Shown: positions 1 to 64,000 of the stretch, piece by piece
Layout of the letters: every line of letters starts with the position of its first letter
Position numbering within the stretch: the stretch's first letter is position 1
NCBI RefSeq assembly: GCF_056712565.1
Contig: NZ_CM160072.1
Length of the DNA: 64,000 bases
Direction: 5' to 3' (one strand)
Made by a program: the position numbers and the translations under genes
Notes under the pieces: model-generated
Databases searched by the model: none
What the model saw: the letters and a program-made list of their open reading frames with translations, nothing else
Told to the model about the DNA's origin: nothing

Positions 1-10597: not shown

Positions 10598-11503
10598 CTA
10601 TATTTCCAGACACCTGTTATCACTTAACCCATTACTGGCTTGCTGCCGTAGATATTCCCGTGGCGAGCGATAACCCAGTGCACTATGCGGATGCCATTCG
10701 TTATAATGCTCGAACGCCTCTGCAAGGTTCTTTGCTGCCGTTAACCCGTCTGGTTTGGGCATGACACTGATGTAGTCACGCTTTATCGTTTTCACGAAGC
10801 TCTCTGCTATGCCGTTACTCTCCGGACTCCGCACCGCCGTGCTCTTCGGTTCAAGCCCCAACATCCGGGCAAACTGCCGTGTTTCATTAGCCCGGTAGCA
10901 TGAACCATTATCCGTCAGCCACTCTACTGGAGACGCCGGAAGCTCGTTGCCGAAGCGGCGTTCCACCGCTCCCAGCATGACGTCCTGTACTGTTTCACTG
11001 TTGAAGCCGCCCGTAGTGACCGCCCAGTGCAGTGCCTCACGGTCACAGCAGTCCAGCGCGAACGTGACTCGCAGTTTTTCTCCGTTATCACAGCGGAACT
11101 CGAACCCGTCAGAGCACCATCGCTGATTACTTTCTTTCACAGCCACTCTGCCTGTATGTGCCCGTTTCGATGGCGGTACAGCAGGTTTTCGCTCAAGCAA
11201 CAGCGCATTCTGGCGCATGATCCGGTAAACACGTTTGGCATTGATCGCAGGCATACCATCAAGTTCTGCCTGTCTGCGAAGCAGCGCCCATACCCGACGA
11301 TAACCATACGTGGGCAGCTCTCCGATAACATGGTGTATACGGAGAAGCACATCCGTATCATCAGTGTGACGACTGCGGCGGCCATCCATCCAGTCATCGG
11401 TTCGTCTGAGAATGACGTGCAACTGCGCACGCGACACCCGGAGACAACGGCTGACTAAGCTTACTCCCCATCCCCGGGCAATAAGGGCGCGTGCGCTATC
11501 CAC
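10598..11503 (-). CDS. insD: IS2 transposase InsD (orfB)
   Basis: 301-aa translation ([34 protein letters not shown]...) recognised as IS2 InsD. Confidence 0.85.
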
Positions 11504-11826
11504 TTTTTTGCCCGTCCATATTCAACGGCTTCTTTGAGGAGTTCATTTTCCATCGTTTTCTTGCCGAGCAGGCGCTGGAGTTCTTTAATCTGCTTCATGG
11601 CGGCAGCAAGTTCAGAGGCAGGAACAACCTGTTCTCCGGCGGCGACAGCAGTAAGACTTCCTTCCTGGTATTGCTTACGCCAGAGAAATAACTGGCTGGC
11701 TGCTACACCATGTTGCCGGGCAACGAGGGAGACCGTCATCCCTGGTTCAAAGCTCTGCTGAACAATTGCGATCTTTTCCTGTGTGGTACGCCGTCTGCGT
11801 TTCTCCGGTCCTAAGACATCAATCAT
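11461..11826 (-). CDS. insC: IS2 transposase InsC (orfA)
   Basis: [49 protein letters not shown]... recognised as IS2 InsC (121 aa). Confidence 0.85.
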
Positions 11827-11875
11827 CTGCTCTCCAATGACTAGTCTAAAAACTAGTATTAAGACTATCACTTAA

Positions 11876-12010
11876 ATAAGTGATAGTCCTGATACAAGTT
11901 TTTAGAGTAGTCATTAGTGAACAGATAATTGTTAACTTAGAACCAGTAAAATGCAAACGACGCACCACGCTGGGAAAATCGCTGCTATTCAGCAGAGTTT
12001 TGTACCGAGA
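11876..12010 (+). mobile_element. diverged IS2-like 5' fragment in mirror orientation (head-to-head with the IS2 copy)
   Basis: Sequence from 11876 mirrors the reverse complement of 11830..11875 with a few mismatches, and ORF 11880..12320 begins MIVLIQVFRVVISEQIIVNLEPVKCKRRTT, a diverged echo of the IS2 InsC leader [30 protein letters not shown]. Confidence 0.6.
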
Positions 12011-12548
12011 ATTGTGGCCAGCCACTTATTGCTCTCGCGTAAGCAGGTATCCCCATCGTTTACCAGTCCAGCACATCTTGTGGTCAGACAGAAGAAGAGC
12101 AAACTGTTACTGGACTCACTGCATGCATGGTGGAGAAAAATGCCACGCTATCCAAAAATCCAGACTGGGTGAATGGTTCAGCTGTGTACTGAATCAGTGG
12201 GGCGCACTCTGTTATTACAGTGTTGACGGTCAGGCGGAGGCAGACATAATGCCGCGGAAAAAGCCCTTTGTGCCATCTGTCTCGGAAATAAAAACTCTTA
12301 TGACCTTTGTCAAATATTAAGCCCAAAAAGACCTTACGCAGCTCCGGGAGCTTCGTTATATCGCGGATTAAAGAACCTGAAACAGTCAGACTGTATCTTG
12401 GATTTTACAAACTCTTATTCGGGGATTTTAGCCCCATGACGATTTACGCAGTGAGCTGGCCTCTTTCTACGTGCAGGTATTAGCGCATTCTGGCTTCCCT
12501 GAATTCTTTTACGAGGATCACTCATTCCGTGTCTGACTGCTTCAGGGT

Positions 12549-13682
12549 TTAATTTTGCTTCTGCTGACTGAATGATGATTGGGCAGCAAGTGCAATATCC
12601 CACATAAATCCAGTCAACTCACGAGCCACCGCCGTAATGGCTACTTGTGATTTTTTCCCTTTTGCTGTCAGACTTCGGTAACGAGAACACAATCGTTGTT
12701 GAGCTTTCCATGCAATATCTTTGGAATATTGTGTTACAGAGTCCGGTCGGTAATATATAAGCCATGCCCCAACTTTTGCAGGTGTACGATAAGACCAGGC
12801 GGCTTCGTAAAGCAGACGTCTCAGTTCGCTGTTTCCAACTTTTGTTATTCCTCTGGGACGAATACTGTTTCCACTGGAATATTCACCTGGCACCAGTCCC
12901 AGAAAAGCCATGAGCTGTTTGGGATTGGAAAATCGCGAAAAATCACCCAGTTCAGCAACCAGAGTTATTGCAATTAGCTGACCAACACCTTTAAGAGCCT
13001 GCAACTGGCAGACCAGATTGCACAGAGACCACTCAGGTAACAGGCGAGATATTTCCTGGTCGAGTTGAAGTATGCGATCTTCAATCTGCTCCAGACTTTG
13101 ACAATAGTGTTGAAAAGCAATCTGTTGAGATGGCTGACTAAATGATTGATTAGCTAACCAGGTTCGATGTTTTCCTGTCCAGTGCTTTCCTGCATAATGT
13201 TTGTCTGTTCGCAATAGCATGCTCAGAATTCGCTGTCGGGCAACTCTGCTGTCTCGTTTAGCTGCTGCACGGGCTCTGATTAGATCCCGCATAGCTTCAT
13301 GAGTCAGGTCAGGGATCCAGACAGGGGTAAGTTCTCCAGCCCGCAGTAACCTGGCGAGAGAAATTGCGTCCCGATGATCATTTTTGATTCTGTCTGTCGG
13401 TGATTTTGGTATGCGGGAAGGGGCAATAACCTGGCATTTTATATTCATCGCTGTGAGTTGATGATATAGCCCAAAACCACAGGGGCCAGCCTCATAGCAG
13501 GAAAGAATGTTTCCGTAAAGTCCCTGCAATTTCTGAAATAATCGACGTACAGCCTGGGCTTCGTTGTTAATCGTACCATAATAACGAACTTCGCCAAGCC
13601 GTTCAGGTGCAGCAATAGCAACCGCCAACGTTTCTTTATGCACATCCAGCCCGACGTAAGCCGCAATATTTTCCGAATGCAT
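12549..13682 (-). CDS. IS110-family transposase/recombinase
   Basis: 377 aa, N-terminal AAYVGLDVHKETLAVAI (DEDD RuvC-like fold) and C-terminal domain typical of the IS110 family. Confidence 0.8.
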   Translation of the reverse strand: MHSENIAAYVGLDVHKETLAVAIAAPERLGEVRYYGTINNEAQAVRRLFQKLQGLYGNILSCYEAGPCGFGLYHQLTAMNIKCQVIAPSRIPKSPTDRIKNDHRDAISLARLLRAGELTPVWIPDLTHEAMRDLIRARAAAKRDSRVARQRILSMLLRTDKHYAGKHWTGKHRTWLANQSFSQPSQQIAFQHYCQSLEQIEDRILQLDQEISRLLPEWSLCNLVCQLQALKGVGQLIAITLVAELGDFSRFSNPKQLMAFLGLVPGEYSSGNSIRPRGITKVGNSELRRLLYEAAWSYRTPAKVGAWLIYYRPDSVTQYSKDIAWKAQQRLCSRYRSLTAKGKKSQVAITAVARELTGFMWDIALAAQSSFSQQKQN

Positions 13683-13769
13683 GATGACCTCCTCTGGAAT
13701 ATCCCACCAATGCTATAGTGAGTATATAAAGGTCATATCATCTTTATGTTCTTCGGCGGCGAGCGCAGT

Positions 13770-13949
13770 GCACTGTTGTATGGGCTTATCGGCACTTGCC
13801 TTCTGAACGACATTGATCCGGAAGCGTATCTGCGCCATATCCTGAGCGTACTGCCGGAATAACCTTCCAACCGTATTGATGAACTCCTGCCATGGAACGT
13901 AGTTCTCACCAATAAATAAGCATCAATATGATTCTCCATTAACGCTTAC
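13770..13949 (+). mobile_element. IS66-family right-end remnant (transposase C-terminus with a 1-bp frameshift, plus terminal repeat)
   Basis: Plus-strand translation ALLYGLIGTCLLNDIDPEAYLRHILSVLPE then, after a frameshift, ...RIDELLPWNVVL; ends at a GTAAGCG-type terminus (about 13943..13949 on the complement); near-identical inverted copy at 47718..47878. Confidence 0.55.
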
Positions 13950-14057
13950 CTTTTCTCAGGCTATTTTTGCTTTTTTTTGCTTTTCCCCGCCACTTTATGG
14001 TGATTATCACATCAATATACATCGATAGATATTAACGTAACTGAAATGAGGTGAAGC

Positions 14058-15272
14058 ATGAAATTTGAACGCCATCATGAAATATTGAAACGACTCAGTA
14101 AATTCGGTTCTGTAAAAGTATCCGATCTGTCCAATAGCCTCAATGTAACGAAAGAAACTATTCGATCAGATCTTAATGAACTTGCCAGGCTTGGCTATCT
14201 GACTCGATGTCATGGCGGTGCTTTTATCGTCCTAGACTCGCTTGATACTATTGCGAAAAATGAAATCGCTTATGCGCTTGAAAATTATGATACAGCCCAG
14301 GGAATAAAAAAAGGCCACTCAACTATGAAAAGTCAAGTATGCGTTATTGGTTCGTTTAATGTTGATATCATCAGTTATTTGCCGAGGCTTCCCACTATCG
14401 GAGAATCGCTTCTGGCAAGTAATTTTATATTTTCACCGGGGGGAAAAGGCTGTAACCAAGCGCTGGCAGCAAGCTTTGCCGATACTGATGTTTATTTCAT
14501 AACAAAAGTAGGTACAGATCACTTTAGTGATTATGCGATCAACTTTATGAATTCGTCTAAGATTTATAAAAGTATAATTTATCAAACGAAAGAAACGCAA
14601 ACCGGAACTGCCACGATCCTTGTTAATGAAGGTACTGGCGATAATGTTATTGCGATCTATCCCGGTGCCAACATGACAATGTCGTCCGATGAAATAACTA
14701 TTCAGAAAGAAGCGATTATTAATTCTGATGTCATACTTCTGCAGCTCGAAACAAATTATACCGCTCTGCAACAAGCGATCACATTGGCGCAAAAAAACAG
14801 TATCCCGGTCATTATTAACCCGGCACCCTATAATGATATCGTCAACGAACTTATTCAGGATGTTGATTATATCACCCCCAATGAAACAGAAGCTGGTTTA
14901 CTGTCCGGCATAGACGTACACGATCTTGAATCAGCTAAACGAGCTGCAGAAGCTATCCACAATAAAGGGGTAAAAAACACGGTTATCACGCTCGGTAGCA
15001 AGGGCTCGCTCGCATTTGATGGCAAAAAATTCATTCATTCGCCAGCGTTTCCAGCGGTCGTTAAAAATACGGCAGGAGCCGGGGATGCTTTTAACGGCGC
15101 TCTGGCATCAGGACTTGCGAAAGGAAAATCACTGGAATCAGCACTGTGTTATGCCAGCGCCTTTGCATCCCTAGCGGTGGAGACAAGCAATGCTTCCGAC
15201 ATGCCTGAACATGAATCTGTGATACATCGAATTCAGAGTATACATTATCAGCAAACTATTTTTACGCATTAA
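14058..15272 (+). CDS. fusion protein: DeoR-type HTH regulator domain + ribokinase/PfkB-family sugar kinase
   Basis: N-terminal DeoR HTH (HEILKRLSKFGSVKVSDLSNSLNVTKETIRSDLNEL), then kinase domain with GG dipeptide (SPGGKGCNQA) and anion-hole motif NTAGAGDAFNGAL. Confidence 0.7.
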   Translation: MKFERHHEILKRLSKFGSVKVSDLSNSLNVTKETIRSDLNELARLGYLTRCHGGAFIVLDSLDTIAKNEIAYALENYDTAQGIKKGHSTMKSQVCVIGSFNVDIISYLPRLPTIGESLLASNFIFSPGGKGCNQALAASFADTDVYFITKVGTDHFSDYAINFMNSSKIYKSIIYQTKETQTGTATILVNEGTGDNVIAIYPGANMTMSSDEITIQKEAIINSDVILLQLETNYTALQQAITLAQKNSIPVIINPAPYNDIVNELIQDVDYITPNETEAGLLSGIDVHDLESAKRAAEAIHNKGVKNTVITLGSKGSLAFDGKKFIHSPAFPAVVKNTAGAGDAFNGALASGLAKGKSLESALCYASAFASLAVETSNASDMPEHESVIHRIQSIHYQQTIFTH

Positions 15273-15285
15273 GAAGGGACAGAGA

Positions 15286-16044
15286 ATGAATAACACCAAA
15301 AAATCACTAAAAGTGCTCTTTATTGGGGAATCCTGGCATATTCATATGATTCATTCAAAAGGATATGACAGTTTTACCTCAAGTAAATATGAAGAAGGTG
15401 CGACCTGGTTACTCCAATGTCTGAAAAATAGTCAGGTAGATGTCACCTATATGCCAGCACATACGGTACAAATTGCCTTCCCTGAAGATGTGGCACAGTT
15501 AGAACAATATGATGCCATCGTTATTAGTGATATTGGTAGTAATACTTTCCTGCTACAAAATGATACTTTTTATCAACTTCGCATAAAACCAAACGCTCTC
15601 GAACTGATTAAAGAATATGTGAATAACGGTGGTGGGTTATTGATGATTGGCGGCTATCTCTCATTCATGGGAATTGAAGCAAAAGCCAATTATAAAAATA
15701 CAGTTCTGGCTGATGTGCTCCCGGTTACGATGTTAGATGGTGACGATCGTGTCGAAAAACCAGAGGGTGTTATTGCACAGCCATCACAACCTGAACATCC
15801 AGTTATTAAAGGGTTCTCTGAATATCCTTTTTTCCTAGGTTATAACCGGGCGATCGCTAAAGAAAATGCTGAGGTGGTATTAACAATAAACAACGATCCA
15901 TTACTGGTCTTTGGTAACTATCACAACGGGAAAATAGCCTGCTTTATGAGTGACTGTTCACCGCACTGGGGTACACAGCAGTTTATGTCCTGGCCGTTCT
16001 ATACCGCGTTGTGGGTAAATATACTGACTCATATTGCAAGATAA
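15286..16044 (+). CDS. ThuA-like / class-I glutamine-amidotransferase-like protein (function unknown)
   Basis: 252-aa cytoplasmic protein; fold assignment by weak pattern recall only. Confidence 0.35.
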   Translation: MNNTKKSLKVLFIGESWHIHMIHSKGYDSFTSSKYEEGATWLLQCLKNSQVDVTYMPAHTVQIAFPEDVAQLEQYDAIVISDIGSNTFLLQNDTFYQLRIKPNALELIKEYVNNGGGLLMIGGYLSFMGIEAKANYKNTVLADVLPVTMLDGDDRVEKPEGVIAQPSQPEHPVIKGFSEYPFFLGYNRAIAKENAEVVLTINNDPLLVFGNYHNGKIACFMSDCSPHWGTQQFMSWPFYTALWVNILTHIAR

Positions 16045-16097
16045 TAATAATGGGGTAACTCCAGTTACCCCATTTACTATAATAGAAGGATTGATGT

Positions 16098-17063
16098 ATG
16101 AAAAAGAATAAGTACTCAACTCCCTTATGGATGCTTGCCACGATTCTTGCGGGTATGCTCTCCCCTATGCAATCAGCGGTGAATGGTCAATTAGGTCACT
16201 GGTTACAGGATGGTAATGCATGCGCAGTTATCTCCTTTGCCAGTGGTTTAGTCGTGATGTTTTTTATTATTATGGCGCGAAAAGAAACCCGGCAACAATT
16301 TGCGGCAATTCCTTCTCTGATTAAAAACCGAAAAGTTCCTCTCTGGAACTGGTTTGCCGGTCTCTGTGGAGCGATGGTGGTATTTTCTGAAGGCGCATCA
16401 GCCAGCGCACTCGGGGTCGCAACGTTTCAAACCGCACTGATCTCCGCGCTATTGCTGTCTGGTTTACTTTGCGATCGCTTTGGTATCGGTGTCGACGAGA
16501 AAAAATACTTTACCCCTTATCGCATCATCGGTGCATTATTTGCGGTTATTGCTACGATTTTTGTTGTGTCACCGCAGTGGCATTCTACCTCTTTCATCTT
16601 ACTTGCCATTCTTCCGTTCTTAGCTGGTTTGCTTGCAGGATGGCAGCCCGCTGGAAATGCAAAAGTAGCTGAAGCTACGGGATCCATGCTGGTTTCAATC
16701 ACCTGGAATTTCATCGTTGGATTTTGTGTTTTAGGCACAGCGCTAGCTATTCGTGTCGCATTAGGGCACGTCACTGTTCAATTACCAGATGTCTGGTGGA
16801 TGTATCTTGGCGGCCCGCTTGGACTAATGTCTATCGGTTTAATGGCCATTTTGGTCAGAGGTCTGGGGTTACTGATGCTGGGGGTTGCTTCAACGGCGGG
16901 CCAGTTACTGGGATCAGTATTGATTGACGTATTAATTCCATCGCTGGGCAATACCGTTTATCTGGTCACGATCATCGGAACACTGTTTGCACTGGTCGGT
17001 GCAATTGTTACCACTATTCCGGAATACAGAACCTCGAAAACAATGAAGAAAATGGAGGTATAA
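16098..17063 (+). CDS. polytopic inner-membrane transporter (DMT-like)
   Basis: 321 aa, about 10 hydrophobic helices, RBS-spaced 50 bp after the preceding gene. Confidence 0.5.
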   Translation: MKKNKYSTPLWMLATILAGMLSPMQSAVNGQLGHWLQDGNACAVISFASGLVVMFFIIMARKETRQQFAAIPSLIKNRKVPLWNWFAGLCGAMVVFSEGASASALGVATFQTALISALLLSGLLCDRFGIGVDEKKYFTPYRIIGALFAVIATIFVVSPQWHSTSFILLAILPFLAGLLAGWQPAGNAKVAEATGSMLVSITWNFIVGFCVLGTALAIRVALGHVTVQLPDVWWMYLGGPLGLMSIGLMAILVRGLGLLMLGVASTAGQLLGSVLIDVLIPSLGNTVYLVTIIGTLFALVGAIVTTIPEYRTSKTMKKMEV

Positions 17064-17065
17064 TC

Positions 17066-18100
17066 ATGAAAGATTATCTACAAACTGTGACGGGCCCCGT
17101 CGCCCGTGAAGATATGGGGCTAACACTTCCTCATGAACATCTGTTCAACGATCTTTCCTCTGTTGTGGATGCTCCTTGCTATCCTTTTTCACAACGGCTT
17201 GTTGATAAAAAAGTCACGGCAGAAATCCAGTGGGCATTAAAACACGATCCTTATTGCTGCGCTGATAATATGGACCGCAAACCTATTGAAGATGTGATCT
17301 TCGAAATTAATAACTTTATCTCGCTCGGTGGTCGCACCATTGTTGATGCCACAGGGTCTGAGTCTATCGGACGAGATGCGCAGGCATTACGAGAAGTCGC
17401 ATTAAAAACAGGTCTGAATATTGTTGCTTCCTCCGGTCCCTACCTGGAAAAATTTGAAAGCCAGAGAATTCATAAAACGGTTGATGAACTGGCGGCAACG
17501 ATCGATAAAGAATTGAATCAAGGGATTGGCGATACGGATATTCGTGCCGGAATGATCGGTGAAATAGGTGTCTCACCGACATTTACCGAAGCCGAGCATA
17601 ACAGCTTGCGGGCTGCCTCGCTGGCACAGATTAACAATCCTCATGTGGCGATGAATATTCACATGCCGGGCTGGCTTCGTCGCGGTGATGAAGTACTCGA
17701 CATTGTGTTAGGTGAAATGGGCGTCTCGCCAAATAAAGTCTCTCTCGCACACTCGGATCCGTCAGGAAAAGACGTGGCGTATCAGCGGAAAATGCTTGAT
17801 AAGGGTGTCTGGCTGGAATTCGACATGATTGGCCTAGACATTACCTTCCCGAAAGAGGGAATAGCGCCAGGGGTGCAGGAGACTGCCGATGCCGTCGCTC
17901 ATCTCATTGAGTTGGGATACGCCGATCAGCTTGTTCTCAGCCACGATGTCTTCCTTAAACAAATGTGGGCTAAAAATGGCGGTAATGGCTGGGGATTTGT
18001 TCCAGATGTTTTTCTGGCCTATCTGGCGGAGCGCGGCGTCGATAAAACGATCCTCAAAAAACTCTGTATCGATAATCCCGGACGATTATTGACCGCATAA
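17066..18100 (+). CDS. phosphotriesterase-family (PTER/Php-like) metal-dependent hydrolase
   Basis: N-terminal GLTLPHEHLFNDLS motif (metal-binding HxH of the phosphotriesterase/amidohydrolase family) and length about 344 aa. Confidence 0.7.
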   Translation: MKDYLQTVTGPVAREDMGLTLPHEHLFNDLSSVVDAPCYPFSQRLVDKKVTAEIQWALKHDPYCCADNMDRKPIEDVIFEINNFISLGGRTIVDATGSESIGRDAQALREVALKTGLNIVASSGPYLEKFESQRIHKTVDELAATIDKELNQGIGDTDIRAGMIGEIGVSPTFTEAEHNSLRAASLAQINNPHVAMNIHMPGWLRRGDEVLDIVLGEMGVSPNKVSLAHSDPSGKDVAYQRKMLDKGVWLEFDMIGLDITFPKEGIAPGVQETADAVAHLIELGYADQLVLSHDVFLKQMWAKNGGNGWGFVPDVFLAYLAERGVDKTILKKLCIDNPGRLLTA

Positions 18101-18106
18101 AACCAT

Positions 18107-18135
18107 TATCCCCCGGCACACTGCGCCGGGGGATG
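18107..18135. terminator. GC-rich hairpin (ccccggcacactgcgccgggg) between convergent units
   Basis: Inverted repeat read in sequence directly after the phosphotriesterase stop codon. Confidence 0.45.
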
Positions 18136-18140
18136 TCAAT

Positions 18141-18300
18141 TAATACCCCGCCGTTAAATCATCCACCAAGCGCGAGTCGGATGCGCCGTACAACTCACCA
18201 TCCGACCCAACCATAATGCTTTGCGTGCTGCCCATCGCCTCATTCAGCGCCACTTTCTGACCTTTTGCTTCCAGCAGCTTGAGCGTATCCGGACTAAACC
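18141..18300 (-). pseudogene. gamma-glutamyltransferase C-terminal fragment (about 53 codons)
   Basis: Reverse-complement translation ...KGQKVALNEAMGSTQSIMVGSDGELYGASDSRLVDDLTAGY* matches the conserved GGT C-terminus; the upstream part of the gene is absent. Confidence 0.6.
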
Positions 18301-18751
18301 CTTTTCAACACGCAGCTAGTCCGGCAACCACTGATGGTGGAAACGAGGCGCATTGGTCGCTTCGGCAACATTCATTCCACAATTGATGCTGTTCACCACC
18401 ATTTGCAGCACGGTAGTGATGATTCAGCTACCGGTAACAAAGTGAGTACATAAAGGCCATACTGTCACGAACAGTGCAAAAGTGGCTCTTCCGCAACCTA
18501 GGTGAAGATTTTCATGCCAGTGGACTCATTACCCTCCGCCTAAGTAGTTCAAATCCGGCTCGACCATACATCTGGCGTATCAGCACCTTCAGGCGATTTA
18601 CATGACCTTCGACAACACCATTACTCCAGCGACTGCTGATTGCCTCACATATAGCCGCAGCATCAGCTTCCATCCCCGCAGCTACGCACCGAAGTTCTGC
18701 TGAGCCGCTTTCGTGAACTCGAGTGAACCAGCTGCTTAGCTGTGATTTATT

Positions 18752-20131
18752 TTAGGTTTTCAGAATACGGTAGAACTCGAGTACCAGTTGCTGTGCTATT
18801 TTCAACTCCGGTTCTTTTTCACACATCAGACTAATAAATCGGGATGCATAATTTTCTTCGCCCCTGATTATTCTCCAGGGCATCAACCAGCGGCTTACCC
18901 GGGACACTGAAGGAAGTCTTGCGGCAGTAGTAACCGGTGGGTTCCAGCCTTTACGCCATTTGGCAACAGTATCCCTGACGATGGTTTCACTGCCTGTCCC
19001 CCCCTGGGCCACCATTTCCCGCCATATCCGGCTGGCATTATAATTACCACTTTCTCGTTGCTCTTTTAACCACTCCCTCCATGGGTCCAGAAGCCCTCGC
19101 TTTGGAGGCCGGGTTGACATTTCAGGGAATGTTCCTGAACGCACCCAGCGACTGACTGTCACTCGCGACAGGCCTGTAATACGGGATATTTCCCTGAAAC
19201 TACATCCCTTGTTATGCAGGGCCATAACCTCTGTCCAATGCTGATGCCGTTTTTTGCGGGTTTGCTGTTTAAGGCGTTCCGGACGACGGAGCGATGCTAC
19301 AGGCACAGATATTTCTGGCTCAGGTGATTTATTCAGTGATAACTCTCTGACAACAAGACGTATCAGAGGCATATGTCTGTACATCATTCGTTCAGGCTCA
19401 TCACCAATACTTTTTAGCAGGTGCCATCGATCGGCCACCTGTCTGGCCTGAGGTGCACCTTCACGTGCTGCTGTCGCATAGACTCCACTGCGATCACGCG
19501 AGACAACCTGTATTTCCGGATATTTTCTGAACCAGGTCGCCAGCGTACGCTGATCACGGCCGGGAAGCAGGACGAGGGGACGGTGAGTATCAAGATTGAC
19601 TATTAACATACCGCAGCAGTGGCCCCGATGCCACGCCCACTCATCAATACCGACATGAGGCGCGCCTGACTGTTTCGTCTCCGGGGTATTGATAACCCTG
19701 CGAAGAAGAGTATCAGCACTGCAACGGAGACCCGCTGCCGTTGCAGCCCGTTTTCCAGCCTCACCTCCAGCTATTAATCCCAGTTGACGTTGTAAATTTT
19801 GTAACGCCTGTGAAGACTGCTGGTGTGAACCGGCGAAGGGAGCAAGCGACTCGGCAAAAATTTTACGTTAACAAGCCGGGTTACGGCAGTACCAGTGGCG
19901 GACGGAAAATACAAGCCATAGCGTCTGCCCTGAGCAGGGTAGATGCTGTATCCGGCGCCGACGACAACTATGAACAGAGTCGCTACGCTTAAAGCATTCA
20001 GGACATTGTGCTGTTTTGCGTTTTCCGTGGAGATGGAGGGTTATACCGTCAGAGCTAATAATTTGTCGACTGCATCGCCATCCGCAAGGTAACTGTAGAA
20101 GTGTCTTAAGAGAGTGCATTGCGTTGCCCAT
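18752..20131 (-). pseudogene. degenerate ISL3-family transposase (fragments 18752..19609 and 19868..20131)
   Basis: N-terminal zinc-ribbon piece (CPECFKRSDSVHSCRRRRIQHLPCSGQ) and a central/C-terminal piece in another frame; no intact ORF. Confidence 0.55.
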
Positions 20132-20414
20132 AACTTAAAACAGCTTAGATCCTTGTTCGCCAGAAAGTTTCATCCATTTTCTTCCACCCAGGTTGCGGAA
20201 GAACCACTTTTCATCCGTCGTTGACAGATGTGAAGTATGCGGGAGAAAAAGTGAATATCTAACTGTAATAACTCAGACCGGTACGAGTACCCGGGACGTC
20301 TACAATCATTCAGGGCAAAGTGCTAAAATTTCTCTATCCCGGGATGCCCCTACCAACGCAGCACTCCCGGAGATATCATTACAGCTCTACAACTGATTTC
20401 CGCGACTGAACCGC

Positions 20415-20825
20415 TCAGTTCCTATCCTTCCAGTTGCCTTCCTGCAGCCCCCCCTCCCTGCTGTATACCCCGGTACCACAACGCGGGCAGCACTTTTCTC
20501 CTTCATAATCTTCGTCACACATCACACAAAACCACTTTCTCACCTTCACCGTATAATCCGGAACCGTCATACCCTGCAGATGCAAACGACGGGCCTCTTT
20601 CTCTGCCGGGTCAAGCCAGGTGCATCGCAGCAGGATTTTCTCAGCGACAGTCATCTGGTCATGTTCAAACCACGGTGGTTGTCCGTCATTGCCCCGCTGA
20701 AGTGTTAACGGGCATCCACAGGACACACAGCACAAAACGTCCTGGCGGTTGTGCTTCGCTGCTTCTTTCGCCGTAACAAAATGGCCTTTGCTGTCATTCG
20801 CCATATAACAGTTCAGAATTCGCAT
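20415..20825 (-). CDS. Cys-rich zinc-ribbon protein (paralog 2 of a tandem pair)
   Basis: AGGAGG 4 nt upstream of ATG at 20825; shares the pattern C-x2-C ... PWFEH ... C-x2-C with the upstream gene. Confidence 0.5.
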   Translation of the reverse strand: MRILNCYMANDSKGHFVTAKEAAKHNRQDVLCCVSCGCPLTLQRGNDGQPPWFEHDQMTVAEKILLRCTWLDPAEKEARRLHLQGMTVPDYTVKVRKWFCVMCDEDYEGEKCCPRCGTGVYSREGGLQEGNWKDRN

Positions 20826-21214
20826 ATTTCCTCCTGAGTTGTCCGGGGAATACTGAATCCTCCGGTCTGGCAGTGTGTGCAGTACCGCTCCCCATAATAA
20901 TCGTGGTGACATTGTCTGCAGTGCCAGCTGGCTTTACGCACCACGGGTAAGGCATCCGGTACGAATTGCTGCAGACGTTTAATCAACTGTATTTCTCTGC
21001 GCTCCGGCCTGACATAAGGGCACTGTTGACCGTGCTCTGTCAGCCTGTCGTCAGTGTGTTCAAACCAGGGAAGTTCAGTGTCGTATTGCGGATGGTATCT
21101 GAGTGCACTGCCACACAAGTGGCAGGTGTAGTGAGCATAAGGTGCGGCCTGTACAGTACGGGCGCCCGTCAGACGTCCGTTGCTATCAAGAGCGAGAAAG
21201 GATTTTGCGTACAT
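20813..21214 (-). CDS. Cys-rich zinc-ribbon protein (paralog 1 of a tandem pair)
   Basis: 133 aa, CHLCGSALRYHPQYDTELPWFEH ... CRQCHHDYYGERYCTHCQTG; stop overlaps the start of the next gene. Confidence 0.5.
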   Translation of the reverse strand: MYAKSFLALDSNGRLTGARTVQAAPYAHYTCHLCGSALRYHPQYDTELPWFEHTDDRLTEHGQQCPYVRPERREIQLIKRLQQFVPDALPVVRKASWHCRQCHHDYYGERYCTHCQTGGFSIPRTTQEEICEF

Positions 21215-21379
21215 AGTATATGTTCCTTACCGTCAGACGACACGCAGGCAACAGCCGTCCCGGTACGGGCAGCGTGGTCAGGTGTGAATGGCGGTTTCAG
21301 TTCAGTCTCATAAGGGAAAATCAGTGTGGTGGCCATGAACACGTCATCACACTGAAGTCAGATAACTCGTCTGTCTGGC

Positions 21380-21949
21380 TCAGCCACGACTGCAGCCAAA
21401 GTTGCGCTCACCGGTGCAGTGAGCTTTGGTATGCTCCTTCGCCAGATAGTCAGCACGTTCCAGCACTTGCTGAAAGCCGGTGTCATCATTACGCGCCAGC
21501 CACACCGCCGGCCAGGCCGGAAAATGCACCAGCGTGGCATGGCATCCGGCATCCACCCCCAGGGCACTGCACCAGGCCTGTTCAATCATTCCGGCCAGTG
21601 ATCCCGGAGCGCGGTAATCACCGGCACGACACCAGGTATCCCGGTTGACCAGCAGCATCAGATGATAGTGTTTTTTACCTTTGCACTCCCCAAACTCCCG
21701 GGCCCAGACGTAATGCAGAGTGGTGGGATGCACGCGTTTACCTTCCCGATGCTTACGTTTCTGGTAAGCGTCGATTCGGGCTTTCAGGGCATTGATGAAG
21801 CGGGATATCACAGCTGCGTCCGTTGCTGCCGGTACATCCGGGAAACGCAGGTCAACCCGCAATGCCGTCAGGCGGGGATGAACATTCAGTGCGTGCCGCA
21901 CTGTCTCACGAATACGTTGCTGCCAGAAGGGGTTGTATTTGTAGGTCAT
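21380..21949 (-). CDS. YagK/YfjJ-family (inovirus Gp2-like) prophage protein; alternative GTG start at 21985
   Basis: MTYKYNPFWQQRIRETV... recalled as the N-terminus of the cryptic-prophage YagK/YfjJ family; GGAG 8 nt upstream of ATG at 21949. Confidence 0.5.
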   Translation of the reverse strand: MTYKYNPFWQQRIRETVRHALNVHPRLTALRVDLRFPDVPAATDAAVISRFINALKARIDAYQKRKHREGKRVHPTTLHYVWAREFGECKGKKHYHLMLLVNRDTWCRAGDYRAPGSLAGMIEQAWCSALGVDAGCHATLVHFPAWPAVWLARNDDTGFQQVLERADYLAKEHTKAHCTGERNFGCSRG

Positions 21950-22145
21950 GGTTAAATCTCCGTATGGTTCATACGGAATAGCCACGTCGTAAAAAATGCG
22001 CAGAGTCCCTGAAGTGACCTCCGGCAGGGCACTGTCTCAGGCACTCTGTGATAACCCGAACGGTCGTCTCCGGACTGACGGTTGAATTTTCAGCGTTGTT
22101 TTTTTAATGTAAAAAACCGGTTACGGGTAAGGCTGTGAGGAGGGA

Positions 22146-22349
22146 GTGATGGTGATACGCAAAAAGAAGTGCAGGGACTGTGGAAACGCGATTACTCATA
22201 ATACAGTGTGTTGCCCGTATTGTGGTTCTGTCGACCCCTTCGGCTATTACCGGAATACAGACCGTATCGTTACCATACTGCTGGCACTGATTATTGTGGT
22301 CCTGCTGACTACTGTCAGCGTCAGTGTGTATATACTGTGTAGCTGGTGA
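22146..22349 (+). CDS. small zinc-ribbon membrane protein
   Basis: CRDCGNAITHNTVCCPYCGS followed by one hydrophobic helix (IVTILLALIIVVLLTTVSVSVYIL). Confidence 0.4.
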   Translation: MMVIRKKKCRDCGNAITHNTVCCPYCGSVDPFGYYRNTDRIVTILLALIIVVLLTTVSVSVYILCSW

Positions 22350-23528
22350 GATAACGGTTCATGTATCCCCTGAGCTGACAGTGTACCGGGTATATTAAGC
22401 GTAACCGACAGGTTCTCCTTCATACCATATTAAATTTTTCCAGGTATTGCCGCTGCCTTATTTCGTCCCATACAGGAAAACTCGTCTGGGTTTCTGACAA
22501 ATACGCGAAACTCACAGCCCCTCAATATCAACCACACGCCGTAAGCCGGTAATACCTGAAAATCAGTCTATTACCGCCCGCGCCTCCGTTACCGAACGCT
22601 CAGGTGACAAGACTGAAGCCAGCACGCACTCGTAAAATTTGCGGTCAGTTCTGCCAGCCGGTTGTCAACGGCAGAGTTAAAGGCTTCCAGCTCCGCAAGG
22701 GTAAGTTTATAACGCGTGTGGGAATTCACTTTTCCCGCGTCTCCTGACGTATTACGGGCTGCCACTTACCTGGTGTCCCGCAATACAGCCTTAGTGTTCC
22801 GTTATCGGGGATCCGGACGCACCGCAACAACCGGGGAAGTATTTCTGGTTAGAGCAGTGTCAAGAGGGATTTCTCAGCCCCTCACTCACCGGCTCAGTCT
22901 CAGGGCAGGAGCATTAATACGCTCAGTTCATGTCTTATACAGGAATGGGCATAGGGGGAGCTGGCGTGTCACTGCTGATTTTACGCATCAGCGTTCATGT
23001 ATTTGCACTCTGATACAGAATGCTTCACAGCGCTCTGTTACCGGAGAGATTTACTCTCTTAGGTTATTCTGGCAAATCCTTTACGTTACTCTCTGATGAC
23101 TTCTTATATTTATAATACCAATCAGACAACCTTATCCCATCGGTGATATCAGTCTCCTGCTCGCCAGGAACGGGCTGACTCACTGTAACCACCTCCGAAA
23201 ACAACTCTGCAATTATCAGAACGCCTGCTTCTCTCCCTGTCCTCACGAAAACTATCCCCTCTTTATCGCGCGTGCGTGCGGAAGCATCTTTTCGCACCCC
23301 CGTTACTTTATTCGTACCCCTTATAATGGGGTGTTAGCCAGCCAGACCCGGCATGATTACTGCCCCCAGTCGTCCATGATCCGGGGGGTGATGTCACCGG
23401 GTCTGGTGGGGCGCTGGTAACCGCTAATAGGGGTCAGGTCAGGCACTTTTGCCGGGACCGTCTGTAACGTGGATGCCGGTACCTGCTCCCCGTGGTTATC
23501 TGGTTAACCCATATACAAGGGAGACAGA

Positions 23529-24725
23529 ATGACCGAATCCAGCGATTACGAATCCGTCCAGGTCTTTATCGGCGTTGATGTCGGTAAAGATACGCATCAC
23601 GCTGTAGCCATTAATCGTTCAGGTAAACGCCTGTTCGATAAAGCATTACCCAACGACGAAAACAAACTCAGGTCGCTAATATCTGACCTGAAACAACATG
23701 GTCAGATACTGCTGGTTGTTGATCAGCCAGCTACCATCGGTGCGTTACCTGTCGCCGTTGCCCGCTCAGAAGGAGTCCTTGTCGGATACCTCCCTGGACT
23801 GGCCATGCGCCGCATAGCCGACTTACACGCCGGTGAAGCTAAAACTGATGCTCGTGACGCTGCCATCATTGCCGAAGCTGCCCGTACCCTGCCTCACGCG
23901 CTACGCACGCTGAAACTGGCTGACGAGCAAATCGCCGAACTCTCCATGCTCTGCGGCTTCGATGATGATCTTGCCGCACAGACAACGCAGGCCAGCAACC
24001 GTATCCGCGGCCTTCTGACCCAGATACATCCGGCACTGGAGCGCGTTCTCGGTCCGAGACTTGATCACCCGGCGGTACTCGATCTTCTCCAGCGATATCC
24101 CTCACCAGAAAAACTCGCTTCGCTGGGTGAGAAGAAGCTGGCAGCCCAGCTCTGCAAACTTGCGCCTCGTCTGGGTAAACGCCTTGCAGCAGACATAGCT
24201 CAGGCACTGGCCGAACAAACCGTCGTCGTTCCCGGCACGAATGCCGCTGCCGTAGTACTGCCACGTCTGGCACTCCAGCTCATCACGCTGCGTAAGCAAA
24301 GAGACGAGGTGGCGCTTGCGGTAGAACAGCGAGTTCTTGCTCACCCTCTTTACCCGGTCCTGACCAGTATGCCCGGAGTCGGTGTCAGGACCGCAGCCAG
24401 ACTCCTCACCGAGGTCGCCTGCCGCGCCTTCGCCTCTGTCGCACATCTCGCTGCTTATGCTGGCCTTGCGCCGGTAACTCGGCGATCCGGCTCGTCAATA
24501 CGCGGTGAGCATCCCTCGCGACGGGGTAATAAAGCTCTCAAACGGGCGTTGTTCCTGTCGGCCTTCGCCGCGCTCAGGGATCCGCTCTCCAGGGCTTACT
24601 ACACCCGCAAAATGAGTCAGGGAAAACGACACAATCAGGCGCTTATCGCCCTGGCGAGACGACGCTGCGACGTTCTGTTCGCCATGATGCGCGACGGGAC
24701 TTTTTATACCCCGCAGGCGTCATAA
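23529..24725 (+). CDS. IS110-family transposase/recombinase (second, unrelated copy)
   Basis: 398 aa, N-terminal VFIGVDVGKDTHHAVAI and C-terminal PGVGVRTAARLL motif typical of the IS110 family. Confidence 0.8.
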   Translation: MTESSDYESVQVFIGVDVGKDTHHAVAINRSGKRLFDKALPNDENKLRSLISDLKQHGQILLVVDQPATIGALPVAVARSEGVLVGYLPGLAMRRIADLHAGEAKTDARDAAIIAEAARTLPHALRTLKLADEQIAELSMLCGFDDDLAAQTTQASNRIRGLLTQIHPALERVLGPRLDHPAVLDLLQRYPSPEKLASLGEKKLAAQLCKLAPRLGKRLAADIAQALAEQTVVVPGTNAAAVVLPRLALQLITLRKQRDEVALAVEQRVLAHPLYPVLTSMPGVGVRTAARLLTEVACRAFASVAHLAAYAGLAPVTRRSGSSIRGEHPSRRGNKALKRALFLSAFAALRDPLSRAYYTRKMSQGKRHNQALIALARRRCDVLFAMMRDGTFYTPQAS

Positions 24726-24920
24726 CATGCTTGACAACTTAATAGGGGCACCCCCCGGGATTCCGCTACGGCTCTGCCATCGCAATCCCCCCGTTTATCT
24801 CCGGACAGCCAGATTCCCGATTATTTTTTACGTTTCTCCCCGGTTGTTATGCCGGTGAAGGTGGCGCGCTGTTTTCATGACCACACCGGCTGGTTTAACA
24901 ACATCCGGAGGAACATTCTC

Positions 24921-25127
24921 ATGGCTACCCCAGTTTCGCTGATGGATGACCAGATGGTCGACATGGCGTTTATCACTCAACTGACCGGCTTAACCGATAA
25001 GTGGTTTTACAAACTCATCAAAGTTGGGGGCTTTCCTGCCCCCATCAAAATGGGGCGCAGCTCCCGCTGGCTGAAAAGTGAAGTGGAAGCCTGGCTGCAG
25101 GCGCGTATTGCACAGTCCCGTCCGTAA
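24921..25127 (+). CDS. AlpA-family prophage transcriptional regulator
   Basis: Short HTH protein ...AFITQLTGLTDKWFYKLIKVGGFPAPIKMGRSSRWLKSEVEAWL typical of AlpA. Confidence 0.65.
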   Translation: MATPVSLMDDQMVDMAFITQLTGLTDKWFYKLIKVGGFPAPIKMGRSSRWLKSEVEAWLQARIAQSRP

Positions 25128-25205
25128 TTTTTAACCACTAACCCTTCGCCCAAAGCAGACGCAATCTCCGGCCTGCCGGCGGCGCTCTGCTGCCTGTTAT
25201 CCCCC

Positions 25206-25823
25206 GTGAGGAATATGAAAATGAAACAACAGTATCAGACCCGTTACGAGCTGCTCCATGAAAACTACCAGAAATGGCTGACCGGCTTCACCCGGCACGC
25301 CGTATCATGGGGCGTGTGTCATCCGAATATCTACTATTTCCATAATCTGACGCCCGGGTGGGTGTCATTCAATGGCGAAAAACCGGAGATTGCCATCGTT
25401 CCCCAGAGTCTGCACCGGCTGATTTATGGTCCGGACAAACGGAGCTCCCCGTCCCTGGATGATGATCTGGTGGTGAATTTATGCACCAGCGAACACCTGC
25501 TGATTCATCATCCGATGCTGGAAGGGATCCTGCTGTCTGAATGTGAGCGCCTGAAGCAACATTCTCTGGCAAACAAACTGATCAGCCTCTTCCGTCAGTT
25601 TGGCGGCACGGAGTTACGTCTCAAACTGGTCTGGCTCTGCTGGCTTGACTTAATGACCGGAAACAGCCTTGACGACTGGACGAAAAACCTGAAACACAAA
25701 TCAGAAAAAGATCTGGAGCAATGGATCATTGCACGTCAGGGTCAGAGTGAACCACTGACAAATCTGATGGATCAGTACGTGCTTATGGCATACCGTACAT
25801 CGGTTGATGCCGCTCACAGTTGA
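25206..25823 (+). CDS. hypothetical protein
   Basis: 205-aa ORF next to the alpA-like gene; no recognisable motif. Confidence 0.35.
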   Translation: MRNMKMKQQYQTRYELLHENYQKWLTGFTRHAVSWGVCHPNIYYFHNLTPGWVSFNGEKPEIAIVPQSLHRLIYGPDKRSSPSLDDDLVVNLCTSEHLLIHHPMLEGILLSECERLKQHSLANKLISLFRQFGGTELRLKLVWLCWLDLMTGNSLDDWTKNLKHKSEKDLEQWIIARQGQSEPLTNLMDQYVLMAYRTSVDAAHS

Positions 25824-26782
25824 TGTCTGATAACCACAGGGCTGGCAGCAGAAAACCAGCCCTGTGGTAAAATACAGTAATAGCGGCGTACATCAGGCAC
25901 GCCGCTCACTCGTCCACAGATCATATACGTCATTATACTGCGCGATAACGGAGGGCTTCAGCACCCGGTCATTTCTGAGCGGGTATGAATACCATTGATG
26001 ATGCGAAGCAGCCACGGGCAGAAACGTTCTTCACAACCAGGTGCCTCCATCTTCACTGCAGGCTGAATGTGCCGGCTTGTTATCCACCAGAAATGGTATG
26101 CTCCGGTACATGCATACCCCGGAGACTATAAACGCACTGAATCATAGCCTCCCACCTCAGCAGGAGGCAGTCAGCTTTCAGGCGGAAAAACGTTGCAGTT
26201 AAAGATCGTGAGAATCGCTGTTTCGTTGCATAGCAACCCGAACAGTTGTAGTTGAAACATTTTACCTGCATCAGCACATGGTCAGGCGCCGTCTGTATGG
26301 CGTGGAATACTGATGTTTCGGCTGATGGCAAGCCTCATTCTCTGTGGAAACAGGGGCGCGCATTAGCTTCTCAACCAGAGAGTGTCACAAAGACAAATAT
26401 TGCTGAAAATCGCATTCATCGTTCAGGCGTGAATGCCCGGAGACAAAAGCCGCTGTCCGCACAGCCCCCCTCTGATCTGAACAAAAAGCATACACACAAC
26501 AGGCTCACCTGACCCCGAAAAACCATAACTTCAGCAATACCAGTGACACCAGCACGTTACCTCAGTGCCACATCTTCAGACCGCGATCAATCTGAAATGT
26601 GACTATCGGGGCAATATCCCAGTTTTGTGGTACACGATAACCAGAAAACATCCCCTGAACCGCCAGCCAGAAAGACCGGCCACAAAAGGGTTAAGCTGAA
26701 ATCGTTTATGGATTACATCGACATATGCCTGGCAGAGAATGTCCGGAATGACGAGGTTATCTTTGCGGAGATTAAGGCAATG

Positions 26783-28922
<2,140 letters not shown>

Positions 28923-30146
28923 TCAACCACGCTGAATATCAAAGGAGAGCGTTACCGGTTAAAAGAGAAACGTAAAGCTGTGGTGATGACCCAAAACGCA
29001 ACGCCTGTCAGTGAGGATGAAATGGTGAAAAGCGGACAGCACCAGTAACGGAAGTATCTTAGCGGGTACGAAAATGGCAGGATCGTGACATTGACAGAAT
29101 ATCTCCTGATCATCCTGAATGACTGCAGTTGCTGTGGAAAAGTAAGCTGTCTCCACCCACGGCACGACTTAACAGGCATTCCGTAACTCCCCCAGACTTA
29201 CTATGACGCATTATCGGTGCACTTAAAACCGCAGACCGCATTGCGGGTGTTACTGCATGACAGTCTGACCGTATTGTGAGATGTCGGCAGGAACCGATGT
29301 CCGCGCAGGGGGGAACTTCCTGCAGTACCTGACGCTTCAAATAGTATTAACCGTAGGGCGTTGTTGGTTCCGGATCGCGGAAATGGGAGCACAGGTCTGC
29401 TACGGGGTGTACCTCTGACAGTAAATCCGGCTCGCTCATCTGACAGCCTCTCTCCCGGAAAAGACCAAAAATGAGATCGTCTCCTCAACAGCAGAGAAGA
29501 GGTCTTGACAGACAGGCTACATTGCATACGATTTATGAAGAAAAAGACAGCAAATATGGAGGTTATAGCGGAGAACACCCTACGAAATTCCTATGAAAAA
29601 CGATTGAAAAAAATATCAAATTCGATTCGTTTTTATATGCTTTTTGGGAACGTGGCGATGACGAACTGTTGCATGTGCAGAGGAGAATGCACCCGGAAGC
29701 ACCAGAATCATCCAGAAAGGCAGAACGATTACGCATCAAACCAGGAGACAGCAATATCAAGGTAATACACTGATTTAAAATGAATTTACAGCAATACGTG
29801 AAAACATTTTTTACTTAAAGGAGACAGATGCGCTGAAGAGAGTGCAGGTATTTTTATATAAAAATGAGAAGATTACGGGATATATATCCGGCACACTATG
29901 ACCGGAGAATACCAGTCAGGCTTAAAAAGACAATAAATACAGTGAGTTAAATACACAGAGAAAACGAAAACGTAGTATCAGAGGGTACATCTTACAACAG
30001 AGACTGAATTTCCGGTTTTTCATAACCGGCCATTCCGGAAAGTGCAGGCGGCCCGGAGCTCTTCTGACGCCAGTACCTGCCAGATTGTTCTGTACATTCT
30101 GTACATCATGTACGGAGGTTTTTGTTTGCTTTCTTAAAATCTGCAA

Positions 30147-31318
30147 ATGTGGGAAGAGCAGGTGAGGTGTATTGTGGGAAAGGAACTGGATGATATCTGC
30201 ACCAGCTGTCCGTATATCGATGCTATAAAACGGCACAAACAACAGCTCGGTGCCATAGAGGAATATACACAGTGGTTAAAAAAAGAACCACGGGCATCTT
30301 ATTTTTTTCTGTTCCGGCTGTATACCCGCATTCACAATACATTTTTCCCCAAAAAGCAACAACTCCCGTTCACTCCCGGTGGCACTCACTGCCCGGAACC
30401 TGATGTCACCCTTCGGGACTTAACGCTTTCCCCGGGCTACCACAGTGATTATGCCCCTCAACCCATTCCGGAGATGGACAGTTCTGCTGTTGTTCCCCCA
30501 ACTAATGAAAACACCTCGCCTCCGGAAGATACTCCCGACAACACTCCGGCCGGAGGCAATACCGGACAAGCGGAAAAGACCAGAAACTCAGGACTCACAC
30601 CCATTCCTGAAAAACGTTCAGGAATGCCCCCGGAACATCTGCGGTTTGCCACAGGGTTTCCACCGCAACCGAAGATTGCCGGTCCCAAAGGAAAGCCGAT
30701 GCGCACCGTGCATCCGGATAAAATCTACCGTGAAATTATATGGTTCTGCTCCGGTTACCTGCGGAAATCCGGACCAGAGGCTACGAGGACGATCATCAAC
30801 TCAATATTCTGTGAATGGGCCAGCATCTTCAATGATTACTCCTCCCCCTTTTCGTGGGTGGACAGCAGGGACAGTGAACAGTGTGACTGGTTATGGAACG
30901 CCATGCAGGTCCGGTGTGTGGGAACCCCGCTGAATCCCCTTACCCGGAGCAGAAATACTGGTTCGCCTGCGCCACGTTTGATAACTGGGAAGGCTGGAAT
31001 GAGCAACAGGTACAGTTTTTACTGGAAAGTAATCCCAGACGGAACAGAGCGAAGTTTACGCAGGCCTCCTTCCAGGCCCCCAGGATTCAGCATAAAGCGA
31101 TTCTTCTTGATGAGCTGAAAAGTGCCCGGGAGCAACAAAAAAGGCGTGATGAACGTGCTGATGGTTCCGTCCCGCTGAAACTGTCCGGAAAAATCCACAA
31201 ACAGCTTGAAAGTATTGCCCGAAGTCGTGGTGTCCTCCCAAAAAAACTGCTGAATGAAATGATTGAGCAGGCGTACCAGGACTTTGTGGCAAATGAGCAA
31301 CACAAGACACTGAGTTAA
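30147..31318 (+). pseudogene. hypothetical protein, apparently frameshifted (ORFs 30147..31118 and 30893..31318 overlap)
   Basis: Two overlapping ORFs in different frames; Pro/Thr-rich low-complexity stretch (NTSPPEDTPDNTPAGGNTGQ); basic C-terminal tail. Confidence 0.35.
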
Positions 31319-32159
31319 GGACCGCAGGGCCTCCGGTTACCGATTCTGCAGCATACACAACGAATGTGTCCGGCTCTTACCTGTGGGGGCCGCACTAAAG
31401 TTACGCATTGAGTATGAGTGGGTAATCCCGGATGAGAATATCCCGGTTTTTACACTATTCACTGAAGGTGCGACATATCATTCAGTCTCTCTGAATTCTT
31501 CATTTCAGTGGCCCCGGCTACAGTCGTTTAATCTCCTCCACGAACCGGGGCCGCAACTTGTTGTGTCAATACCAAATTGTTGGTCATTACTGTCTTGTGT
31601 CACTGGCGCTGACAAGTGAACTGAAATCCGCACCTTAATATTCTGACTGGCTGCGTACATTCATGGCATGAAGCGGCCGGAGCGGCTGAACTGAAGGTCC
31701 GTTGTGAGCGAACAGCGGACATTCACTACACATGGTTCAAACATGAACCGGAGCTTTATTGTCTAGCTGTCAGTGTACTGCGATTTACCCGCTCGGCTGT
31801 CCAGAAAATCGGTCTGAAATCCAGTCATTAAAGGGCCTTAGCCTGACATTAAGCAACTTGGTAGGCGGATAGATAATAGAAATAGGAATGCGCAGGTCTG
31901 TCATGTTGCCTAGAACGGTGACAAGCTGTCCGGTGCGAAATCATTCCGGCAGCGACAGGCTCATGTGTCAGCCCGACGCCCAGACCGTCAACGAGCATGT
32001 GGATCTGCGAGGCGTTATCGTTCGCAGCGATGTTAAAACGAACAATCTGCTCATCTTCTAGAAGCACAAGTGCTTTAATGACATTAAGGCGGTCTATATG
32101 TTGCATTACAGACTTCCTATTGATCTTTACCTGAGGCTGAAGCAACCACGTTAATCCGA

Positions 32160-32927
32160 CTATTTTTCGATTGCACCATCCACTATCACCATCGATCTTC
32201 CCTGAGCACAACGTTCAACTCTCCCGCGTACGCCGTATACCTGCGCAAGGCTCTCTGCATGGATCACCGTTTGCGGGTCGCCGCTGTCGATAAGTTTCCC
32301 CTCTTTCAGCATGATGACCTGGGCGGCATGCCGCAGTGCGATATTGATATCGTGTAAGACGACCAGCGTAACCATATTGCGTCTTCGCGTTTCGCGCGAT
32401 ACAACATCCATCACATGGAACTGATAATTGAGATCCAGCGCGCTCAGTGGTTCATCCAGCAATAATAATGCGGGGCGGCGAATAAGCGACTGTGCAAGCC
32501 CCACCAGCTGCTTCTGACCGCCGGACAGGCTATCGAGGTAGTTCATTGCCAGATGTGCGATGCCTAGCTCTTCGAGCAGCGCTATAGCCTGCGCCTGATT
32601 TTGCCCGGCGCCGGAGGCGCGCTGGGCGACAACCACCGACTCCAGCACCTGTAAATGCACGCCCTGCGGCAGGGACTGCGGCAGGAACACAACTTTTTCA
32701 GCCCGACGAGCAAACGGCAGCGATAAGAGATTCTCTTCATTCAGCCAGGCTTCGCCACTGGCGCGATTTAGCCCGGCCAGGGCGCGCAGTAGCGTTGATT
32801 TACCGCAGCCATTAGGCCCCAGCAGTACAGTGACTTCGCCGCGCGGCAGCGTAGAAATCGACAGATGCTCAATAATCCGCCGTTTGCCGTAACCGGCGCA
32901 CAGCGCATTAATCGTAAGCCCGCTCAT
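32160..32927 (-). CDS. ABC transporter ATP-binding protein (iron-siderophore/hemin FecE/HmuV-like)
   Basis: Walker A GPNGCGKST, signature LSGGQKQ, Walker B LLLLDEP. Confidence 0.85.
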   Translation of the reverse strand: MSGLTINALCAGYGKRRIIEHLSISTLPRGEVTVLLGPNGCGKSTLLRALAGLNRASGEAWLNEENLLSLPFARRAEKVVFLPQSLPQGVHLQVLESVVVAQRASGAGQNQAQAIALLEELGIAHLAMNYLDSLSGGQKQLVGLAQSLIRRPALLLLDEPLSALDLNYQFHVMDVVSRETRRRNMVTLVVLHDINIALRHAAQVIMLKEGKLIDSGDPQTVIHAESLAQVYGVRGRVERCAQGRSMVIVDGAIEK

Positions 32928-33982
32928 GACATACTCCCTCGATGACGCATTACAATGCTCAGAAAGAACGGAACGCCTACCAGCGAGGTAACAATTCCTA
33001 CCGGTAAAATGACACCGGGAATGATGTTCTTCGACGCTACCGAGGCCAGCGATAGCACCAGCCCACCGATAAGGATGCTTCCGGGCAAATAAAAGCGATG
33101 ATCTTCTCCCAGCAACAGGCGAGAAATATGCGGTGCAACCAGGCCAATAAAGCCAATTGGCCCCACAAACGCAACCGAAAGGGCCGCCAGCAGGCTGATG
33201 CGCAGCAGGGAACCCAGGCGCAAACGGCGAACATCAATGCCAAAACTCATCGCCCGCTCTTCGCCGAGGCGTAGCGCGGTAAGCTGCCAGGCACGACGCA
33301 GCGACCAGGGTAAAACAATCGCCATCGCCGCCGCCAGCACCGCCAGTTTCTCCCATGATGCGCGAGCCAGGCTGCCCATCGTCCAGAACACCAGGCCCTG
33401 CAAAGTATCTTCATCGGCGACAAACTGCATAATGGACACCAGCGCATTGAAGGTAAACACCAGCGCAATCCCAAACAGCACAACGCCCGACGTCGGCACG
33501 CGCGTCCAGCGGGTCAGACTATCGAGCAGCAGGGCGGACAGGAGCGCAAAAAGAAAAGCGTTTGCCGGTATAAACCCGCTTTCGGGAACGCCGGGAATAC
33601 CGATGCCCAGAACAATCGCCAGCGCTGCGCCAAAGGCCGCCGCCGACGAAACGCCAAGCGTAAACGGGCTGGCGAGGGAGTTATTCAGAATAGTTTGCAT
33701 CTCTGCCCCGGCCAAACCCAGCGCCATTCCTACCAGGAGCGCCATCAGCGCATAGGGCAAACGGATGTCCCAAACGATAACCCGCATGCCGTTAGTCGCC
33801 CCGGACGGATGCATCAAAGTCTTTATCAGCGAATGTAAAGGGAGCCCTGAGGGGCCGAGGGTGAAATCGAGCAGCAGCGAAGCAATGATAGCGATAAAAA
33901 TAACCGCCAGTATTACCAGACGCTGGCGAAAAAGCTGGCGATAGCGGTTCTCGACCGACAGCGTACTTTCCAATACAGTCAT
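32924..33982 (-). CDS. ABC transporter permease, FecCD family
   Basis: 352 aa polytopic membrane protein; 4-nt overlap with the ATPase gene. Confidence 0.8.
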   Translation of the reverse strand: MTVLESTLSVENRYRQLFRQRLVILAVIFIAIIASLLLDFTLGPSGLPLHSLIKTLMHPSGATNGMRVIVWDIRLPYALMALLVGMALGLAGAEMQTILNNSLASPFTLGVSSAAAFGAALAIVLGIGIPGVPESGFIPANAFLFALLSALLLDSLTRWTRVPTSGVVLFGIALVFTFNALVSIMQFVADEDTLQGLVFWTMGSLARASWEKLAVLAAAMAIVLPWSLRRAWQLTALRLGEERAMSFGIDVRRLRLGSLLRISLLAALSVAFVGPIGFIGLVAPHISRLLLGEDHRFYLPGSILIGGLVLSLASVASKNIIPGVILPVGIVTSLVGVPFFLSIVMRHRGSMS

Positions 33983-34000
33983 GGTTTTTCACAGCCTCCG

Positions 34001-34993
34001 TTAGCGCGGCGGATTGAGCACATCGCTCATCTGCGCATCGCTTAACGTCAGGCCAAAGAACTGCCGATAAAACTCACGCGTCTCTTTGCGTATATCCACA
34101 TCAGCAAATCGCGCAGGATAAAGCGTTTTCGCCAGCCACAAAAATTGCAGCGCCTCTTCGCTGGTTTCACGGCACCACCAGAACATTCCTTTCGGATTAA
34201 CGTAAACGCGATGATGAATGACCGCGTCCACGCTTGCCCACTGCGGAGAACTCAGAATGGCATCCGCGTCGCGCTTGTTCATCGCGATGATAACCGCCGG
34301 ATTGGCAGTGACAATTTTCTCCAGCGCGACTTCACCCGAACGATTTTGTTGATGCTCGCCAAACCAATTTTCAGCGATATTTTTGCCGCCGGCCAGGTCA
34401 ATCCAGTCCTGGTTTAGCGAGGGTCTACCGGTGGTGGTCAGCGGATTGCCCATACTGTGATAGAGCGACACGCGCTGTGACGCAGGAAGATCTTTCAGGC
34501 GCCCGGTGACCAGGGCCACGTTGCGATCGAAGTAGCGTTGATAGGCGAGCGCTTTTTGCTGCGCATCGGGCCCCAGCACCGCTGCCGTTTGCTGTACGCG
34601 CTGCGTTAACGCCCGCAGTGAATTCGCCTCAAACGCCAGCACCTGCACCCCAGCCTGTTTCAGCAACGCCTGTTGAGGCACTACCATATTCTGCGGTACA
34701 AAAAGCATATCGACCCCCAGCGCGATAATCTGTTCGGGATTGATTTCATGCCCGCTGTTTACGCTAACTGCTGCGACTTTCTCTATGCGCGGCAGGCTCT
34801 GGCGAAACAGGGGGATCCTTTTTGCAATCATCGAGGTTCCGACAATGTTATCGCCGTACCCCAGCATGGCAATAATGGTATTTTGCGCCGGCCACGGTGA
34901 CGCGATACGCACCTCCTTGTGCGTATTTTCTGCGTGCAGGCTGGCCGCCAGCAGCAGCGCCAGCAGCGGAAATAAACGGGAGAGTTTCATCAT
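34001..34993 (-). CDS. periplasmic iron-complex binding protein (ABC substrate-binding, class III)
   Basis: Signal peptide MMKLSRLFPLLALLLAASLHA; length and position between receptor and permease. Confidence 0.75.
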   Translation of the reverse strand: MMKLSRLFPLLALLLAASLHAENTHKEVRIASPWPAQNTIIAMLGYGDNIVGTSMIAKRIPLFRQSLPRIEKVAAVSVNSGHEINPEQIIALGVDMLFVPQNMVVPQQALLKQAGVQVLAFEANSLRALTQRVQQTAAVLGPDAQQKALAYQRYFDRNVALVTGRLKDLPASQRVSLYHSMGNPLTTTGRPSLNQDWIDLAGGKNIAENWFGEHQQNRSGEVALEKIVTANPAVIIAMNKRDADAILSSPQWASVDAVIHHRVYVNPKGMFWWCRETSEEALQFLWLAKTLYPARFADVDIRKETREFYRQFFGLTLSDAQMSDVLNPPR

Positions 34994-35000
34994 TTATCCA

Positions 35001-37166
35001 TCAGAAATCGAAGGTGACGGATGCACGCACTTCGCGGCCGCCGCCGATAAACGCACTTGGGGAACCGTTATCGCCATCGGTACCCGATGGGAAGATAGAA
35101 GCCCAGTAATGTTTATCAAACACGTTGTTTACCACCACGCGGAAAGTGGTTGGGACGTTGCTCACTTTCGTGGTGTAACGCGTTCCCAAATCCCATGTGG
35201 TATAGCTGCTGGCGTAAGAGGTGTTGGTATCGTTCGCCGCGCGTTTGCCCGTATAATGGACGTTAGCGCTGTAAACCCATTCCGGTATGGACGGCAAACT
35301 GTATTCCGCCAACAGATTGGCCTGCACTTTCGGCACGCCGACAACCTGTTTATTGCTGGTTGAGGCATTCGCCGTATCTTTCAGTTTCGGGTCGAGGAAG
35401 GTCACGCCGCTGTAAATATTCAGCCCCTGCCACACATTCCCGGCAGCGGTTAACTCAAGGCCGTTGTTAACCTGGTTACCCTGCTCTTTATACACGTTAT
35501 CCGTATCAAGATAGGCAAACGGACGTTCCAGTCGGAACAGCGCGGCGCCTAGATTCATCTCGCCGATGTCCGATTTTAGCCCCACTTCATACTGCTTGCT
35601 GCGATACGGGTTTAGCGTTTGACCGGCATTTTTTACGCTCTCATCCGTCGGTGCGGTACCGCCCTGCTCCAGCGAATCGGCATAGCTAACGTAGGCCATT
35701 GTGTTAGGGGTAATTTTATACATCAGCGCGGCGTTCGGACTTAAACCATTTTCATCAACCTGGTTCGTTTGATTACCGTGCTTATCGTAGTTTTTAGTCT
35801 GCAGCCAGCTCTGGCTGAGATAGAACATTGCCGACCACTGCGGCGTAAATGTCACCGTATCGCCGAGCGTAACGCTCTGCTGAGTATTTACGCTGGAGCG
35901 GTATCGCGGCCCGCCGGTGCGGATTTTGCCATCGCCCTGCTCATCTATCGCATCCGGGTGATACATATTTGTTGTACCCCAGCTATAGCTGGAACCTGTT
36001 CCTTTGGCACTATAAAGCGACCAGACATATCCCGTGGTAGAAAGTGACAGATCGTGGCCGATAGAGCCGGTATCAATATGACCATTCAGCCCGGCGGTGT
36101 TGCTCAGGACGCGAAAACGTCCGGCAGCGGTGGAATCCTTCATCGAACGAGAGATATCGCCCTGATTGTTGAGTATTTTACTGGAAACACTACGCATCGC
36201 GCGGTCAGCCTGCTGCCAGCCCACGCCAGCGTTCATGGACCAGTCGTCGTTAAAGTAGTGGATCAGGCGAGTGCTGATGGTATCGGTAGTGAGGTCGTTG
36301 CCCGCAGTGCTGAGCGCCAGATTTTTGTCCTTCGGATTCGGCGCAGACGGCAGTTTGACGTTCGGCCCATAGTTAAAGCTACCGACATAGCCTTTCTGGA
36401 TAAATTCGTAATGGCTGGCGTCGAGCTGTAGCTGAGTGCCCGGCTGAATATTCCAGTCGAGCGCAACGGAAACGAGTTTGCGACGCAGCGTGCTGTCATC
36501 CACATTGCCTTCCCCTTCCTGATCAAGCAGGTTCACGCGATAGCCAAACCGTTTGTTTTCATCAAAATGGCCACCCAGATCGGCATGGCCGGTAAACGCA
36601 CTGCGGCTTTGATAGCCCAGCGTCACTTTACGCAGCGTCTCTTCGGTTGGGCGCTTCGCCACGAAATTAAACTGCCCTGCTGGGCTCGCCGGGCCGTACA
36701 GCGCGCCGGTCAAACTGTTAAGCACATCCATGCGCTCAAGCATTTCCACCGGAAACGCGGTTGTTGAAACGATATTCAGCCCGTCCAGACGGCTGTTGGC
36801 CACCACGCTGCCCTGCATCCCCCGACTTTGCGGACGCCCGACATCCATTCCACCGCGCGCCTGCATTTGCGTACTGGGAGAGTATTTCAGCATCTCGCTG
36901 ACGCTTTGCGCCTGCTGATTTTCAATCATCTCTTTAGTAACAGTGGTGCTGGAATATGGTGTTTCGATCCAGGATTTCGTTCCCAGCGGGCCGACATCTA
37001 TATCGTTCGTTTTGAAACCGGCACCGGCGGCAGAATCGGTGGTGTCGGCGGCGGTGTTGCCCGTGACAATCATTTCATCTTCAGAAGTAGACGAGGCATG
37101 AGCATGAAGCGGTATGAAAGACGCTAATGCTGGCAAAAGCGCAGCGAAAGTTATTTGAGTTTTCAT
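35001..37166 (-). CDS. TonB-dependent outer-membrane siderophore/iron-complex receptor
   Basis: 721 aa; signal peptide, plug domain, C-terminal barrel ending in F; first gene of the four-gene uptake operon. Confidence 0.8.
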   Translation of the reverse strand: MKTQITFAALLPALASFIPLHAHASSTSEDEMIVTGNTAADTTDSAAGAGFKTNDIDVGPLGTKSWIETPYSSTTVTKEMIENQQAQSVSEMLKYSPSTQMQARGGMDVGRPQSRGMQGSVVANSRLDGLNIVSTTAFPVEMLERMDVLNSLTGALYGPASPAGQFNFVAKRPTEETLRKVTLGYQSRSAFTGHADLGGHFDENKRFGYRVNLLDQEGEGNVDDSTLRRKLVSVALDWNIQPGTQLQLDASHYEFIQKGYVGSFNYGPNVKLPSAPNPKDKNLALSTAGNDLTTDTISTRLIHYFNDDWSMNAGVGWQQADRAMRSVSSKILNNQGDISRSMKDSTAAGRFRVLSNTAGLNGHIDTGSIGHDLSLSTTGYVWSLYSAKGTGSSYSWGTTNMYHPDAIDEQGDGKIRTGGPRYRSSVNTQQSVTLGDTVTFTPQWSAMFYLSQSWLQTKNYDKHGNQTNQVDENGLSPNAALMYKITPNTMAYVSYADSLEQGGTAPTDESVKNAGQTLNPYRSKQYEVGLKSDIGEMNLGAALFRLERPFAYLDTDNVYKEQGNQVNNGLELTAAGNVWQGLNIYSGVTFLDPKLKDTANASTSNKQVVGVPKVQANLLAEYSLPSIPEWVYSANVHYTGKRAANDTNTSYASSYTTWDLGTRYTTKVSNVPTTFRVVVNNVFDKHYWASIFPSGTDGDNGSPSAFIGGGREVRASVTFDF

Positions 37167-37594
37167 GAATCACTGATCGTTATGTAAATATTTATATTAC
37201 GATCGGTGCATAGGCAAAATTATGATCCAGATCACACGTGAATGTAAGTTATTTACAAATTACGCTAACCTTCTGTCTCCGCTCTTTGCAGCATAAAAGT
37301 ATGGCGGCGCGTTGTTGAAAGCAGGAGCGGCCGGGTTGTCAGAAAGCTGGTTTGGACGCAAGTAATATATAACAACTCTGATTACCGCATACTGTCAGGA
37401 CAGTATCTACTTGAGCGTCCGCCTTTGGCACAAAGCGGACTGTCAGATTAGATTCAGACCTGTACTCATTAGCTGATACAAATCAGCCACATATACCTGC
37501 ATTCAAAATAATTTCAGAAAGATATTATCTCCGTGAATCCCCCGCCACCTTTCCGGTGCACGGGGTTTTGTCTTTTTTCACTGGGAATACATGT

Positions 37595-38029
37595 ATGAAT
37601 CCGTCTGATGCCATTGAGGCAATTGAAAAACCGCTCTCCTCCCTGCCTTACCCGATTTCCCGTCACATCCTGGAACATCTGCGCAAACTCACCCGTCACG
37701 AACCCGTGCCTGGCATTATGGGTAAAAGCGGGGCCGGTAAATCCTCACTCTGTAATGCACTGTTTCAGGGGGAGGTCACCCCGGTCAGTGCACTCATGAC
37801 AGTGCTTCCCGGACATGCCGCCATCCATCTGATGACACGCCTGCAGGACGAACTGCGCACGGAGTCTGTCCGCACTCAGACCCGTGAACAGTTTACCGGT
37901 GCGGTGGACCGGATATTTGACACGGCGGAGAGTGTCTGCATTGCCTCTGTTGCACGCACGGTTCTGCGCGCCGTCCGTGACTCGGTGGTCTCTGTTGCCC
38001 GCGCGGTATGGAACTGGATTTTCTTCTGA
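37595..38029 (+). pseudogene. yeeP: yeeP/yfjP-type prophage GTPase with an internal in-frame deletion of the GTPase core
   Basis: N-terminus with P-loop GIMGKSGAGKSSLCNALFQGEV and C-terminal tail ...VSVARAVWNWIFF are present, but the G3-G5 region is missing (145 aa instead of about 290). Confidence 0.55.
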
Positions 38030-38116
38030 ACCCGGTGGTGATGTACCAGGCTGTTGTTACAGATTTTTAACTCCATGAAAACACTATGCAAACGCAGCCA
38101 TACCCGGGGTGTCCCC

Positions 38117-38145
38117 TTGCGTTGTGTTCCTCAAGTTAATAGAAT
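38117..38145 (+). promoter_or_regulatory. candidate sigma70 promoter (-35 TTGCGT, 17-bp spacer, -10 TAGAAT) for the dynamin-like operon
   Basis: Hexamers read in sequence at 38117..38122 and 38140..38145. Confidence 0.45.
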
Positions 38146-38147
38146 AC

Positions 38148-38190
38148 ATCGATCGTTACTATTATATTGATCGTTATAAACGATCGTTTG
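38148..38190 (+). promoter_or_regulatory. cluster of three GATC (Dam) sites including the palindrome GATCGTTATAAACGATC, immediately downstream of the candidate -10
   Basis: GATC at 38151, 38169 and 38182; perfect palindrome at 38169..38185. Confidence 0.5.
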
Positions 38191-38246
38191 TAGTAAATGA
38201 CCTCCTCCGTGGTTGTCATGAAAATGCGTCTCAGGAAGGTTAAATA

Positions 38247-40631
38247 ATGCACGAAAAGAACATCGCCCTGCTTTGTGATGAAGCCGACCGACTTTTGCAA
38301 CTGAACATTAATCTGCTCCGGCAAATGGTTGAGGAGCCAGATGTGTTATCTGACAGTAAGAACGAAAACAGACTGCTTTTTGATAAACAGAAAGCACTGA
38401 AAAGAATTGAGGAGCTGGAGGGCGAACAAATCAAAACCGCCCGCAGGGAGATGGTGCTGGCTGTTGTCGGCACGATGAAAGCAGGCAAATCAACCACCAT
38501 CAACGCCATTGTGGGGCAGGAAATTCTGCCTAACCGTAACCGCCCCATGACCTCTGTACCGACGCTCATCCGCCACGTTCCCGGAAAAACTGAGCCGGTT
38601 CTCCATCTGGAACATATTCAGCCTGTCCGCAATTTATTAATCACACTGCAGGAAAAACTCGCCACCCCGGCAGGACAGCAGGTCGCACAGACCCTGCAGC
38701 AAACCGGGGATACCCGCGAACTGCTGGATATTCTGACGGATGATGGCTGGCTCAAAAATGAATACCACGGGGAGGAGGAAATCTTTACCGGACTGGCATC
38801 GTTAAACGATCTGGTTCGTCTTGCTGCGGCAATGGAGACTGAATTTCCTTTTGATGAATACGCAGAAGTGCAGAAACTGCCGGTGATCGACGTGGAATTC
38901 AGCCATCTGGTGGGGATGGATGCATGCCAGGGAACACTCACACTGCTGGATACCCCCGGCCCTAATGAGGCCGGACAACCGCAGATGGAAGTGATGATGC
39001 GGGATCAACTGCAGAAAGCCTCTGCGGTTCTGGCTGTGATGGATTACACCCAGATGAACTCAAAAGCGGATGAAGACGTCCGTAAAGAGCTTAATGCCAT
39101 TGCTGACGTATCAGCCGGCCGCCTGTTTGTACTGGTCAATAAATTTGATGAGAAAGACCGCAATGGCGATGGGGCAGATGCCGTACGCCAGAAAGTTCCG
39201 GCAATGCTGAACAGCGATGTGCTGCCCGCCTCCCGCGTTTATCCCGGATCCTCACGCCAGGCATACCTGGCTAACCGTGCGCTTCATGAGTTACGGAAAA
39301 ACGGAACCCTTCCTGTTGATGAAGCCTGGGTCGATGATTTTGTCAGGGAAGCCTTCGGTCGCATGAAAAAAGATTACGTCTGTAAAGACAGCGAACTGGC
39401 AACTGAAGGGGCGACAGACCTGTGGGAATGCTCACTTATCGATCAACTGATAACGGAAGTCATACTGAGTTCACACTCCAGAGCTGCGGCACTGGCGGTT
39501 GATTCTGCCGCCGCAAAACTGATGCAGAATGCAGAAAATATCAGTGAATACCTGTCGTTACGCCATCAGGGGCTGATGCAAAGTATTCAGTCACTGCAGG
39601 CGCATATCACCAGCCTGCTTGAGGATATCCGGGAAATAGCAGACTGTCAGGAGCAGGTGACCGCTGATGTCAGAATGGCCATGGAGGAGATCGATGCCAG
39701 AACCCGGGAATTACTGACGGGGGTCTGCACCTCACTGGAAGAGGAGCTGAATGACTATTTCAGAAGCGGTAAACGCAAAGAACAGCAAATGCTGGAGGAA
39801 GAAAATTCAGCGCAGCCCCGGGAGAGAAACGCATTCGCTTTCTTTCACGATATTTTCGGAACCGGAAATCAGCATGACAGGATGCGGGACTTTGATCCCG
39901 ACAGCCCCGAAATAAAATTCAGTGATCGCAGGGAAGCCCTTGAACTGATGACGCAAATCGAATCGACCGTGACCAGCCTGCACCGTGAGGCTGAAGCACA
40001 GTTCCGGCCTGAGCTGGAGAAAATCGTCAGCGGGATTGAAACAGGTTTTCGTGGCACGGCCCTGTACGCCACAGAAAACATTGCCGGTCGCATCAATACC
40101 CGCCTGGAGGATGAGGGCTTTACCGTAAAAATCAGTTTTCCGGCAGTCAGTCAGTTACAAACCCGGCTCGCGGTAAAAACAAATCTGAGTGCGCTTATGG
40201 AGGAAAGAACGGAGACCGTCACCCGTCGCCGTCGGCAGAGTGGTTTATGGGGAAAGATTTGTGGAGCGTTTGGCACCAGTGACTGGGGCTGGGAAACCTA
40301 TAAAGAGGATGTGAGCCGCAGTGTTATCAATATCAACACCGTCAGGAAGGAAGTTATGTCACTGACCCGGGCATATTTCGGGGAGCTGCAGGCATCCATT
40401 GAGCAGGATATTAACCAGCCCGTCCGCCAGGAAATCGATGCCTTTTTCTGCGCATTCAGGGAGAAAGTTGAACAACTGCGTAACACGCTGATTCAGAGCT
40501 CTGAAGATCATAAACGCGATCAGCAGGCACAGGAACGGCTTACCAGGCGACTTCAGGCATTAAATGAAAGGGTTCCTGAGCTCATTACTGACAGTAAGGC
40601 GCTGAGGGAAGAGCTGGAGACAATGCTGTGA
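38247..40631 (+). CDS. bacterial dynamin-like large GTPase (CrfC/YjdA-type)
   Basis: 794 aa; G1 GTMKAGKSTTINAIVG, G3 LLDTPGPNE, G4 LVNKFDEKD, long coiled-coil C-terminal half; RBS aggaagg 8 nt before ATG. Confidence 0.8.
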   Translation: MHEKNIALLCDEADRLLQLNINLLRQMVEEPDVLSDSKNENRLLFDKQKALKRIEELEGEQIKTARREMVLAVVGTMKAGKSTTINAIVGQEILPNRNRPMTSVPTLIRHVPGKTEPVLHLEHIQPVRNLLITLQEKLATPAGQQVAQTLQQTGDTRELLDILTDDGWLKNEYHGEEEIFTGLASLNDLVRLAAAMETEFPFDEYAEVQKLPVIDVEFSHLVGMDACQGTLTLLDTPGPNEAGQPQMEVMMRDQLQKASAVLAVMDYTQMNSKADEDVRKELNAIADVSAGRLFVLVNKFDEKDRNGDGADAVRQKVPAMLNSDVLPASRVYPGSSRQAYLANRALHELRKNGTLPVDEAWVDDFVREAFGRMKKDYVCKDSELATEGATDLWECSLIDQLITEVILSSHSRAAALAVDSAAAKLMQNAENISEYLSLRHQGLMQSIQSLQAHITSLLEDIREIADCQEQVTADVRMAMEEIDARTRELLTGVCTSLEEELNDYFRSGKRKEQQMLEEENSAQPRERNAFAFFHDIFGTGNQHDRMRDFDPDSPEIKFSDRREALELMTQIESTVTSLHREAEAQFRPELEKIVSGIETGFRGTALYATENIAGRINTRLEDEGFTVKISFPAVSQLQTRLAVKTNLSALMEERTETVTRRRRQSGLWGKICGAFGTSDWGWETYKEDVSRSVININTVRKEVMSLTRAYFGELQASIEQDINQPVRQEIDAFFCAFREKVEQLRNTLIQSSEDHKRDQQAQERLTRRLQALNERVPELITDSKALREELETML

Positions 40632-41533
40632 CTTCACCATTTATTCAACAAATTGCTGATAACCGGGTATGTCAGGTACTCACCTGTCTTCCTGAAAAAT
40701 TTGTGGTTGATTTCGCAAACGGAATCGATGTTGCACAGGAGCATATCCGCACGGCCGGAGAGCGCACGTTCTTCCGGCGTTTAAAAGAGGGACTGACCGG
40801 CGAAGGCGCTGCACGGCAGAATGCCATCAATGCTTCGGTTGCACAGGGCCTTGAGGCGTCCCTGCGCTGGCTGACGGAGCTGACAACGTCACTTGCCACC
40901 ACAAACTACGCGATTACCCGGGTAAACGACAGGGTCAGTTCACTGGTCAGTGATACTGCCAGGCTGGCGCATTATTCCGCAGATACACGGGAGCAGTTAC
41001 TCATCCTGGCCGATCAGGTTCACCATAAACTGAATCATCTTGAAGAAAAACTCCACCGTGTTGACCAGGTTCAGCGGGCGCAGTTACATCTTGAGCAGAT
41101 ATTCTCATGGTGGAGCGCCGGGCGATATGCGTCATTTTCCCCTGCCGGACGTTGTTATGTGGCGCTTGAAGAGCTTCGCTGGGGCGCGTTTGGTGATGTG
41201 ATACGTCAGGGCGAAACAGGCCAGGTTAACCAGCTACTGGATATTCTCAGACATAAAGCATTAACGCAGATGGCACAGGAGAGTGGCGGTAGTGCAACCG
41301 TGCGTCTGAACACTCTGGACTGGCTTGGTGGTCAGGGCCGGGAGCAGGCAGATAACGAGTGGCATGACGCGATTAACTGGCTGGGAGACTGGTGCAGTGA
41401 AGAGCAGCATCCGGTGATCTGGTCAACCACGCAGGCTGCAGAACACTTACCGGTTCGCATGCCTCGCCTCTGCTCTGCAGAACGCCTCTCTGAAAGTATG
41501 GTCGATGAAATATTTCAGAAGGGGGCTGCATGA
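40628..41533 (+). CDS. dynamin-associated partner protein (possibly YjcZ-like), function unknown
   Basis: 301 aa; GTG start overlapping the dynamin stop (GTGA overlap), implying translational coupling. Confidence 0.55.
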   Translation: MTSPFIQQIADNRVCQVLTCLPEKFVVDFANGIDVAQEHIRTAGERTFFRRLKEGLTGEGAARQNAINASVAQGLEASLRWLTELTTSLATTNYAITRVNDRVSSLVSDTARLAHYSADTREQLLILADQVHHKLNHLEEKLHRVDQVQRAQLHLEQIFSWWSAGRYASFSPAGRCYVALEELRWGAFGDVIRQGETGQVNQLLDILRHKALTQMAQESGGSATVRLNTLDWLGGQGREQADNEWHDAINWLGDWCSEEQHPVIWSTTQAAEHLPVRMPRLCSAERLSESMVDEIFQKGAA

Positions 41534-42600
41534 GTACAGAAATGAAAACGGGGCTGGTGCTGTCCGGTGGCGGGGCGGTGGGCGCTTATCAGGCGGGAGT
41601 GGTTAAGGCACTGGCAGAGTGTGGTACACAGATCAGCATGGTTTCAGGGGCCAGCATTGGCGCATTCAATGGTGCCATTATCGCGGCCTCTCCCGATCTG
41701 TCAGAAGCTGCCGTACGCCTGGAGGCGCTCTGGGATCATCTGGGGAATAATCAGGTGCTGTCGGTAAACCGATTGGTTTACTTTTCATTGCTGAAAAAAT
41801 TGTTCCAGGCAATGAACCTCTGCCAGATCCCCGGACGTGCAGGAGCACTGCTTACGACGCTTCTTCGCCATATATCGATACTCAACGGGTTTGACAATCT
41901 GATGGCTCAGCCGTTGTTGTCAGATGAGCCCCTGACAGCGCTGTTGGATCATTATCTTGATACTGATGCTCTGGCAGACGGGCTACCGCTGTATGTGTCG
42001 CTGTACCCCACAGAAGGGGGCATGCAGGATATTATTGACTGCATTCGTGCTGAACTGGGTGCCGGAACCACGAAAAACGCCGTTTTTCAGCATATCCAGA
42101 GCCTGCCCCGCGGACAGCAGAAAGAGGCTCTGCTTGCGTCAGCCGCGCTGCCCCTGCTGTTCCGTCCCCGTGAGGTTCAGGGGACAATGTTCGGTGATGG
42201 TGGTATGGGAGGATGGCGAAATATGCAGGGAAATACCCCTGTGACGCCTCTGGTCGATGCCGGATGCAATATGGTGATTGTGACGCATCTGAGTGACGGT
42301 TCTTTATGGGATCGCCAGGCTTTTCCGGACACCACAATCCTTGAGATCCGTCCCCGGAAAAGGCTGAAATATGCAGGTGATGGTGACAACAGCGGCGGTC
42401 TGCTCAGTTTCACGTTGGCACATACCGACGCCTGGCGTCAGCAGGGCTATGAAGACACGATGCTGACGATGGAGCATATCCGGAAACCGCTGGCAGCACG
42501 TCAGGTACTGTCCCGGTCAGAAACGGTGTTGCAGAAAAGTCTGGAGATAACGGAAGAGGCAGATTTGGCACTGAGAAACGCGATGGCCCGGATTAAATAA
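41530..42600 (+). CDS. patatin-like phospholipase
   Basis: 356 aa; glycine-rich oxyanion loop LSGGGAVGAYQAG, nucleophile elbow GASIG (GxSxG), catalytic-Asp DGG motif (FGDGGMGG); ATGA overlap with the preceding gene. Confidence 0.8.
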   Translation: MSTEMKTGLVLSGGGAVGAYQAGVVKALAECGTQISMVSGASIGAFNGAIIAASPDLSEAAVRLEALWDHLGNNQVLSVNRLVYFSLLKKLFQAMNLCQIPGRAGALLTTLLRHISILNGFDNLMAQPLLSDEPLTALLDHYLDTDALADGLPLYVSLYPTEGGMQDIIDCIRAELGAGTTKNAVFQHIQSLPRGQQKEALLASAALPLLFRPREVQGTMFGDGGMGGWRNMQGNTPVTPLVDAGCNMVIVTHLSDGSLWDRQAFPDTTILEIRPRKRLKYAGDGDNSGGLLSFTLAHTDAWRQQGYEDTMLTMEHIRKPLAARQVLSRSETVLQKSLEITEEADLALRNAMARIK

Positions 42601-42617
42601 AGACGCCCCAAAGAAAC

Positions 42618-42641
42618 GCCACCGCCTGTGGTGGTGTTTTT
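42618..42641 (+). terminator. rho-independent terminator after the patatin gene
   Basis: Hairpin gccaccgcctgtggtggtg followed by ttttt. Confidence 0.55.
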
Positions 42642-42930
42642 CCTGGCTGGTGTTATTGAAAATATTTTCAGATATATATTACCTGAGAGAAAGTTTTACC
42701 CCTCACCTGTCAATTCACTCACTGGAAATTTAATTATGCAATTACCTGTAAAGTTATTAATGAGCCTTATATCTCTGGTCAGCGTTATTGCACGTGCCGG
42801 GAAATATAAAAATTACATCCGGGATGAAATAAAATACTGGCGATATACATCATACAAGGGGGGGGAATTTCCGGAAGGTTTCACTGATGAGAAATTTTCC
42901 AGCGCCATTTACAACGGAAGAATATTTACA

Positions 42931-43413
42931 ATGAAACGTTTACATACCCTGATGTTATTTCTGGCGGTTCTGTTTACTGGCTTTAACGTGGAAGCAGCGA
43001 GCGTGAAACAAGCGCTCAGCTGCGACCCAAACGCCCGGGCTGAACAACCTGGAGCGTGTCCAACAACGTACGAGTTGTACGAAGGTGACGCTGCCTACAA
43101 AGCTGCGCTTGACAAAGCATTAAAACCGGTCGGACTGAGCGGCATGTTCGGTAAAGGCGGGTATATGGATGGCCCTGGCGGAAACGTAACGCCAGTAACC
43201 ATTAACGGTACAGTCTGGCTCCAGGGCGACGGTTGCAAAGCCAATACCTGCGGCTGGGACTTTATCGTAACACTCTATAACCCAAAAACCCATGAAGTCG
43301 TTGGCTACCGCTACTTTGGTTTAGATGACCCGGCCTACCTGGTTTGGTTCGGCGAAATTGGCGTGCATGAATTCGCGTATCTGGTGAAAAACTACGTAGC
43401 TGCGGTTAACTAA
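42931..43413 (+). CDS. secreted protein, possibly Ivy-like (inhibitor of vertebrate lysozyme) fold
   Basis: Signal peptide MKRLHTLMLFLAVLFTGFNVEA; Cys pair in GDGCKANTCGWDF reminiscent of the Ivy CKPHDCG loop; assignment tentative. Confidence 0.4.
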   Translation: MKRLHTLMLFLAVLFTGFNVEAASVKQALSCDPNARAEQPGACPTTYELYEGDAAYKAALDKALKPVGLSGMFGKGGYMDGPGGNVTPVTINGTVWLQGDGCKANTCGWDFIVTLYNPKTHEVVGYRYFGLDDPAYLVWFGEIGVHEFAYLVKNYVAAVN

Positions 43414-43428
43414 TTTAAGGAGTCTGTC

Positions 43429-43839
43429 ATGAAAACTTTTATCAAAACTTTACTCGTTGCTGTAACTATTCTGTTCTCTGTCTTCGCTACGGCGAAACAA
43501 GTAAAACTGCCAAACAACATCAAATACGTTAATACTACAGAGGCGTTTTCCTGTACTGAGATTGACGGTATGAATTGCCAGACGAAGAATCCGTTTAACT
43601 ATAAAGATAACAGCTATGTTTTCGTGCTTGAACGTGGTGGTGCCTGGTGTTACGACTACACTGTCTCGGTACTTAACCTGAAAACCGGGAAAGCACAGAT
43701 GCTCGAATACAAAGACAACCAGCTGTGCTCAGGTAGCAACAAACCGTTCTTCGAAATCAAAAATGGCGTACCGACGGTAGGAGTCATCGACACATCCGGA
43801 AAACCTGTCGTTGTGGCTCTGGACAAACTTAAAACCTGA
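43429..43839 (+). CDS. small secreted cysteine-containing protein, function unknown
   Basis: Signal peptide MKTFIKTLLVAVTILFSVFATA, 136 aa, RBS aaggag upstream. Confidence 0.5.
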   Translation: MKTFIKTLLVAVTILFSVFATAKQVKLPNNIKYVNTTEAFSCTEIDGMNCQTKNPFNYKDNSYVFVLERGGAWCYDYTVSVLNLKTGKAQMLEYKDNQLCSGSNKPFFEIKNGVPTVGVIDTSGKPVVVALDKLKT

Positions 43840-43980
43840 GGAGTAAACCATGCGTTTCTCTGCACATTATTAATATCAAAGGTAAATACAGCCCCAGCCA
43901 TTGTTGCCGGAAAGCCGCTTAATGCGTGGCTCGCCAGTGAAAGGCTTCTCAGACAATAAACCTCATTCATTTCACCCGTC

Positions 43981-44016
43981 AGGCCGCGTCTTCTCCGGGA
44001 GACGTGGCTTTTTTCA
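43981..44016 (+). terminator. rho-independent terminator after the secreted-protein pair
   Basis: Hairpin around ccgcgtcttctccgggagacgtgg followed by cttttttc. Confidence 0.5.
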
Positions 44017-44059
44017 TTTATTACACCAGTAAATCTTAACCACCGATAAGGAGCAAAGT

Positions 44060-44881
44060 ATGCGATTAGCAAGTCGTTTTGGTTATGCTGCAAACCAGAT
44101 ACGTCGTGACCGTCCACTGACACATGAAGAGCTGATGCACCATGTGCCGGGGATTTTCGGGGAAGAGAAACACACGTCCCGAAGCCAGAACTATACGTAC
44201 ATCCCCACCATCACCGTACTGGAAAATCTGCAGCGGGAAGGCTTTCAGCCGTTCTTCGCCTGCCAGACCCGTGTGCGCGACCAGAGCCGCCGGGAATATA
44301 CCAAACATATGCTGCGTCTGCGGCGGGCCGGACAGATAACCGGTCAGCATGTGCCTGAAATTATTCTGCTCAACTCCCATGACGGTTCATCCAGCTACCA
44401 GATGTTACCCGGATATTTTCGTGCCATTTGTACCAATGGCCTGGTCTGCGGTCAGTCGCTGGGAGAAGTCCGGGTGCCACACCGGGGAAACGTGGTGGAC
44501 AGGGTCATAGAAGGTGCTTACGAAGTGGTGGGCGTGTTTGACCTGATTGAGGAAAAGCGTGATGCCATGCAGTCGCTGGTCCTGCCGCCACCGGCACGCC
44601 AGGCGCTGGCACAGGCGGCGCTGACTTACCGTTATGGTGATGAACATCAGCCCGTCACCACTACCGACATTCTGACGCCACGACGCCGGGAGGATTACGG
44701 TAAGGACCTGTGGAGTGCTTATCAGACCATCCAGGAGAATATGCTGAAAGGCGGGATTTCCGGTCGCAGTGCCAGAGGAAAACGTATCCATACCCGGGCC
44801 ATTCACAGCATCGATACCGACATTAAGCTCAACCGGGCGTTGTGGGTGATGGCAGAAACGCTGCTGGAGAGCCTGCGCTGA
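44060..44881 (+). CDS. DUF932-family cryptic-prophage protein (YfjQ-like)
   Basis: 273 aa; position and size match the DUF932 gene preceding the antirestriction/RadC genes in CP4-57-type elements. Confidence 0.5.
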   Translation: MRLASRFGYAANQIRRDRPLTHEELMHHVPGIFGEEKHTSRSQNYTYIPTITVLENLQREGFQPFFACQTRVRDQSRREYTKHMLRLRRAGQITGQHVPEIILLNSHDGSSSYQMLPGYFRAICTNGLVCGQSLGEVRVPHRGNVVDRVIEGAYEVVGVFDLIEEKRDAMQSLVLPPPARQALAQAALTYRYGDEHQPVTTTDILTPRRREDYGKDLWSAYQTIQENMLKGGISGRSARGKRIHTRAIHSIDTDIKLNRALWVMAETLLESLR

Positions 44882-44971
44882 TACCGTTTCCCTGAAAGCG
44901 CAGTCCTGTTCACGGCTGTCCCTTCCCCCAGACATTCCACCATTCATTTACTTTTTATAAGGAATAATCTC

Positions 44972-45457
44972 ATGACAACCTCTTCGCATAATTCCACCAC
45001 ACCTTCTGTTTCCGTGGCCGCTGCATCAGGGAATAACCAGTCTCAGTTGGTTGCCACTCCCGTCCCTGATGAACAGCGCATCAGCTTCTGGCCGCAGCAT
45101 TTTGGCCTCATTCCACAGTGGGTCACCCTGGAGCCCCGTGTCTTCGGCTGGATGGACCGTCTGTATGAAGACTACTGCGGTGGTATCTGGAATCTGTACA
45201 CCCTGAACAACGGTGGCGCATTTATGGCACCCGAACCGGATGACGATGATGACGAAACATGGGTACTGTTCAATGCCATGAACGGTAACCGCGCTGAAAT
45301 GAGCCCGGAAGCCGCCGGCATTGCTGCCTGTCTGATGACGTACAGTCATCACGCCTGCCGTACGGAGTGTTATGCCATGACGGTTCATTATTACCGTCTG
45401 CGGGATTACGCCCTGCAACATCCGGAATACGACGCCATTATGCGCATCATTGACTGA
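44972..45457 (+). CDS. antirestriction protein (KlcA/ArdB-like, YfjX/YafX family)
   Basis: 161 aa; conserved position upstream of the RadC-like gene; family assigned from recall of WPQHFGLIPQW-type motifs. Confidence 0.55.
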   Translation: MTTSSHNSTTPSVSVAAASGNNQSQLVATPVPDEQRISFWPQHFGLIPQWVTLEPRVFGWMDRLYEDYCGGIWNLYTLNNGGAFMAPEPDDDDDETWVLFNAMNGNRAEMSPEAAGIAACLMTYSHHACRTECYAMTVHYYRLRDYALQHPEYDAIMRIID

Positions 45458-45472
45458 AAGGGGGCAGGAACA

Positions 45473-45949
45473 ATGCAACAGATTTCCTTTCTGCCCGGAG
45501 AGATGACGCCCGGCGAGCGCAGTCTCATTCTGCGGGCCCTGAAAACCCTGGACCGTCATCTTCATGAACCCGGTGTGGCCTTCACCTCCACCCGTGCGGC
45601 ACGGGAATGGCTGATTCTGAACATGGCGGGACTGGAGCGTGAAGAATTCCGGGTGCTATATCTGAATAACCAGAATCAGCTGATTGCCGGTGAAACCCTC
45701 TTCACCGGCACCATCAACCGCACGGAAGTCCATCCCCGGGAAGTGATTAAATGCGCCCTGTATCACAATGCCGCAGCCGTGGTGCTGGCACACAATCACC
45801 CGTCCGGTGAAGTCACACCCAGTAAGGCAGACCGGCTTATCACCGAACGTCTGGTACAGGCACTGGGCCTGGTGGATATCCGGGTGCCGGACCATCTGAT
45901 AGTCGGTGGCAGCCAGGTTTTCTCCTTTGCGGAACACGGCCTGCTTTAA
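45473..45949 (+). CDS. yeeS: RadC-like JAB/MPN-domain protein
   Basis: JAMM motif HNHPSGEVTPSKAD; 158 aa. Confidence 0.8.
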   Translation: MQQISFLPGEMTPGERSLILRALKTLDRHLHEPGVAFTSTRAAREWLILNMAGLEREEFRVLYLNNQNQLIAGETLFTGTINRTEVHPREVIKCALYHNAAAVVLAHNHPSGEVTPSKADRLITERLVQALGLVDIRVPDHLIVGGSQVFSFAEHGLL

Positions 45950-46017
45950 CCCGTCACCGCCACAATCACATCACACCTGTTTTCACTTTTATCTTCTGTC
46001 TTCAAAGGTATCCTATT

Positions 46018-46239
46018 ATGAAAATTATCACCCGTGGTGAAGCCATGCGTATTCACCAACAACATCCGACATCCCGTCTTTTTCCGTTCTGTACCGGTAA
46101 ATACCGCTGGCACGGCAGTGCTGAAGCGTATACCGGTCGTGAAGTGCAGGATATTCCCGGTGTGCTGGCCGTGTTTGCTGAACGCCGTAAGGACAGTTTT
46201 GGCCCGTATGTCCGACTGATGAGCGTCACCCTGAACTGA
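46018..46239 (+). CDS. yeeT: DUF987 prophage protein YeeT-like
   Basis: 73-aa ORF at the conserved position before the cbeA/cbtA pair. Confidence 0.6.
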   Translation: MKIITRGEAMRIHQQHPTSRLFPFCTGKYRWHGSAEAYTGREVQDIPGVLAVFAERRKDSFGPYVRLMSVTLN

Positions 46240-46312
46240 GTGGGAATTCTGATGAGCAGAATTATCGCCACCACCGGACCATTCTTAACCGATTTTCTGT
46301 AGGGATTTTATC

Positions 46313-46681
46313 GTGTCAGACACACTCCCCGGGACAACACTTCCCGACGACAATCACGACCGCCCCTGGTGGGGGCTACCCTGCACCGTGACGCCCTGTT
46401 TCGGCGCCCGTCTGGTGCAGGAGGGTAACCGGTTGCATTACCTTGCCGACCGTGCCGGTATCAGAGGCCTGTTCAGCGATGCAGATGCGTACCACCTGGA
46501 CCAGGCCTTTCCGTTGCTGATGAAACAACTGGAGCTCATGCTCACCAGTGGTGAACTCAGCCCCCGCTATCAGCATACCGTCACGCTGTATGCGAAAGGA
46601 CTGACCTGCGAAGCCGATACCCTGGGCTCCTGTGGTTACGTTTATCTGGCTGTTTATCCGACGCCCGAAATGAAAAATTAA
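46313..46681 (+). CDS. cbeA: cytoskeleton-bundling-enhancing antitoxin CbeA (YeeU)
   Basis: 122 aa, directly upstream of the CbtA-like toxin gene; size and context match. Confidence 0.7.
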   Translation: MSDTLPGTTLPDDNHDRPWWGLPCTVTPCFGARLVQEGNRLHYLADRAGIRGLFSDADAYHLDQAFPLLMKQLELMLTSGELSPRYQHTVTLYAKGLTCEADTLGSCGYVYLAVYPTPEMKN

Positions 46682-46769
46682 CTCTCCAGAATAGCCTTCT
46701 GCTACGGCCTGGTGTTTTCACCACGCAACTTTCCCATTTTTATATCTGCATATCAGGAAAATCTTCAGT

Positions 46770-47144
46770 ATGAAAACATTACCTGTATTACCCGGGCAGG
46801 CGGCCAGTTCTCGCCCGTCTCCTGTTGAAATCTGGCAGATACTGCTGTCCCGACTGCTGGACCAGCACTACGGCCTCACACTGAATGACACACCGTTTGC
46901 CGATGAACGTGTGATTGAGCAGCATATTGAGGCAGGCATTTCACTGTGTGATGCGGTGAACTTTCTCGTGGAAAAATACGCGCTGGTGCGTACCGACCAG
47001 CCGGGATTCAGCGCCTGTACCCGCACTCAGTTAATAAACAGCATCGATATCCTCCGGGCTCGCAGGGCGACCGGCCTGATGACCCGCGACAATTACAGAA
47101 CGGTAAATAACATTACCCTGGGTAAGTATCCGGAGGCGAAATGA
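46770..47144 (+). CDS. cbtA: cytoskeleton-binding toxin CbtA (YeeV)
   Basis: 124 aa; position after cbeA and overlapping yeeW start. Confidence 0.7.
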   Translation: MKTLPVLPGQAASSRPSPVEIWQILLSRLLDQHYGLTLNDTPFADERVIEQHIEAGISLCDAVNFLVEKYALVRTDQPGFSACTRTQLINSIDILRARRATGLMTRDNYRTVNNITLGKYPEAK

Positions 47145-47335
47145 TGACACTGGAAGCCGACAGCGTTAACGTACAGGCGCTGGATATGGGGCACATTGTC
47201 GTTGACATTGATGGTGTTAATATCACTGAACTGATTAATAAGGCCGCTGAAAACGGTTATTCACTCCGCGTGGTGGATGGCCGTGACTCTACCGAAACAC
47301 CGGCAACTTATGCCAGCCCTCACCAGTTGCTGTAA
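47141..47335 (+). CDS. yeeW: small prophage protein YeeW
   Basis: 64-aa ORF overlapping the cbtA stop by 4 nt. Confidence 0.55.
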   Translation: MMTLEADSVNVQALDMGHIVVDIDGVNITELINKAAENGYSLRVVDGRDSTETPATYASPHQLL

Positions 47336-47490
47336 GACAATGCAGTGATACAGGGTATAGTGCCATTAACCACAGAAACAGCACTGTTGTCCTGTATTAA
47401 GCAGGCAAGAGAAGATGTCCTTACCCTGCGCCATCTGCAGCTTCTGCACCAGAACCGGTGAATCTCACTCAACAGGCTTCATTTCCCCTG

Positions 47491-47521
47491 ACGCCAGCCT
47501 GAATACAGCTGGCGTTTTCAT
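47491..47521 (+). terminator. rho-independent terminator after the cbeA-cbtA-yeeW unit
   Basis: Hairpin acgccagcctgaatacagctggcgt followed by tttcattt. Confidence 0.55.
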
Positions 47522-47717
47522 TTATAAACAGAAAGGAAAACCGATAATAATGGAATGGACGCCCCGACCATGAAGCAACGGTAGGATATTACTGATAAAC
47601 CTTCCAGTGGAGGTGCGTTATGGCCGTTTTAACGATTAGCATTGACCTGACAAAAAATGAATTCCAAATCCACGGTCTGGGTAGGAACAGAAAAATCTAA
47701 GCTCAGAAAACGGATTA

Positions 47718-47878
47718 AAGTAAGCGTCAACGGAGCACCGTATTGACGCTTATTTATTGGTGAGAACTACGTTCCATGGCAGGAGTTCGTCAACACGGTT
47801 GGAGGGCCATTCCGGCAGTATGCTCAGAATATGGCGCAGATACGCTTCCGGATCGATACCGTTCAGACGGCAGGTGCC
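47718..47878 (-). mobile_element. IS66-family right-end remnant (in-frame transposase C-terminus plus terminal repeat), inverted copy of 13770..13949
   Basis: Reverse-complement translation GTCRLNGIDPEAYLRHILSILPEWPSNRVDELLPWNVVL; GTAAGCG terminus at 47718. Confidence 0.55.
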
Positions 47879-47889
47879 TGCTTTTCCGG

Positions 47890-48132
47890 CAACAAGCAGG
47901 AATCTCAGCGCTGAAGCAGGAATTAGAGGTAAAAACGCCCTACCGGGCCATGAATCACCCGGTCATTGGAGTAGTAACCAAAGCAGATTTAGCCAGCATG
48001 GAACAAATATCTTTGGTGAAAAGTTGGTTACGGGAAGCTGGAGCGCACAACGTGTTAGTAACCAGTGCAGTTAATAACAATGGAGTTACAGAACTTTTTG
48101 CCTTGCTGCATACAGAAGAAGGCTGTTGTTAA
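47890..48132 (+). pseudogene. yoeF: EutP/PduV-like GTPase C-terminal fragment (yoeF)
   Basis: ...NHPVIGVVTKADLASMEQISLVKSWLREAGAHNVLVTSAVNNNGVTELFALL resembles the C-terminus of EutP/PduV; no N-terminal P-loop present. Confidence 0.55.
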
Positions 48133-48187
48133 TTTCGATTGGTTCTCAGATGAGAATGATGACGGTGATACACAGATAAGAATCAAT

Positions 48188-48216
48188 GAGCAATGAGGGT
48201 TGCCGGGCAACCCTCA
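48188..48216. terminator. hairpin (aatgagggttgccgggcaaccctcatt) downstream of yeeX
   Basis: Perfect inverted repeat read in sequence. Confidence 0.45.
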
Positions 48217-48232
48217 TTGAATAAAACGGGAA

Positions 48233-48562
48233 TTACTTCGCTTCGCCGTTTTTCATTTCGCCCATAGCTTTCAGCTTTTTGGAGATATCGCGGCGTTCTT
48301 TGGAGAGCTCGGCATTTTTGATGATGTAATCGTCAACGCGATCTTCATAGTCACCTTTCATGCTGGCGATGATGCCCTGGATTGCTTCAACGCTCATCCC
48401 TGGCTTGATGTAATCGCTCAGGTTGTCCAGCAACAGGACGCGCTTCTGGTTGTCACGGATCTTTTTCTCAACGTCCTGAATTTCACGTTGCAGTTTGTTC
48501 TTACGACGGAACAGACGAACAAATTCCAGTACGTCCTGGAATGAAGGCTTGGTAGTTTCCAT
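48233..48562 (-). CDS. yeeX: UPF0265 protein YeeX
   Basis: [42 protein letters not shown]... 109 aa. Confidence 0.9.
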
Positions 48563-48733
48563 TTTTATACCCCTGATAATGTGAGAGTCGGATTCGTTTA
48601 AGCAACCGCTATTCGTTAGGGCCAACATTACTCATAGCTGCCGCAGATGACAATGCTTTTATCCCTTTTCACTATCATACCCTTTATCCTTGCTGAATCG
48701 AAGCAGCAGCAAGATGATTCTGAAGTTCAGGAA

Positions 48734-49792
48734 TTATTTGCGCAAGGCCCGGCAAATCAGATTCGATAGCAACTCAAGCTGATGTGCCGTTTCCATGTTC
48801 AGCCACACATAACCATAGATTGGTGTTTCCACGACTTTCAGATCATGGTGGTTATCGAGCAACTGACGCAGCTCTTCCACAGCATCGTTCAATTTTTCCG
48901 TATTGGCAAAAACCGGCTGCGGATTACCTTCGTACAGCGCATGAACAAGGCTCAGCAGTATTTGCTGCATCATGTGCTGGGTATCACGAAGTTTTTGCGC
49001 GTTCAATAACACGAAATGGCTGGGGCGCGTGGCCCAGTATGCATTGATTTGCAACTCCAGCATACAAACCAGATTGCGATTAATGGTCTGGATACCTTCA
49101 TATATCGATTTGGGAATACGGGTTTCTTTGCTGGCGGGCGCAATCAGCCCACGCATTTTCACGGCATCGGTCAGCAGTTTTTGTAGATGGCTTTCCAGAC
49201 GTGGGCGTTCGAGTAAGTTCGGTGAGAATGCAGATTGATAGACCCGATTATACTCGGTCAGACTTTTCGCCAGTTGAATGCGCCAGTGGATGAACGCCCG
49301 TTGTGGCCAGATACCGGTAAACAACATTGCCAGTAAAGAGCCGAGGATCACATCGCCGCTTCGCCATAACGCCGTATCAATTTCACCTGTCGGGGAACCC
49401 ACAACAATTGCCAGCGTCACCCCAATCAATAATCCTTGATACGGTTTCTTGCCCAGCGCCAGCCAACCGCAAAGAAACATCGCCGCCGCGCACCAGACTA
49501 ACATCAGCGGTAACGAAATTAACTCCAGTTGCAGAGCGATAAGACCTAAAATCGAACCCAACACCGTACCGCCAATACGTTCGAAGGCACGAGGGACAAC
49601 GTTCCCCCAGAACGAGATTGGCCCCATAATCACCACCATGGTGACCAGCGGCCAGGTGCTTTCCGGGATAGTAAACAGGCGGATAATGAGAAAAGTGAGC
49701 AGGAATGCCAGCGCGACCCGAGTACCATGCACAATGCGGTAATGGCGGTATACCCGGATTTCAAACGGGCTTAATGACTTATCGGCACGCAC
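48734..49792 (-). CDS. yeeA: inner-membrane protein YeeA (FUSC-like)
   Basis: 352 aa, N-terminal polytopic membrane domain. Confidence 0.85.
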   Translation of the reverse strand: MRADKSLSPFEIRVYRHYRIVHGTRVALAFLLTFLIIRLFTIPESTWPLVTMVVIMGPISFWGNVVPRAFERIGGTVLGSILGLIALQLELISLPLMLVWCAAAMFLCGWLALGKKPYQGLLIGVTLAIVVGSPTGEIDTALWRSGDVILGSLLAMLFTGIWPQRAFIHWRIQLAKSLTEYNRVYQSAFSPNLLERPRLESHLQKLLTDAVKMRGLIAPASKETRIPKSIYEGIQTINRNLVCMLELQINAYWATRPSHFVLLNAQKLRDTQHMMQQILLSLVHALYEGNPQPVFANTEKLNDAVEELRQLLDNHHDLKVVETPIYGYVWLNMETAHQLELLSNLICRALRK

Positions 49793-49989
49793 GCAGAAAC
49801 TCCGTAATGAAGATTAAAAGCGCTCATAACACATCTGTCGGCCAGAAGGCGCGCCTCTGAGTTATCCGACGGACATACCGGGAACAGTGTAATTTCCCGG
49901 CAGGAGCGAAAAATTTGAAAGGCGCATCTTACTCTTTTCGCTTTCAAAAAAAGAGTGGTCTTCGCGTCAACACACCGCCCTGAGATGAA

Positions 49990-50463
49990 TTAGTGATGTT
50001 TTGGCTGCACCGCAACATACATTTCGATATCCCAGTACCCATCTTCCGCGCCATTGTTCAAGTAAACCTCGAAGCAGGGCTTTGGTAACATTTCATAGGC
50101 ACTGTCCTGCAAGAGGCTATTAAAGAACTGATACCAGGGTTTAGCAAAATCATCACCGACTACACGAGCCACCGCCACCGCATACTGACCACCTGAAATT
50201 TCTGTCAGAATGACGCCCTCACTGTTTTCGGGGAGCGTAAAGTTATTCGGCACCGTCACGACGGTGTCGCAGCGTAATTTTTCGGCGGGTGTTTCATCTG
50301 GATTGTCGTAATAGACAGCAACCCACTCCTTCGGCACAATATTTTTGCTATCTATCCACATCATCAACTGCTCAAAGCCTTTCTTTACCGTCTGTTCCCA
50401 CGGGCCAACGAGATGGAAACCTGCAACGGTACGTTTATCTTCCTGCTTAATCTCGTAGTTCAT
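49990..50463 (-). CDS. sbmC: DNA gyrase inhibitor SbmC (GyrI)
   Basis: [36 protein letters not shown]... 157 aa. Confidence 0.9.
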
Positions 50464-50477
50464 GACGCCCCCATTAA

Positions 50478-50497
50478 TACTGTTTTTATATACAGTA
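50478..50497. promoter_or_regulatory. LexA (SOS) box upstream of sbmC
   Basis: tactgtttttatatacagta = CTGT-N8-ACAG palindrome just upstream of the sbmC start codon. Confidence 0.75.
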
Positions 50498-50581
50498 TAG
50501 TTGCAATATTAAAACCACAAGGAATGAGTGTTGATTATGCGAGCAGATTCGCACTCCTGCCAGTCTGCTGCAAAAGAAAGG

Positions 50582-51754
50582 TCAGTCCTTATGGTGGAAA
50601 TAATCACTCAGCCGGGAAAACATGCTGCCTTCCCCGACAGATTCCAGGGTAACCAGCGGCCAGTGCGCCACCTGTTTATCACGGTCGTAAAGTTCAATTT
50701 CCCCTACCCGCTGATGGGCGCTAATTGGCGCGGTGAGTTCTTTACCATCAAGGGTATATTTGGCTTTGATATGTGGAATTTCGGCTTTCGGTAGCACCAT
50801 CCAGAACTCTTGTTCCGTTCCCAGGGCGATATTTTCTTTATCGCCATACCAGATGCGTTCCGTACCAACCTTTTTCCCACGGTGCAAAATTTGCACCGTA
50901 GTAAAGTTTTGTTGACCCCAACGCAGTAATTTTCTTGCCTCTTCCTCACGACCTTTTGCGCTGTCAGCCCCCATTACCACTGCAATGAGACGACGCTGCC
51001 CATCTACAGCCGAAGCAATGAGATTAAACCCGGCACCAGAAGTATGACCCGTTTTCAGGCCGTCAACATTCATGGTTTTATCCCACAATAACCCGTTACG
51101 GTTTTGCTGGGTGATACCGTTCCAGGTGAGGCTTTTCTCACTGTACATATGATAAAACTCGGGCTCGCCGTGGATGATAGCGCGAGAAAGCACAGCTAAA
51201 TCATAAGCCGAGCTATGCTGGCCAGGTGCATCCAGACCATGCACTGTTTCAAAATGCGTATCCTTGAGATGCAGCTTCTCGGCATAGTTGTTCATCATTT
51301 CAACAAACTGCCGTTGCCCACCGGCAATATAGTCAGCCAGTGCAACACAAGCGTCATTTCCGGAATCCACAATTAAACCACGGCTTAAATCACGTACCGA
51401 TACGCGATCGCCCTCTTTCAAAAACATCAGTGAAGAACCGACAAACACCGGATTATCTTTCGCCCACGCATCACGCCCCACGGTGACAATATCGTCTGGC
51501 GTAATGCGATGACTATCGATAGCGCGATCCACGACATAGCCCGTCATCAGCTTTGTCAGGCTGGCGGGATTGCGCTGTTGATGCTCATTACCCGCGGTGA
51601 GAATCTGACCGGTGGTGTAATCCATCAATACCCAGGACCCGGCATGAATCTCTGGAGGTTGAGGTGAAAAAGGAATGTTTTCCGCCGCAAAACCAGACGA
51701 TAAATTAAAAACGAACAAAGAAGCAGCAATAATAAGACGGCGTTTCAACAGCAA
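50582..51754 (-). CDS. dacD: D-alanyl-D-alanine carboxypeptidase DacD (PBP6b)
   Basis: Signal peptide, active-site SxxK (PASLTK), SGN and KTG motifs. Confidence 0.9.
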   Translation of the reverse strand: MLLKRRLIIAASLFVFNLSSGFAAENIPFSPQPPEIHAGSWVLMDYTTGQILTAGNEHQQRNPASLTKLMTGYVVDRAIDSHRITPDDIVTVGRDAWAKDNPVFVGSSLMFLKEGDRVSVRDLSRGLIVDSGNDACVALADYIAGGQRQFVEMMNNYAEKLHLKDTHFETVHGLDAPGQHSSAYDLAVLSRAIIHGEPEFYHMYSEKSLTWNGITQQNRNGLLWDKTMNVDGLKTGHTSGAGFNLIASAVDGQRRLIAVVMGADSAKGREEEARKLLRWGQQNFTTVQILHRGKKVGTERIWYGDKENIALGTEQEFWMVLPKAEIPHIKAKYTLDGKELTAPISAHQRVGEIELYDRDKQVAHWPLVTLESVGEGSMFSRLSDYFHHKD

Positions 51755-51956
51755 ACCCTCAGGAGTTTCAAATAGCTGTTCTTTTTACGGAAATACTTAT
51801 GAACTGGCTGGAATAAAGTGCAAGAAAATGTGACTACCCTCTCATTTTTATCTGACATGATCTGTTGCCACTCGCTGCCAAATTGTCGCGCTAAAGCTGA
51901 TTAGCACGGTGATATTTGATACTCTGGCAGACAGCAGAAACAACGGATTTAACCTA

Positions 51957-53384
51957 ATGATGAATGACGGTAAGCAACAATCTACCTTTTTGTTTCACGA
52001 TTACGAAACCTTTGGCACGCACCCCGCGTTAGATCGCCCTGCACAGTTCGCAGCCATTCGCACCGATAGCGAATTCAATGTCATCGGCGAACCCGAAGTC
52101 TTTTACTGCAAGCCCGCGGATGACTATTTACCCCAGCCTGGAGCAGTATTAATTACCGGTATTACCCCGCAGGAAGCTCGGGCGAAAGGAGAAAACGAAG
52201 CCGCATTTGCCGCCCGTATTCACTCGCTTTTTACCGTACCGAAGACCTGTATTCTGGGCTACAACAATGTGCGTTTCGACGACGAAGTCACACGCAACGT
52301 TTTTTATCGTAATTTCTACGATCCTTACGCCTGGAGCTGGCAGCATGATAACTCGCGCTGGGATTTACTGGATGTTATGCGTGCCTGTTATGCCCTGCGC
52401 CCGGAAGGAATAAACTGGCCTGAAAATGATGACGGTCTACCGAGCTTTCGCCTTGAGCATTTAACCAAAGCGAATGGTATTGAACATAGCAACGCCCACG
52501 ATGCGATGGCTGATGTGTACGCCACTATTGCGATGGCGAAACTGGTAAAAACGCGTCAGCCACGCCTGTTTGATTATCTCTTTACCCATCGTAATAAACA
52601 CAAACTGATGGCGTTGATTGATGTTCCGCAGATGAAACCCCTGGTTCACGTTTCCGGAATGTTTGGGGCATGGCGCGGCAATACCAGCTGGGTGGCACCG
52701 CTGGCGTGGCATCCTGAAAATCGCAATGCCGTAATTATGGTGGATTTGGCAGGAGACATTTCGCCATTACTGGAGCTGGATAGCGACACATTGCGCGAGC
52801 GTTTATATACCGCAAAAGCCGATCTTGGCGATAACGCCGCCGTTCCGGTTAAGCTGGTGCATATCAATAAATGTCCGGTACTGGCCCAGGCGAATACGCT
52901 ACGCCCGGAAGATGCCGACCGACTGGGAATTAATCGTCAGCATTGCCTCGATAACCTAAAAATTCTGCGTGAAAATCCGCAAGTGCGTGAAAAAGTGGTG
53001 GCGATATTCGCGGAAGCCGAACCGTTTACGCCTTCAGAGAACGTGGATGCACAGCTTTATAATGGCTTTTTCAGTGACGCCGATCGTGCAGCAATGAAAA
53101 TTGTGCTGGAAACCGAGCCGCGTAATTTACCGGCACTGGATATCACTTTTGTTGATAAACGAATTGAAAAACTGTTGTTCAATTATCGAGCGCGCAACTT
53201 CCCGGGGACGCTGGATTATGCCGAGCAGCAACGCTGGCTGGAGCACCGCCGCCAGGTCTTCACGCCAGAGTTTTTGCAGGGCTACGCTGATGAATTGCAG
53301 ATGCTGGCACAACAGTATGCCGATGACAAAGAGAAAGTGGCGCTGTTAAAAGCGCTTTGGCAGTACGCGGAAGAGATCGTCTGA
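51957..53384 (+). CDS. sbcB: exodeoxyribonuclease I
   Basis: MMNDGKQQSTFLFHDYETFGTHPALDRPAQFAAIRTD...; 475 aa from ATG at 51957. Confidence 0.9.
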   Translation: MMNDGKQQSTFLFHDYETFGTHPALDRPAQFAAIRTDSEFNVIGEPEVFYCKPADDYLPQPGAVLITGITPQEARAKGENEAAFAARIHSLFTVPKTCILGYNNVRFDDEVTRNVFYRNFYDPYAWSWQHDNSRWDLLDVMRACYALRPEGINWPENDDGLPSFRLEHLTKANGIEHSNAHDAMADVYATIAMAKLVKTRQPRLFDYLFTHRNKHKLMALIDVPQMKPLVHVSGMFGAWRGNTSWVAPLAWHPENRNAVIMVDLAGDISPLLELDSDTLRERLYTAKADLGDNAAVPVKLVHINKCPVLAQANTLRPEDADRLGINRQHCLDNLKILRENPQVREKVVAIFAEAEPFTPSENVDAQLYNGFFSDADRAAMKIVLETEPRNLPALDITFVDKRIEKLLFNYRARNFPGTLDYAEQQRWLEHRRQVFTPEFLQGYADELQMLAQQYADDKEKVALLKALWQYAEEIV

Positions 53385-53393
53385 AACAAAAAA

Positions 53394-53420
53394 GCCGGAG
53401 CGACAAACTCCGGCTTTTTG
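53394..53420. terminator. bidirectional rho-independent terminator between sbcB and plaP
   Basis: aaaaaa-gccggagcgacaaactccggc-ttttt. Confidence 0.75.
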
Positions 53421-53457
53421 AGATTTACCGGATGATTATGTCATCCGGTTTGTAAGA

Positions 53458-64000: not shown

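Follow-up and report, generated by a model that had tools for sequence, protein, structure and literature searches.

A left-end-truncated IS2 joined head-to-head through a shared palindrome to an older IS2-like relic: a deletion scar in an Escherichia coli chromosomal island

In the 64,000-nucleotide stretch of DNA analysed here (contig NZ_CM160072.1 of assembly GCF_056712565.1, hereafter the window), an IS2 copy without the outer part of its left end runs directly into a diverged IS2-like left end of opposite orientation, and the two are joined through a 20-bp palindrome that both possess. This junction is a real, heritable deletion scar of an IS2 and an older IS2-like relic, a product of ordinary insertion sequence (IS) biology. 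The reading that we prefer, at a probability of roughly 0.6, is that an IS2 inserted head-to-head beside the relic and that both tips and the spacer were subsequently lost by deletion from one palindrome to the other. An earlier note had taken this place for a recombination product of two IS3-family copies at a palindrome and for a breakpoint in the island, and both descriptions held: the left arm is a bona fide IS2, the right arm is a resident relic, and 177-178 bp of the empty-site allele are missing. The features on which the argument draws are as follows.

9687-10508: yaiO, upstream of the 78-bp stretch that abuts IS2
10509-10586, plus strand: 78 bp downstream of yaiO, abutting the IS2 right end, defined by comparison with JJ2434
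10587-11885, minus strand: IS2 copy, element positions 1331 down to 33, with the right inverted repeat and both genes intact
10587-10627, minus strand: IS2 right inverted repeat (IRR), 41 bp, tip at 10587, the sequence TGGATTTGCCCCTATATTTCC starting at 10587
10598-11503, minus strand: IS2 orfB (InsD/TnpB), 301 aa, intact; NCBIfam NF006918 'IS2 transposase TnpB'
11461-11826, minus strand: IS2 orfA (InsC, OrfA repressor), 121 aa, intact, ATG at 11826; NCBIfam NF006928 'IS2 repressor TnpA'
11672-12045, no strand: long imperfect inverted repeat made by the fusion (IS2 left-end interior against relic), from repeat search and hairpin fold
11866-11885, no strand: junction palindrome TATCACTTAAATAAGTGATA, 20 bp, equal to IS2 positions 33-52 and the core of a 26-bp palindrome
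11886-12067, plus strand: diverged IS2-like relic, corresponding to IS2 positions 53 to about 253, the palindrome on its left being shared
12068-12302, plus strand: IS66-family transposase fragment that cuts off the relic, from RefSeq annotation of the matching stretch in comparison loci L001, L003 and L004
12303-13741, minus strand: ISEc45 (IS110 family) inside the IS66 fragment, with an ORF at 12549-13682 (377 aa); annotated in L001 and L012

The junction lies in a chromosomal island of E. coli, on its cobU side. The island carries cobU, yoeA, ibrAB and yaiP/yaiO-like genes up to the relic, a PfkB kinase gene beyond ISEc45, and further on CP4-44-like genes and sbmC, dacD and his. The IS66 fragment resumes at 13742, after ISEc45. 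The latter element lies outside the junction and is given as context; it is missing from L003 and L004, where the flanks are clean. ISEc45 occupies the identical site of the IS66 fragment in the window, in Eco_23-2678 (100% identical) and in FDAARGOS_1249 (36/1439 positions differ), which suggests independent site-specific insertions or later conversion. At 47717-47878 of the window, near the tmaR/yeeA end of the island, there is a second, 88%-identical copy of part of this IS66-family fragment on the opposite strand. An Rfam scan of 9000-15000 gave no match.

Apart from its left end, the IS2 copy is complete. In the profile search, orfB covered positions 1-301/301 of NF006918 with 713 bits (cut-off 597) and orfA covered 1-121/121 of NF006928 with 276 bits (cut-off 229), and the DNA is identical to copies annotated by RefSeq as an intact programmed-frameshift transposase. 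The IRR, which begins TGGATTTGCCCC... when read from 10587, matches that of an intact IS2 copy and abuts the yaiO flank, and the flank matches JJ2434 up to the tip base 10587. In canonical IS2, that is, K-12 IS2F and every complete copy examined, ttggttgtctggagattcagggggccagtcta comes after the palindrome and makes up the outermost 32 bp of the left end. The window has gtcctgatacaagtttttagagtagtc... in that place, and left-end positions 1-32 are absent. The mirror arm is thus foreign to the canonical IS2 end, as had been proposed, and a terminal loss of IS2 did occur, although the size of about 40 bp first given for it does not stand: the unambiguous loss is 32 bp, and only when it is counted to the palindrome centre does it amount to the whole 42-bp left inverted repeat.

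The inverted repeats of IS2 are 42 bp long at the left end and 41 bp at the right (PMC3299598, Lewis et al. 2012). The transposase binds left-end residues 12-42, and single-base deletions at left-end positions 14, 26 and 29 abolish minicircle formation (PMC3299598). The missing positions 1-32 cover the cleavage domain and the outer part, indeed most, of the transposase-binding domain of the left end. No 5-bp target site duplication was found at the window IS2, where the left flank ends in ...ATAAT and the right side is the relic; the duplications of other IS2 copies are CTACG, CAAGT, TTATG and ATCAG. The copy thus keeps its right end, promoter region, operator and genes but has no recipient left end. 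We infer that minicircle formation would not be possible and that the copy is stranded, and that it could still supply OrfA and transposase in trans.

The right arm is 77-78% identical to IS2 and in register with the IS2 left end, the alignment ending at about 12045-12067. The mirror-image arm reported by the earlier note is therefore genuine and diverged, and its length is about 180-200 bp instead of about 130 bp. When the arms are aligned with each other, 141/180 positions are identical (78.3%), and there are two gaps, of 33 bp and 1 bp. The collinear left-end homology of an IS2-like element is present, and intact transposase genes are not. The relic has lost 33 bp, is frameshifted by 1 bp and retains no intact gene; its plus-strand ORF matched no protein family in the profile search. 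A promoter scan turned up a single weak hit on the plus strand of the relic (11901-11929), a yield not above that of shuffled sequences. The relic arm is single-copy in most genomes, and in K-12 it is unannotated (2070475 to about 2070690). Among 72,556 plasmids there was no relative of the relic closer than IS2, and a relic 33-mer was absent from 100,044 species representatives.

The relic exists in the same place without any IS2. Among 5426 complete E. coli genomes, 833 carry yaiO, the spacer and the relic with its 32-bp tip and palindrome, between the same flanks and with no IS2, and the window relic is 100% identical to that of JJ2434, strain 4238 and others. Because these 833 genomes hold the relic at the locus without IS2, the relic predates the IS2 copy of the window. 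Three forms of the relic were distinguished. In the allele of JJ2434 (ST131), yaiO is followed by the 78-bp stretch, then by a spacer of 146 bp and then by the relic, which has a tip of its own (tagacaggccccctgaatctccagacaaccaa) and a complete palindrome; no IS2 is present. Strain 4238 and others have another IS2-free allele, in which window position 1496 is joined directly to the relic tip. A third allele family (K-12, EC9, SMS-3-5, ECCWS199) has a diverged tip, a palindrome short by 12 bp and an extra IS911-like fragment. This fragment, 736 bp long, frameshifted and on the minus strand, lies between the relic and the IS66 fragment in K-12-type genomes and is not present in the window; it corresponds to 4681-5416 of the EC9/K-12-type locus L002, between the equivalents of window positions 12071 and 12068.

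The tips of these alleles differ in their likeness to IS2. The JJ2434 relic has a full tip, 54/55 positions being identical to IS2, followed by 127/164. More generally, 54-55 of the 55 relic positions as far as the end of the palindrome agree with IS2, and beyond it only 77% do (JJ2434, L004 2945-2999; L013 3501-3552), and in the K-12/SMS-3-5 allele the tip matches IS2 at 28/32 positions (L007 3289-3340). The relic alleles of JJ2434 and strain 4238 may themselves owe their tip to an IS2, through a crossover at the palindrome.

As the earlier note had placed it, the palindrome at the junction spans 11863-11888, is 26 bp long and is imperfect only at the central AA dinucleotide (gactatcactta-aa-taagtgatagtc). 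The symmetry over 26 bp is present in the fusion, and 20 bp of it are the palindrome of the IS2 left end. This palindrome, residues 33-52, extends to both sides of the inner edge of the 42-bp left inverted repeat, has its centre exactly at that edge, and holds the OrfA operator (residues 39-48). The site of the OrfA repressor is part of left-end residues 39-48 (TTAAATAAGT), and the weak resident promoter lies immediately downstream of it (PMC3299598). The crossover took place somewhere within the 20-bp palindrome common to IS2 and relic.

The fusion created a long inverted repeat around this centre. The repeat search found arms of 101 nt at 11774-11874 and 11877-11977, 78% complementary and separated by 2 nt, and further collinear arms reaching 11672 and 12045. 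Folded as single-stranded DNA, 11740-12010 forms a single hairpin of -69 kcal/mol, compared with -23.6 +/- 3.3 kcal/mol for shuffled sequences (z = -13.8; 0/200 shuffles fold as well). This result indicates that the inverted-repeat structure is real and far beyond chance. Open reading frames do mirror each other on the two strands (11461-11871, minus; 11880-12320, plus), as had been remarked, but their similar leaders are not coding sequence: the 'MIVLI...' leaders are GTG-started read-through of the untranslated leader, and the true orfA ATG is at 11826.

Comparison with JJ2434 shows what was gained and lost at the locus. Identity is 99.96% up to 10587 (window 8000-10587 against 212-2799 of JJ2434 locus L004) and 99.5% from 11866 onward. 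The sole differences in layout are 177-178 bp in JJ2434, comprising the 146-bp spacer and the relic tip, versus 1279 bp of IS2 in the window. The JJ2434 spacer opens with a perfect hairpin (L004 2800-2876; aatttcgggcaataacttattcgtatagagcacc / ggtgctctatacgaataagttattgcccgaa), which forms a 31-bp stem in the fold of the reconstructed intermediate described below, and the right end of the window IS2 is joined exactly at the foot of this hairpin, lost next to 10586.

A matching intact IS2 was found in strain Eco_23-2678, whose sequence agrees with about 60 kb of the window at 99.8-100% identity. This IS2 lies at the equivalent of window 7116-7120, 3.5 kb away, with the target duplication CTACG, and shows 0 differences from the window IS2 in 1299 shared bp. 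Against K-12 IS2F, the window IS2 has 28 differences in 1279 sites (97.8% DNA identity), and it is a mosaic in which canonical IS2 is combined with a diverged variant. The central dinucleotide of its palindrome is flipped relative to canonical IS2, and the flip is also present in the intact, mobile variant. Since the two central bases of the variant are flipped relative to IS2F, the palindrome of the Eco_23-2678 IS2 in minus orientation equals the relic palindrome at 20/20 positions. Intact, target-duplicated IS2 copies occur in two forms, with AA or TT at the palindrome centre inside the OrfA operator (window 11875-11876); these divide comparison loci L006, L010 and L014 from L002, L007, L008, L011 and L015 and differ only by this 2-base inversion, which is the signature expected of template switching within a hairpin. 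In Eco_23-2678 itself, the closest relative (L012 3796-5103; window 11868-11871), another IS, IS629/IS1203-like by its ends, is inserted in the relic palindrome with a 3-bp duplication, CAC; the palindrome is thus also targeted by a second IS.

The preferred reading has two steps. In the first, starting from a locus like the JJ2434 allele, the IS2 variant of this lineage would have transposed into 10586/10587 in minus orientation, so that its left end came to face the left end of the relic about 146 bp from the relic tip. The spacer, of about 150 bp, would then have been enclosed by a 52-bp near-perfect inverted repeat, made up of palindrome and tip on each side with one mismatch. In the second step, the palindromes, which flanked the foot of the stem at a distance of about 235 bp from each other, would have acted as direct repeats of 20 bp, since the motif is its own reverse complement and its inverted copies are also direct ones. 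Replication slippage across the stem, or repair after cleavage of the hairpin, would have removed one palindrome, both 32-bp tips, the target duplication and the spacer, and the outcome is the arrangement found in the window. We lean on slippage or annealing here because 20 bp is short for RecA-dependent recombination.

When the deletion between the palindromes of the reconstructed intermediate was carried out in silico, the product equalled the window base for base. The intermediate folds into a hairpin of -114 kcal/mol in which the two palindromes stand opposite each other in the stem, and the identical 20-mer is present in both parental sequences, the JJ2434 relic and the Eco_23-2678 IS2; the product keeps one copy and loses the intervening DNA. 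By these comparisons, the switch of orientation is a breakpoint left by a deletion between head-to-head left ends; it did not come about by inversion or by snap-back copying of the IS2's own end. The model predicts, as its intermediate, an intact and target-duplicated IS2 at 10587; this was not found in the genome collection, and the left junction of the window occurred in 0/5426 genomes. A 40-mer across the fused junction, a scan for the fusion and not for the intermediate, had no metagenome matches.

Head-to-head layouts in which no deletion has taken place do exist at this locus. In K-12 and EC9, an intact IS2F is followed by 200 bp of yoeA and then by the relic, and SMS-3-5 has an undeleted head-to-head arrangement with a 240-bp spacer and the target duplication TTATG. 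In about 680 genomes, an IS2 left end and the relic start lie on the same strand a few hundred bp apart. In the relic alleles sequenced from the undeleted layouts (K-12/EC9, SMS-3-5), the palindrome lacks 12 bp and the tip is diverged, and hence the homology needed for the deletion is absent.

Three existing layouts were rejected as direct sources of the window junction. The K-12-type layout does not yield it by simple deletion, because the K-12 relic lacks 12 bp (aagtgatagtcc) that are present in the window. The GPEC1258 layout, with an intact IS2 inside the relic at +65 (CAAGT), gives another sequence by either deletion or inversion between its two palindromes. A single recombination between the upstream IS2 and the relic in the Eco_23-2678 layout would delete or invert 7121-10586, which the window keeps.

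Only two complete genomes, FDAARGOS_1249 and MINF_2E, were found to contain the same fusion, 100% identical across 110 bp. In these genomes the right end of IS2 meets the flank at window positions 1435 and 1423, respectively, versus 10587 in the window; these joins are 61 and 73 bp from the relic-tip site of the IS2-free strain-4238 allele. The IS2 of MINF_2E is a different variant with 31 differences, close to the intact copy of GPEC1258. By their flank SNPs, both genomes fall with the strain-4238 allele and the window falls with JJ2434, on small counts (0-4 in 824 bp, 1-7 in 1459 bp). Because the right-end junctions differ and the flank SNPs group with different relic alleles, the fusion looks recurrent, and two or three independent events are favoured by these sequence comparisons.

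The alternative of a single origin, in which the fusion arose once and the three left flanks were produced later by right-end deletions or by recombination with upstream IS2 copies, is possible, and we consider it distinctly less probable than the insertion and deletion proposed above. The window and FDAARGOS_1249 do not differ at all in the 1481 bp of IS2, palindrome and relic, given which shared ancestry or exchange between the two IS2 copies is conceivable, and relative to the window the other two genomes simply lack 1424 or 1436 to 10586. Deletions of this kind are common beside IS3-family elements: in the long-term evolution experiment, 14/83 IS150 events were deletions beside a resident IS150 without target duplication (PMC11708052). 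Against a single origin, the SNPs of FDAARGOS_1249 and MINF_2E fit the short IS2-free allele with its tip at 1496 and not the window or JJ2434, and the IS2 variant of MINF_2E differs. The identity with FDAARGOS_1249 does not imply common descent of the junction, because the same IS2 variant exists free, intact and mobile. A single origin would in any case concern only the history, and the palindrome deletion would still be needed once.

A transposition-coupled route is rather unlikely. Here, an IS2 minicircle would recombine with the chromosome at the palindrome in the inverted sense, fusing IS2 in minus orientation to the relic and leaving a chromosomal tip-palindrome-tip hairpin beside an abutted left-end/right-end junction; transposase would then fire this junction into a nearby target, and the hairpin and adjacent DNA would leave as a circle without a duplication. 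This route yields the exact product, the absent target duplication included. It would also fit the right-end junctions (1423, 1435, 10587) lying 61-146 bp from the relic tip, two of the three being in a stretch of repeated IS2 insertion (1474, 1481 and 1507 in other genomes), as well as the failure to find the simple-insertion intermediate. Abutted IR-IR junctions are highly reactive and in IS30 give deletions from the inverted-repeat edge, and the formation of IS-dimers has been demonstrated for IS2, among other elements (PMC9333248). However, the route needs more steps, we found no precedent for integration of a circle via a 20-bp palindrome, and its 84-bp perfect palindrome intermediate has not been observed, whereas simple insertion and deletion cover the same facts in two well-known steps. 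The end product fits both insertion followed by deletion and a coupled event, the target duplication being lost either way, and does not distinguish between them.

An assembly artefact at the repeat is very improbable. Inverted repeats and multi-copy IS are classic sites of misjoining, and the left junction of the window is unique; nevertheless, two complete assemblies, produced independently in different laboratories, contain the same 110-bp junction without a single difference, which answers the concern about misassembly that the earlier note had raised, and the relic arm, being single-copy in most genomes, offers no second copy to misjoin. Snap-back or hairpin-mediated inverted duplication, by which the right arm would be the IS2's own left end, template-switched at the palindrome and later diverged, is refuted despite the long quasi-palindrome centred on a perfect palindrome, since the right arm exists independently, 100% identical, in 833 genomes without an adjoining IS2 and is just 78% identical to the IS2 that it adjoins here, where a recent duplication would be near-identical.

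A wider reading can be put forward only tentatively, and we think it doubtful: the OrfA-operator palindrome might be a preferred crossover point, usable in either orientation, for repeated exchange between IS2 and resident IS2-like ends. Such a crossover would explain the three private head-to-head fusions, the relics of JJ2434 and 4238 that are 54-55/55 identical to IS2 up to the palindrome and 77% beyond, the different left flank at the relic tip in each allele, and the flipped central dinucleotide in some mobile IS2 variants. A relic with an identical tip and a diverged interior is what a deletion between an IS2 and an older relic in tandem orientation would leave. If operator-bound OrfA or transposase promoted the exchange, the IS would encode a new recombination activity, in place of passive slippage.

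Many genomes carry distinct IS2 ends within window 1423-1507, at 1423, 1435, 1474 (CCTTC), 1481 and 1507 (ATCAG). Upstream of and within yoeA (to about 2200) there are also the relic tip at 1496, K-12 IS2F at 2195-2199 and about ten further spacings, so that the region from 1423-1507 to about 2200 looks like a regional hot spot for IS2; the search joined same-strand pieces only and was therefore blind to orientation bias. The locus was also found, at 99-100% identity, in a 1.04-Mb record labelled as a Klebsiella pneumoniae plasmid (NZ_CP079635.1, L015), which probably reflects mislabelling or contamination of the assembly.

On its cobU side, the island has a boundary that changes fast and receives IS2 repeatedly, and the junction with its variable left flank marks this boundary. 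Inverted IS pairs are normally expected to invert, and a palindrome within their ends lets them delete instead. Head-to-head pairs of this kind could erase their own tips and the DNA between them and leave an immobile IS that would still express its proteins. For annotation, the consequence is that the window IS2 is called an intact transposase gene yet is not a mobile element. The fusion leaves the current understanding of IS2 unchanged.

Compared with IS2 of the IS3 family, IS2 group (e.g. IS2F of K-12), the window copy is alike in its 41-bp IRR, full-length orfA and orfB and operator palindrome, and differs in lacking left-end positions 1-32 and a target duplication and in the flipped palindrome centre. 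A natural counterpart, yoeA::IS2F and the relic at the left end of the cryptic prophage CP4-44 in K-12, has the same locus, relic and head-to-head orientation; it keeps both tips with 200 bp of yoeA between them, has 12 bp less of the palindrome and an added IS911-like fragment, and is in effect the undeleted state. IR-targeting and IS-dimer formation by IS30 and IS911 (PMC9333248) likewise place an incoming IS beside a resident inverted repeat of its own kind and decay by deletion. Their junctions, however, are tip-to-tip, exclusively left-right and have a 1-2 bp spacer, whereas the window junction is left-left and lies 32 bp inside each tip; with both tips absent, it is not an abutted IR-IR junction of the minicircle or IS-dimer type (as defined in PMC3299598, PMC9333248), and insertion targeted to an inverted repeat was rejected as the direct cause. 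Deletions adjacent to IS150 (PMC11708052) similarly combine an IS3-family element, a flanking deletion and no target duplication, but they keep a complete IS end, whereas here the end is truncated and the breakpoint is set by homology.

The deletion proposed for the window may be likened to the precise and nearly precise excision of Tn10 and Tn5, a RecA-independent, hairpin-stimulated deletion between short direct repeats at or within long inverted repeats, reportedly worked out by Foster and Kleckner and by Egner and Berg in 1981. In both, by this analogy, the deletion ends are short repeats at the base of a stem, the stem-loop is lost, one repeat is left, and no transposase cleavage would be needed. 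Unlike in Tn10 and Tn5, the inverted repeat of the window comes from two elements, and the direct repeat exists only by way of the palindromic motif.

Follow-up and report, generated by a model that had tools for sequence, protein, structure and literature searches.

The window analysed here, a 64,000-nucleotide stretch of DNA, carries on its minus strand a complete copy of the insertion sequence ISEc45 (12297..13741; 1445 bp between two core dinucleotides). Its transposase/recombinase gene (12549..13682, minus strand) encodes 377 amino acids comprising a DEDD (RuvC-like) N-terminal domain and a Transposase_20 C-terminal domain, and a ribosome-binding site, GGAGG, can be read from the sequence 5 nt 5' of the ATG (13688..13692, minus strand). 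A preliminary description of this DNA had proposed an IS110-family recombinase gene at this place. The proposal is borne out by Pfam matches to PF01548 (DEDD_Tnp_IS110, E 8e-16) and PF02371 (E 7e-24), by the NCBIfam model NF033542 'IS110 family RNA-guided transposase' (278.9 bits, with the cutoff at 140) and by RefSeq, which names the gene 'IS110-like element ISEc45 family transposase' in the identical region of UTI89. The protein also equals the ISEc45 protein in the Siddiquee 2024 supplements over the printed residues. Across 20 relatives, E64, D102, D105, G262, P265, S270 and G271 are invariant (catalytic-type residues and the GLxPxxxxSG motif, which reads GLVPGEYSSG in the window protein), with D13 and L263 nearly so.

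The element is flanked by the two parts of an IS66-family transposase (tnpC) pseudogene remnant, both on the plus strand. The upstream part (12077..12296) and the downstream part (13742..13862) are contiguous in the empty site described below; the latter encodes ...GLIGTCxLNDIDPEAYLRHILSVLPE and matches the C-terminus of a reconstructed ISEc23 TnpC. Both the empty site and the RefSeq annotation of the identical UTI89 region agree with the IS66 remnant noted earlier around the recombinase gene.

Ends, core and classification of the element

Comparison with an empty site had been suggested as a way of defining the element, and it places the ends at 12297 and 13741. More specifically, the empty site from other E. 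coli strains (L002) reads ...AAAAACTTTATG... and fixes both junctions, and the occupied site in the window has ...AAAAACT abutting CTTATGACC... on one side and ...GGTCATATCAT abutting CTTTATG... on the other. By alignment, the two sites differ by the element and one CT only. Aligned to the empty site, the left and right sides overlap by 2 bp, and this overlap gives the core dinucleotide CT, found at the right-end junction (12295..12296) and again at the left-end junction (13742..13743) and reading AG in the transposase orientation. AG directly precedes the left end in all relatives, identical ends are found in ISEc45 copies within ISEc22 and ISEc23 contexts, and subtraction of the element and one core from locus L005 restores an intact 537-aa IS66 TnpC. 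As in the IS110 family at large, there is no target duplication beyond the shared 2-bp core.

Both flanks of the gene had been described as non-coding (12300..12548 and 13683..13769), and apart from chance open reading frames they are. The limits given for them were roughly right, except that the upstream end measures 59 bp and not ~90 bp, as 13742–13769 already belongs to the IS66 remnant in the empty site. A repeat search recovered a subterminal inverted repeat of 10 nt with 100% complementarity, of which the right-end arm (12299..12308) reads TATGACCTTT and the left-end arm (13728..13737) reads AAAGGTCATA, both on the plus strand. The arms lie 2 and 4 nt from the element ends, and the corresponding repeats of relatives measure 7–12 bp. 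Because the 10-bp repeat falls within the 7–17 bp that characterise IS1111 elements, and because a 59-bp left end combined with a 252-nt non-coding region 3' of the gene reproduces their short left end and long downstream region, we assign the element to the IS1111 type.

ISfinder has an entry for ISEc45, and Supplementary Table 5 of Durrant et al. 2024 (Nature) gives it as 'ISEc45, RE, IS1111', with a bridge RNA predicted in the right end. Both sources class it as IS1111, its transposase having 377 aa against 330–350 aa for the IS1111 type. The copy in the window is the same element with its RNA in the same end, and nothing differs in kind; ISEc45 and the location of its bridge RNA are already known, and no new kind of system is described here. 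A further reference point is ISCARN28 (Durrant et al. 2024, Fig. 6d / Extended Data Fig. 10c), an IS1111-group element with an RNA in the right end whose loops those authors examined manually for pairing with target and donor. Its transposase belongs to the same subfamily (44% identity over 362 aa, the full length), whereas host and element differ. In a pairwise comparison with ISEc11, the C-terminal 128 aa alone align (35%), and a PDB sequence search with the transposase returned weak C-terminal matches to IS621 and ISCro4 alone.

A structured RNA 3' of the transposase gene

The preliminary description had further suggested that a non-coding end of the element could encode a bridge RNA. In the 12300–12548 flank we find a structured, covarying RNA, a predicted bridge RNA (seekRNA) of ~171 nt (12376..12546, minus strand) that would start 3 nt past the stop codon. 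It consists of a long closing stem, P1 (12531–12546 with 12376–12391), and two arms with one internal loop each; the arms of P1 were also recovered as an inverted repeat in the repeat search, and the fold has a minimum free energy of -56.6 kcal/mol (z = -4.27). A covariance model built from 7 relatives matches 12363–12553 on the minus strand with 170 bits (E 1e-40). The same model finds 60 sites; every one shares the strand of the transposase, and almost all follow the gene immediately on its 3' side.

The structure is kept under sequence change. An RNAalifold consensus on 7 relatives contains 12 compensatory pairs. Over the 60 sites, compensatory changes occur in 32 of 35 base pairs (537 compensatory cells; 91.5% of cells paired), counts that are biased towards structure by an alignment fitted to the model. 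The covariation score is 0.656 compared to 0.05–0.11 in slid controls, and the weak helix is P5, which is 75% paired. The element end contains a conserved RNA structure with covariation, as expected of a bridge RNA or seekRNA.

The covariance-model search proposed with the original suggestion gave a split outcome: the purpose-built model matches, as described above, but Rfam 15, run at gathering thresholds over the whole window, returned no match within 12297–13741. When the threshold was relaxed to E<=10 over 11800–14100, the element contained a single chance-level match, to Xist_exon1 (12466–12561; E 3.9; 12.3 bits where the gathering score is 50), and nothing resembling a bridge RNA. Other weak Rfam matches, on an IS2-related palindrome at ~11800–11970, were rejected as spurious and of microRNA type. 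Rfam alone would have wrongly refuted the bridge RNA idea. Rfam 15 cannot detect this class of RNA, and genome scans therefore need purpose-built models. H147 and H148, which contain part of the non-coding region but lack an annotated gene, were considered as orphan RNA genes and rejected, being ordinary ISEc45 copies cut by IS3-family insertions.

In position the RNA follows the IS1111 subgroup, lying 3' (downstream) of the transposase gene, and differs from IS621, where it is upstream. IS621-type elements do carry their RNA upstream, and the preliminary description left both flanks open; it could accordingly be argued that the bridge RNA of ISEc45 occupies the upstream (5') end, as in IS621 and the IS110 group, and that the downstream region is merely a 3' untranslated tail. 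We regard this as extremely improbable, given that the true upstream end has only 59 bp, which the inverted repeat, the -10 half of the junction promoter described below and the ribosome-binding site take up, that the model derived from relatives matches the downstream region only, and that Durrant et al. 2024 place the RNA of ISEc45 in the right end.

Guide segments in the two loops

A raw complementarity search with this copy alone yielded many short, ambiguous matches, and guides were assigned only after comparison with relatives. This comparison gives four 7-nt guides distributed over the two internal loops, each checked across relatives.

The first loop is the predicted target-binding loop. 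Its 5' side, AAGAAUU (12502..12508, minus strand), complements the right flank across relatives, with 6.31 of 7 positions complementary in 29 non-redundant relatives compared to 4.11 in mismatched pairs. Guide and flank covary: AAAAA faces TTTTT in L011, and AAGAA faces TTCTT in L009 and L010. Opposite the AG core this guide presents U-U and relies on a wobble. The 3' side, CACGUAG (12467..12473, minus strand), has the sequence of the left flank plus core and would pair with the bottom strand. In relatives, 3.5 of 5 non-core positions are identical to the real flank, against 1.27 in controls. The window copy, with the flank CATAA, matches at 2 of the 5 bases outside the core, and with the core and one wobble included 5 of 7 positions pair; an ISEc22 copy (L003) reaches 4 of 5 (CAGGT). 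Natural re-targeting is also seen within ISEc45, as the loop of L004 reads CAUAUAG beside the flank GAGATAG. These matches suggest a loop that recognises the target on both strands and varies with it, the left flank being weakly matched in this copy.

The second loop is the predicted donor-binding loop. Its 5' side, AUCGUCA (12437..12443, minus strand), pairs with the core G and left-end bases 1–5 (G-ATGAT). Real pairings average 4.7 of 6 compared to 3.53 in controls, the guide keeps a constant offset from hairpin P6, and U or C at one position covaries with A or G at left-end position 4. The 3' side, AUAAGAG (12412..12418, minus strand), is identical to the terminal 5 nt of the right end followed by the core (ATAAG-AG). 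This 7-mer recurs exactly, and essentially once, at the element end in 39 of the 60 sites, 32–165 nt (typically 32–102 nt) downstream of the RNA, and in other clades the guide follows the element end through ATATC, ATCGG, ATCAG and ATAAC. The exact test fails at the other 21 sites; about 14 are rescued when a single mismatch is allowed, which often falls on the second base of the core or sets a guide C against an element-end T, and the rest are truncated contigs. The loop would therefore match the donor on both strands including the core, with partial core pairing by the left-end guide.

Conservation of the downstream region could in principle be that of DNA, for instance of recombinase-binding sites or a terminator, with no functional guide RNA, and the integrated copy indeed has no detected promoter. 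This explanation is very improbable in our view. DNA conservation would not account for the compensatory changes counted above, nor for unpaired loop segments that change along with flanks and ends among relatives whose targets differ considerably, and related IS1111 elements have been shown by experiment to need their RNA. Because the helices are kept under sequence change and the loops track flanks and ends in relatives, we favour an RNA guide over a protein-binding DNA site. Taken together, 12297–13741 is an intact ISEc45, an IS1111-type member of the IS110 family, very probably with a ~171-nt bridge RNA (seekRNA) 3' of its transposase gene.

In its overall plan the system resembles IS621 (Durrant et al. 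2024; Hiraizumi et al. 2024, PDB 8wt6), sharing two internal loops and one guide per strand on each side of a 2-bp core. The ISEc45 core, CT on the plus strand of the window, is the IS621 dinucleotide, and in the plus-strand frame the left guide comes before the right guide in each loop and the target loop before the donor loop, as in IS621. Unlike that of IS621, the ISEc45 RNA is encoded after the recombinase gene, on the strand where the core reads AG. Its guides measure 7+7 nt instead of 9+4, its inverted repeats are long, and the two proteins are weakly similar in the C-terminal domain only (E 3.7e-9).

The seekRNAs of IS1111 elements are encoded downstream, and the segment matching the top strand precedes the one matching the bottom strand (Siddiquee et al. 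2024, Nat Commun). ISEc45 shares with ISEc11, ISPa11 and ISKpn4 the downstream non-coding region, the subterminal inverted repeats, this order of top- and bottom-strand segments, a promoter assembled at the circle junction (predicted in ISEc45) and the absence of target duplication. The seekRNAs of these three elements are 82–96 nt long and were described with target matches only (Siddiquee et al. 2024), whereas the predicted ISEc45 RNA has ~171 nt with target and donor loops. The copy in the window thereby provides a worked example of an IS1111-type bridge RNA, with exact ends, a 2-bp core, four guides and a natural target, in a common uropathogenic E. coli lineage. The guide segments, exact ends and IS66 tnpC target of ISEc45 were not found in the literature searched, where the papers mentioning ISEc45 are resistome surveys.

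Target preference and proposed transposition cycle

ISEc45 and its relatives, as far as about 57% protein identity, target DNA that codes for the conserved GRKN[FYW][LMV]F motif, located where the DDE domain of IS66-family transposases ends. Members of this clade are found in E. coli, Enterobacter, Vibrio, Nitrosomonas, Rhizobium and Planctomycetota (57–99% protein identity), and their left-flank guide tracks codon variants of the motif: CAGCC for NWLF, CAGGU for NYLF, and CACGU and CAUAU within ISEc45. The predicted best-matching IS66 tnpC target is AACTACGTGTTC, compared to AACTTTATGTTC at this site. On balance, we hypothesize that the ISEc45 clade is a long-lived RNA-guided lineage dedicated to GRKN[FYW][LMV]F-coding DNA, in which recognition is led by the core-proximal bases and the right-flank guide. 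Such dominance would explain insertions like this one, with 2 of 5 left-flank matches. The literature searched contains no statement of an IS66 target preference or of a mismatch-tolerance pattern for ISEc45.

If this hypothesis is true, ISEc45 would itself be an insertion sequence residing in a different insertion-sequence family and inactivating it. ISEc21, an RNA-guided insertion sequence, naturally targets a conserved coding motif within an IS3-family transposase gene (2024 paper); ISEc45 is like it in aiming at such a motif of a foreign transposase gene, but ISEc21 belongs to a different subgroup (RNA upstream) and its victim family is IS3 rather than IS66. With the IS66 motif as target, ISEc45 is a second natural example, following ISEc21 with IS3, of RNA-guided insertion sequences aimed at a conserved coding motif in another family. 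Possible interest lies in competition between mobile elements and in the choice of IS1111-type recombinases for genome engineering.

A promoter for the system is predicted to arise only when the ends are joined in an excised circle, with a junction of TTGACAAAGGTCATAAG-AG-ATGATATGACC. Its -35 hexamer, TTGACA (12308..12313, minus strand), and its -10 hexamer, TATGAC with a preceding TG (13732..13737, minus strand), would then stand 17 bp apart, as read from the sequence. A junction-spanning promoter is found in 24 of 24 relatives, with a mean score of 9.6/12 compared to 6.4 in shuffles. A simple promoter and terminator scan over 12200–13900 found neither on the minus strand of the integrated copy, and because of this the integrated copy may be silent.

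From the ends, structure, covariation and guide-to-DNA matches that we observe, the following cycle can be proposed. ISEc45 has inserted into degenerate IS66-family transposase coding sequence, with no duplication beyond the shared CT core. By analogy with IS621, ISEc11 and ISPa11, the RNA-bound recombinase would pair the two element ends and excise a circle. End joining would create the TTGACA-17 bp-TATGAC promoter, from which the transposase and very probably the downstream RNA would be expressed as one transcript. The RNA would then bridge the circle junction (donor) and a new target, leading to strand exchange at the core. Transcription of the RNA, its binding by the recombinase and its requirement for circle formation or insertion have been shown for ISEc11, ISPa11, ISKpn4, ISEc21 and IS621 only, and transcription, protein binding and catalysis in the ISEc45 system would be expected by analogy.

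How active this particular copy is forms a separate matter from its identity. Element and RNA gene may be intact and yet an immobile passenger, silent at a poorly matching site in a decayed IS66 remnant, with the RNA inactive here. No promoter reads into the transposase gene, the left-flank guide matches poorly at this site, and this insertion is found fixed across many B2-type strains (at least 80% of the 1701-bp query is present in 585 genomes), all of which is compatible with such a passenger. Strains with the precise empty site exist, which fits absence and precise excision alike. We nevertheless consider an immobile copy possible but unlikely, since copies sharing exactly this open reading frame, these ends and this RNA occur in numerous IS66-family contexts elsewhere, both on plasmids and in different genera. 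The occurrence of identical copies in such varied contexts points to recent mobility of this ISEc45 sequence type.

Boundaries and family of the ISEc45 copy

The minus-strand ORF at 12549-13682 encodes a 377-aa protein that carries both Pfam domains of IS110-family recombinases (PF01548 and PF02371) and reaches 278.9 bits (cutoff 140) with the NCBIfam model NF033542, 'IS110 family RNA-guided transposase', in agreement with the preliminary description of an IS110-family recombinase element. The 1701 bp surrounding the ORF are 100% identical to a locus of E. coli UTI89 and to many further strains. In the RefSeq annotation of the identical UTI89 locus, the gene is an 'IS110-like element ISEc45 family transposase' and the fragments flanking it are 'IS66 family transposase' pseudogenes. 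Among 20 relatives (56-87% identity), the acidic residues E64, D102 and D105 and a GLxPxxxxSG motif are invariant and D13 is nearly so. Judged by its sequence, the transposase gene in the window looks intact.

To define the element ends, we used E. coli strains (database matches H51-H63; locus L002) that have this chromosomal IS66 remnant but not the element. The empty site in L002 reads ...GGAAATAAAAACTTTATGTTCTTCGG..., while the window junctions read ...AAAAACT|CTTATGACC... and ...GGTCATATCAT|CTTTATGTTC.... The two empty-site alignments overlap by CT, and the element therefore spans 12297-13741 (1445 bp), bracketed by CT core copies at 12295-12296 and 13742-13743, with no target duplication beyond the CT core in this comparison. 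The empty-site comparison had been proposed in the preliminary description, which placed the element at 12300-13769; its right limit overshoots by 28 bp of IS66 gene bases. As an independent check of the ends, we took a copy within an otherwise intact ISEc23 (locus L005): deleting the element and one core leaves one continuous 537-aa ORF in which the four Pfam domains of IS66 transposases are all present.

A perfect 10-bp inverted repeat (12299-12308 and 13728-13737) lies 2 and 4 nt inward of the ends. In transposase orientation, the left end measures 59 bp and the right end 252 bp. The hallmarks of the IS1111 subgroup are inverted repeats in subterminal position together with a short left end and an extended non-coding region downstream (Siddiquee et al.); a citing paper credits them to Partridge and Hall. 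At 377 aa, the ISEc45 protein is nonetheless longer than typical IS1111 transposases (330-350 aa; Siddiquee et al.). It aligns with the ISEc11 protein over the C-terminal domain only, and shares 44% identity over its full length with the protein of ISCARN28, one of six elements whose bridge RNA was hand-inspected by Durrant et al. ISEc45 and the position of its RNA have been reported before: Supplementary Table 5 of Durrant et al. 2024 contains the entry 'ISEc45, RE, IS1111', that is, a bridge RNA predicted in the right end. Siddiquee et al. include ISEc45 in their ISfinder-derived protein set without discussing it. New here are only the detailed guide map and the targeting of the IS66 motif, for which we found no description in the literature searched.

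A structured RNA downstream of the transposase gene

Rfam 15 yielded no match in the downstream region at gathering thresholds, and at E<=10 the sole match within the element was a chance-level hit to Xist_exon1 (12466-12561, 12.3 bits, E 3.9). Relatives of the protein were gathered from plasmids and a single genome for each species, and the region 3' of the stop codon was aligned for seven of them (68-100% protein identity; E. coli, Enterobacter, Trabulsiella, Vibrio and Nitrosomonas). In the RNAalifold consensus, a long stem closes a structure of two arms, and 12 pairs show compensatory changes; ISEc45 folded as a single sequence adopts the same shape (-56.6 kcal/mol, z = -4.27). We made a covariance model from these seven sequences and searched it on the window and 84 loci, which gave 60 matches. 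All of them are on the strand of the transposase gene, nearly always immediately 3' of it, and they extend down to 44% protein identity. The match in the window lies at 12363-12553 on the minus strand (170 bits). The preliminary description had suggested a covariance-model search for a bridge RNA in the non-coding flanks, and its proposal holds for the downstream flank; an upstream RNA was excluded by lack of space and by the model search.

In the 60-match alignment, standard pairs occupy 91.5% of cells (64% shuffled, 37-44% with slid partners), 32 of 35 pairs show compensatory changes, and the covariation score reaches 0.656 (slid controls, 0.05-0.11). Fitting of the alignment to the model inflates these figures somewhat, but the margin over slid controls is still large. 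The weakest helix, P5, is 75% paired. The RNA is closed by helix P1 and runs from 12546 to 12376 on the minus strand, starting 3 nt past the stop codon.

Joining the element ends via one core creates TTGACA-17 bp-TATGAC with TG in front, a promoter absent from the integrated state. An equivalent junction-spanning promoter occurs in all 24 relatives with definable ends (mean 9.6/12 versus 6.4 in shuffles), and such promoters have been demonstrated experimentally for ISEc11 and ISEc21. Scanning the minus strand of the integrated copy revealed no promoter-like or terminator-like site. On the simplest reading, the integrated copy would be nearly silent and the excised circle would give rise to one transcript of transposase and downstream RNA, later trimmed. 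The RNA-protein complex would then bridge the circle junction and an IS66 target, with exchange at the core.

An extra GC-rich hairpin, GAAGCUCC-CGGAGCUGC, is found between the RNA and the -35 hexamer (12336-12356, minus strand; nt 193-213 of the non-coding region). A U run does not directly follow it, the terminator scan did not pick it up, and relatives have a different hairpin at the equivalent place. Its function may be in 3' processing or termination of the RNA.

Guide segments and the IS66 target

The unpaired strands of the internal loops differ among clades while the helices are retained. Each loop strand was tested against its expected DNA, using the nomenclature of Durrant et al. in transposase orientation; all four lie on the minus strand. 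For the donor loop 3' strand (AUAAGAG, 12418-12412), the aligned 7-mer has an exact counterpart in 39 of the 60 sites, essentially a single one in each, which lies 32-165 nt (typically 32-102 nt) 3' of the RNA and is preceded by the inverted repeat. About 14 further sites contain it with one mismatch; by chance, a given 7-mer is expected in ~1.6% of 260-nt windows. In other clades this 7-mer tracks the element end (ATATC-AG, ATCGG-AG, ATCAG-AG and ATAAC-AG).

With the right end set by this 7-mer, the target loop 5' strand (AAGAAUU, 12508-12502) was compared with the next 7 nt, namely the core plus 5. Mean complementarity is 6.31/7 over 29 non-redundant sites, versus 4.11 when flanks are swapped between sites, and the loop position is constant. 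In Vibrio, one element pairs AAAAA with TTTTT and two others AAGAA with TTCTT. For the target loop 3' strand (CACGUAG, 12473-12467), the left end was placed independently, by the inverted repeat; its 5 non-core bases match the left flank at 3.5/5 (1.27 in controls), identity climbing from 0.45 to 0.90 toward the core. Finally, the donor loop 5' strand (AUCGUCA, 12443-12437) is complementary to the core G and left-end bases 1-5 at 4.7/6 versus 3.53, at a constant offset, and its U/C covaries with A/G at left-end position 4.

From these four tests we infer that the ISEc45 RNA has a target-binding and a donor-binding loop, each predicted to read one strand per side of the core, as in IS621. A downstream region acting purely at the DNA level does not explain these data, since it would leave unexplained both the helix-preserving covariation and the tracking of flanks by the loops. 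In the two-loop RNA, the top-strand guide comes 5' of its bottom-strand counterpart, in line with the order described for IS1111 elements by Siddiquee et al. Read on the window plus strand, the core is CT as in IS621 and the guides of each loop follow the IS621 order, left before right.

All ISEc45 copies examined are inserted in an IS66-family transposase gene, among them genes of ISEc22, ISEc23, ISEc43 and unnamed members. The insertion point falls between K-N and F in LGKKNFMFFGS, within the final residues of the Pfam DDE_Tnp_IS66 domain. In Enterobacter, Vibrio, Nitrosomonas, Rhizobium and Limnoglobus, the flanks of relatives take the form GAACAGCC-AG-TTCTT, whose opposite strand encodes RKNWLF. 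The left-flank guide of these relatives is CAGCCAG, the Enterobacter guide CAGGUAG is compatible with NYLF codons, and an ISEc45 variant (L004) has CAUAUAG beside the flank GAGATAG. The window copy occupies a sub-optimal site, because its left flank CATAA matches the guide CACGU at only 2/5 (5/7 pairs including the core and one wobble); right-flank pairing is 7/7, two wobbles included.

The right junction of L004 reads CATAAG|AT|TTTTT, and the core is AA at the right junction of four other loci (L015, L026, L073 and L078). AT or AA thus follows the right end of these copies or relatives, in contrast to the AG of the left junction and of the RNA guides. This suggests insertion where the second core base of the target does not match, or an unresolved core heteroduplex.

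Neighbouring features and disrupted copies

At 10588-11865, the window carries a 1278-bp IS2 segment (minus-strand ORFs TnpB, 10598-11503, and TnpA, 11461-11871) in place of an unrelated 177 bp in UTI89. The window is therefore a close relative of UTI89 and not UTI89 itself, with an extra IS2 beside the IS66/ISEc45 cluster. An imperfect 101-nt inverted repeat (11774-11874 and 11877-11977; 78% complementary, 2-nt spacer) consists of the IS2 5' region opposing a diverged IS2-like or IS66-tnpA-like remnant. This repeat (11774-11977) caused plant and animal microRNA matches in the permissive Rfam search, which we rejected as spurious. Gathering-level Rfam matches to a histidine operon leader (57776-57899, plus strand) and to the enterobacterial sRNA STnc240 (54963-55037, minus strand) are ordinary chromosomal features unrelated to ISEc45.

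In E. coli strains 1070/13 and 550 (loci L088 and L089), ISEc45 copies are broken by IS3-family elements in or just 3' of the transposase gene, and the RNA gene and right end remain as unannotated fragments. In a MAG labelled Collinsella sp. (L008, contig JAIJJM010000012.1), an ISEc45 transposase gene of 99% identity lies at the end of a contig and is followed by an IS3-like coding sequence in place of the RNA region; enterobacterial contamination or a chimeric contig may account for its presence in an actinobacterial MAG.

Follow-up and report, generated by a model that had tools for sequence, protein, structure and literature searches.

The locus consists of four plus-strand genes within positions 14058-18100 of the 64-kb window, by which we mean the whole stretch of DNA that was analysed (Table 1). 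In order, they encode a DeoR-HTH::PfkB ribokinase-type fusion protein (g1), a GATase1_like protein (g2), a two-repeat DMT/YdcZ transporter (g3), and a PTE-family binuclear-metal hydrolase (g4), with intergenic gaps of 13, 53 and 2 nt. Much of the original prediction is thereby upheld: the DeoR-HTH::ribokinase-family fusion is a single uninterrupted frame with Pfam HTH_DeoR and PfkB domains, the third gene encodes a polytopic transporter with two DMT_YdcZ repeats, the fourth a phosphotriesterase-family hydrolase (PF02126), and the spacing is that of a tight operon. The GC content of the cluster is mostly 39-47%, and that of the flanks about 45-56%.

Table 1. Features of the four-gene cluster and its immediate surroundings (window coordinates).
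Feature	Position	Strand	Description
Tandem direct repeat TTTTTGCTTT x2	13964..13983	+	20 nt, T-rich; candidate operator or promoter UP-like element
TTTATGG-GTGATTATCACA	13994..14011	+	candidate operator half-sites and/or core promoter
Shine-Dalgarno GAGGTG	14048..14053	+	4 nt 5' of g1 Met1 start codon; read from sequence
g1	14058..15272	+	404 aa; DeoR-type winged HTH, flexible linker, ribokinase-type PfkB
g1 HTH_DeoR	codons 5-56, 14070-14225	+	Pfam, E 5e-15
Internal ATG (Met90)	14325..14327	+	linker/kinase junction; candidate second translation start, kinase-only isoform
g1 PfkB	codons 92-382, 14331-15203	+	Pfam, E 5e-65
g2	15286..16044	+	252 aa; GATase1_like PF07090, E 2e-112; predicted cytoplasmic protein
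GC-rich stem-loop	16049..16074	+	g2-g3 spacer; 11-pair hairpin
g3	16098..17063	+	321 aa; predicted polytopic inner-membrane transporter, DMT superfamily
g4	17066..18100	+	344 aa; PTE PF02126, E 2e-46; amidohydrolase superfamily binuclear-metal hydrolase
GC hairpin	18108..18134	.	between convergent g4 and ggt fragment; 12 pairs, 9 G-C
ggt 3' fragment	18139..18433	-	gamma-glutamyltransferase pseudogene; annotated frameshifted in CFT073

In E. coli this cluster is orthologous to the rikA-STM3548-STM3549-STM3550 locus of Salmonella, with protein identities of 80% (g1), 81% (g2), 93% (g3) and 87% (g4), the same order and spacing, and colinear DNA homology from 13963 to 18433 of the window. Its DNA is 100% identical to that of CFT073, Nissle 1917 and ABU83972, and 1907 of 5426 complete E. 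coli genomes hold at least 80% of it. The CFT073 counterparts are C_RS11805-C_RS11820, probably c2492 onward in the old tags; g1 would then probably be c2492, which has been reported to affect fitness in bacteraemia. When genome neighbourhoods were compared, as had been proposed, Salmonella enterica and S. bongori were found to have the four genes in identical order, as were Citrobacter, Budvicia and a Proteus-like genome, where the genes on either side differ; the arrangement is therefore not due to chance.

In CFT073 the cluster is inside PAI-CFT073-cobU, an already published pathogenicity island, and the horizontal acquisition that had been proposed for it checks out, as does the IS110/IS66 debris and ggt fragment expected in its flanks: IS2, IS110-like ISEc45 and an IS66 fragment lie upstream, and the ggt pseudogene fragment and an ISL3 pseudogene downstream. 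In Salmonella an intact ggt is convergent with STM3550 at equal spacing, whereas the E. coli copy retains only a ggt fragment and lies off the ggt locus, between IS remnants. The fragment shares approximately 92% identity with the native ggt of E. coli and 81-85% with that of Salmonella. Its placement mirrors the Salmonella order, which suggests that the block once lay beside ggt and was moved from there; the fragment is a remnant of the place that the cluster had in the donor genome. The donor would have been an Escherichia-like genome with the block beside ggt, from which it may have entered the B2-type island, carrying its own promoter region and the ggt stub along with it. The hairpin between g4 and the ggt fragment is likely a terminator, and the scan scored it solely on the minus strand.

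What is already known of the four gene products? By sequence, g1 is the ortholog of STM3547, published as the ribose kinase RikA (McCormick, Jabbar & Escalante-Semerena, Mol Microbiol 2026; PMC13432705), with which it shares the 404-residue length, Met90, the catalytic Asp (D343) and the conserved upstream motif. RikA phosphorylates ribose with a Km of 2 mM, and a chromosomal rikA copy alone sustains growth on ribose, but its kcat/Km for ribose is approximately 50-fold lower than that of RbsK, so that ribose is perhaps a side substrate; its authors suggested "moonlighting" and noted that the STM3548-3550 neighbourhood is conserved in Escherichia (PMC13432705). Against the TIGR02152 ribokinase profile g1 scores 285.4 bits, under the cutoff of 299.65, and it keeps the RbsK ribose-contact residues, all but one.

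The g2 protein is the ortholog of STM3548, the structure of which has been solved (PDB 2GK3), and it is the most consistent neighbour of the kinase. It resembles the ThuA-like protein first proposed in fold only: the Pfam family is GATase1_like PF07090 and not ThuA. In g3, the STM3549 ortholog and the best conserved of the four, Pfam finds PF04657 (DMT_YdcZ) twice, and the protein has several hydrophobic segments; the Pfam label of the YdcZ family, putative exporter, counts against a role in uptake. The g4 hydrolase is orthologous to STM3550 and to Pmi1525 of Proteus mirabilis, aligning end to end with the latter (PDB 3RHG/4QSF, E 4e-174), and is 73% identical to its homolog in the Proteus-like locus L086, which shares the four-gene context. 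Residues H23, H25, E166, H199, H229 and D294 are invariant in seven orthologs, shared with Pmi1525, and from sequence we infer that they are the metal ligands. The known substrates of Pmi1525 are reportedly artificial activated esters. Pmi1525 is reported in PMC5341072, which cites Xiang et al., Biochemistry 2015, as a metal-stimulated esterase. This activity, reportedly on model substrates, does not define the cellular role of g4.

The N-terminus of g1 is a winged HTH fold in the AF2 model (pLDDT 77-91; kinase >90; residues 77-89 disordered), with AgaR as the closest NCBIfam profile (E 3e-11). Like DeoR, GlpR, AgaR and FruR, it has an N-terminal HTH_DeoR with the R-x-HGGA wing motif, and a T-rich repeated candidate operator; unlike them, it has no DeoR C-terminal effector/oligomerisation domain, and in that position carries a PfkB kinase that is catalytically competent. 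Enzyme-derived one-component regulators are known, including the ROK-family NagC/Mlc, BirA and NadR, and E. coli YeiI is an HTH and PfkB protein. These share with g1 the idea of joining a DNA-binding domain to a metabolite-sensing enzyme fold, but they have other HTH types and kinase folds and no full-length homology; YeiI matches g1 through its kinase part only (PRK09954).

Upstream of g1, the tandem repeat (direct-repeat family D2), where the Salmonella colinear homology starts, is near-invariant in seven orthologous upstream regions that have otherwise diverged. The pattern TGYTTTTTTTTGSTTT occurs once per four-gene locus, always 5' of g1, in none of 84 other fetched loci, and exactly once in the 64-kb window. 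The TTTATGG-GTGATTATCACA element includes the palindrome GTGATtATCAC (14000-14010), and ATCACA is unchanged in 7/7 orthologs. Related TGA..ATCAC elements are found at the equivalent position 5' of paralogous HTH::PfkB genes (loci L084, L088, L002 and L093). As a sequence pattern, the repeat plus ATCACA fits an autoregulatory kinase-repressor; the conserved motif could also be promoter architecture (a UP element) rather than an operator. A simple sigma-70 scan placed no promoter at this motif. A GC stem-loop of differing sequence is found in the g2-g3 spacer of 7/7 orthologs and is possibly a partial terminator or mRNA-stability element.

Kinase and GATase1_like genes recur as a core pair, with a different hydrolase and transporter each time. 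The SPI-2 module orf408-orf245-orf32-orf48, beside ttrRSBCA, which we take to be STM1382 to STM1379, encodes an HTH_DeoR::PfkB protein (47% identical to g1), a GATase1_like protein (PDB 3SOZ), a hydrolase and a transporter; unlike in our cluster, the hydrolase is of the alpha/beta fold and not PTE, an APC amino-acid permease takes the place of the DMT transporter, and the upstream element is only loosely similar (GTGA..TCAC). In Bacillales, operons run LacI-ribokinase-GATase1_like-M20-Rbs-like ABC. Together with the rbs operon (RbsK, with a separate LacI-type RbsR), these have in common with the cluster a ribokinase-type kinase with conserved ribose contacts, linked to a transporter of its own and to a repressor function that responds to sugar, putative in g1. 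Unlike the rbs and the Bacillales LacI-RbsBAC-like operons, the cluster has a kinase-fused DeoR-type HTH, no RbsD/RbsACB, and two extra hydrolase-like enzymes. One paralogous fusion gene is followed by genes for an IU-nucleoside hydrolase and a NupC-type transporter, and another by those for an ABC transporter and an ADP-ribosylglycohydrolase; by analogy both contexts would follow a ribose-releasing logic, which we count in favour of a ribose pathway. A Rahnella paralog adjoins DHDPS/DUF386/MFS genes and gives no hint of ribose.

In the light of these comparisons, we consider it reasonably probable that the cluster is a small catabolic operon for a conjugated ribose-type sugar, with g1 also its regulator, and that the block came from a ggt-adjacent, Escherichia-like source. 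The imported compound would be a conjugate of a ribose-type sugar, probably one bearing an acyl or ester substituent, and the DMT transporter would mediate its uptake. Removal of the substituent or substituents would then fall to the PTE-family metal hydrolase together with the GATase1_like protein, and the released ribose would be phosphorylated by the g1 PfkB domain, an activity shown for the Salmonella ortholog. Full-length g1 would regulate the operon by binding of its DeoR-type winged HTH to the T-rich repeat and ATCACA element upstream of its own gene, with the dimeric kinase domain as a putative sugar sensor replacing the usual DeoR effector domain, and a start at Met90 would probably give a second, kinase-only isoform.

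Might the kinase-only protein be the sole real product, with the 89 upstream codons a fusion vestige or mis-annotated leader, and the cluster otherwise regulated or constitutive? In Salmonella, with native translation signals, the only product recovered of the C-terminally tagged protein was of approximately 35 kDa, identified as RikA and fitting an M90 start, and RikA(90-404) is fully active and supports growth on ribose (PMC13432705). In the alignment Met90 falls opposite the initiator Met of ordinary ribokinases; it directly follows the linker predicted to be disordered, and is Met in 81-82 of 96 full-length homologs (84%), where adjoining linker columns vary; it could explain the 35-kDa product. 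However, codons 1-89 evolve at dN/dS 0.08-0.3, not near 1 (codons 1-57, 0.08-0.28; the sole unsaturated pair, 0.12), so that the HTH codons, at about 0.1-0.2, are under purifying selection; the 96 homologs retain an open frame and an intact HTH, to 46% identity, and HTH_DeoR plus PfkB is found in nearly all of the full-length (about 400-aa) homologs listed, to the same identity. Met1 has a strong GAGGT-type Shine-Dalgarno sequence in 5/5 orthologs compared, whereas Met90 has a weak, ill-spaced AAGG approximately 10 nt upstream, and the Proteus-like ortholog and the Providencia and Hafnia homologs lack this Met but keep the HTH. The published gel would look the same if the regulator were of low abundance or if the disordered linker were cleaved. 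We take this conservation to argue for a translated, functional HTH, and regard it as unlikely that the kinase-only protein is the sole product. Of the proposal that one polypeptide couples phosphorylation and regulation, the coupling thus keeps the support of conservation, and the single 35-kDa Salmonella product speaks against it.

Two other readings concern the pathway itself. The kinase might act first, on an imported pentonolactone or other ribose-like sugar, with the PTE enzyme hydrolysing the phosphorylated intermediate and ribose a side activity. The PTE family includes lactonases for phosphorylated sugar lactones, which favours this order, as do the modest efficiency of RikA on ribose and the suggested moonlighting. 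Yet the g4 match to the NCBIfam phospho-furanose lactonase (E 4e-11) reaches 42.7 bits where the cutoff is 630, so the sugar lactone or phosphoester substrate of the original prediction finds no specific support; g1 keeps nearly all RbsK ribose contacts; and the paralogous modules replace PTE with alpha/beta or M20 hydrolases, which are non-lactonases. The nearest characterised relatives of g4, Pmi1525 and Rsp3690, are reported as carboxyl/phosphonate esterases (PMC5341072). We judge phosphorylation before hydrolysis to be very unlikely. Alternatively, g1-g2 and g3-g4 could be independent and merely co-travelling, the first being perhaps a kinase pair for ribose salvage and the second an esterase and efflux pair for detoxification. 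The conserved g2-g3 hairpin, with a promoter-like match beside it, and the two operons predicted by BioCyc leave room for g3-g4 as a separate unit, and the exporter annotation of YdcZ would suit efflux. It is nevertheless highly improbable that there is no single pathway: five or more genera, the flanks of which are unrelated, keep the four genes in order and on one strand, and the recurrence of analogous modules of kinase, GATase1_like protein, hydrolase and transporter with non-homologous hydrolases and transporters points to functional coupling.

The conjugated-sugar operon that we favour is not a new cluster, its Salmonella counterpart having been described in 2026. It is in part a characterised one, with STM3547 published as RikA, the structures of the g2 and g4 orthologs solved and the island published. 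To this our analysis adds the selection on the HTH domain and its ribosome-binding site, the upstream elements, Met90, and the recurring kinase and GATase1_like pair.

What is the four-gene cluster at 14058-18100? The original prediction read it as an acquired catabolic cluster led by a kinase fusion, and the four open reading frames were confirmed, all on the + strand; their Pfam domains are HTH_DeoR plus PfkB in g1, GATase1_like in g2, two DMT_YdcZ repeats in g3 and PTE in g4. The anatomy was right and the reading reasonable, but the locus is not new. The cluster is the ortholog of STM3547-STM3550, already published from Salmonella, and is therefore not a discovery. Genome-neighbourhood comparison found the same locus in Salmonella, Citrobacter, Budvicia and a Proteus-like genome, with the four orthologs in the order kinase fusion, GATase1_like, DMT and PTE and with an upstream element in common. 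The published account describes STM3547-STM3550 as conserved in Citrobacter, Escherichia, Budvicia and Proteus (2026 paper, PMC13432705).

Features of the cluster, its surroundings and related loci. Positions are those of the window unless a comparison locus (L) is named; the last four columns give percent identity of the orthologs to g1-g4.
Feature	Position	Strand	Description	Salmonella	Citrobacter	Budvicia	Proteus-like
IS2 copy	10598-11871	-
Partial duplicate of IS2 orfA start	11880-12330
Block colinear with Salmonella locus	13963-18433
First upstream element	13964-13983		two TTTTTGCTTT repeats
Second upstream element	13994-14011		TTTATGG...ATCACA
g1	14058-15272	+	404 aa, ATG start	80	65	64	63
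g2	15286-16044	+	252 aa, ATG start	81	73	71	73
Hairpin in g2-g3 spacer	16049-16074		GC-rich
g3	16098-17063	+	321 aa, ATG start	93	86	87	84
g4	17066-18100	+	344 aa, ATG start	87	77	78	74
ggt-fragment/ISL3 junction	18101-18520
Hairpin 3' of g4	18108-18134		strong
ggt stub	18139-18433
Genes past ISL3 remnant	20415-21985	-
g2-g3 spacer stem-loop, S. enterica	L082 9993-10045
g2-g3 spacer stem-loop, Citrobacter	L089 8993-9058
g2-g3 spacer stem-loop, Proteus-like	L086 9986-10116
Genes just 3' of Citrobacter cluster	L089 12604-13499
Fusion operon, Salmonella contig	L084 8001-14123
SPI-2 module, 3' of ttrA	L093 5763-10055

A Shine-Dalgarno-like sequence stands before each of the four genes, which are separated by 13, 53 and 2 nt, and most of the cluster has a GC content of 39-47% against about 45-56% in the flanks. 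The hairpin in the g2-g3 spacer has a counterpart in every ortholog, with a different stem sequence (for example GGGGTAAC/GTTACCCC, GGAGTAAC/GTTACTCC and GCGCGGAG/CTCTGCGC); because the structure is kept and the sequence is not, it suggests a putative intra-operon attenuator or RNA-stability element. BioCyc's prediction divides the Salmonella locus into two operons. Rfam returned no riboswitch and no known RNA in 13600-18700. Upstream of the cluster lie IS2, the IS110-like ISEc45 and an IS66 fragment, and downstream a ggt pseudogene fragment and an ISL3 pseudogene, so that the IS110, IS66 and ggt debris expected around the cluster is all present. The IS2 copy is adjoined on the opposite strand by a degenerate partial duplicate of its orfA start, which indicates nested or rearranged IS debris; the ORF there (11880-12320) starts MIVLIQVFRVVISEQ and was compared with the 15-residue counterpart in the IS2 copy. 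Past the ISL3 remnant are genes for two small zinc-ribbon proteins and an 'inovirus Gp2 family' (YagK/YfjJ-type) protein, and just 3' of the Citrobacter cluster are a YagK_YfjJ_C protein and an AlpA-type protein.

The cluster DNA is 100% identical to that of E. coli CFT073, Nissle 1917, ABU83972 and ATCC 25922, and at least 80% of it is found in about a third of complete E. coli genomes (1907 of 5426). The CFT073 copy (C_RS11805-C_RS11820, 2331944-2335986) lies inside PAI-CFT073-cobU, since that island spans 2322324..2365760 (PMC7545054). In a transposon screen for systemic infection, the CFT073 mutant in c2492, a 'putative carbohydrate/ribose kinase', stood sixth in the reduced-fitness table; the screen was one of mouse bacteraemia, and the mutant was among those with the strongest fitness defects (PMC3855560). 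Judging by how c2492 is annotated and how near it lies to cobS (c2478), it is most probably g1. A search on c2493-c2495 gave nothing relevant.

How might the block have reached the island? The Salmonella cluster has a yhhY-like acetyltransferase gene on one side and, on the other, an intact ggt that converges on it, with yhhA and ugpQ beyond. The window is colinear with that locus at 76-77% nucleotide identity, and the alignment stops inside ggt, at the start of the ISL3 remnant. The ggt stub shares about 92% identity with native E. coli ggt, against 81-85% with Salmonella ggt. Given this colinearity into ggt and the identities of the stub, the block may have been cut out of an Escherichia-like genome arranged as in Salmonella and then inserted into the cobU island. 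The ggt-fragment/ISL3 junction is found at a coverage of at least 80% in 2527 complete E. coli genomes, against 1907 for the four-gene query, so several hundred genomes may carry the scar without an intact or contiguous cluster. Within S. enterica, the g1 alleles of two loci (L082 and L092) differ with a dN of about 0.1 and saturated dS, and each is equally distant from the E. coli allele, whereas the L092 allele is much nearer that of S. bongori (dS 0.4-0.7), a pattern that points to ancient allelic lineages or to recombination here.

PfkB kinases are marked by an N-terminal GG(K)G-x-NQA sugar-binding motif and a C-terminal (D/N)T-x-GAGD motif with the catalytic Asp. Both occur in the PfkB domain of g1 (PF00294, residues 92-382, E 5e-65), as GGKGCNQA (128-135) and as NTAGAGDAF with D343, and they are invariant in an alignment of 19 homologs. 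Sigrell et al. (1998) reportedly described the ribose contacts of RbsK as N14, D16, G41, G42, K43, N46, A98, I100, I110, E143, I251 and D255. Alignment with 1GQT shows the counterparts N101, D103, G128, G129, K130, N133, A185, I187, I198, E231 and D343 kept in g1, the single deviation being A339 in place of I251. On the TIGR02152 ribokinase equivalog model g1 scores 285.4 bits, below the cutoff of 299.65, whereas the stand-alone ribokinases of two comparison loci (L028 and L066) clear it at 337 and 318 bits; on these profile scores, g1 is classed as ribokinase-like and not as a canonical RbsK equivalog. In a scan of contigs with the g1 alignment, the generic motifs GGKG[CA]NQA and GAGDAFNG dominated and the matches were mostly ordinary ribokinases, 80 loci of which were reused as a background set; the Salmonella and Proteus loci were not recovered by this search and were obtained by exact-protein look-ups. 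ATP-dependent phosphorylation of D-ribose has been demonstrated for the 80%-identical Salmonella RikA (STM3547) and is putative for E. coli g1. RikA has a Km of 2.0 mM and a kcat of 337 per min, with a kcat/Km for ribose about 50-fold under that of RbsK; D343 is essential, and a lone chromosomal copy sustains growth on ribose (PMC13432705).

Is the N-terminal part of g1 a working DNA-binding domain? It could be an artefact, two separate ORFs joined by a frameshift, but this is rejected because g1 has one unbroken frame, which is identical in many genomes and of equal length in all orthologs. A DeoR-type N-terminal winged HTH (PF08220, residues 5-56, E 5e-15) lies in the same frame as PfkB, and Pfam finds no match to the DeoRC effector/oligomerisation domain in g1, residues 92-382 being PfkB. 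An AF2 model shows residues 2-56 as a winged HTH of H-E-H-H-wing topology (pLDDT 77-91); after it come a linker helix of low confidence, disorder at 77-89 (pLDDT <50) and a confident kinase domain. In the Salmonella study, however, the only protein recovered was one of ~35 kDa, and Met90 was proposed as the RikA start (PMC13432705); its codon is an internal ATG at the junction of linker and kinase. Of 96 full-length homologs, 81-82 have Met90, among variable neighbouring linker columns; it is missing in the Proteus-like ortholog and in Providencia and Hafnia homologs; its upstream signal is only AAGG, about 10 nt away. A protein family of 315 aa (P0008, 825 member sequences) corresponds exactly to residues 90-404 of g1 as called in many short-read assemblies. 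These calls probably reflect contig ends or gene-caller choice, and automated annotation is already divided on the g1 start codon.

Against a start at Met90 alone stand several features of codons 1-89. Among the matches listed, nearly all full-length (~400-aa) homologs, down to 46% identity, have the HTH_DeoR plus PfkB architecture, and fourteen HTH residues (R5, I9, V21, V30, E33, T34, R36, D38, L39, L42, R50, G53, G54 and A55) are invariant in a 19-sequence alignment. Nei-Gojobori dN/dS for codons 1-57 is 0.08-0.28, and in the one pair with unsaturated dS (0.38) the HTH, linker and kinase give 0.12, 0.16 and 0.04, respectively. In 5 of 5 orthologs, Met1 has a GAGGT-type Shine-Dalgarno sequence a few nt 5' of it. 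Homolog architecture, low dN/dS, the Met1 Shine-Dalgarno and the modelled winged HTH together argue that codons 1-89 would be translated and functional despite the published M90 result. The simplest reconciliation of the ~35 kDa protein with HTH conservation would be that g1 gives two products, a full-length regulator-kinase at low abundance and an abundant form with the kinase alone, the latter arising from an internal start or from cleavage of the disordered linker.

The upstream regions of 7 orthologs share two elements and almost nothing else. The first is TTTTGCTTTTTTTTGCTTTT, and about 10 nt further on is the second, with the palindrome GTGATtATCAC. The pattern TGYTTTTTTTTGSTTT occurs once in each of 8 four-gene loci, always 5' of g1, and exactly once in the 64-kb window, and is absent from 84 other comparison loci. 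Paralogous HTH::PfkB genes have a similar layout upstream, T-rich TTTTGxTTT repeats followed by TGA..ATCAC. The conserved repeats fit a candidate autoregulatory site for the fused HTH, although the elements could instead be promoter architecture; a consensus sigma-70 scan found no site at the conserved element and fewer promoter-like sites than in shuffled sequence. Sequence-specific operator binding by the g1 HTH and release by an effector are putative, with indirect support from the upstream repeats and from purifying selection on the HTH.

The 'ThuA-like' label for g2 holds for its three-dimensional fold but not for membership of Pfam ThuA (PF06283), the only Pfam match being PF07090 GATase1_like (E 2e-112); g2 also matches PDB 2GK3 (STM3548, E 5e-146). 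Class I glutamine amidotransferases carry a catalytic Cys at the nucleophile elbow together with a His/Glu triad. The strand-turn presumed to form the elbow in g2 is LLMIGGYLSF and has no Cys, so a glutamine amidotransferase function was not adopted. The invariant Cys residues of g2 are C219 and C224, in ACFMSDCSPHWG. The g3 protein, with multiple hydrophobic segments and tandem PF04657 repeats at residues 10-154 and 169-303, is a polytopic YdcZ-type DMT transporter. PTE enzymes bind metal through HxH, a bridging carboxylate or carboxylated Lys, two further His and an Asp. The g4 protein belongs to this family (cog1735; PF02126, E 2e-46), and its H23, H25, E166, H199, H229 and D294, invariant in 7 orthologs, are presumably the binuclear-metal ligands. 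Phospho-furanose lactonase and organophosphate hydrolase were rejected as its identity, with scores far under the cutoffs. It matches 3RHG/4QSF (E 4e-174) of Proteus mirabilis Pmi1525, which is referred to in PMC5341072 as a metal-stimulated esterase of the PTE family.

Related modules bear on the substrate. On a Salmonella contig with ccdAB, a resolvase and kfrA (L084), which looks like a plasmid or other mobile element, a fusion with 60% identity to g1 leads an operon of an IU-nucleoside hydrolase, a NupC-type nucleoside transporter, an MFS transporter and an M20 peptidase, and a 47% identical S. bongori homolog heads an ABC transporter and an ADP-ribosylglycohydrolase-family gene. Both arrangements would fit ribose release; the Rahnella homolog, with DHDPS, DUF386 and MFS neighbours, does not fit ribose. 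In SPI-2, orf408 (HTH_DeoR::PfkB, with 47% identity to g1) stands before orf245 (GATase1_like, PDB 3SOZ), after which come an alpha/beta hydrolase and an amino-acid permease; Tn-seq placed orf245 and orf408 among the genes required at pH 3 (PMC8653844). A Brevibacillus/Neobacillus operon combines a LacI/RbsR-like repressor, a bona fide ribokinase, a GATase1_like protein (67% and 66% identical to g2, respectively), an M20 deacylase and an RbsBAC-like transporter; a proteobacterial MAG has GATase1_like and ribokinase together with amidohydrolases, and in a Paenibacillus variant the M20/GATase1_like/ABC set has no kinase close by. From Enterobacterales to Bacillales the g2-type protein keeps 60-66% identity, and by gene neighbourhood it is the most faithful partner of the kinase. 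The conserved core would be a ribokinase-type kinase plus GATase1_like, with interchangeable hydrolases (PTE, alpha/beta or M20) and transporters (DMT, APC or Rbs-like ABC). From such a core with exchangeable partners, we infer that the substrate may be a ribose-type sugar with a hydrolysable acyl, ester or amide substituent.

A more ambitious reading is that one frame yields both a full-length autorepressor, with an active ribokinase in place of the DeoR effector domain and substrate binding or catalysis read out at the promoter, and a free kinase from Met90, and that g2 is an undescribed enzyme freeing ribose from a host or dietary ribosyl or acyl-ribose conjugate. We regard this combination as unlikely; if true, it would account for the loss of fitness that c2492 mutants show in bacteraemia. 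What remains of interest in a known locus is its substrate, the tension between the published protein data and a strong evolutionary HTH signal, and the link to UPEC bloodstream fitness. Comparison provides a defined candidate operator, an HTH predicted to be functional against the M90 result and a possible two-isoform arrangement, and a kinase plus GATase1_like core with shifting partners narrows the substrate class to a ribose-type sugar with a cleavable substituent, for a UPEC pathogenicity-island locus linked to bloodstream fitness through c2492.

Follow-up and report, generated by a model that had tools for sequence, protein, structure and literature searches.

A truncated ggt tail beside a complete, transposase-defective ISEc38-like element in the cobU pathogenicity island of Escherichia coli

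The window analyzed here, a stretch of 64,000 nucleotides from contig NZ_CM160072.1 (assembly GCF_056712565.1), comes from an Escherichia coli B2 chromosome, and the feature under study sits in its cobU pathogenicity island. Among phylogroup B2 chromosomes, those of E. coli CFT073, Nissle 1917, 536 and many more are 100% identical to positions 17900–20400. The CFT073 counterpart of the segment (2336026–2338112) lies inside PAI-CFT073-cobU, an island that occupies NC_004431 2322324–2365760 and has Hma and the Fbp system as cargo (table in PMC7545054). In the phylogroup B1 strain O104:H4 the same module is found a few kb away from cobU-cobS-cobT. Relative to CFT073, the window has an additional IS3-family element (10588–11865) and an intact ISEc45 (~12303–13741), while the ISEc10 copy of CFT073 is absent from it. 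Two pseudogenes are annotated here by RefSeq/PGAP, one a gamma-glutamyltransferase that is frameshifted, carries an internal stop and misses its N-terminus, the other an ISL3 family transposase of 1620 nt with an internal stop. Thousands of RefSeq genomes already have this pair annotated. Its parts can be laid out as follows:

13963–18100, plus strand: four-gene operon module, defined by Pfam domains and by collinearity with Citrobacter and Salmonella loci
14058–15272, plus strand: DeoR-HTH/PfkB kinase gene (Pfam)
15286–16044, plus strand: GATase1_like gene (Pfam)
16098–17063, plus strand: DMT transporter gene (Pfam)
17066–18100, plus strand: PTE-family protein gene (Pfam)
18108–18134, no strand assigned: GC-rich hairpin in the gap where the PTE-family gene and ggt converge
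18140–18438, minus strand: 3' pseudogene remnant of ggt, approximately residues 483–580 of K-12 Ggt
18439–18462, minus strand: spacer of 24 nt, from its match to the ISEc45 tip in the window probably what is left of the left-end tip of an ISEc45-like (IS110 family) element
18463–20226, minus strand: ISEc38-like insertion sequence (ISL3 family), complete, 1764 bp, delimited by gapless alignment to intact copies
18463–18504, no strand assigned: left terminal inverted repeat of the ISEc38-like element, pairing with 20185–20226
18512–20131, minus strand: pseudogene of the ISEc38 transposase, by translation a single frame of 540 codons
20185–20226, no strand assigned: right terminal inverted repeat of the ISEc38-like element, beyond the span of the first reading

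An earlier note on this DNA had recognized a 3' fragment of ggt here and had made its alignment to ggt at the nucleotide level the point on which the claim would stand or fall. The fragment is indeed present, on the minus strand, and terminates in a stop codon (18140–18142) in the same position as in K-12 ggt. The minus strand of 18140–18433 matches nucleotides 1449–1743 of K-12 ggt (b3447) at 272 of 295 positions (92.2%, E = 9e-123, with one 1-nt gap), so this test does not refute the claim. The last ~53 codons allotted to the fragment in that note were too few: homology spans ~98 codons, the final sixth of the gene, and a 1-nt deletion in the T-run at 18302–18305 puts the 44 codons upstream of it in another frame, and only what follows it had been seen. 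When the two frames are taken together, tblastn recovers Ggt residues 477–529 and 527–580, such that homology to ggt is apparent at both the nucleotide and the protein level. Beyond the 1-nt deletion, the tail of this strain is interrupted by two nonsense codons, TGA at 18424–18426 and TAG at 18316–18318; it therefore has no uninterrupted reading frame, nor could it specify a full-length proenzyme, since the remnant begins only at about residue 483. Compared with E. coli ggt, which codes for the glutathione hydrolase proenzyme of the Ntn-hydrolase family, the tail has kept the same C-terminal peptide (...DDLTAGY) but is without the signal peptide, the large subunit and Thr391, the autoprocessing and catalytic threonine of the E. 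coli enzyme. No further ggt-like sequence occurs in the window besides this remnant. The tail is ggt by descent and falls short of a functional gene on every count. At its upstream edge it reads GTTACCGGTAGC|TGA, where K-12 reads GTTACCGGTAGC...CGG; one guess from manual alignment is that a loss of 12 nt between two CGGTAGC repeats might account for this, which would shift the edge of ggt from 18433 to 18438.

The same note had the fragment ending at a hairpin. The hairpin is real and lies at 18108–18134, with a stem of 12 pairs (9 of them G-C), a loop of 3 and a minus-strand tail, AATGGTTTTA, that includes a T-run, but it is located past the ggt stop codon and not at the break in the gene. 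A GC-rich hairpin of other sequence is found at the equivalent site in the Citrobacter and Salmonella loci considered below and also downstream of K-12 ggt. In form and position the one in the window looks like a candidate intrinsic terminator of the minus-strand ggt.

The provenance of the tail is illuminated by the operon that converges on it. A scan with the PTE-family protein across one genome per species (GTDB representatives) retrieved its closest relatives from Salmonella enterica subsp. diarizonae and three Citrobacter species, at 86–88% amino acid identity, and in all four of these loci ggt lies immediately downstream of the operon in convergent orientation. In the three Citrobacter loci this ggt is full length (its product has 580–581 aa and 92% identity to K-12 Ggt), and yhhA and then ugpQ come after it; it is therefore the core ggt locus. 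Positions 13963–18433 of the window are collinear with the Citrobacter and S. diarizonae loci at 76% nucleotide identity (74–80%), and share with the operon of the C. freundii complex and S. diarizonae the gene order, the convergent ggt and the position of the intergenic hairpin. What sets them apart is the setting—theirs is a core locus with an intact ggt, whereas the module in the window belongs to the cobU island and lies between IS remnants. Because the operon adjoins an intact core ggt in Citrobacter and S. diarizonae, the tail most likely hitchhiked with it, as a relic of the surroundings from which the operon came.

Alternatively, the tail might be a decayed partial duplicate of the genome's own core ggt, with the 8% divergence reflecting pseudogene drift. 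Such a source would be at hand in every E. coli genome (a core ggt is matched elsewhere in 5425 of the 5426 complete genomes, close relatives of this strain included), and the E. coli gene, at 92%, is the closest of everything compared. Nevertheless, the pattern of substitutions makes this account very improbable. The differences from K-12 that are common to the B1 and B2 tails comprise 12 synonymous and 8 non-synonymous changes and one 1-nt deletion, where neutral drift would be expected to give synonymous and non-synonymous changes in a ratio of ~1:3; the four lineage-specific changes in the tail, on the other hand, are all non-synonymous or nonsense. It follows that most of the 8% would have accrued in a working gene of another lineage rather than by the drift of a duplicate. 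Further, the adjacent ISEc38 copies of B1 and B2 genomes are only ~1.6% different, so that a divergence of 8% would need far longer than the island's history in E. coli. The flank also speaks against a local duplication, in that homology to the K-12 ggt locus is absent beyond the stop codon of the tail: the tail adjoins the PTE operon, as in the Citrobacter and Salmonella arrangement, while the K-12 gene adjoins yrhB. Over the same 295 nt the tail is 81–83% identical to the Citrobacter and Salmonella ggt genes, and K-12 ggt is 83–84% identical to them. By these comparisons the tail is an Escherichia-type allele, ~8% off E. coli's own gene, and not a copy of the resident one; the part of ggt that was lost probably never came from this genome's own ggt.

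Searches within E. coli and beyond did not find the donor. A chimeric query composed of the 3' end of the PTE gene and the full K-12 ggt was covered to at least 80% at no place, i.e., a full ggt beside the PTE gene occurs in 0 of 5426 complete E. coli genomes. The operon was found in none of the Escherichia genomes among the GTDB species representatives, and a set of 5.8 billion proteins contained no protein from outside E. coli with 92–97% identity to the PTE protein. One protein match at 91%, labeled 'E. coli' (P0007), turned out to come from this same cobU locus, in a copy where the gene is truncated.

On the far side of the tail lies an ISEc38-like element of the ISL3 family. For comparison, ISEc38 was represented by copies on IncF plasmids, with an intact gene of 539 aa, for which the RefSeq name is 'ISL3-like element ISEc38 family transposase'; against these intact copies the element in the window is 95.6% identical over 1764 bp, with 78 mismatches and 0 gaps. 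A repeat search delineated arms of 43 nt (18462–18504 and 20185–20227) that are 79% complementary and separated by 1680 nt, each with its outermost position just outside the element; the left inverted repeat has a GGCTCTTCC motif 21 nt inside its tip. The ends, TGTCACG...CGTTGACA, are identical in four unrelated contexts. Thus, both near-identity to an ISEc38 named as such by RefSeq and terminal inverted repeats at the two ends are present. In the first reading this part had been described as scrambled pieces of an ISL3 transposase. Transposase coding sequence does extend to 20131, but rather than pieces it forms one collinear frame of 540 codons with two stops, and the span assigned to the feature (18107–20131) omitted the right-hand 95 nt of the element (20132–20226) along with its inverted repeat. 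The first reading is thereby corrected to a whole IS next to a tail of ~98 codons.

The nonsense codons of the transposase are S88* (19868–19870) and Q460* (18752–18754), and the gene is accordingly not intact; the conceptual product differs from the intact ISEc38 transposase at 33 positions, the two stops included. It still matches the Pfam domains DDE_Tnp_ISL3 (PF01610, E = 2.2e-29) and Zn_ribbon_ISL3 (PF14690, E = 5.1e-7) above their curated cut-offs. With plasmid ISEc38 the element shares length (1764 bp), ends and the 540-codon transposase frame; it is distinguished from it by being chromosomal, mostly fixed, interrupted by two nonsense codons and devoid of a flanking direct repeat. Judged on sequence, domains and ends, it is an ISEc38 isoform, yet a non-autonomous one.

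With CATAC as its left flank and GATGT as its right, the element shows no target-site duplication. The target duplication usually quoted for the ISL3 family is 8 bp, and no 8-bp duplication was seen at this locus or at any ISEc38 copy examined; flush 5-bp direct repeats are present at two of five other ISEc38 contexts, namely GTACT/GTACT (L087) and ATTAC/ATTAC (L111, an ISEc12 istA gene interrupted by the IS), and the remaining three are without them. The absence of a duplication at this locus is thus weak evidence when taken by itself, since three of the five other copies lack one likewise. A direct repeat at 18439–18453 and 20248–20262 (12 of 15 positions) was considered as a displaced duplication and set aside as chance or unsupported, neither copy being flush with the IS. 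The left and right flanks of the element are unrelated to each other, and the right flank is unrelated to ggt; therefore, the element lies at a rearrangement junction. In light of this, ISEc38 would mark the junction of island modules, because it combines unrelated flanks with the lack of a target duplication, though both of its inverted repeats are present.

The ggt homology ends at 18433–18438 and the IS terminus is at 18463, leaving 24–29 nt of sequence between them that is not ggt. The 24-nt spacer, AAAGTGAGTACATAAAGGCCATAC, has no similarity to ggt, and, with as many as 6 mismatches allowed, it matches the window only at 13715–13738, ATAGTGAGTATATAAAGGTCATAT, where 20 of 24 positions are identical; with as many as 4 allowed, 4e-4 chance matches to the spacer would be expected in the window. 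This matching site is the outer, transposase-proximal tip of the intact ISEc45 copy (~12303–13741), which has the DEDD_Tnp_IS110 and Transposase_20 domains and whose boundaries were set by the empty site in CFT073. Relatives of ISEc45 are labeled 'IS110 family RNA-guided transposase' by RefSeq. Both the spacer and the ISEc45 tip terminate at an element boundary, the outer end of the spacer abutting ISEc38 and its inner end being joined to ggt. An IS110-family element in the full sense would have a DEDD transposase and both ends, and here there is a tip-like sequence of 24 nt only; with those 24 nt as the whole of the record, the spacer is probably a relic of an ISEc45-like element of the IS110 family. 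At ~83% identity it would derive from a relative and not from ISEc45 itself, and compared with ISEc45 it is missing the outermost ~4 nt of the end, the transposase and the other end altogether. The transposase-proximal end of the source element would be predicted to begin (ATGA)TATGGCCTTTATGTACTCACT. A metagenome scan with the 20-nt tip of the spacer returned 16 matches, all 16 of them the same E. coli junction, and no intact element carrying the exact tip.

This spacer bears directly on how the gene was broken. The earlier note had seen a deletion scar suggestive of an ISL3-mediated event, and most of ggt is indeed missing beside an ISL3 element; that this element mediated the deletion is doubtful, given the 24-nt spacer and an IS that is not flush with the break. 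In its full form this explanation would have ISEc38 inserting in or near an intact ggt, and an adjacent deletion or ISEc38–ISEc38 recombination removing the 5' part of ggt with its neighbors in a single step. The proximity of the IS to the break (24–29 nt), the lack of a target duplication and a right flank unrelated to ggt are all as this would have it, and IS-bounded modules are typical of the island, an IS66-family end occurring near the other edge of the module. However, an adjacent deletion made by the transposase would bring the broken gene directly up to the IS end; as the spacer parts ggt from the IS terminus, the break is not of that kind, and the 24 nt that intervene are not ggt and resemble the tip of an IS110-family element. 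Recombination between two IS copies would keep the original left flank of one of them, and the flank at the junction is not ggt. Moreover, the intermediate state was encountered in no genome searched. We therefore regard this course of events as unlikely, if less so than the duplication of the resident gene.

The distribution of the junction indicates that it is old within E. coli. At least 80% of 17900–20400 is carried by 2587 of 5426 complete E. coli genomes (~48%). In O104:H4 the junctions are identical, and the spacer, the 1-nt deletion in the tail and Q460* are all shared, whereas its transposase has serine at codon 88 and its tail has TGG and GAG where B2 has TGA and TAG. As these lesions are common to B1 and B2, the truncation, the frameshift and the first IS-inactivating mutation predate the divergence of the two, i.e., the scar dates to before the B1/B2 split; decay since then, as read from the codons that differ, has been independent in each lineage. 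No genome showed an empty site or another right-flank context for the IS, every variant being the same locus with a secondary deletion, and paralogous island modules match solely from 20440 onward. Since all carriers have the same junctions, the order of events is not recoverable from extant sequences.

It might be asked if a structure kept across ~2600 genomes has a product, for instance a regulatory RNA or a small protein read from the ggt tail. Short ORFs are present (e.g., 18140–18253, 37 aa), but the region has no Rfam match, and 17900–20500 has no promoter-like site. The catalytic Thr391 and the entire large subunit of Ggt are missing, the lineage-specific changes of the tail are, as noted, all non-synonymous or nonsense, and in some strains secondary deletions that start inside the IS or just past it have removed parts of the IS and of the right flank. 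Such a role is barely credible, the least so of all the explanations considered. Given the lack of any Rfam match, of any promoter-like site and of constraint on the ggt tail, the arrangement is an ordinary pathogenicity-island mosaic without sign of function.

Together with the gene order conserved in other genera and the lesions that B1 and B2 share or have acquired separately, these observations make it quite probable that the scar is a non-functional, mostly fixed rearrangement inside a cobU-adjacent pathogenicity island, with a ggt tail that came along as a hitchhiker. The course of events may have been as follows. A module of ~4.5 kb with the PfkB/DeoR, GATase1-like, DMT and PTE genes would have been lifted from the chromosome of what we infer to be an Escherichia-lineage donor, in which the operon stood tail-to-tail with the core ggt as it does in present-day Citrobacter and Salmonella enterica subsp. 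diarizonae; the terminator hairpin that the two share and the final ~295–300 nt of ggt would have been carried along with it. The 5' five-sixths of that copy of ggt (1.45 kb) would have been lost by deletion or illegitimate recombination. The other endpoint would have fallen within an ISEc45-like IS110-family element, ~24 nt in from its left end; the interior of that element was presumably deleted too, and the element would have abutted a copy of ISEc38. The transposase of the latter would have been lost through Q460* before B1 and B2 diverged, and the scar would afterwards have decayed by point mutation only, the B2 lineage gaining S88* and the TGA and TAG of the ggt tail. No activity would be expected from the region, except that the hairpin may still terminate the operon.

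A more pointed version of this history would see three nested mobile-element events in the scar. In it, the operon was cut from the ggt locus of an unsampled Escherichia lineage and so preserves an ancestral gene order of Escherichia, Salmonella and Citrobacter that has otherwise been lost in E. coli, while the spacer is the last trace of an RNA-guided ISEc45-like element that once stood end-to-end with ISEc38. This we put forward tentatively, as a possibility somewhat short of evenly balanced. The significance of the locus is small, ISEc38 being a routinely reported element; its use lies in the ggt tail, which would serve as a provenance tag by which an uncharacterized four-gene operon of the cobU island may be traced to a place beside ggt, where it is still found in Citrobacter and some Salmonella. 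Among the variants of the junction, one in which the first 34 nt of ISEc38 stand beside an IS110 transposase (H65) was considered as a case of the ISEc38 end being targeted by IS110, and proved to be a secondary deletion of the same locus.

On its left side, too, the operon module seems to be bounded by an insertion sequence (IS) end, as the region conserved with Citrobacter and Salmonella begins only ~13 nt past an IS66-like end. The features on this side of the module are:

10588-11865, IS3-family element, not at the corresponding position of CFT073
12303-13741, intact ISEc45 (IS110 family), with its transposase at 12549-13682, minus strand
13742-13950, IS66-family sequence: terminal part (3') of a transposase gene, then a putative terminal repeat
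14058-18100, four-gene operon: DeoR-HTH/PfkB kinase fusion, GATase1_like protein, DMT/YdcZ transporter and PTE-family hydrolase

The 3' end of the IS66-family transposase gene is followed by ACGCTTAC (13945-13950), which we take to resemble the terminal repeat of that family, and the Citrobacter/Salmonella operon homology starts at 13963. Relatives of the PTE-family protein are found in Citrobacter, Salmonella, Klebsiella, Proteus, Providencia and Budvicia, and many Actinobacteria have them at 45-64% amino acid identity. In E. coli O104:H4, the transporter gene of the operon carries an internal stop.

The IS66-family remnant is itself the insertion site of ISEc45, for which CFT073 has the empty site (AAAAACTTTATGTTC), and a CT core is apparent at both sides of the element. 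Nearly all matching ISEc45 copies from other E. coli genomes share a common flanking sequence, and an IS66-family transposase is annotated next to many of them. The element contains sub-terminal inverted repeats (TATGACCTTT / AAAGGTCATA) and, downstream of its transposase, a non-coding stretch of 246 nt, in which its guide (bridge) RNA could reside.

Two further mobile-element differences separate the window from CFT073. The IS3-family element at 10588-11865 has two overlapping ORFs on the minus strand, presumably resembling InsC/InsD of IS2. At 25435-25440, the window lacks an ISEc10 (IS21 family) copy present in CFT073, and the alignment with the CFT073 locus skips there from position 19542 to 21952 of that locus.

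On the other side of the module, the 213 nt forming the right flank of the ISEc38-like element (20227-20439) are locus-specific, and the paralogous zinc-ribbon/inovirus-Gp2 modules of other islands align with the window from 20440 onward only. By ISL3-family standards, the ISEc38 transposase (18512-20131) is a long one, with 539 aa; the match to DDE_Tnp_ISL3 falls into two separate stretches, between which lie weak helix-turn-helix matches (residues ~293-340).

According to two Rfam matches, the window's right end lies at the his locus:

54963-55037, minus strand, sRNA STnc240
57776-57899, plus strand, histidine operon leader

Follow-up and report, generated by a model that had tools for sequence, protein, structure and literature searches.

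Much of what E. coli, Salmonella and Klebsiella carry as virulence, fitness and anti-phage cargo lies on genomic islands that lack conjugation and capsid genes, and the replication and movement of such islands are poorly understood. Several described systems resemble parts of the island operon reported here. Rep-class HUH endonucleases include SIRV1 ORF119, the nuclease domains of parvovirus NS1 and AAV Rep, pMV158 RepB and the filamentous-phage gene II protein. In E. coli K-12, yfjJ lies next to alpA in CP4-57, an island of the same kind as ours, and yagK lies in CP4-6; neither gene has zinc-ribbon neighbours, and what comes next is the AbpAB defence genes in the case of yfjJ and yagJ in the case of yagK. 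The late-gene activators Ogr of P2 and Delta of P4 are small zinc-finger proteins, and Delta consists of an Ogr-like unit duplicated in tandem. In Pseudomonas, the transducible tmRNA-integrating islands I23, I44 and I55 have a likely core of tyrosine integrase, AlpA, inovirus Gp2-like protein and RadC; their cargo includes defence genes, and conjugation and capsid genes are missing (doi 10.1073/pnas.2512465122). Finally, the copy number of an integrase and of a Gp2-family gene rose in E. coli Nissle 1917 in mice, the locus not being identified (doi 10.1101/364505).

The window analysed in this work is a stretch of 64,000 nucleotides (contig NZ_CM160072.1, assembly GCF_056712565.1) that matches E. 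coli Nissle 1917/CFT073 and contains, at the CP4-44 locus, an island without an integrase. An ORF check of its sequence showed that three minus-strand ORFs fill positions 20415-21949 exactly, and the RefSeq annotation of Nissle 1917 has the identical three CDS; both agree with the extent and common strand proposed in an earlier note on this DNA. The set comprises a YfjJ-like gene annotated as 'inovirus Gp2 family protein' (21380-21949, 189 aa), the zinc-ribbon gene ZR1 of the ZRa clade (20813-21214, 133 aa) and its paralogue ZR2 of the ZRb clade (20415-20825, 136 aa). The earlier note had assigned an overlapping stop and start to the YagK/YfjJ gene; the overlap belongs instead to ZR1 and ZR2 (13 nt, 20813-20825, minus strand), whereas the YfjJ-like gene lies upstream of ZR1 at a distance of 165 nt and does not overlap it. 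The ATG of ZR2 at 20825 is preceded, six bases upstream, by AGGAGG. The 13-nt overlap implies translational coupling of the two zinc-ribbon genes.

ZR1 and ZR2 are 31% identical across 125 residues (E=5e-16 in pairwise alignment), which bears out the tandem duplication suggested before; it must be old, since distinct ZRa and ZRb clades occur as an overlapping pair across genera. The Cys-rich architecture that was said to be shared is equally real, as both proteins are full-length members of both Pfam families above the curated cut-offs and the motifs are conserved across 38 homologues. For DUF7828, the scores are 105.8 bits in ZR1 and 106.0 bits in ZR2 (cut-off 25.7, E about 1e-30 each), and for Zn_ribbon_11 they are 38.0 and 64.7 bits, respectively (cut-off 24, E=1e-9 and 6e-18). 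In ZR1, DUF7828 forms a predicted N-terminal CCHC zinc domain with C31, C34, H53 and C65 and the PWFEH motif, while Zn_ribbon_11 forms a predicted C-terminal C4 ribbon with C99, C102, C112 and C115; ZR2 has the same two putative zinc sites. C31, C34, F51, H53, C65, W97, C99, C112 and C115 are invariant among the 38 homologues, and C102 is present in at least 90% of them, so that the ligand patterns CxxC...H...C and CxxC...CxxC expected of zinc-binding proteins are conserved; the zinc ligands stay invariant down to about 25% identity. Against orthologues from other genera, dN/dS was 0.11-0.25 for ZR1 and 0.10-0.26 for ZR2 (unsaturated pairs only in the latter case), as read at synonymous divergences of 0.3-1.0. 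The ZRa and ZRb genes are thus real and under purifying selection.

Zn_ribbon_11 was formerly named DUF3279, and the DUF7828 and Zn_ribbon_11 families have no literature. The description of the module as uncharacterised holds, in that our literature search found no functional study of the YfjJ-like and ZR families, including under the UniRef name 'Ybl85'. Its suggested role in nucleic-acid sensing gained no support: none of the three proteins had a PADLOC-DB 2.0 match under E=0.06, and comparison of predicted structures gave no informative functional match for the ZR fold (pLDDT 76 in the AF2 model of ZR1). PHROGs and NCBIfam were likewise uninformative. Against PDB sequences, the ZR profile showed a resemblance to RPB9 only, extending across both CxxC pairs at a non-significant E=0.04. 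The computed pI is near neutral in both proteins (7.1 in ZR1 and 6.9 in ZR2). ZRb is the more variable clade, with at least three subtypes and also chimeras in E. coli, and it decays more often, being fragmented in five or six loci with an intact ZRa; the reverse was never seen. Many truncated or fused variants occur in E. coli. The fusion proteins P0327, P0017 and P0030 were considered as Rosetta stones and rejected, because they are singletons in which deletions have joined fragments of genes.

Altogether the trio was found in 3807 of 5426 complete E. coli genomes, and each protein is present in exactly this form on at least 1000 contigs. Related loci were searched with a ZRa-only alignment, as the broad ZR alignment had no stretch conserved enough. 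In all 27 Enterobacterales loci that were informative, i.e. had enough flanking sequence, a YagK/YfjJ-type gene stands directly upstream of the zinc genes, in keeping with the co-orientation noted before. This upstream gene belongs to either of two subfamilies that barely recognize each other, and the association holds in both. Canonical loci, of which L038 is an annotated example, run Gp2 - AlpA - mini zinc ribbon - conserved leader - ZRa - ZRb - degenerate Gp2 - DUF2913, with the degenerate Gp2 paralogue (UCP030791) lacking both HxH and the tyrosine. ZRa and ZRb are adjacent in every intact locus, usually with the 13-nt overlap, which is identical in Salmonella, Hafnia, Mixta, Superficieibacter, Tenebrionibacter, Siccibacter and a Klebsiella plasmid; gene order, overlap and leader are kept across at least 16 genera. 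Divergent islands have a single ZR gene, and defence-type cargo adjoins the module in several islands. The operon is a conserved backbone component of CP4-44/CP4-57-like integrative islands of Enterobacterales, which have a P4-type integrase and AlpA regulation, and it is positioned between the island arm (GTPase, DUF932, antirestriction, RadC and CbeA/CbtA genes) on one side and cargo and integrase on the other. Looking for the module in integrative elements, as the earlier note advised, thus placed it there, and its ORFs proved conserved as well. The gene families themselves were already catalogued and annotated.

What our window contains at the CP4-44 locus is the remnant of a genomic island of the P4-integrase type. 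Cryptic prophages had been suggested as the setting of such modules, but the element is neither an inovirus nor a classical prophage: the neighbours are island genes and IS elements, the coat, assembly and ssDNA-binding genes that would surround a gene II homologue in an inovirus were not found around the module, and the ZR proteins are missing from 50,697 phage records, among which the YfjJ-like protein has a single match, on an unverified 4.4-kb contig. An ISL3-family transposase pseudogene (18512-20131, minus strand, RefSeq annotation) abuts the module. Beside this ISL3 remnant the genes that normally follow ZRb, i.e. degenerate Gp2/UCP030791 and DUF2913, are missing, and tblastn detected no remnant of them in the window or in K-12 CP4-44. 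An AlpA-family regulator (24921-25127, plus strand; Pfam Phage_AlpA, E=2e-6) and a conserved hypothetical gene of the island backbone (25221-25823, plus strand, about 200 aa, from the annotation) are displaced to the strand opposite the module, beyond an IS110 element; in Salmonella and another E. coli island this pair, with a second product of about 197-200 aa, occurs inside or beside the module. The module in the window is a truncated copy of the larger conserved operon, without the alpA segment and cut downstream by the ISL3 remnant. It is unlikely to drive mobility, because the integrase is missing, the alpA segment is deleted and the distal genes were removed by an IS element. All three ORFs are intact despite the truncation. 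As a decayed remnant, this copy is of limited interest in itself.

The non-coding DNA of the region offers two conserved features. Directly upstream of the YfjJ-like gene, and overlapping its GGAG ribosome-binding site, lies the inverted repeat CCGTATG-AAC-CATACGG (21960-21976, minus strand); other genera have GGTTAT-GAACG-ATAACC at the same position, where three arm positions are changed on both sides and complementarity is kept. This repeat may serve as an operator, as a hairpin in the 5' UTR or as the hairpin that the HUH enzyme recognizes; for the last of these roles, a second candidate hairpin lies in the ZRa leader. A weak sigma-70-like promoter match from a consensus scan, TTTACA-16-GAAAAT (22086-22113, minus strand), also lies upstream of the YfjJ-like gene, although promoter and terminator counts in the scan equalled shuffle expectation; short repeats in the region were at chance level. 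According to the alignment of loci, the 165-nt spacer between the YfjJ-like gene and ZR1 (21215-21379, minus strand) takes the position of alpA and a 44-aa mini zinc-ribbon ORF in other genera (Zn_ribbon_11 match, E=0.0014), both of which are deleted here. No terminator was found in the spacer, and folding all of it as RNA gave an unexceptional z of -0.13. Rfam yielded no match at E<=1 on either strand of 19500-23500, so that no curated family accounts for leader or spacer.

The conserved leader occupies about 70 nt (21226-21294, minus strand) directly upstream of the ZR1 ribosome-binding site, with the core ..CCGCCAUUCAC..CUGCCCGUACCGGGACGGCU..GCCUGCGUGUCGUCUG(G/A)CGGUAAGGA. It is 74-93% identical between genera, compared with 42-78% for third codon positions of ZRa and 12-78% for sequence farther upstream. 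Coding potential was considered and rejected, as single-base indels between loci mark the leader as non-coding. A covariance model found one match per locus, each just before ZRa. In a candidate four-helix fold, 83-87% of cells are paired, in contrast to 33-41% when the fold is slid, and seven pairs have double changes, yet 20-30 of 500 shuffles match that number. RNAalifold retained only a 3-bp hairpin, and MFE z-scores were about 0 to -0.8, with one sequence at -2.3. When metagenomes were scanned for a 16-base pattern from the leader, most hits were due to chance, 10 of 80 loci were genuine, and support from covariation did not improve.

The YfjJ-like protein matches YagK_YfjJ_C (PF11726) over profile positions 1-170 of 170 with 161.7 bits (cut-off 25.8). 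A predicted HUH motif, H94-Y-H96, lies within beta strand 93-102; HYH is kept in all catalytic-type members of the family and missing from the UCP030791 paralogues. Y168-L-A-K171 lies in helix 156-170, C-terminal to HYH, which is the order of Rep proteins and not of relaxases, and the Tyr and Lys of Y-x-x-K are common to YfjJ, YagK and relatives. The structure model is confident and displays a predicted HUH alpha/beta fold. We found no match among PDB sequences. REP_ORF2-G2P (PF23343) scored just under its gathering cut-off (26.0 versus 27.8 bits, E=1.2e-5), which counts against the HUH assignment. On the strength of fold and motifs, we predict a Rep-class HUH single-tyrosine nuclease. Replication initiation had been proposed for the module as a whole; given the HUH fold and motifs, it is plausible for the YfjJ-like protein.

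The reading that we prefer, tentatively and with somewhat less than even confidence, is that the ZR pair works with the HUH nuclease, as its accessory or regulator, when the island replicates or is mobilised. The YfjJ-like enzyme would nick a specific site in the island DNA through Tyr168, with a metal held by His94 and His96, and the nick would set off either replication of the rolling-circle type or mobilisation as a single strand once the island is excised. Translational coupling would set a fixed ZRa:ZRb ratio; each ZR protein would bind two zinc ions, and both would act together, probably as a heteromer, in partnership with the flanking HUH proteins, for which they would bind nucleic acid, provide specificity or exert regulation; the conserved leader would control expression of the pair. 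We infer the link of the pair to the HUH proteins from synteny alone. The near-neutral pI of the ZR proteins, which is atypical of DNA-binding proteins, speaks against this partnership, and YfjJ-family HUH proteins do not strictly need ZR proteins, because YfjJ and YagK occur in K-12 without them nearby. A bolder version, which we regard as unlikely, would make the Gp2 - AlpA - ZRa/ZRb - pseudo-Gp2 operon the replication or mobilisation engine of CP4-like and pathogenicity islands in about 70% of complete E. coli genomes: a ZRa-ZRb heterodimer would recruit or license the HUH nuclease at a specific hairpin after AlpA-triggered excision, and the zinc proteins would bind the leader, which would thereby be a new element for autoregulation.

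Near-neutral pI would fit protein-protein contacts, and thus a possible but rather doubtful alternative in which ZRa and ZRb are zinc-dependent transcription factors of the AlpA circuit that bind RNA polymerase or DNA, switch genes of the island or a helper element and autoregulate through the leader, the HUH gene being independent. The pair follows alpA immediately in the canonical operon, the conserved element sits directly before ZRa as an operator would, Ogr and Delta provide precedents, and RPB9, which the ZR proteins weakly resemble, is an RNA polymerase subunit with two zinc ribbons. However, the RPB9 match is non-significant, neither Ogr_Delta (PF04606) nor any other regulator family is among the Pfam matches of the ZR proteins at E<=1, and the HUH-type genes on both sides of the pair in every canonical locus would be left unexplained.

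Two small coupled genes on a mobile element behind a conserved upstream element also recall a toxin-antitoxin-like, addiction, defence or anti-defence module. The one-sided decay and far greater variability of ZRb and the defence-type cargo beside the module in several islands would suit this reading, which we consider improbable: type II toxin-antitoxin pairs are structurally unrelated, whereas ZR1 and ZR2 are paralogues of identical domain architecture with the same predicted fold and zinc ligands, PADLOC gave no match, divergent islands make do with one ZR gene, and the genes belong to the conserved backbone and not to variable cargo. Highly improbable, too, is the reading that the genes have no function, are left over from a decaying island and owe their conservation merely to recent spread. 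The window copy is IS-truncated in an island without integrase, and truncated or fused variants abound in E. coli, but the dN/dS of 0.1-0.25 between genera, the invariant zinc ligands and the order, overlap and leader maintained across genera largely refute such a reading at the level of the family, as judged by sequence comparison.

The Rep-like nuclease, the co-translated zinc pair and the leader provide concrete and cheap targets for work on island replication and movement. Should the operon be only regulatory, it would still give context to the widespread DUF7828/Zn_ribbon_11 and UCP030791 families. Compared with known systems, the YfjJ-like protein shares its Pfam family with K-12 YfjJ and YagK, with which it has 36-39% identity and the HYH, Y-x-x-K and C-terminal RNFGCS tail in common. 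The Pseudomonas islands I23, I44 and I55 belong to another host clade, zinc-ribbon partners are unmentioned for them, and their Gp2-like genes are likened to ours by description (doi 10.1073/pnas.2512465122). For the ZR proteins, the C-x2-C ... (W/H)F(E/A)H pattern is similar to that in the profiles of CoiA_N, the N-terminal zinc finger of CoiA (E=0.11), and DUF7830 (E=0.07); the similarity to CoiA is below threshold, and the CoiA nuclease domain is lacking. Like Ogr and Delta, they are small zinc-binding proteins, as predicted, of P4/P2-type elements, and the duplication in Delta is analogous to ZRa/ZRb; in contrast, their Cys spacing and length differ, and each ZR chain has two putative zinc sites. 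With respect to the Rep-class HUH enzymes, the YfjJ-like protein has just 189 aa without a helicase or other domain, and its gene belongs to integrative islands, not to plasmids or phages, and comes with a degenerate paralogue and separate zinc proteins.

The three genes lie on the minus strand, with the YagK/YfjJ-family gene (21380-21949, 189 aa) upstream of ZR1 (20813-21214, 133 aa) and ZR2 (20415-20825, 136 aa), in the co-orientation described by the earlier note. Exactly these three coding sequences are annotated by RefSeq in E. coli Nissle 1917 and CFT073, as 'inovirus Gp2 family protein', 'putative zinc ribbon protein' and 'zinc-ribbon domain-containing protein'. The proposed tandem paralogy is supported by a significant alignment of ZR1 with ZR2 (31% identity across 125 residues, E=5e-16), and both proteins well exceed the Pfam cut-offs for DUF7828 and Zn_ribbon_11. 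The stop/start overlap, which had been placed at the YfjJ-like gene, belongs instead to the zinc-ribbon pair: the ZR2 start lies within the ZR1 end in a 13-nt overlap and is preceded by an AGGAGG ribosome-binding site, whereas a 165-nt spacer separates ZR1 from the YfjJ-like gene. The observation therefore stands with this one correction, while its interpretation as a replication-initiation or nucleic-acid-sensing module holds only in part. Databases already list these protein families, with annotations in thousands of genomes; what the present analysis adds is the architecture of the full operon, an assignment to the HUH superfamily, a likely pseudo-enzyme partner and a conserved leader.

Two adjacent zinc-ribbon genes, ZRa (MYAKSF...) followed by ZRb (MRMLKCY...), were found in every locus with an intact region, typically with the same 13-nt overlap. 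Of the distinct loci, 27 have 1.5 kb or more of sequence upstream, and each of these has a co-oriented YagK/YfjJ-type gene there, which belongs either to the type of the window or to a very divergent subfamily of ~190 aa with only a weak Pfam relation to REP_ORF2-G2P. The fully annotated order, on a Klebsiella plasmid (L038), is inovirus Gp2 family, AlpA, ZRa, ZRb, 'inovirus-type Gp2' and DUF2913. Between alpA and ZRa there is also an unannotated mini zinc-ribbon ORF of 44 aa (93 aa in the longest reading frame) with a stand-alone Zn_ribbon_11-like motif, W-x-C-P-R-C-x3-Y-C-G-x-K-P-C-P-x-C, that would give the canonical operon a third zinc-ribbon gene; it occurs in loci L012 (about 9760-9895), L016 (9581-9862), L017, L019 and L038 and is absent from the window. 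More distant islands carry YagK/YfjJ, AlpA, a single ZR, a Gp2-like gene, defence-like cargo and a P4-type integrase, with GTPase, DUF932, antirestriction, RadC and CbeA/CbtA genes on the other arm. From this layout the module genes belong to the island backbone and not to its cargo, and since the ZRa and ZRb clades extend across genera while these distant islands have a single ZR, the duplication is old but secondary. The genes flanking the module vary from island to island and resemble defence cargo (L012, 6673-8649, minus strand; L034, 12326-15175; L035, 2407-3279; L040, 7400-10320), including an AAA_15/OLD-like ATPase, a UvrD-like helicase with ankyrin repeats, ScoMcrA-like HNH and SMEK_N/CTD10-MC6-DUF2326 types, which suggests that a cargo hotspot adjoins the backbone operon.

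The window copy is a truncated remnant of this operon. Its alpA/mini-ORF segment has been deleted from the spacer between the YfjJ-like gene and ZR1, an alpA gene lies 3 kb from the module on the opposite strand past an IS110 element, and all genes canonically downstream of ZRb are gone, with an ISL3 pseudogene starting 284 nt past ZR2. The window coordinates are identical to those of Nissle 1917 up to ~30,000 and thereafter offset by one base. The surrounding island of ~45 kb (about 3000-48200) occupies the position between cobU and tmaR/yeeA, the locus of the K-12 cryptic prophage CP4-44; it contains iron-uptake, DUF932, antirestriction and YeeS(RadC)-YeeT-CbeA-CbtA genes, lacks an integrase, and is broken up by remnants of ISL3, IS110 (ISEc20), IS100/IS21, IS66 and IS4. 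CFT073 departs from the window in having ISEc10 additionally inserted behind the AlpA-family gene. The same island carries an IbrB-like (ParB-type) and PAPS-reductase-like (IbrA-type) pair near its cobU end (4411-6329, minus strand), a truncated Hha/YmoA-family fragment between the module and the IS110 element (22589-22732, minus strand), and a plus-strand operon of dynamin-family, RdcB-family and patatin-like phospholipase genes (38247-42600). Divergent from the YfjJ-like gene, a 67-aa protein (22146-22349, plus strand) combines a CxxC...CxxC zinc ribbon at the N terminus with a transmembrane helix at the C terminus; it matches PHROG 38187 (E=1.6e-5), has no relation to ZR1 or ZR2, and is intact in the window and Nissle but annotated as frameshifted in CFT073.

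Of 5426 complete E. coli genomes, 3220 contain the trio at a query coverage of at least 80% and 3807 contain any part of it, at a median of two places per genome. K-12 encodes YfjJ and YagK at 36-39% identity to the YfjJ-like protein of the window, with no ZR genes beside them or at the K-12 CP4-44 locus. Searches with both ZR1 and ZR2 identified relatives throughout Enterobacterales, and 24 loci emerged from a survey that took a single genome for each species; they belong to Salmonella, Hafnia, Mixta, Trabulsiella, Superficieibacter, Tenebrionibacter, Siccibacter, Serratia, Buttiauxella, Citrobacter, Photorhabdus, Budvicia, Atlantibacter, Leclercia, Enterobacillus and Erwinia. The family is narrow, since 1.84 billion representatives, searched exhaustively with a profile, yielded only 294 clusters, many of them fragments. 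ZR proteins were detected on 33 of 72,556 plasmid records, two IMG/VR contigs and none of 50,697 phage records. The sole YfjJ-like protein among phage records (L044, GenBank OR844780.1; 91.5% identity) is on an unverified, low-coverage 4.4-kb contig from a phage preparation, probably host island DNA and not a phage genome.

Two conserved non-coding elements accompany the module. The ZRa leader (window 21226-21294), the ~70 nt that precede the ZRa ribosome-binding site, is 74-93% identical between genera, compared with 42-78% for ZRa third codon positions and 12-78% for sequence further upstream; it is a real, constrained element. Single-base indels rule out a coding role. A covariance model of 18 sequences gave one match per locus, always just before ZRa, and none in single-ZR islands, and Rfam had no match to the leader. 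A four-helix fold can be drawn in which 83-87% of cells are paired, G-U pairs on the sense strand being frequent, but support for it is weak. Covariation is modest (seven pairs with double changes, equalled in 20-30 of 500 shuffles), RNAalifold retained a 3-bp hairpin alone, and folding energies were not better than those of shuffles; the element may function as an RNA or as DNA to which a protein binds. The second element is a 7-bp inverted repeat (21960-21976, minus strand) that runs into the ribosome-binding site of the YfjJ-like gene, with a conserved TTTTTTAC motif ahead of it. An inverted repeat also occupies the equivalent position in L004, L006, L012, L015-L017 and L038; between E. coli and other genera the repeat differs by three compensatory arm changes.

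Purifying selection acts on both zinc proteins: where dS is below ~1, comparisons between genera give a dN/dS of 0.11-0.25 for ZRa and 0.10-0.26 for ZRb. Nine residues are invariant in 38 homologues down to ~25% identity (C31, C34, F51, H53, C65, W97, C99, C112 and C115), a pattern that fits a putative CCHC site plus a C4 ribbon. As a family the genes are functional, and that they are relics, as the truncated window copy might suggest, is very improbable. ZRb is the less stable partner, with at least three subtypes plus chimeras in E. coli, and is fragmented beside an intact ZRa in five or six loci, the reverse occurring in none. In the ZR1 model (pLDDT 76) a helix links two small zinc domains rich in beta structure. 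BFVD gave no significant match, Pfam gave a hint of the CoiA N-terminal finger (E about 0.1), and the only resemblance to PDB sequences was to RPB9, likewise a two-zinc-ribbon protein, at a non-significant E=0.04; given these results and a pI of about 7, the fold does not reveal function. Invariant synteny and translational coupling suggest instead a joint role of the pair with the HUH proteins. A purely regulatory pair, which the conserved leader could accommodate, seems rather unlikely, and a toxin-antitoxin or defence-like pair, for which the neighbouring cargo might speak, appears less probable still for genes of the island backbone.

The HUH assignment draws on the YfjJ-like family alignment, which has a conserved strand G-K-K-H-Y-H-hydrophobic (H-Y-H at residues 94-96) and a conserved Y-L-A-K (168-171) followed by an E-R-N-F-G-C-S tail. 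A confident AF2 model (pLDDT 82.6, pTM 0.83) places HYH on a central strand and Tyr168 on a helix, and structure comparison returned SIRV1 ORF119 (8.1), Parvovirus NS1 (7.8-7.5), AAV5 Rep (7.0), Helitron (6.9) and RepB (6.6). The score for Pfam REP_ORF2-G2P is slightly under the cut-off, and no PDB sequence matched. We file the protein as an HUH superfamily member of predicted activity. The paralogue after ZRb (Pfam UCP030791) has lost both histidines and the tyrosine and is therefore a likely pseudo-enzyme. In our preferred reading, the HUH protein would nick island DNA after AlpA-dependent excision to start replication or single-strand mobilisation. ZRa and ZRb may form a zinc-dependent heteromer that assists it, sets its specificity or regulates it, the degenerate paralogue could be a non-catalytic partner, and the leader would govern ZR expression.

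Within the HUH superfamily, the HUH motif precedes the tyrosine in Rep proteins but not in relaxases, and the YfjJ-like protein has the Rep order. The proposed mechanism is compatible with transducible Pseudomonas islands, for which Gp2-like, AlpA and RadC genes probably form the core (doi 10.1073/pnas.2512465122), and with Nissle in mice, where an integrase and a Gp2-family gene gained copy number (doi 10.1101/364505). We rate the module as a Rep-like system of integrative islands in which the paired zinc subunits are separate.

Follow-up and report, generated by a model that had tools for sequence, protein, structure and literature searches.

Intact ISEc20 in an Escherichia coli genomic island holds a conserved structured RNA, a probable bridge RNA, in its left end and belongs to an element that inserts at C runs

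We analysed a window of 64,000 nucleotides from contig NZ_CM160072.1 (assembly GCF_056712565.1) and found that its stretch from about 23302 to 24750 is an intact ISEc20, an element of about 1.45 kb in the IS110 subgroup of the IS110 family. With a probability of about 0.82, we read it as an insertion sequence (IS) whose DEDD/serine recombinase is guided into a C run by a bridge RNA encoded in its left end, and which has been inherited with the surrounding island. The analysis established the identity and boundaries of the element, its insertion relative to empty sites, the structure of the RNA, the covariation of one guide with the right end and the complementarity of guide and target. The stretch is an ordinary, already catalogued E. 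coli IS and nothing new in kind.

An IS110-family element had been proposed here in the initial annotation, and Pfam and NCBIfam matches and the RefSeq annotation agree on this. The name rests on the RefSeq label 'IS110-like element ISEc20 family transposase', carried by 100% identical DNA in more than 1,000 genomes. The open reading frame (ORF) matched the Pfam families DEDD_Tnp_IS110 (PF01548, E 6.8e-49) and Transposase_20 (PF02371, E 2.9e-21), as well as NCBIfam NF033542, 'IS110 family RNA-guided transposase' (236 bits; cut-off 140). Its product has an N-terminal DEDD/RuvC-like domain and a C-terminal Tnp domain bearing the catalytic serine, the latter homologous to the corresponding domain of the IS621 and ISCro4 recombinases. 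The C-terminal domain aligned to the IS621 recombinase 8wt6 (E 4.6e-14) with S320 in register with the serine of SGSS, and D17, D65, D107, D110 and S320 are the predicted catalytic residues.

The ends of the element were defined by comparing its junctions across 4 + 10 copies. Sequence common to copies in other contexts runs from 23295-23299 to 24755-24756, and copies located in yfaS, on a plasmid and at further sites share exactly 23297/23302 to 24750/24756, with ambiguous C runs flanking the element at both junctions; these copies together with empty sites gave conserved boundaries. The limits first proposed, 23300-24850, were correct on the left within the ambiguous C run, but lay about 95 bp too far on the right, where 24757-24850 is island DNA also found in islands without ISEc20 (L005, L018, L019). 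The C run at the left junction probably combines element DNA (the circle-junction CCC) with target DNA, and the crossover is not placeable within it. At positions -1 to -4 before GTTAC, C was present in 75, 69, 75 and 69 of 75 unique sites, respectively, and GTTAC itself was invariant across 34 dereplicated homologues; at the other end, CA directly followed ATAGGGG in 56 of 59 right-end sites. The non-coding ends measure 227 nt on the left (23302-23528) and 25-31 nt on the right (24726-24750/56). There is no typical target-site duplication, the junctions having only (CA)CCC in common, which empty sites also have a single time. The two ends share no terminal inverted repeat, and a repeat search reported no sub-terminal inverted repeats of 7-17 bp. 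A left end far longer than the right, together with the lack of sub-terminal repeats, places ISEc20 in the IS110 rather than the IS1111 subgroup.

ISEc20 sits at a C run that precedes an alpA-like regulator gene by about 100 bp. The surrounding genomic island is of the P4 type, belongs to phylogroup-B2 E. coli and is known from uropathogenic and probiotic strains. At this same island site, CFT073, Nissle 1917, UTI89, 536 and other strains carry a copy 100% identical to that of the window. The exact protein allele gave only this island context among 80 contigs, and the mobile copies elsewhere, found via other protein alleles, are slightly different (99.5-99.8% identity). These results are consistent with a bridge-RNA IS whose copy in the window is a fixed, immobile resident of the island, perhaps mattering mainly through its effect on the neighbouring alpA-like gene. 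We nevertheless consider such immobility rather unlikely, since the ORF, the inferred catalytic residues, the RNA and the two termini are all intact and match those of copies elsewhere. In addition, IS110 elements are reported to transpose by copy-out with the donor copy preserved (Sun et al. 2025), so that fixation would not stop a copy from acting as a source.

The left end encodes a conserved structured RNA on the + strand, at about 23316-23490. A covariance model (R1), built from homologues in Burkholderiales and Actinobacteria only and with the window left out, matched 23334-23490 (+) with 148.5 bits (E 1e-30) over model positions 1-155 of 155; on the minus strand it reached only 22 bits, and no other strong match was present within 64 kb. 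The same architecture is kept in 34 dereplicated, diverged homologues from these two groups (72-81% protein identity), with compensatory two-sided changes at 18 of 34 scaffold pairs (100 cells) and 95% of cells paired. None of 500 shuffles reached any of these measures, and slid controls gave 5-15 cells. The G-U pairs are compatible with the + strand only, which argues for RNA rather than DNA structure. The 5' flank folded better than shuffled sequences (MFE z -2.67) and so did the opposite strand (z -2.77); because these scores fail to separate the strands, the case for structure was put on covariation instead. No Rfam family matched 22500-25500 at E ≤ 1. The initial annotation had described this flank as GC-rich and free of ORFs and had suggested it as the location of a guide RNA. 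No ORF of at least 50 aa was found in it, and its GC content (0.59) is raised relative to the window (0.50) but not relative to the ORF of the element (0.58). Covariation, the covariance model, guide-to-end covariation and guide-to-target complementarity concur in placing a guide RNA there, in line with the left-end bridge RNA predicted for the ISSfl4/ISEc20 cluster (PMC11208160, suppl. file 8).

Table 1. Positions in the window of the features of ISEc20 and its junctions
Feature	Positions	Strand	Basis
Left-junction C run CCCCC, preceded by CA	23297..23301	+	Junction comparison of copies
Left-end terminus GTTACTTTATTC, putative right-donor half-site (RD)	23302..23313	+	First base common to all copies after the C run
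5' stem-loop ACCCC-UUAUAAU-GGGGU	23316..23332	+	MFE fold
Bridge RNA core, two stem-enclosed loops	23334..23490	+	Full-length R1 match
Stem A, 5' strand CCAGACCCGG, pairs with 23397-23406 and encloses loop 1	23342..23351	+	Perfect 10-bp inverted repeat
Loop 1, 5' strand UUACUGCCCCCA, left-target guide position, role putative	23357..23368	+	GCCCCC[A/U] nearly invariant
Loop 1, 3' strand CCGGGGGGUG, candidate right-target guide	23381..23390	+	Antisense to CA-CCCCCC-GG of the right junction
Stem A, 3' strand CCGGGUCUGG	23397..23406	+	Inverted repeat, covariation
Stem C, 5' strand GGGCGC, pairs with 23485-23490 and encloses loop 2	23409..23414	+	Covariation
Loop 2, 5' strand GCUAAUAGGGGUCA, candidate left-donor guide	23423..23436	+	Same sense as right-end terminus TAATAGGGGCA
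Loop 2, apical hairpin GGCACUUUUGCC	23442..23453	+	MFE fold
Loop 2, 3' strand GUAACGUGGAUG, candidate right-donor guide	23464..23475	+	Complementary to the circle junction, CA-CCC-GTTAC
Stem C, 3' strand GCUCCC, where the structured RNA ends	23485..23490	+	Covariation, R1 match
Shine-Dalgarno-like AAGGGAGA, 4 nt before ATG	23517..23524	+	Sequence
Recombinase gene, 398 aa	23529..24725	+	Pfam, NCBIfam, alignment to IS621 recombinase
TTGACA, candidate -35	24731..24736	+	TTGAC[A/G] in nearly all homologues, its distance from the tip constant
Right-end terminus TAATAGGGGCA, putative left-donor half-site plus CA	24740..24750	+	Common to all copies
C6 run, target right half-site, host rather than element DNA	24751..24756	+	Also in IS-free sister islands

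The individual helices (Table 1) bear out the fold. Pairs of the 5' stem-loop (helix 1) change on both sides in homologues, for example to CCUC/GAGG and CCUU/AAGG, and stem A (helix 2) showed compensatory changes at 7 of 15 pairs with 98.4% of cells paired. Stem C (helix 3) has four consecutive pairs, each with 7-11 compensatory sequences, and the apical hairpin of loop 2 (helix 4) varies in sequence and length among homologues with its pairing retained.

Loop 2 matches the ends of the element itself. Its left-donor guide strand is identical over 9 nt to 24741-24749 at the right end. In a guide-versus-end comparison in which the right-end motif was located with a distance constraint, AUAGGGG of the RNA and its counterpart at the right end changed together at two positions in three lineages, reading ATAGGGA in beta-proteobacterial and actinobacterial lineages and ATAGAGG in Arthrobacter; the G-to-A variant of this guide also retains an intramolecular pair (G-U to A-U). 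The right-donor guide, GUAACG(U)GG(A)UG, is complementary to the junction CA-CCC-GTTAC (23294-23306) if two RNA bases bulge out; this junction was deduced from two pairs of empty and occupied sites. Both GUAACG and CGTTAC were invariant in the 34 homologues, so this match is one of complementarity only and not of covariation. The guide segments are almost invariant across homologues in general, and most guide-DNA matches therefore rest on complementarity.

Loop 1 matches the target and would direct ISEc20 into runs of at least six C. The right-target guide is complementary at 10 of 10 positions to 24749-24758 (CA-C6-GG). Among 59 unique right flanks, CA was followed by C6, with C in 52-59 of 59 at the six positions after CA, and the departures from C were mostly T, which would fit the rG:dT wobble described for IS621 (PMC11208160). 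At a single locus (L061), the guide CCGGGGUGUG, with a G-to-U change, occurred together with the matching C-to-A flank CA-CACCCC. Empty sites identify the target as the C run: in yfaS, the empty GAT-CA-C7-ACGG corresponds to the occupied GATCA-CCC-GTTAC...GGGGCA-C7-ACGG; upstream of flhD, the empty GCAG-C6-TCC corresponds to GCAG-C6-GTTAC...GGGGCA-CCC-TCC; and the sister islands L005, L018 and L019, with a 100% identical left flank, have CA-C6 and no ISEc20. The frmR-yaiO site (L106) could not be reconciled with K-12, which has C10 there against a predicted C6, and homopolymer length evidently varies between strains; for rtcB and focA, exact matching located no anchors in K-12. ISEc20 lies at C runs across E. 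coli genomes (yfaS, rtcB, upstream of flhD, focA, prophages and plasmids), and the + strand of the 64 kb has only five runs of at least six C.

The left side of the target gave a different picture. The conserved GCCCCCA on the 5' side of loop 1 would be expected to specify the left target. No left-target signal was present in 75 left flanks beyond C at -4 and -5, G before the C run occurred at composition level, and the left-target guide showed no covariation with the base before the run, at the loop 1 'nnn' positions or in the variant guides of L020 and L068. The four guide strands end in CA, UG, CA and UG, and the donor has CA; under a CA register most target cores would be CC, and a core within the common CCC fits the sites equally. 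We first read a CC core with boundaries at 23300/24756 and then CA duplicated at both junctions; the left flanks of the 75 sites are without CA, so that neither register could be fixed.

The lack of a left-target match is also what would be seen if the 5' structure were a cis-acting leader of the transposase mRNA, or a set of recombinase-binding repeats in DNA, with the protein itself choosing C runs. The structure immediately precedes the ORF and shares its strand, as such a role would have it, the candidate guide strands could pair mutually in free RNA (98% of cells pair), and neither a promoter nor a 3' end of the RNA was defined. A leader function, however, needs no joint change of right end and loop 2, as seen at two positions in three lineages, nor does it account for the full complement between loop 1 and the target with its compensatory variant in L061. 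The mostly-T departures in the C run fit pairing with RNA G, and the G-U pairs favour RNA over DNA structure. Moreover, the architecture is that of the IS621 bridge RNAs, which are proven by experiment (PMC11208160), and the recombinases of the two elements are homologous. We therefore regard a leader or a protein-binding structure as improbable.

In the bridge-RNA reading, an RNA of about 175-190 nt would be transcribed from the same strand as the recombinase gene, folding into a 5' hairpin and two internal loops, each closed by a stem. On the model of IS621, ISEc20 would leave as, or be copied into, a circle with the junction ...TAATAGGGG-CA-CCC-GTTACTTT..., which loop 2, as the donor-binding loop, would hold. 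The recombinase would then exchange strands within (CA)CCC, the short sequence common to donor and target. The element would have landed in this way at the C run upstream of the alpA-like gene and afterwards been inherited with the island. A scan of the integrated ISEc20 for sigma-70 and terminator consensus sequences found no promoter; in the CA-CCC-GTTAC junction, TTGACA would sit 17 nt before GTTACT, a weak -10, and would be a candidate -35 of a promoter that only circularisation completes.

Comparison with IS621 revealed a common plan with a different target logic. Both elements belong to the IS110 subgroup with a long left and a short right non-coding end (PMC11208160, PMC11208158), encode a DEDD and serine recombinase with a homologous C-terminal domain (8wt6, E 4.6e-14), and have a left-end RNA in which a 5' hairpin is combined with two stem-enclosed loops. 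As in IS621, the 5' strand of each ISEc20 loop would be same-sense and the 3' strand antisense to DNA, and the right-donor guide seems to pair discontiguously, with rG:dT apparently tolerated. The ISEc20 protein is longer (398 aa versus 326 aa), the N-terminal domains barely align, and the second acidic residue is D in ISEc20 and E in IS621. The IS621 target guides measure 9 nt on the left and 4 nt on the right, whereas ISEc20 would recognise a homopolymeric C run mainly through a right-target guide of 8-10 nt, with no left-target match detected; the core is CT in IS621 and not CT but CA or CC in ISEc20. The guide roles of IS621 are experimentally proven, whereas those of ISEc20 are read from sequence.

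Among other relatives, the recombinase cluster that holds ISEc20 also includes IS110 (Streptomyces), ISSfl4, ISBma3, ISAar2 and others (PMC11208160, suppl. files 4, 8), and the homologues in Burkholderia, Microbacterium and Arthrobacter fit this cluster. We found no ISEc20 guide, end or target sequences in the supplementary text of Durrant et al. 2024, and our literature search on ISEc20 and ISSfl4 found only epidemiology or plasmid papers. Elements of the IS1111 subgroup (ISEc11, IS4321/IS5075) belong to the same family and use the same kind of RNA-guided recombination, but have their guide (seek) RNA in a long right end and 7-17-bp sub-terminal inverted repeats, both of which ISEc20 lacks. 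ISPpu10, like ISEc20 of the IS110 subgroup, is a bridge recombinase with atypical recognition logic (bioRxiv 10.64898/2026.03.19.712850); it has no 5' stem-loop and needs a target-DNA hairpin, whereas ISEc20 keeps the 5' stem-loop and targets a C run.

The window holds a second IS110-family element, ISEc45 (about 12303-13741, minus strand), roughly 10 kb from ISEc20. The two are unrelated in sequence, as the initial annotation had stated: a tblastn search of the window with the ISEc20 transposase (E ≤ 10) matched only itself. Its further proposal that the region is repeatedly targeted by IS110-family elements did not hold. Although the two elements lie within 11 kb of each other, repeated targeting is highly improbable, given that their proteins are unrelated, their targets differ (a C run versus the A/T-rich AAAAACT(C)TTATG of ISEc45), Nissle has ISEc20 but not ISEc45, the C6 run is unoccupied in sister islands, and C-run insertions of ISEc20 occur all over E. 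coli genomes rather than specifically in the island. Remnants of IS2, IS66, ISL3, IS100 and IS21 in the same island point to ordinary IS accumulation.

For the window, a catalogued IS in a well-known E. coli island, these results change the annotation little, and the class of IS110 guide RNAs has been established since 2024. The modest addition is a guide map for ISEc20 with a predicted donor ATAGGGG-CA-CCC-GTTAC and target (CA)C6, which explains the presence of the element at C runs in yfaS, upstream of flhD, in rtcB and in the region upstream of alpA, and which corrects the idea of an island specially targeted by IS110 elements. More tentatively, and with somewhat less than even confidence, we suggest that the ISEc20/IS110-type clade is a natural 'poly-C-seeking' bridge recombinase, with near-invariant guides from Enterobacteria to Burkholderiales and Actinobacteria, recognition almost entirely through a long right-target guide (G6 and the bases beside it), left-target pairing that is slight or absent and, in place of a 2-nt core, an extended crossover region, CACCC, common to donor and target. 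If so, its logic would be unlike that of IS621, and the element would be aimed at homopolymeric C tracts that are often phase-variable or regulatory, such as that upstream of flhDC. A right-target-dominant, homopolymer-seeking system of this kind would also offer a useful natural contrast to IS621 for bridge-recombinase engineering.

The element was a real, intact ISEc20 with a bridge RNA at its left end, and the initial annotation had correctly recognised it as a member of the IS110 family, as confirmed by Pfam, NCBIfam and identity to annotated ISEc20. Its kind is already known and ISEc20 is routinely annotated; left-end RNA placement was predicted for its cluster in 2024 (PMC11208160). The recombinase contained DEDD_Tnp_IS110 (residues 14-168, E 6.8e-49) and Transposase_20 (residues 277-358, E 2.9e-21) domains in Pfam and scored 236 bits against the NCBIfam model 'IS110 family RNA-guided transposase' (cut-off 140). 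Its C-terminal domain aligned with the solved IS621 (E 4.6e-14) and ISCro4 (E 8.3e-12) recombinases, placing the SGSS catalytic serine in register, and we infer that D17, D65, D107, D110 and S320 are the catalytic residues. The segment 23200-24950 was 100% identical to CFT073, Nissle 1917, UTI89, 536, ABU 83972 and other genomes, where the gene is labelled 'IS110-like element ISEc20 family transposase', and 1,119 of 5,426 complete E. coli genomes carried a near-full-length copy.

Features of ISEc20, its proposed guide strands and neighbouring elements in the window
Feature	Coordinates	Strand	Description
IS2 TnpB ORF	10598-11503		713 bits
ISEc45	12303-13741	-	other IS110-family element; absent from Nissle 1917
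ISEc45 ORF	12549-13682	-	NF033542, E 5.8e-83
Loop 1, 5' strand UUACUGCCCCCA	23357-23368	+	expected place of left-target guide
Loop 1, 3' strand CCGGGGGGUG	23381-23390	+	complementary at 10 of 10 nt to CACCCCCCGG (24749-24758)
Loop 2, 5' strand GCUAAUAGGGGUCA	23423-23436	+	repeats right-end tip TAATAGGGGCA (24740-24750)
Loop 2, 3' strand GUAACGUGGAUG	23464-23475	+	invariant among homologues
IS110-family recombinase ORF	23529-24725	+	398 aa; Pfam and NCBIfam

Comparative genomics, proposed in the initial annotation for defining the ends, located conserved boundaries with the same termini in all copies. We compared copies in varied contexts, among them the yfaS alpha-2-macroglobulin gene of O55:H7, a CFA/I plasmid and another ten chromosomal sites. 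Every copy had the form C(3-6)-GTTACTTTATTC ... CTTAATAGGGG-CA-C(4-8), with a constant spacing of 1447 nt from GTTAC to GGGG (1446 nt in the 1-nt-deletion copies L003 and L004/L111/L112). Because similarity between these unrelated contexts and the window was limited to 23295-23299 through 24755-24756, the left end first placed at 23300 was right, while the right end at 24850 lay too far and included ~95 bp of island DNA that related islands lacking the IS (L005, L017-L019) also carried.

The 227 nt from the left terminus to the ATG contained no ORF and had a GC content of 0.59 (window, 0.50; ORF, 0.58). An alignment of 34 dereplicated homologues of this region revealed near-invariant blocks, variable but still paired stems and a variable apical hairpin, with compensatory change at 17 pairs by RNAalifold. 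For a specified scaffold of 5' hairpin, stem A, stem C and apical hairpin, pairing was kept in 95.1% of cells across the 34 homologues, and both sides changed in 18 of 34 pairs (100 cells). None of 500 shuffles matched this scaffold on any measure, and sliding the partners by 1-3 columns lowered the double-change cells to 5-15. G-U pairs were frequent in the scaffold; read from the opposite strand they would become A-C. The covariance-model search suggested in the initial annotation, using 33 homologues and leaving out both the window and the closely related L033, recovered a structured RNA end to end at 23334-23490 on the plus strand (148.5 bits, E 1e-30), compared to 22 bits on the minus strand. 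No other scoring match was found in the window, ISEc45 included, and Rfam 15 held no matching family. The covariation and this match bear out the ORF-free 5' flank as the guide RNA site.

No consensus promoter was found in integrated ISEc20. A TTGACA in the right end (24731-24736) was conserved among homologues; in a CA-CCC-GTTAC circle it would lie 17 nt before GTTACT, which would serve as a weak -10, and the RNA would start just before the 5' hairpin. A perfect TATAAT was present at 23322-23327, inside the 5'-hairpin loop, with no matching -35 found; proteobacterial homologues carried GATAAT or ACAATA at this position, and it was absent in actinobacterial ones.

The way each loop of the IS621 bridge RNA reads DNA was shown by Durrant et al., with the core part of all four guide pairings (PMC11208160). 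In loop 2 (stem C), the proposed donor-binding loop of ISEc20, the 5' strand and the right end changed together among homologues: the two carried ATAGGGA in one beta-proteobacterial group (L021, L036, L068) and one actinobacterial group (L023, L029-L032), and ATAGAGG in Arthrobacter (L085-L092). The 3' strand complements CA-CCC-GTTAC if two RNA bases bulge, resembling the discontiguous pairing of the IS621 right-donor guide. Loop 2 fits an IS621-type donor reading.

At 59 unique right junctions, ATAGGGG was followed by C in all 59 and then A in 56, and the run after CA had C at 59, 56, 57, 55, 55 and 52 of 59, non-C bases being mostly T. At 75 unique left junctions, positions -1 to -4 before GTTAC were C in 75, 69, 75 and 69, and -5 in 43, with no conserved position upstream of the run. 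A G before the left run (37/75) was rejected as a signal, since GC-rich genome composition gives the same frequency. The G6 of the guide in loop 1 (stem A), the proposed target-binding loop, corresponded to the C6 consensus across the family's sites, and the departures, mostly T, are expected if the top strand is read by an RNA G; such rG:dT pairing was noted for IS621 (PMC11208160). In homologue L061, the guide was CCGGGGUGUG and the flank CA-CACCCC. Loop 1 fits this reading for the right half of the target. Its 5' strand showed neither covariation with left flanks nor any correspondence to them beyond a C or two. The guide strands were nearly invariant, and in unbound RNA they could also base-pair with one another. 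Each of the four terminated in CA or UG. With the register set on the donor's CA, most targets read CC, whereas a core placed within the common CCC agrees between all donors and targets examined. The core position, CA or within CCC, is ambiguous. A variant loop-1 guide, CCGGGGGGGGAUG (U to G, giving G8), was present in L033 and L004/L111/L112 (plasmid, ATCC 43896); the ATCC 43896 plasmid copy had the right-end variant AATCGGGGCA, and its reconstructed target would be a C8 run (GGAATT-C8-AAAAAA). This guide/target map and the C-run specificity are computational and were not found in the literature searched.

The empty yfaS site read GGTGTTGAT-CA-CCCCCCC-ACGG and the occupied one (L109) GATCA-CCC-GTTAC...GGGGCA-CCCCCCC-ACGG. 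Upstream of flhD, the K-12 site (L113, 1978.2-1978.5 kb region) read GCAG-CCCCCC-TCC, and the copy in this C6-TCC tract in GCA_045344835.1 (L102) read GCAG-CCCCCC-GTTAC...GGGGCA-CCC-TCC. IS insertions in this regulatory region upstream of flhD are known to alter motility. A circular donor junction GGGG-CA-CCC-GTTAC accounts for both pairs; it would recombine inside a short stretch common with the target, (CA)CCC. Sister islands L018 and L019, whose 197-nt left flank was 100% identical, carried CGCAA-CA-CCCCCC-TCCGGGATT without the IS; the window's own ancestral allele was not among these recovered empty sites. The insertion point (23290-23301 / 24749-24760) was hypervariable among island paralogues L005, L017, L018 and L019, within flanks otherwise 92-100% identical. 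The paralogues read CGCAACA-C6-TCCGGGATT, CGCAACAA-C6-GGGATT and CGCAACAACCACCCGGTATACC, against CGCA-C5...C6-GGGATT in the window; four alleles were seen. A second C6 run at 24787-24801, 30 bp downstream of the IS, was followed by GTTTATCT, resembling the left end (C5-GTTACTTTATTC); it is host DNA, because IS-free islands carry the same stretch, and may be a further potential target or a coincidence. C runs of at least 6 were rare: the 64-kb window held five on the plus strand and six on the minus strand, one of the latter being the element's own G6.

The window was collinear with Nissle 1917 except for ~3.1 kb (10588-13741) that held an IS2 fragment and ISEc45. The IS2-derived insertion (1278 bp, 10588-11865) replaced ~177 bp of Nissle sequence and adjoined an IS66 remnant. 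The recombinases of ISEc45 and ISEc20 had no detectable similarity, in agreement with the initial view of two unrelated IS110 elements. ISEc45 had non-coding ends of 59 nt (5') and 246 nt (3'), the reverse of the ISEc20 arrangement, suggesting a putative IS1111-type guide RNA encoded at the right end. Its site was A/T-rich (empty, AAAAACTTTATG; occupied, AAAAACTCTTATGACC...CATATCATCTTTATG), and remnants of IS66, ISL3, IS100 and IS21 lay in the island. ISEc20 copies occurred at C runs all over E. coli genomes; the two IS110 elements here therefore represent IS accumulation, and the repeated targeting of the region proposed initially was not borne out. ISEc20 sits 93-165 bp upstream of an alpA-like helix-turn-helix regulator gene (24849-25127; annotated start, 24921) of this P4-type island.

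A one-genome-per-species scan identified 80 loci with proteins 72-81% identical in Burkholderiales and several actinobacterial families (L020-L099; Microbacterium, Arthrobacter, Cryobacterium and others), and one Enterobacterales MAG (93%). Many homologues appeared as collapsed single-IS contigs of 1456-1464 bp, and all the loci shared the same termini. The near-invariant guide segments shared by Burkholderiales and actinobacteria imply recent cross-phylum spread with the same C-run specificity.

Follow-up and report, generated by a model that had tools for sequence, protein, structure and literature searches.

The window, by which we mean the whole 64,000-nucleotide stretch analysed, is an E. 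coli B2-type chromosome segment located between cobUST and the his operon, the site that in K-12 is occupied by the CP4-44 remnant. Across 11866-44100 it is >99.9% identical to UTI89. A copy of IS100 (26849-28650) is nested in an older IS21-family remnant, and just behind it come a set of TGTACA repeats and a gene that occurs in ~36% of complete E. coli genomes, where its sole annotation is "hypothetical". On the 3' side of this region, genes for iron-type uptake are clustered on the minus strand (ABC ATPase, FecCD permease, binding protein and TonB-dependent receptor), and in both the window and UTI89 this cluster stands in place of the gene's usual GTPase partner. The preliminary description had placed the gene in an AT-rich stretch of ~1.4 kb. 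This holds for the upstream part (29400-30200, GC 0.375-0.425) but not for the open reading frame (ORF) itself, whose GC is ~0.47-0.54, that is about 50% G+C. The features of the locus are as follows.

29505..29532 (+), sigma-70-type promoter-like site, TTGACA-16 nt-TACGAT
29580..29645 (+), 11-bp-phased array CTACGAAATTC CTATGAAAAAC GATTGAAAAAA ATATCAAATTC GATTCGTTTTT ATATGCTTTTT, overlapping T0
~29596-29634, hairpin T0, a hairpin with T-run and the first of three in the leader
29829..29857 (+), terminator-like hairpin T1 including its T-run, TGCGCT-GAAGAG-AGTGCA (29829-29846) followed by GGTATTTTTAT
30088..30114 (+), three 9-bp units TTCTGTACA + TTCTGTACA + TCATGTACG, units 1 and 2 being an exact tandem duplication
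30097..30117 (+), hairpin T2, a 9-pair stem TTCTGTACA/TGTACGGAG with two G-U pairs and the 3-nt loop TCA, formed by repeat copies 2 and 3
30118..30134 (+), T-rich tract GTTTTTGTTTGCTTTCT, directly 3' of T2
30135..30140 (+), -10-like TAAAAT with ACGGAG (30112-30117, 1/6 consensus) at the -35 position, a weak proximal promoter at best
30164-30167 and 30174-30176 (+), Shine-Dalgarno sequence GAGG and conserved start codon GTG, placed by allele comparison
30174..31318 (+), coding sequence for the island protein (381 aa if intact), in two frames in the window

The gene had been described as split and frameshifted, and rightly so: the ORF 30147-31118 shares part of its length with a second ORF, 30893-31318, that is read in another frame, while the gene is intact everywhere else. 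One lost C is the cause of the split, with CCC at 30943-30945 (+) in the window (CTTACCCGGAG) versus CCCC in UTI89 (CTTACCCCGGAG). This lesion interrupts the 381-residue protein at residue ~256; the upstream frame then goes on to a stop codon at 31116-31118, and the ribbon-helix-helix (RHH) domain is lost, left behind in the other frame. When a 68-nt query over the C-run was compared to E. coli records, 1,979 matched, all with CCCC and at most 98.6% identical, and none with the window allele. The frameshift is therefore either private to this genome or a sequencing error, and should not be annotated as a programmed one; programmed ribosomal frameshifting and a phase-variable homopolymer were both rejected, since the C3 allele recurs in 0 of the 1,979 records. 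Other single-base homopolymer differences exist between the window and UTI89, and at 14438 it is the UTI89 copy that is annotated as frameshifted, so the source assembly is not simply dismissible as error-prone.

Comparison of the alleles (given here by L numbers) indicates that translation likely starts at GTG 30174 rather than at ATG 30147. The ATG homologous to the latter is immediately followed by TGA in L002, in L006 the place of the GTG is taken by an ATG that is preceded by a GGAG Shine-Dalgarno sequence, and PGAP places the start at the GTG in L016, L020 and L021. The start codon is mis-called in many records; the UTI89 annotation gives a protein of 390 aa (WP_000263646.1).

With the intact UTI89 allele as query, Pfam (E<=10), NCBIfam, PHROGs and PADLOC returned no usable match to the protein, and all relatives are named "hypothetical protein" in their source records. 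Homologues of the ORF do exist: exhaustive HMMER searches found 64 representatives (E<=1e-3) across Enterobacterales, with full-length relatives being 26-36% identical. A search for related loci yielded four genome loci (Serratia, Hafnia, Brenneria and Enterobacter) and one viral locus. L027, listed as a "61% homologue", turned out to be an error-rich copy of the same locus and not an intermediate relative.

The AF2 model of the monomer, built from a 27-sequence alignment (mean pLDDT 74.9), comprises an N-terminal helical hairpin (15-57), a disordered Pro/Thr linker (64-147), a Trp-rich, well predicted helical domain (181-296), a long helix and a C-terminal strand-helix-helix. The Pro/Thr-rich segment noticed beforehand is thus present, with residues ~64-147 at pLDDT <50 and rich in indels among homologues. 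The strand-helix-helix module spans ~45 residues, as is characteristic of the RHH superfamily. The protein belongs to an unannotated Enterobacterales family with a predicted C-terminal ribbon-helix-helix. Searching the PDB with Foldseek gave nothing significant. The best PDB matches, by profile (E 0.4, over basic helix and RHH) and by Foldseek (4d8j, E 3.9), were to MatP, and neither is significant. MatP consists of a helical bundle, an RHH and a coiled coil, and binds palindromic matS. It shares with the island protein a basic helix leading into the strand-helix-helix; in contrast, no matS-like 13-mer occurs here, and the N-terminal domains and the genomic context differ.

Directly 3' of the gene, a YeeP/YfjP-like GTPase is encoded in L002-L004, L006-L010, L020, L021, L024-L026 and L028. 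Exceptions are L005, where the GTPase lies ~4 kb downstream past inserted genes, and L023, which is cut. The GTPase is followed by DUF932, WYL and Ag43/antirestriction/RadC-type genes, and most loci have an AlpA module alongside. In nearly every locus of a full-length relative outside the island type of the window, the gene is the first of the YeeP-like GTPase operon found in CP4-57/CP4-44-type islands. A widespread "hypothetical" gene can thus be described as encoding a predicted RHH-domain protein whose gene stands first in the conserved GTPase/DUF932/WYL/antirestriction operon of CP4-type islands.

The iron-type ABC/TonB uptake cluster next to the gene on a pathogenicity island resembles the setting of FitR, an RpiR-like regulator with HTH and SIS domains that belongs to the six-gene E. 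coli fit iron uptake system with its two permeases (PMC2593036). The island protein has neither HTH nor SIS, and its gene is without any linkage to iron uptake genes in the other islands. An identity with FitR/fit was rejected on account of the RpiR-like nature of FitR and of the two permeases and different layout of the fit operon.

The ~1.1 kb from the IS remnant to the gene hold no conserved ORF; the frame of an 86-codon ORF (29505-29765) is broken by 2-nt indels in L005 and L006. The promoter-like site at 29505-29532 (10/12 matches) is the best in the region and co-directional with the gene. Neither of its hexamers differs in any of the five diverged alleles, the spacer varying slightly, and the site falls into the most conserved upstream block (29495-29614), where the window and L006 are 70-90% identical, compared to ~55% around the TGTACA site. 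No Rfam match was obtained between 28000 and 33000 (E<=1), and RNAalifold gave no net covariation support for the leader as a whole (covariation term +5.5).

Far closer to the gene, TGTACA occurs at 30091-30096 and 30100-30105 and TGTACG at 30109-30114, with a period of exactly 9 bp, as had been read from the sequence before; Tandem Repeats Finder also reports a period-9 repeat here. With one mismatch or less, TGTACANNNTGTACA matches three times in the 64-kb window, where 0.10 matches would be expected; none of 100 shuffles gave as many. Lone TGTACA hexamers are not enriched in the window (14 seen, 12.6 expected), and the other TGTACA pairs (45195; 57483/57495) sit within an antirestriction gene and yefM and are thus attributed to chance.

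Conservation of the triple repeat was examined in an upstream alignment of 11 alleles from the E. coli clade (protein identity 70-100%) and did not hold up. Three units are found in the window and four close alleles. Two units are present in L020, L021, L022, L002 and L005, with a clean gap of exactly one 9-bp unit, and L006 has TCTGCCGTGACGTGCAGAGG where the TGTACA units stand in other alleles. In two of the three-unit alleles (L017 and L019), the middle copy is TGTACC, without apparent consequence. The array is absent from the more distant homologous loci. Among E. coli records, a 75-nt query matched over 75 nt (three units) in 1,065 and over 66 nt (two units) in 910, so that ~54% of the carrying records have three units and ~46% two. 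Since the two-unit form is seen in the most diverse lineages, it is the ancestral one. Allele comparison identifies the third copy as a 9-bp tandem duplication of TTCTGTACA, seemingly recent and still polymorphic.

The older two units have an arrangement of their own. TGTACA is its own reverse complement, so direct copies placed 9 bp apart also form both arms of a stem-loop, and in this light the TGTACA triple is the duplicated 5' arm of an older inverted repeat, TCTGTACA-TCA-TGTACGGA. In the window this is hairpin T2, 57-77 nt 5' of the GTG start, where in the three-copy allele copy 1 is able to pair with copy 3 as an alternative. A scan for terminator-like elements (stem plus T-run, at least 5 T in 8) flagged T2, and GTTTTTGTTTGC stands immediately 3' of its stem, as is typical of the U-tract of an intrinsic terminator. 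The tract GTTTTTGT is kept in the main-type alleles; in L022 it is shortened to TTTTGT, and in L006 it has decayed to ATTTTGT. Folding energies were -8.5 kcal/mol for the window, -10.3 for L005, where a U-G pair is replaced by C-G, and -6.8 for L006. Against shuffles, the stem gave z = -1.9 to -3.1.

In the 11-sequence alignment, 94.9% of the cells are consistent with pairing versus 18-61% for slid partners. Three T2 pairs have substitutions in both partners; of 500 shuffles, 3 reached this number. The compensatory signal comes essentially from one diverged lineage (L006/L031), and the outer four pairs are common by descent. L006 and L031 have lost TGTACA and retained the stem TCTGC/GCAGA with its T-run; L031, the sole additional L006-like allele, keeps this outer stem and contributes little to the power of the covariation analysis. 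T1 and T2 are both present in five of five diverged E. coli-clade alleles. Within the E. coli clade, what is conserved thus appears to be the stem-loop with its T/U tract, and not the sequence of the hexamer. In the distant loci, which have short leaders, no T1- or T2-like hairpin was found between the CTACG array (see below) and the start codon (11 of 11 loci).

The earlier interpretation is partly supported: the refutation proposed with it had a mixed outcome, in that the ORF has homologues and the triple repeat is not conserved. The repeat had been suggested to be a "regulator binding array" or "iteron", but the older two units are a hairpin with a T-tract rather than a direct-repeat array, and no Rep-type gene lies next to them. 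The TGTACA finding is real yet ordinary, namely a polymorphic duplication in a modest leader hairpin. Its striking 9-bp periodicity goes back to a slippage duplication of a hairpin arm, which should not be annotated as an iteron array. Little changes for the TGTACA feature itself; of most value here are the protein family annotation and the conserved upstream control region.

How could such a leader function? We tentatively favour a long leader that runs from 29505-29532 and is attenuated at weak terminator-like hairpins, a proposal to which we give somewhat less than an even chance. Transcription would begin at the near-consensus sigma-70 promoter and yield a conserved non-coding leader of ~630 nt, with attenuation at three weak intrinsic-terminator-like hairpins, T0, T1 and, as the last, T2. 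This would keep expression of the gene low, together with that of the YeeP-like GTPase operon behind it in other islands, unless regulated read-through were favoured. The extra third copy would add just an alternative 5' arm and would probably be near-neutral.

T2 resembles known intrinsic terminators and attenuators in its inverted repeat, its 3-nt loop, the immediate T-rich run and its co-directional position between promoter and gene, with two similar elements further upstream in the same leader. It differs from them in its A/U-rich stem (3/9 G-C pairs, two G-U pairs, ~-8.5 kcal/mol) and in an interrupted U-tract (GUUUUUGUUUGC), and the leader lacks a leader peptide or other known sensing device. 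The U-tract is the one hallmark of an intrinsic terminator that T2 displays cleanly. A strong promoter followed by one or more terminators ahead of a regulated operon, on an element encoding an AlpA-family protein, is likewise found in Q- or AlpA-type promoter-loaded antitermination (P. aeruginosa AlpA, PMC7969949). However, the matches of the island AlpA are excisionase-like proteins (8c3t, TorI), and none to the antiterminator of P. aeruginosa was obtained at E<=1. AlpA antitermination is therefore an architectural analogy only.

The repeat may also have no function at all, which we consider rather unlikely. It would then be a palindrome that came about by chance within AT-rich, non-coding leader DNA, and whose third copy arose by neutral slippage and drifted or hitch-hiked with an island lineage. 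An exact and polymorphic duplication fits this well, as do the tolerated TGTACC middle copies of L017 and L019, the weak stem and the comparatively low conservation of the leader around the TGTACA site (~55% between the window and L006). Pairing, however, is kept in every allele examined, including the lineage in which the sequence was replaced, and the same design of hairpin plus T-run recurs at T1, where it is also conserved.

Less probable still, and in our view unlikely, is a DNA operator, in which the tandem hexamers would bind a dimeric regulator, likeliest the gene's own RHH product, that represses a proximal promoter (TAAAAT), each additional unit providing one more dimer site. A perfect palindromic hexamer in tandem would also suit a dimeric DNA-binding protein, and the downstream gene encodes a predicted one. 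TGTACA is a perfect 6-bp palindrome repeated well beyond chance, 60-85 bp 5' of the start codon and beside a -10-like hexamer. The arrangement also recalls RHH repressors such as MetJ, Arc, CopG and omega, in that short palindromic boxes in tandem stand just 5' of a gene for a predicted RHH protein. MetJ binds met boxes, palindromic 8-bp units that likewise follow one another head to tail, and Arc/CopG tetramers bind adjacent sub-sites.

The diverged alleles speak against this operator. The RHH strand of L006 and L031 is identical to that of the window (VPLKLSGK), yet TGTACA is missing there, the L006 (P0008) site reading TCTGCCGTGACGTGCAGA. Since the recognition strand of L006 is unchanged, an operator of its own protein would be expected to be kept in this allele, and it is not. 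In contrast to the known RHH systems, the box thus neither co-varies nor persists with an unchanged strand, and we rejected the analogy to an autoregulatory RHH operator on the basis of L006. Besides, the island protein, with its 381 aa and two further domains, is not a small repressor. The proximal promoter is essentially without a -35 hexamer: TGTACG and TAAAAT are 20 nt apart, and this spacing together with the 1/6 match at the -35 position weakens the argument for it. It was not called by the promoter scan, and TAAAAT is missing in L006. Furthermore, the number of units varies freely (~54% versus 46% of carrying records), sites that are 9 bp apart do not face the same side of the helix, and distant family members have CTACG direct repeats instead of a palindromic array 5' of the gene.

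These direct repeats have a counterpart in E. coli, located ~500 bp 5' of the TGTACA site and 48 bp 3' of the promoter. The first two heads of the 11-bp-phased array (CTACG and CTATG, 29580-29595) correspond to a family-wide tandem motif, and CTACGAAATTCCTATG is present at this position in every E. coli allele. We therefore rejected the idea that the TGTACA units are the E. coli version of the distant CTACG arrays, the true counterpart being CTACGAAATTCCTATG. In 11 of 12 distant loci, yTAyr occurs at an 11-bp period in 2-4 copies, on the gene strand and 98-175 bp 5' of the start, for example as CCTACGTTTTTACTACGTTTTTG. Nine of ten distant loci displayed the pattern in a shuffle test (dinucleotide shuffles: mean 0.5 of 10, maximum 3), in which the yTAyr pattern was defined post hoc and some of the loci are mutually related. 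Folding of the distant CTACG arrays gave no hairpins.

Very improbable is a last reading, in which the excised island replicates from an origin whose iterons are the TGTACA units, with an initiator encoded on the island binding them. Direct repeats in AT-rich intergenic DNA would suit it, as would Gp2/YagK-YfjJ-type proteins of the islands with faint REP_ORF2-G2P matches and, in distant loci, a tandem repeat array combined with an IHF-consensus site. But just two units are ancestral, both of them arms of an inverted repeat; known iterons are far longer than these hexamers; the family does not share the sequence; and the adjacent gene is not Rep-type (no Pfam, NCBIfam or PHROG match; predicted fold a helical domain plus RHH).

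The CTACG/CTATG array is a better candidate for a regulator-binding array than the TGTACA site. Together with the sharply conserved promoter-like site and the description of the gene, it may offer an entry point to the regulation of very common islands. The IHF-consensus match mentioned above, YAANNNNTTGATW, lies 38-49 bp 5' of the array in 8 of the 12 distant loci.

Within the entire region upstream of the island gene, conservation was highest in the block 29505-29645, where an 11-bp-phased array with CTACG and CTATG heads plus A/T tracts starts 48 bp 3' of an invariant sigma-70-like promoter. The features of the window considered here are as follows.

26849-28650, minus strand: intact IS100 (istA/istB), within the region 26654-29048
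29505-29645: sigma-70-like promoter (TTGACA-16-TACGAT) and its downstream array
29596-29634: T0, conserved hairpin-plus-T-run element in the non-coding leader
29829-29857: T1, conserved hairpin-plus-T-run element in the same leader
31554-31590: 19-bp tandem repeat in the non-coding stretch 3' of the gene

Of the 12 distant Enterobacterales loci, 11 also carry the CTACG/CTATG tandem motif 5' of their homologue of the gene. In eight of the 12 (L010, L011, L012, L013, L014, L023, L024 and L025), the IHF consensus YAANNNNTTGATW was matched 5' of the CTACG array (for example by TAACTCATTGATT), and the distance between match and array was almost constant (38-49 bp). The main E. coli alleles carry a version of this consensus with one mismatch near window 29760-29775, and a match is located at -387 in L006, another allele of the E. 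coli clade.

Within the leader, the T0 stem is flanked by an A-tract on its 5' side and a U-tract on its 3' side. Closer to the gene, the middle TGTACA copy reads TGTACC in some three-unit alleles (L017 and L019, from E. coli FDAARGOS_536 and CFS3313), so that the hairpin to which this copy contributes loses its loop-closing pair (-7.4 versus -8.5 kcal/mol). For the gene itself, comparative sequence evidence favours GTG 30174 (381 aa, preceded by a GAGG Shine-Dalgarno) as the true start over ATG 30147 (390 aa), which is annotated in RefSeq UTI89 and some other genomes; the GTG start has already been adopted in other RefSeq records.

On the 5' side of the gene, IS100 sits inside an older, degraded IS21-family element (26654-29048), pieces of which, including an IstB-like ATPase piece, are kept 5' of this gene in most E. 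coli islands. On its 3' side (31319-37167), a non-coding stretch of about 840 bp separates the gene from an ABC/TonB iron-type uptake cluster on the minus strand. Since a YeeP-like GTPase stands in this place in other islands, the usual operon partner of the gene is replaced in the window. The 840-bp stretch also holds an annotated 72-aa ORF.

Identity to UTI89 falls sharply from >99.9% to about 98.8% (44100-45100 and 45048-63841), and SNP clusters are dense from ~44100 on, from the DUF932/antirestriction region through the his operon. Together, the drop and the clusters suggest a recombination boundary between the source strain and UTI89. At position 14438, within a PfkB-family kinase gene that RefSeq flags as frameshifted in UTI89, the window has G6 and UTI89 G5; the window allele may be intact at this position.
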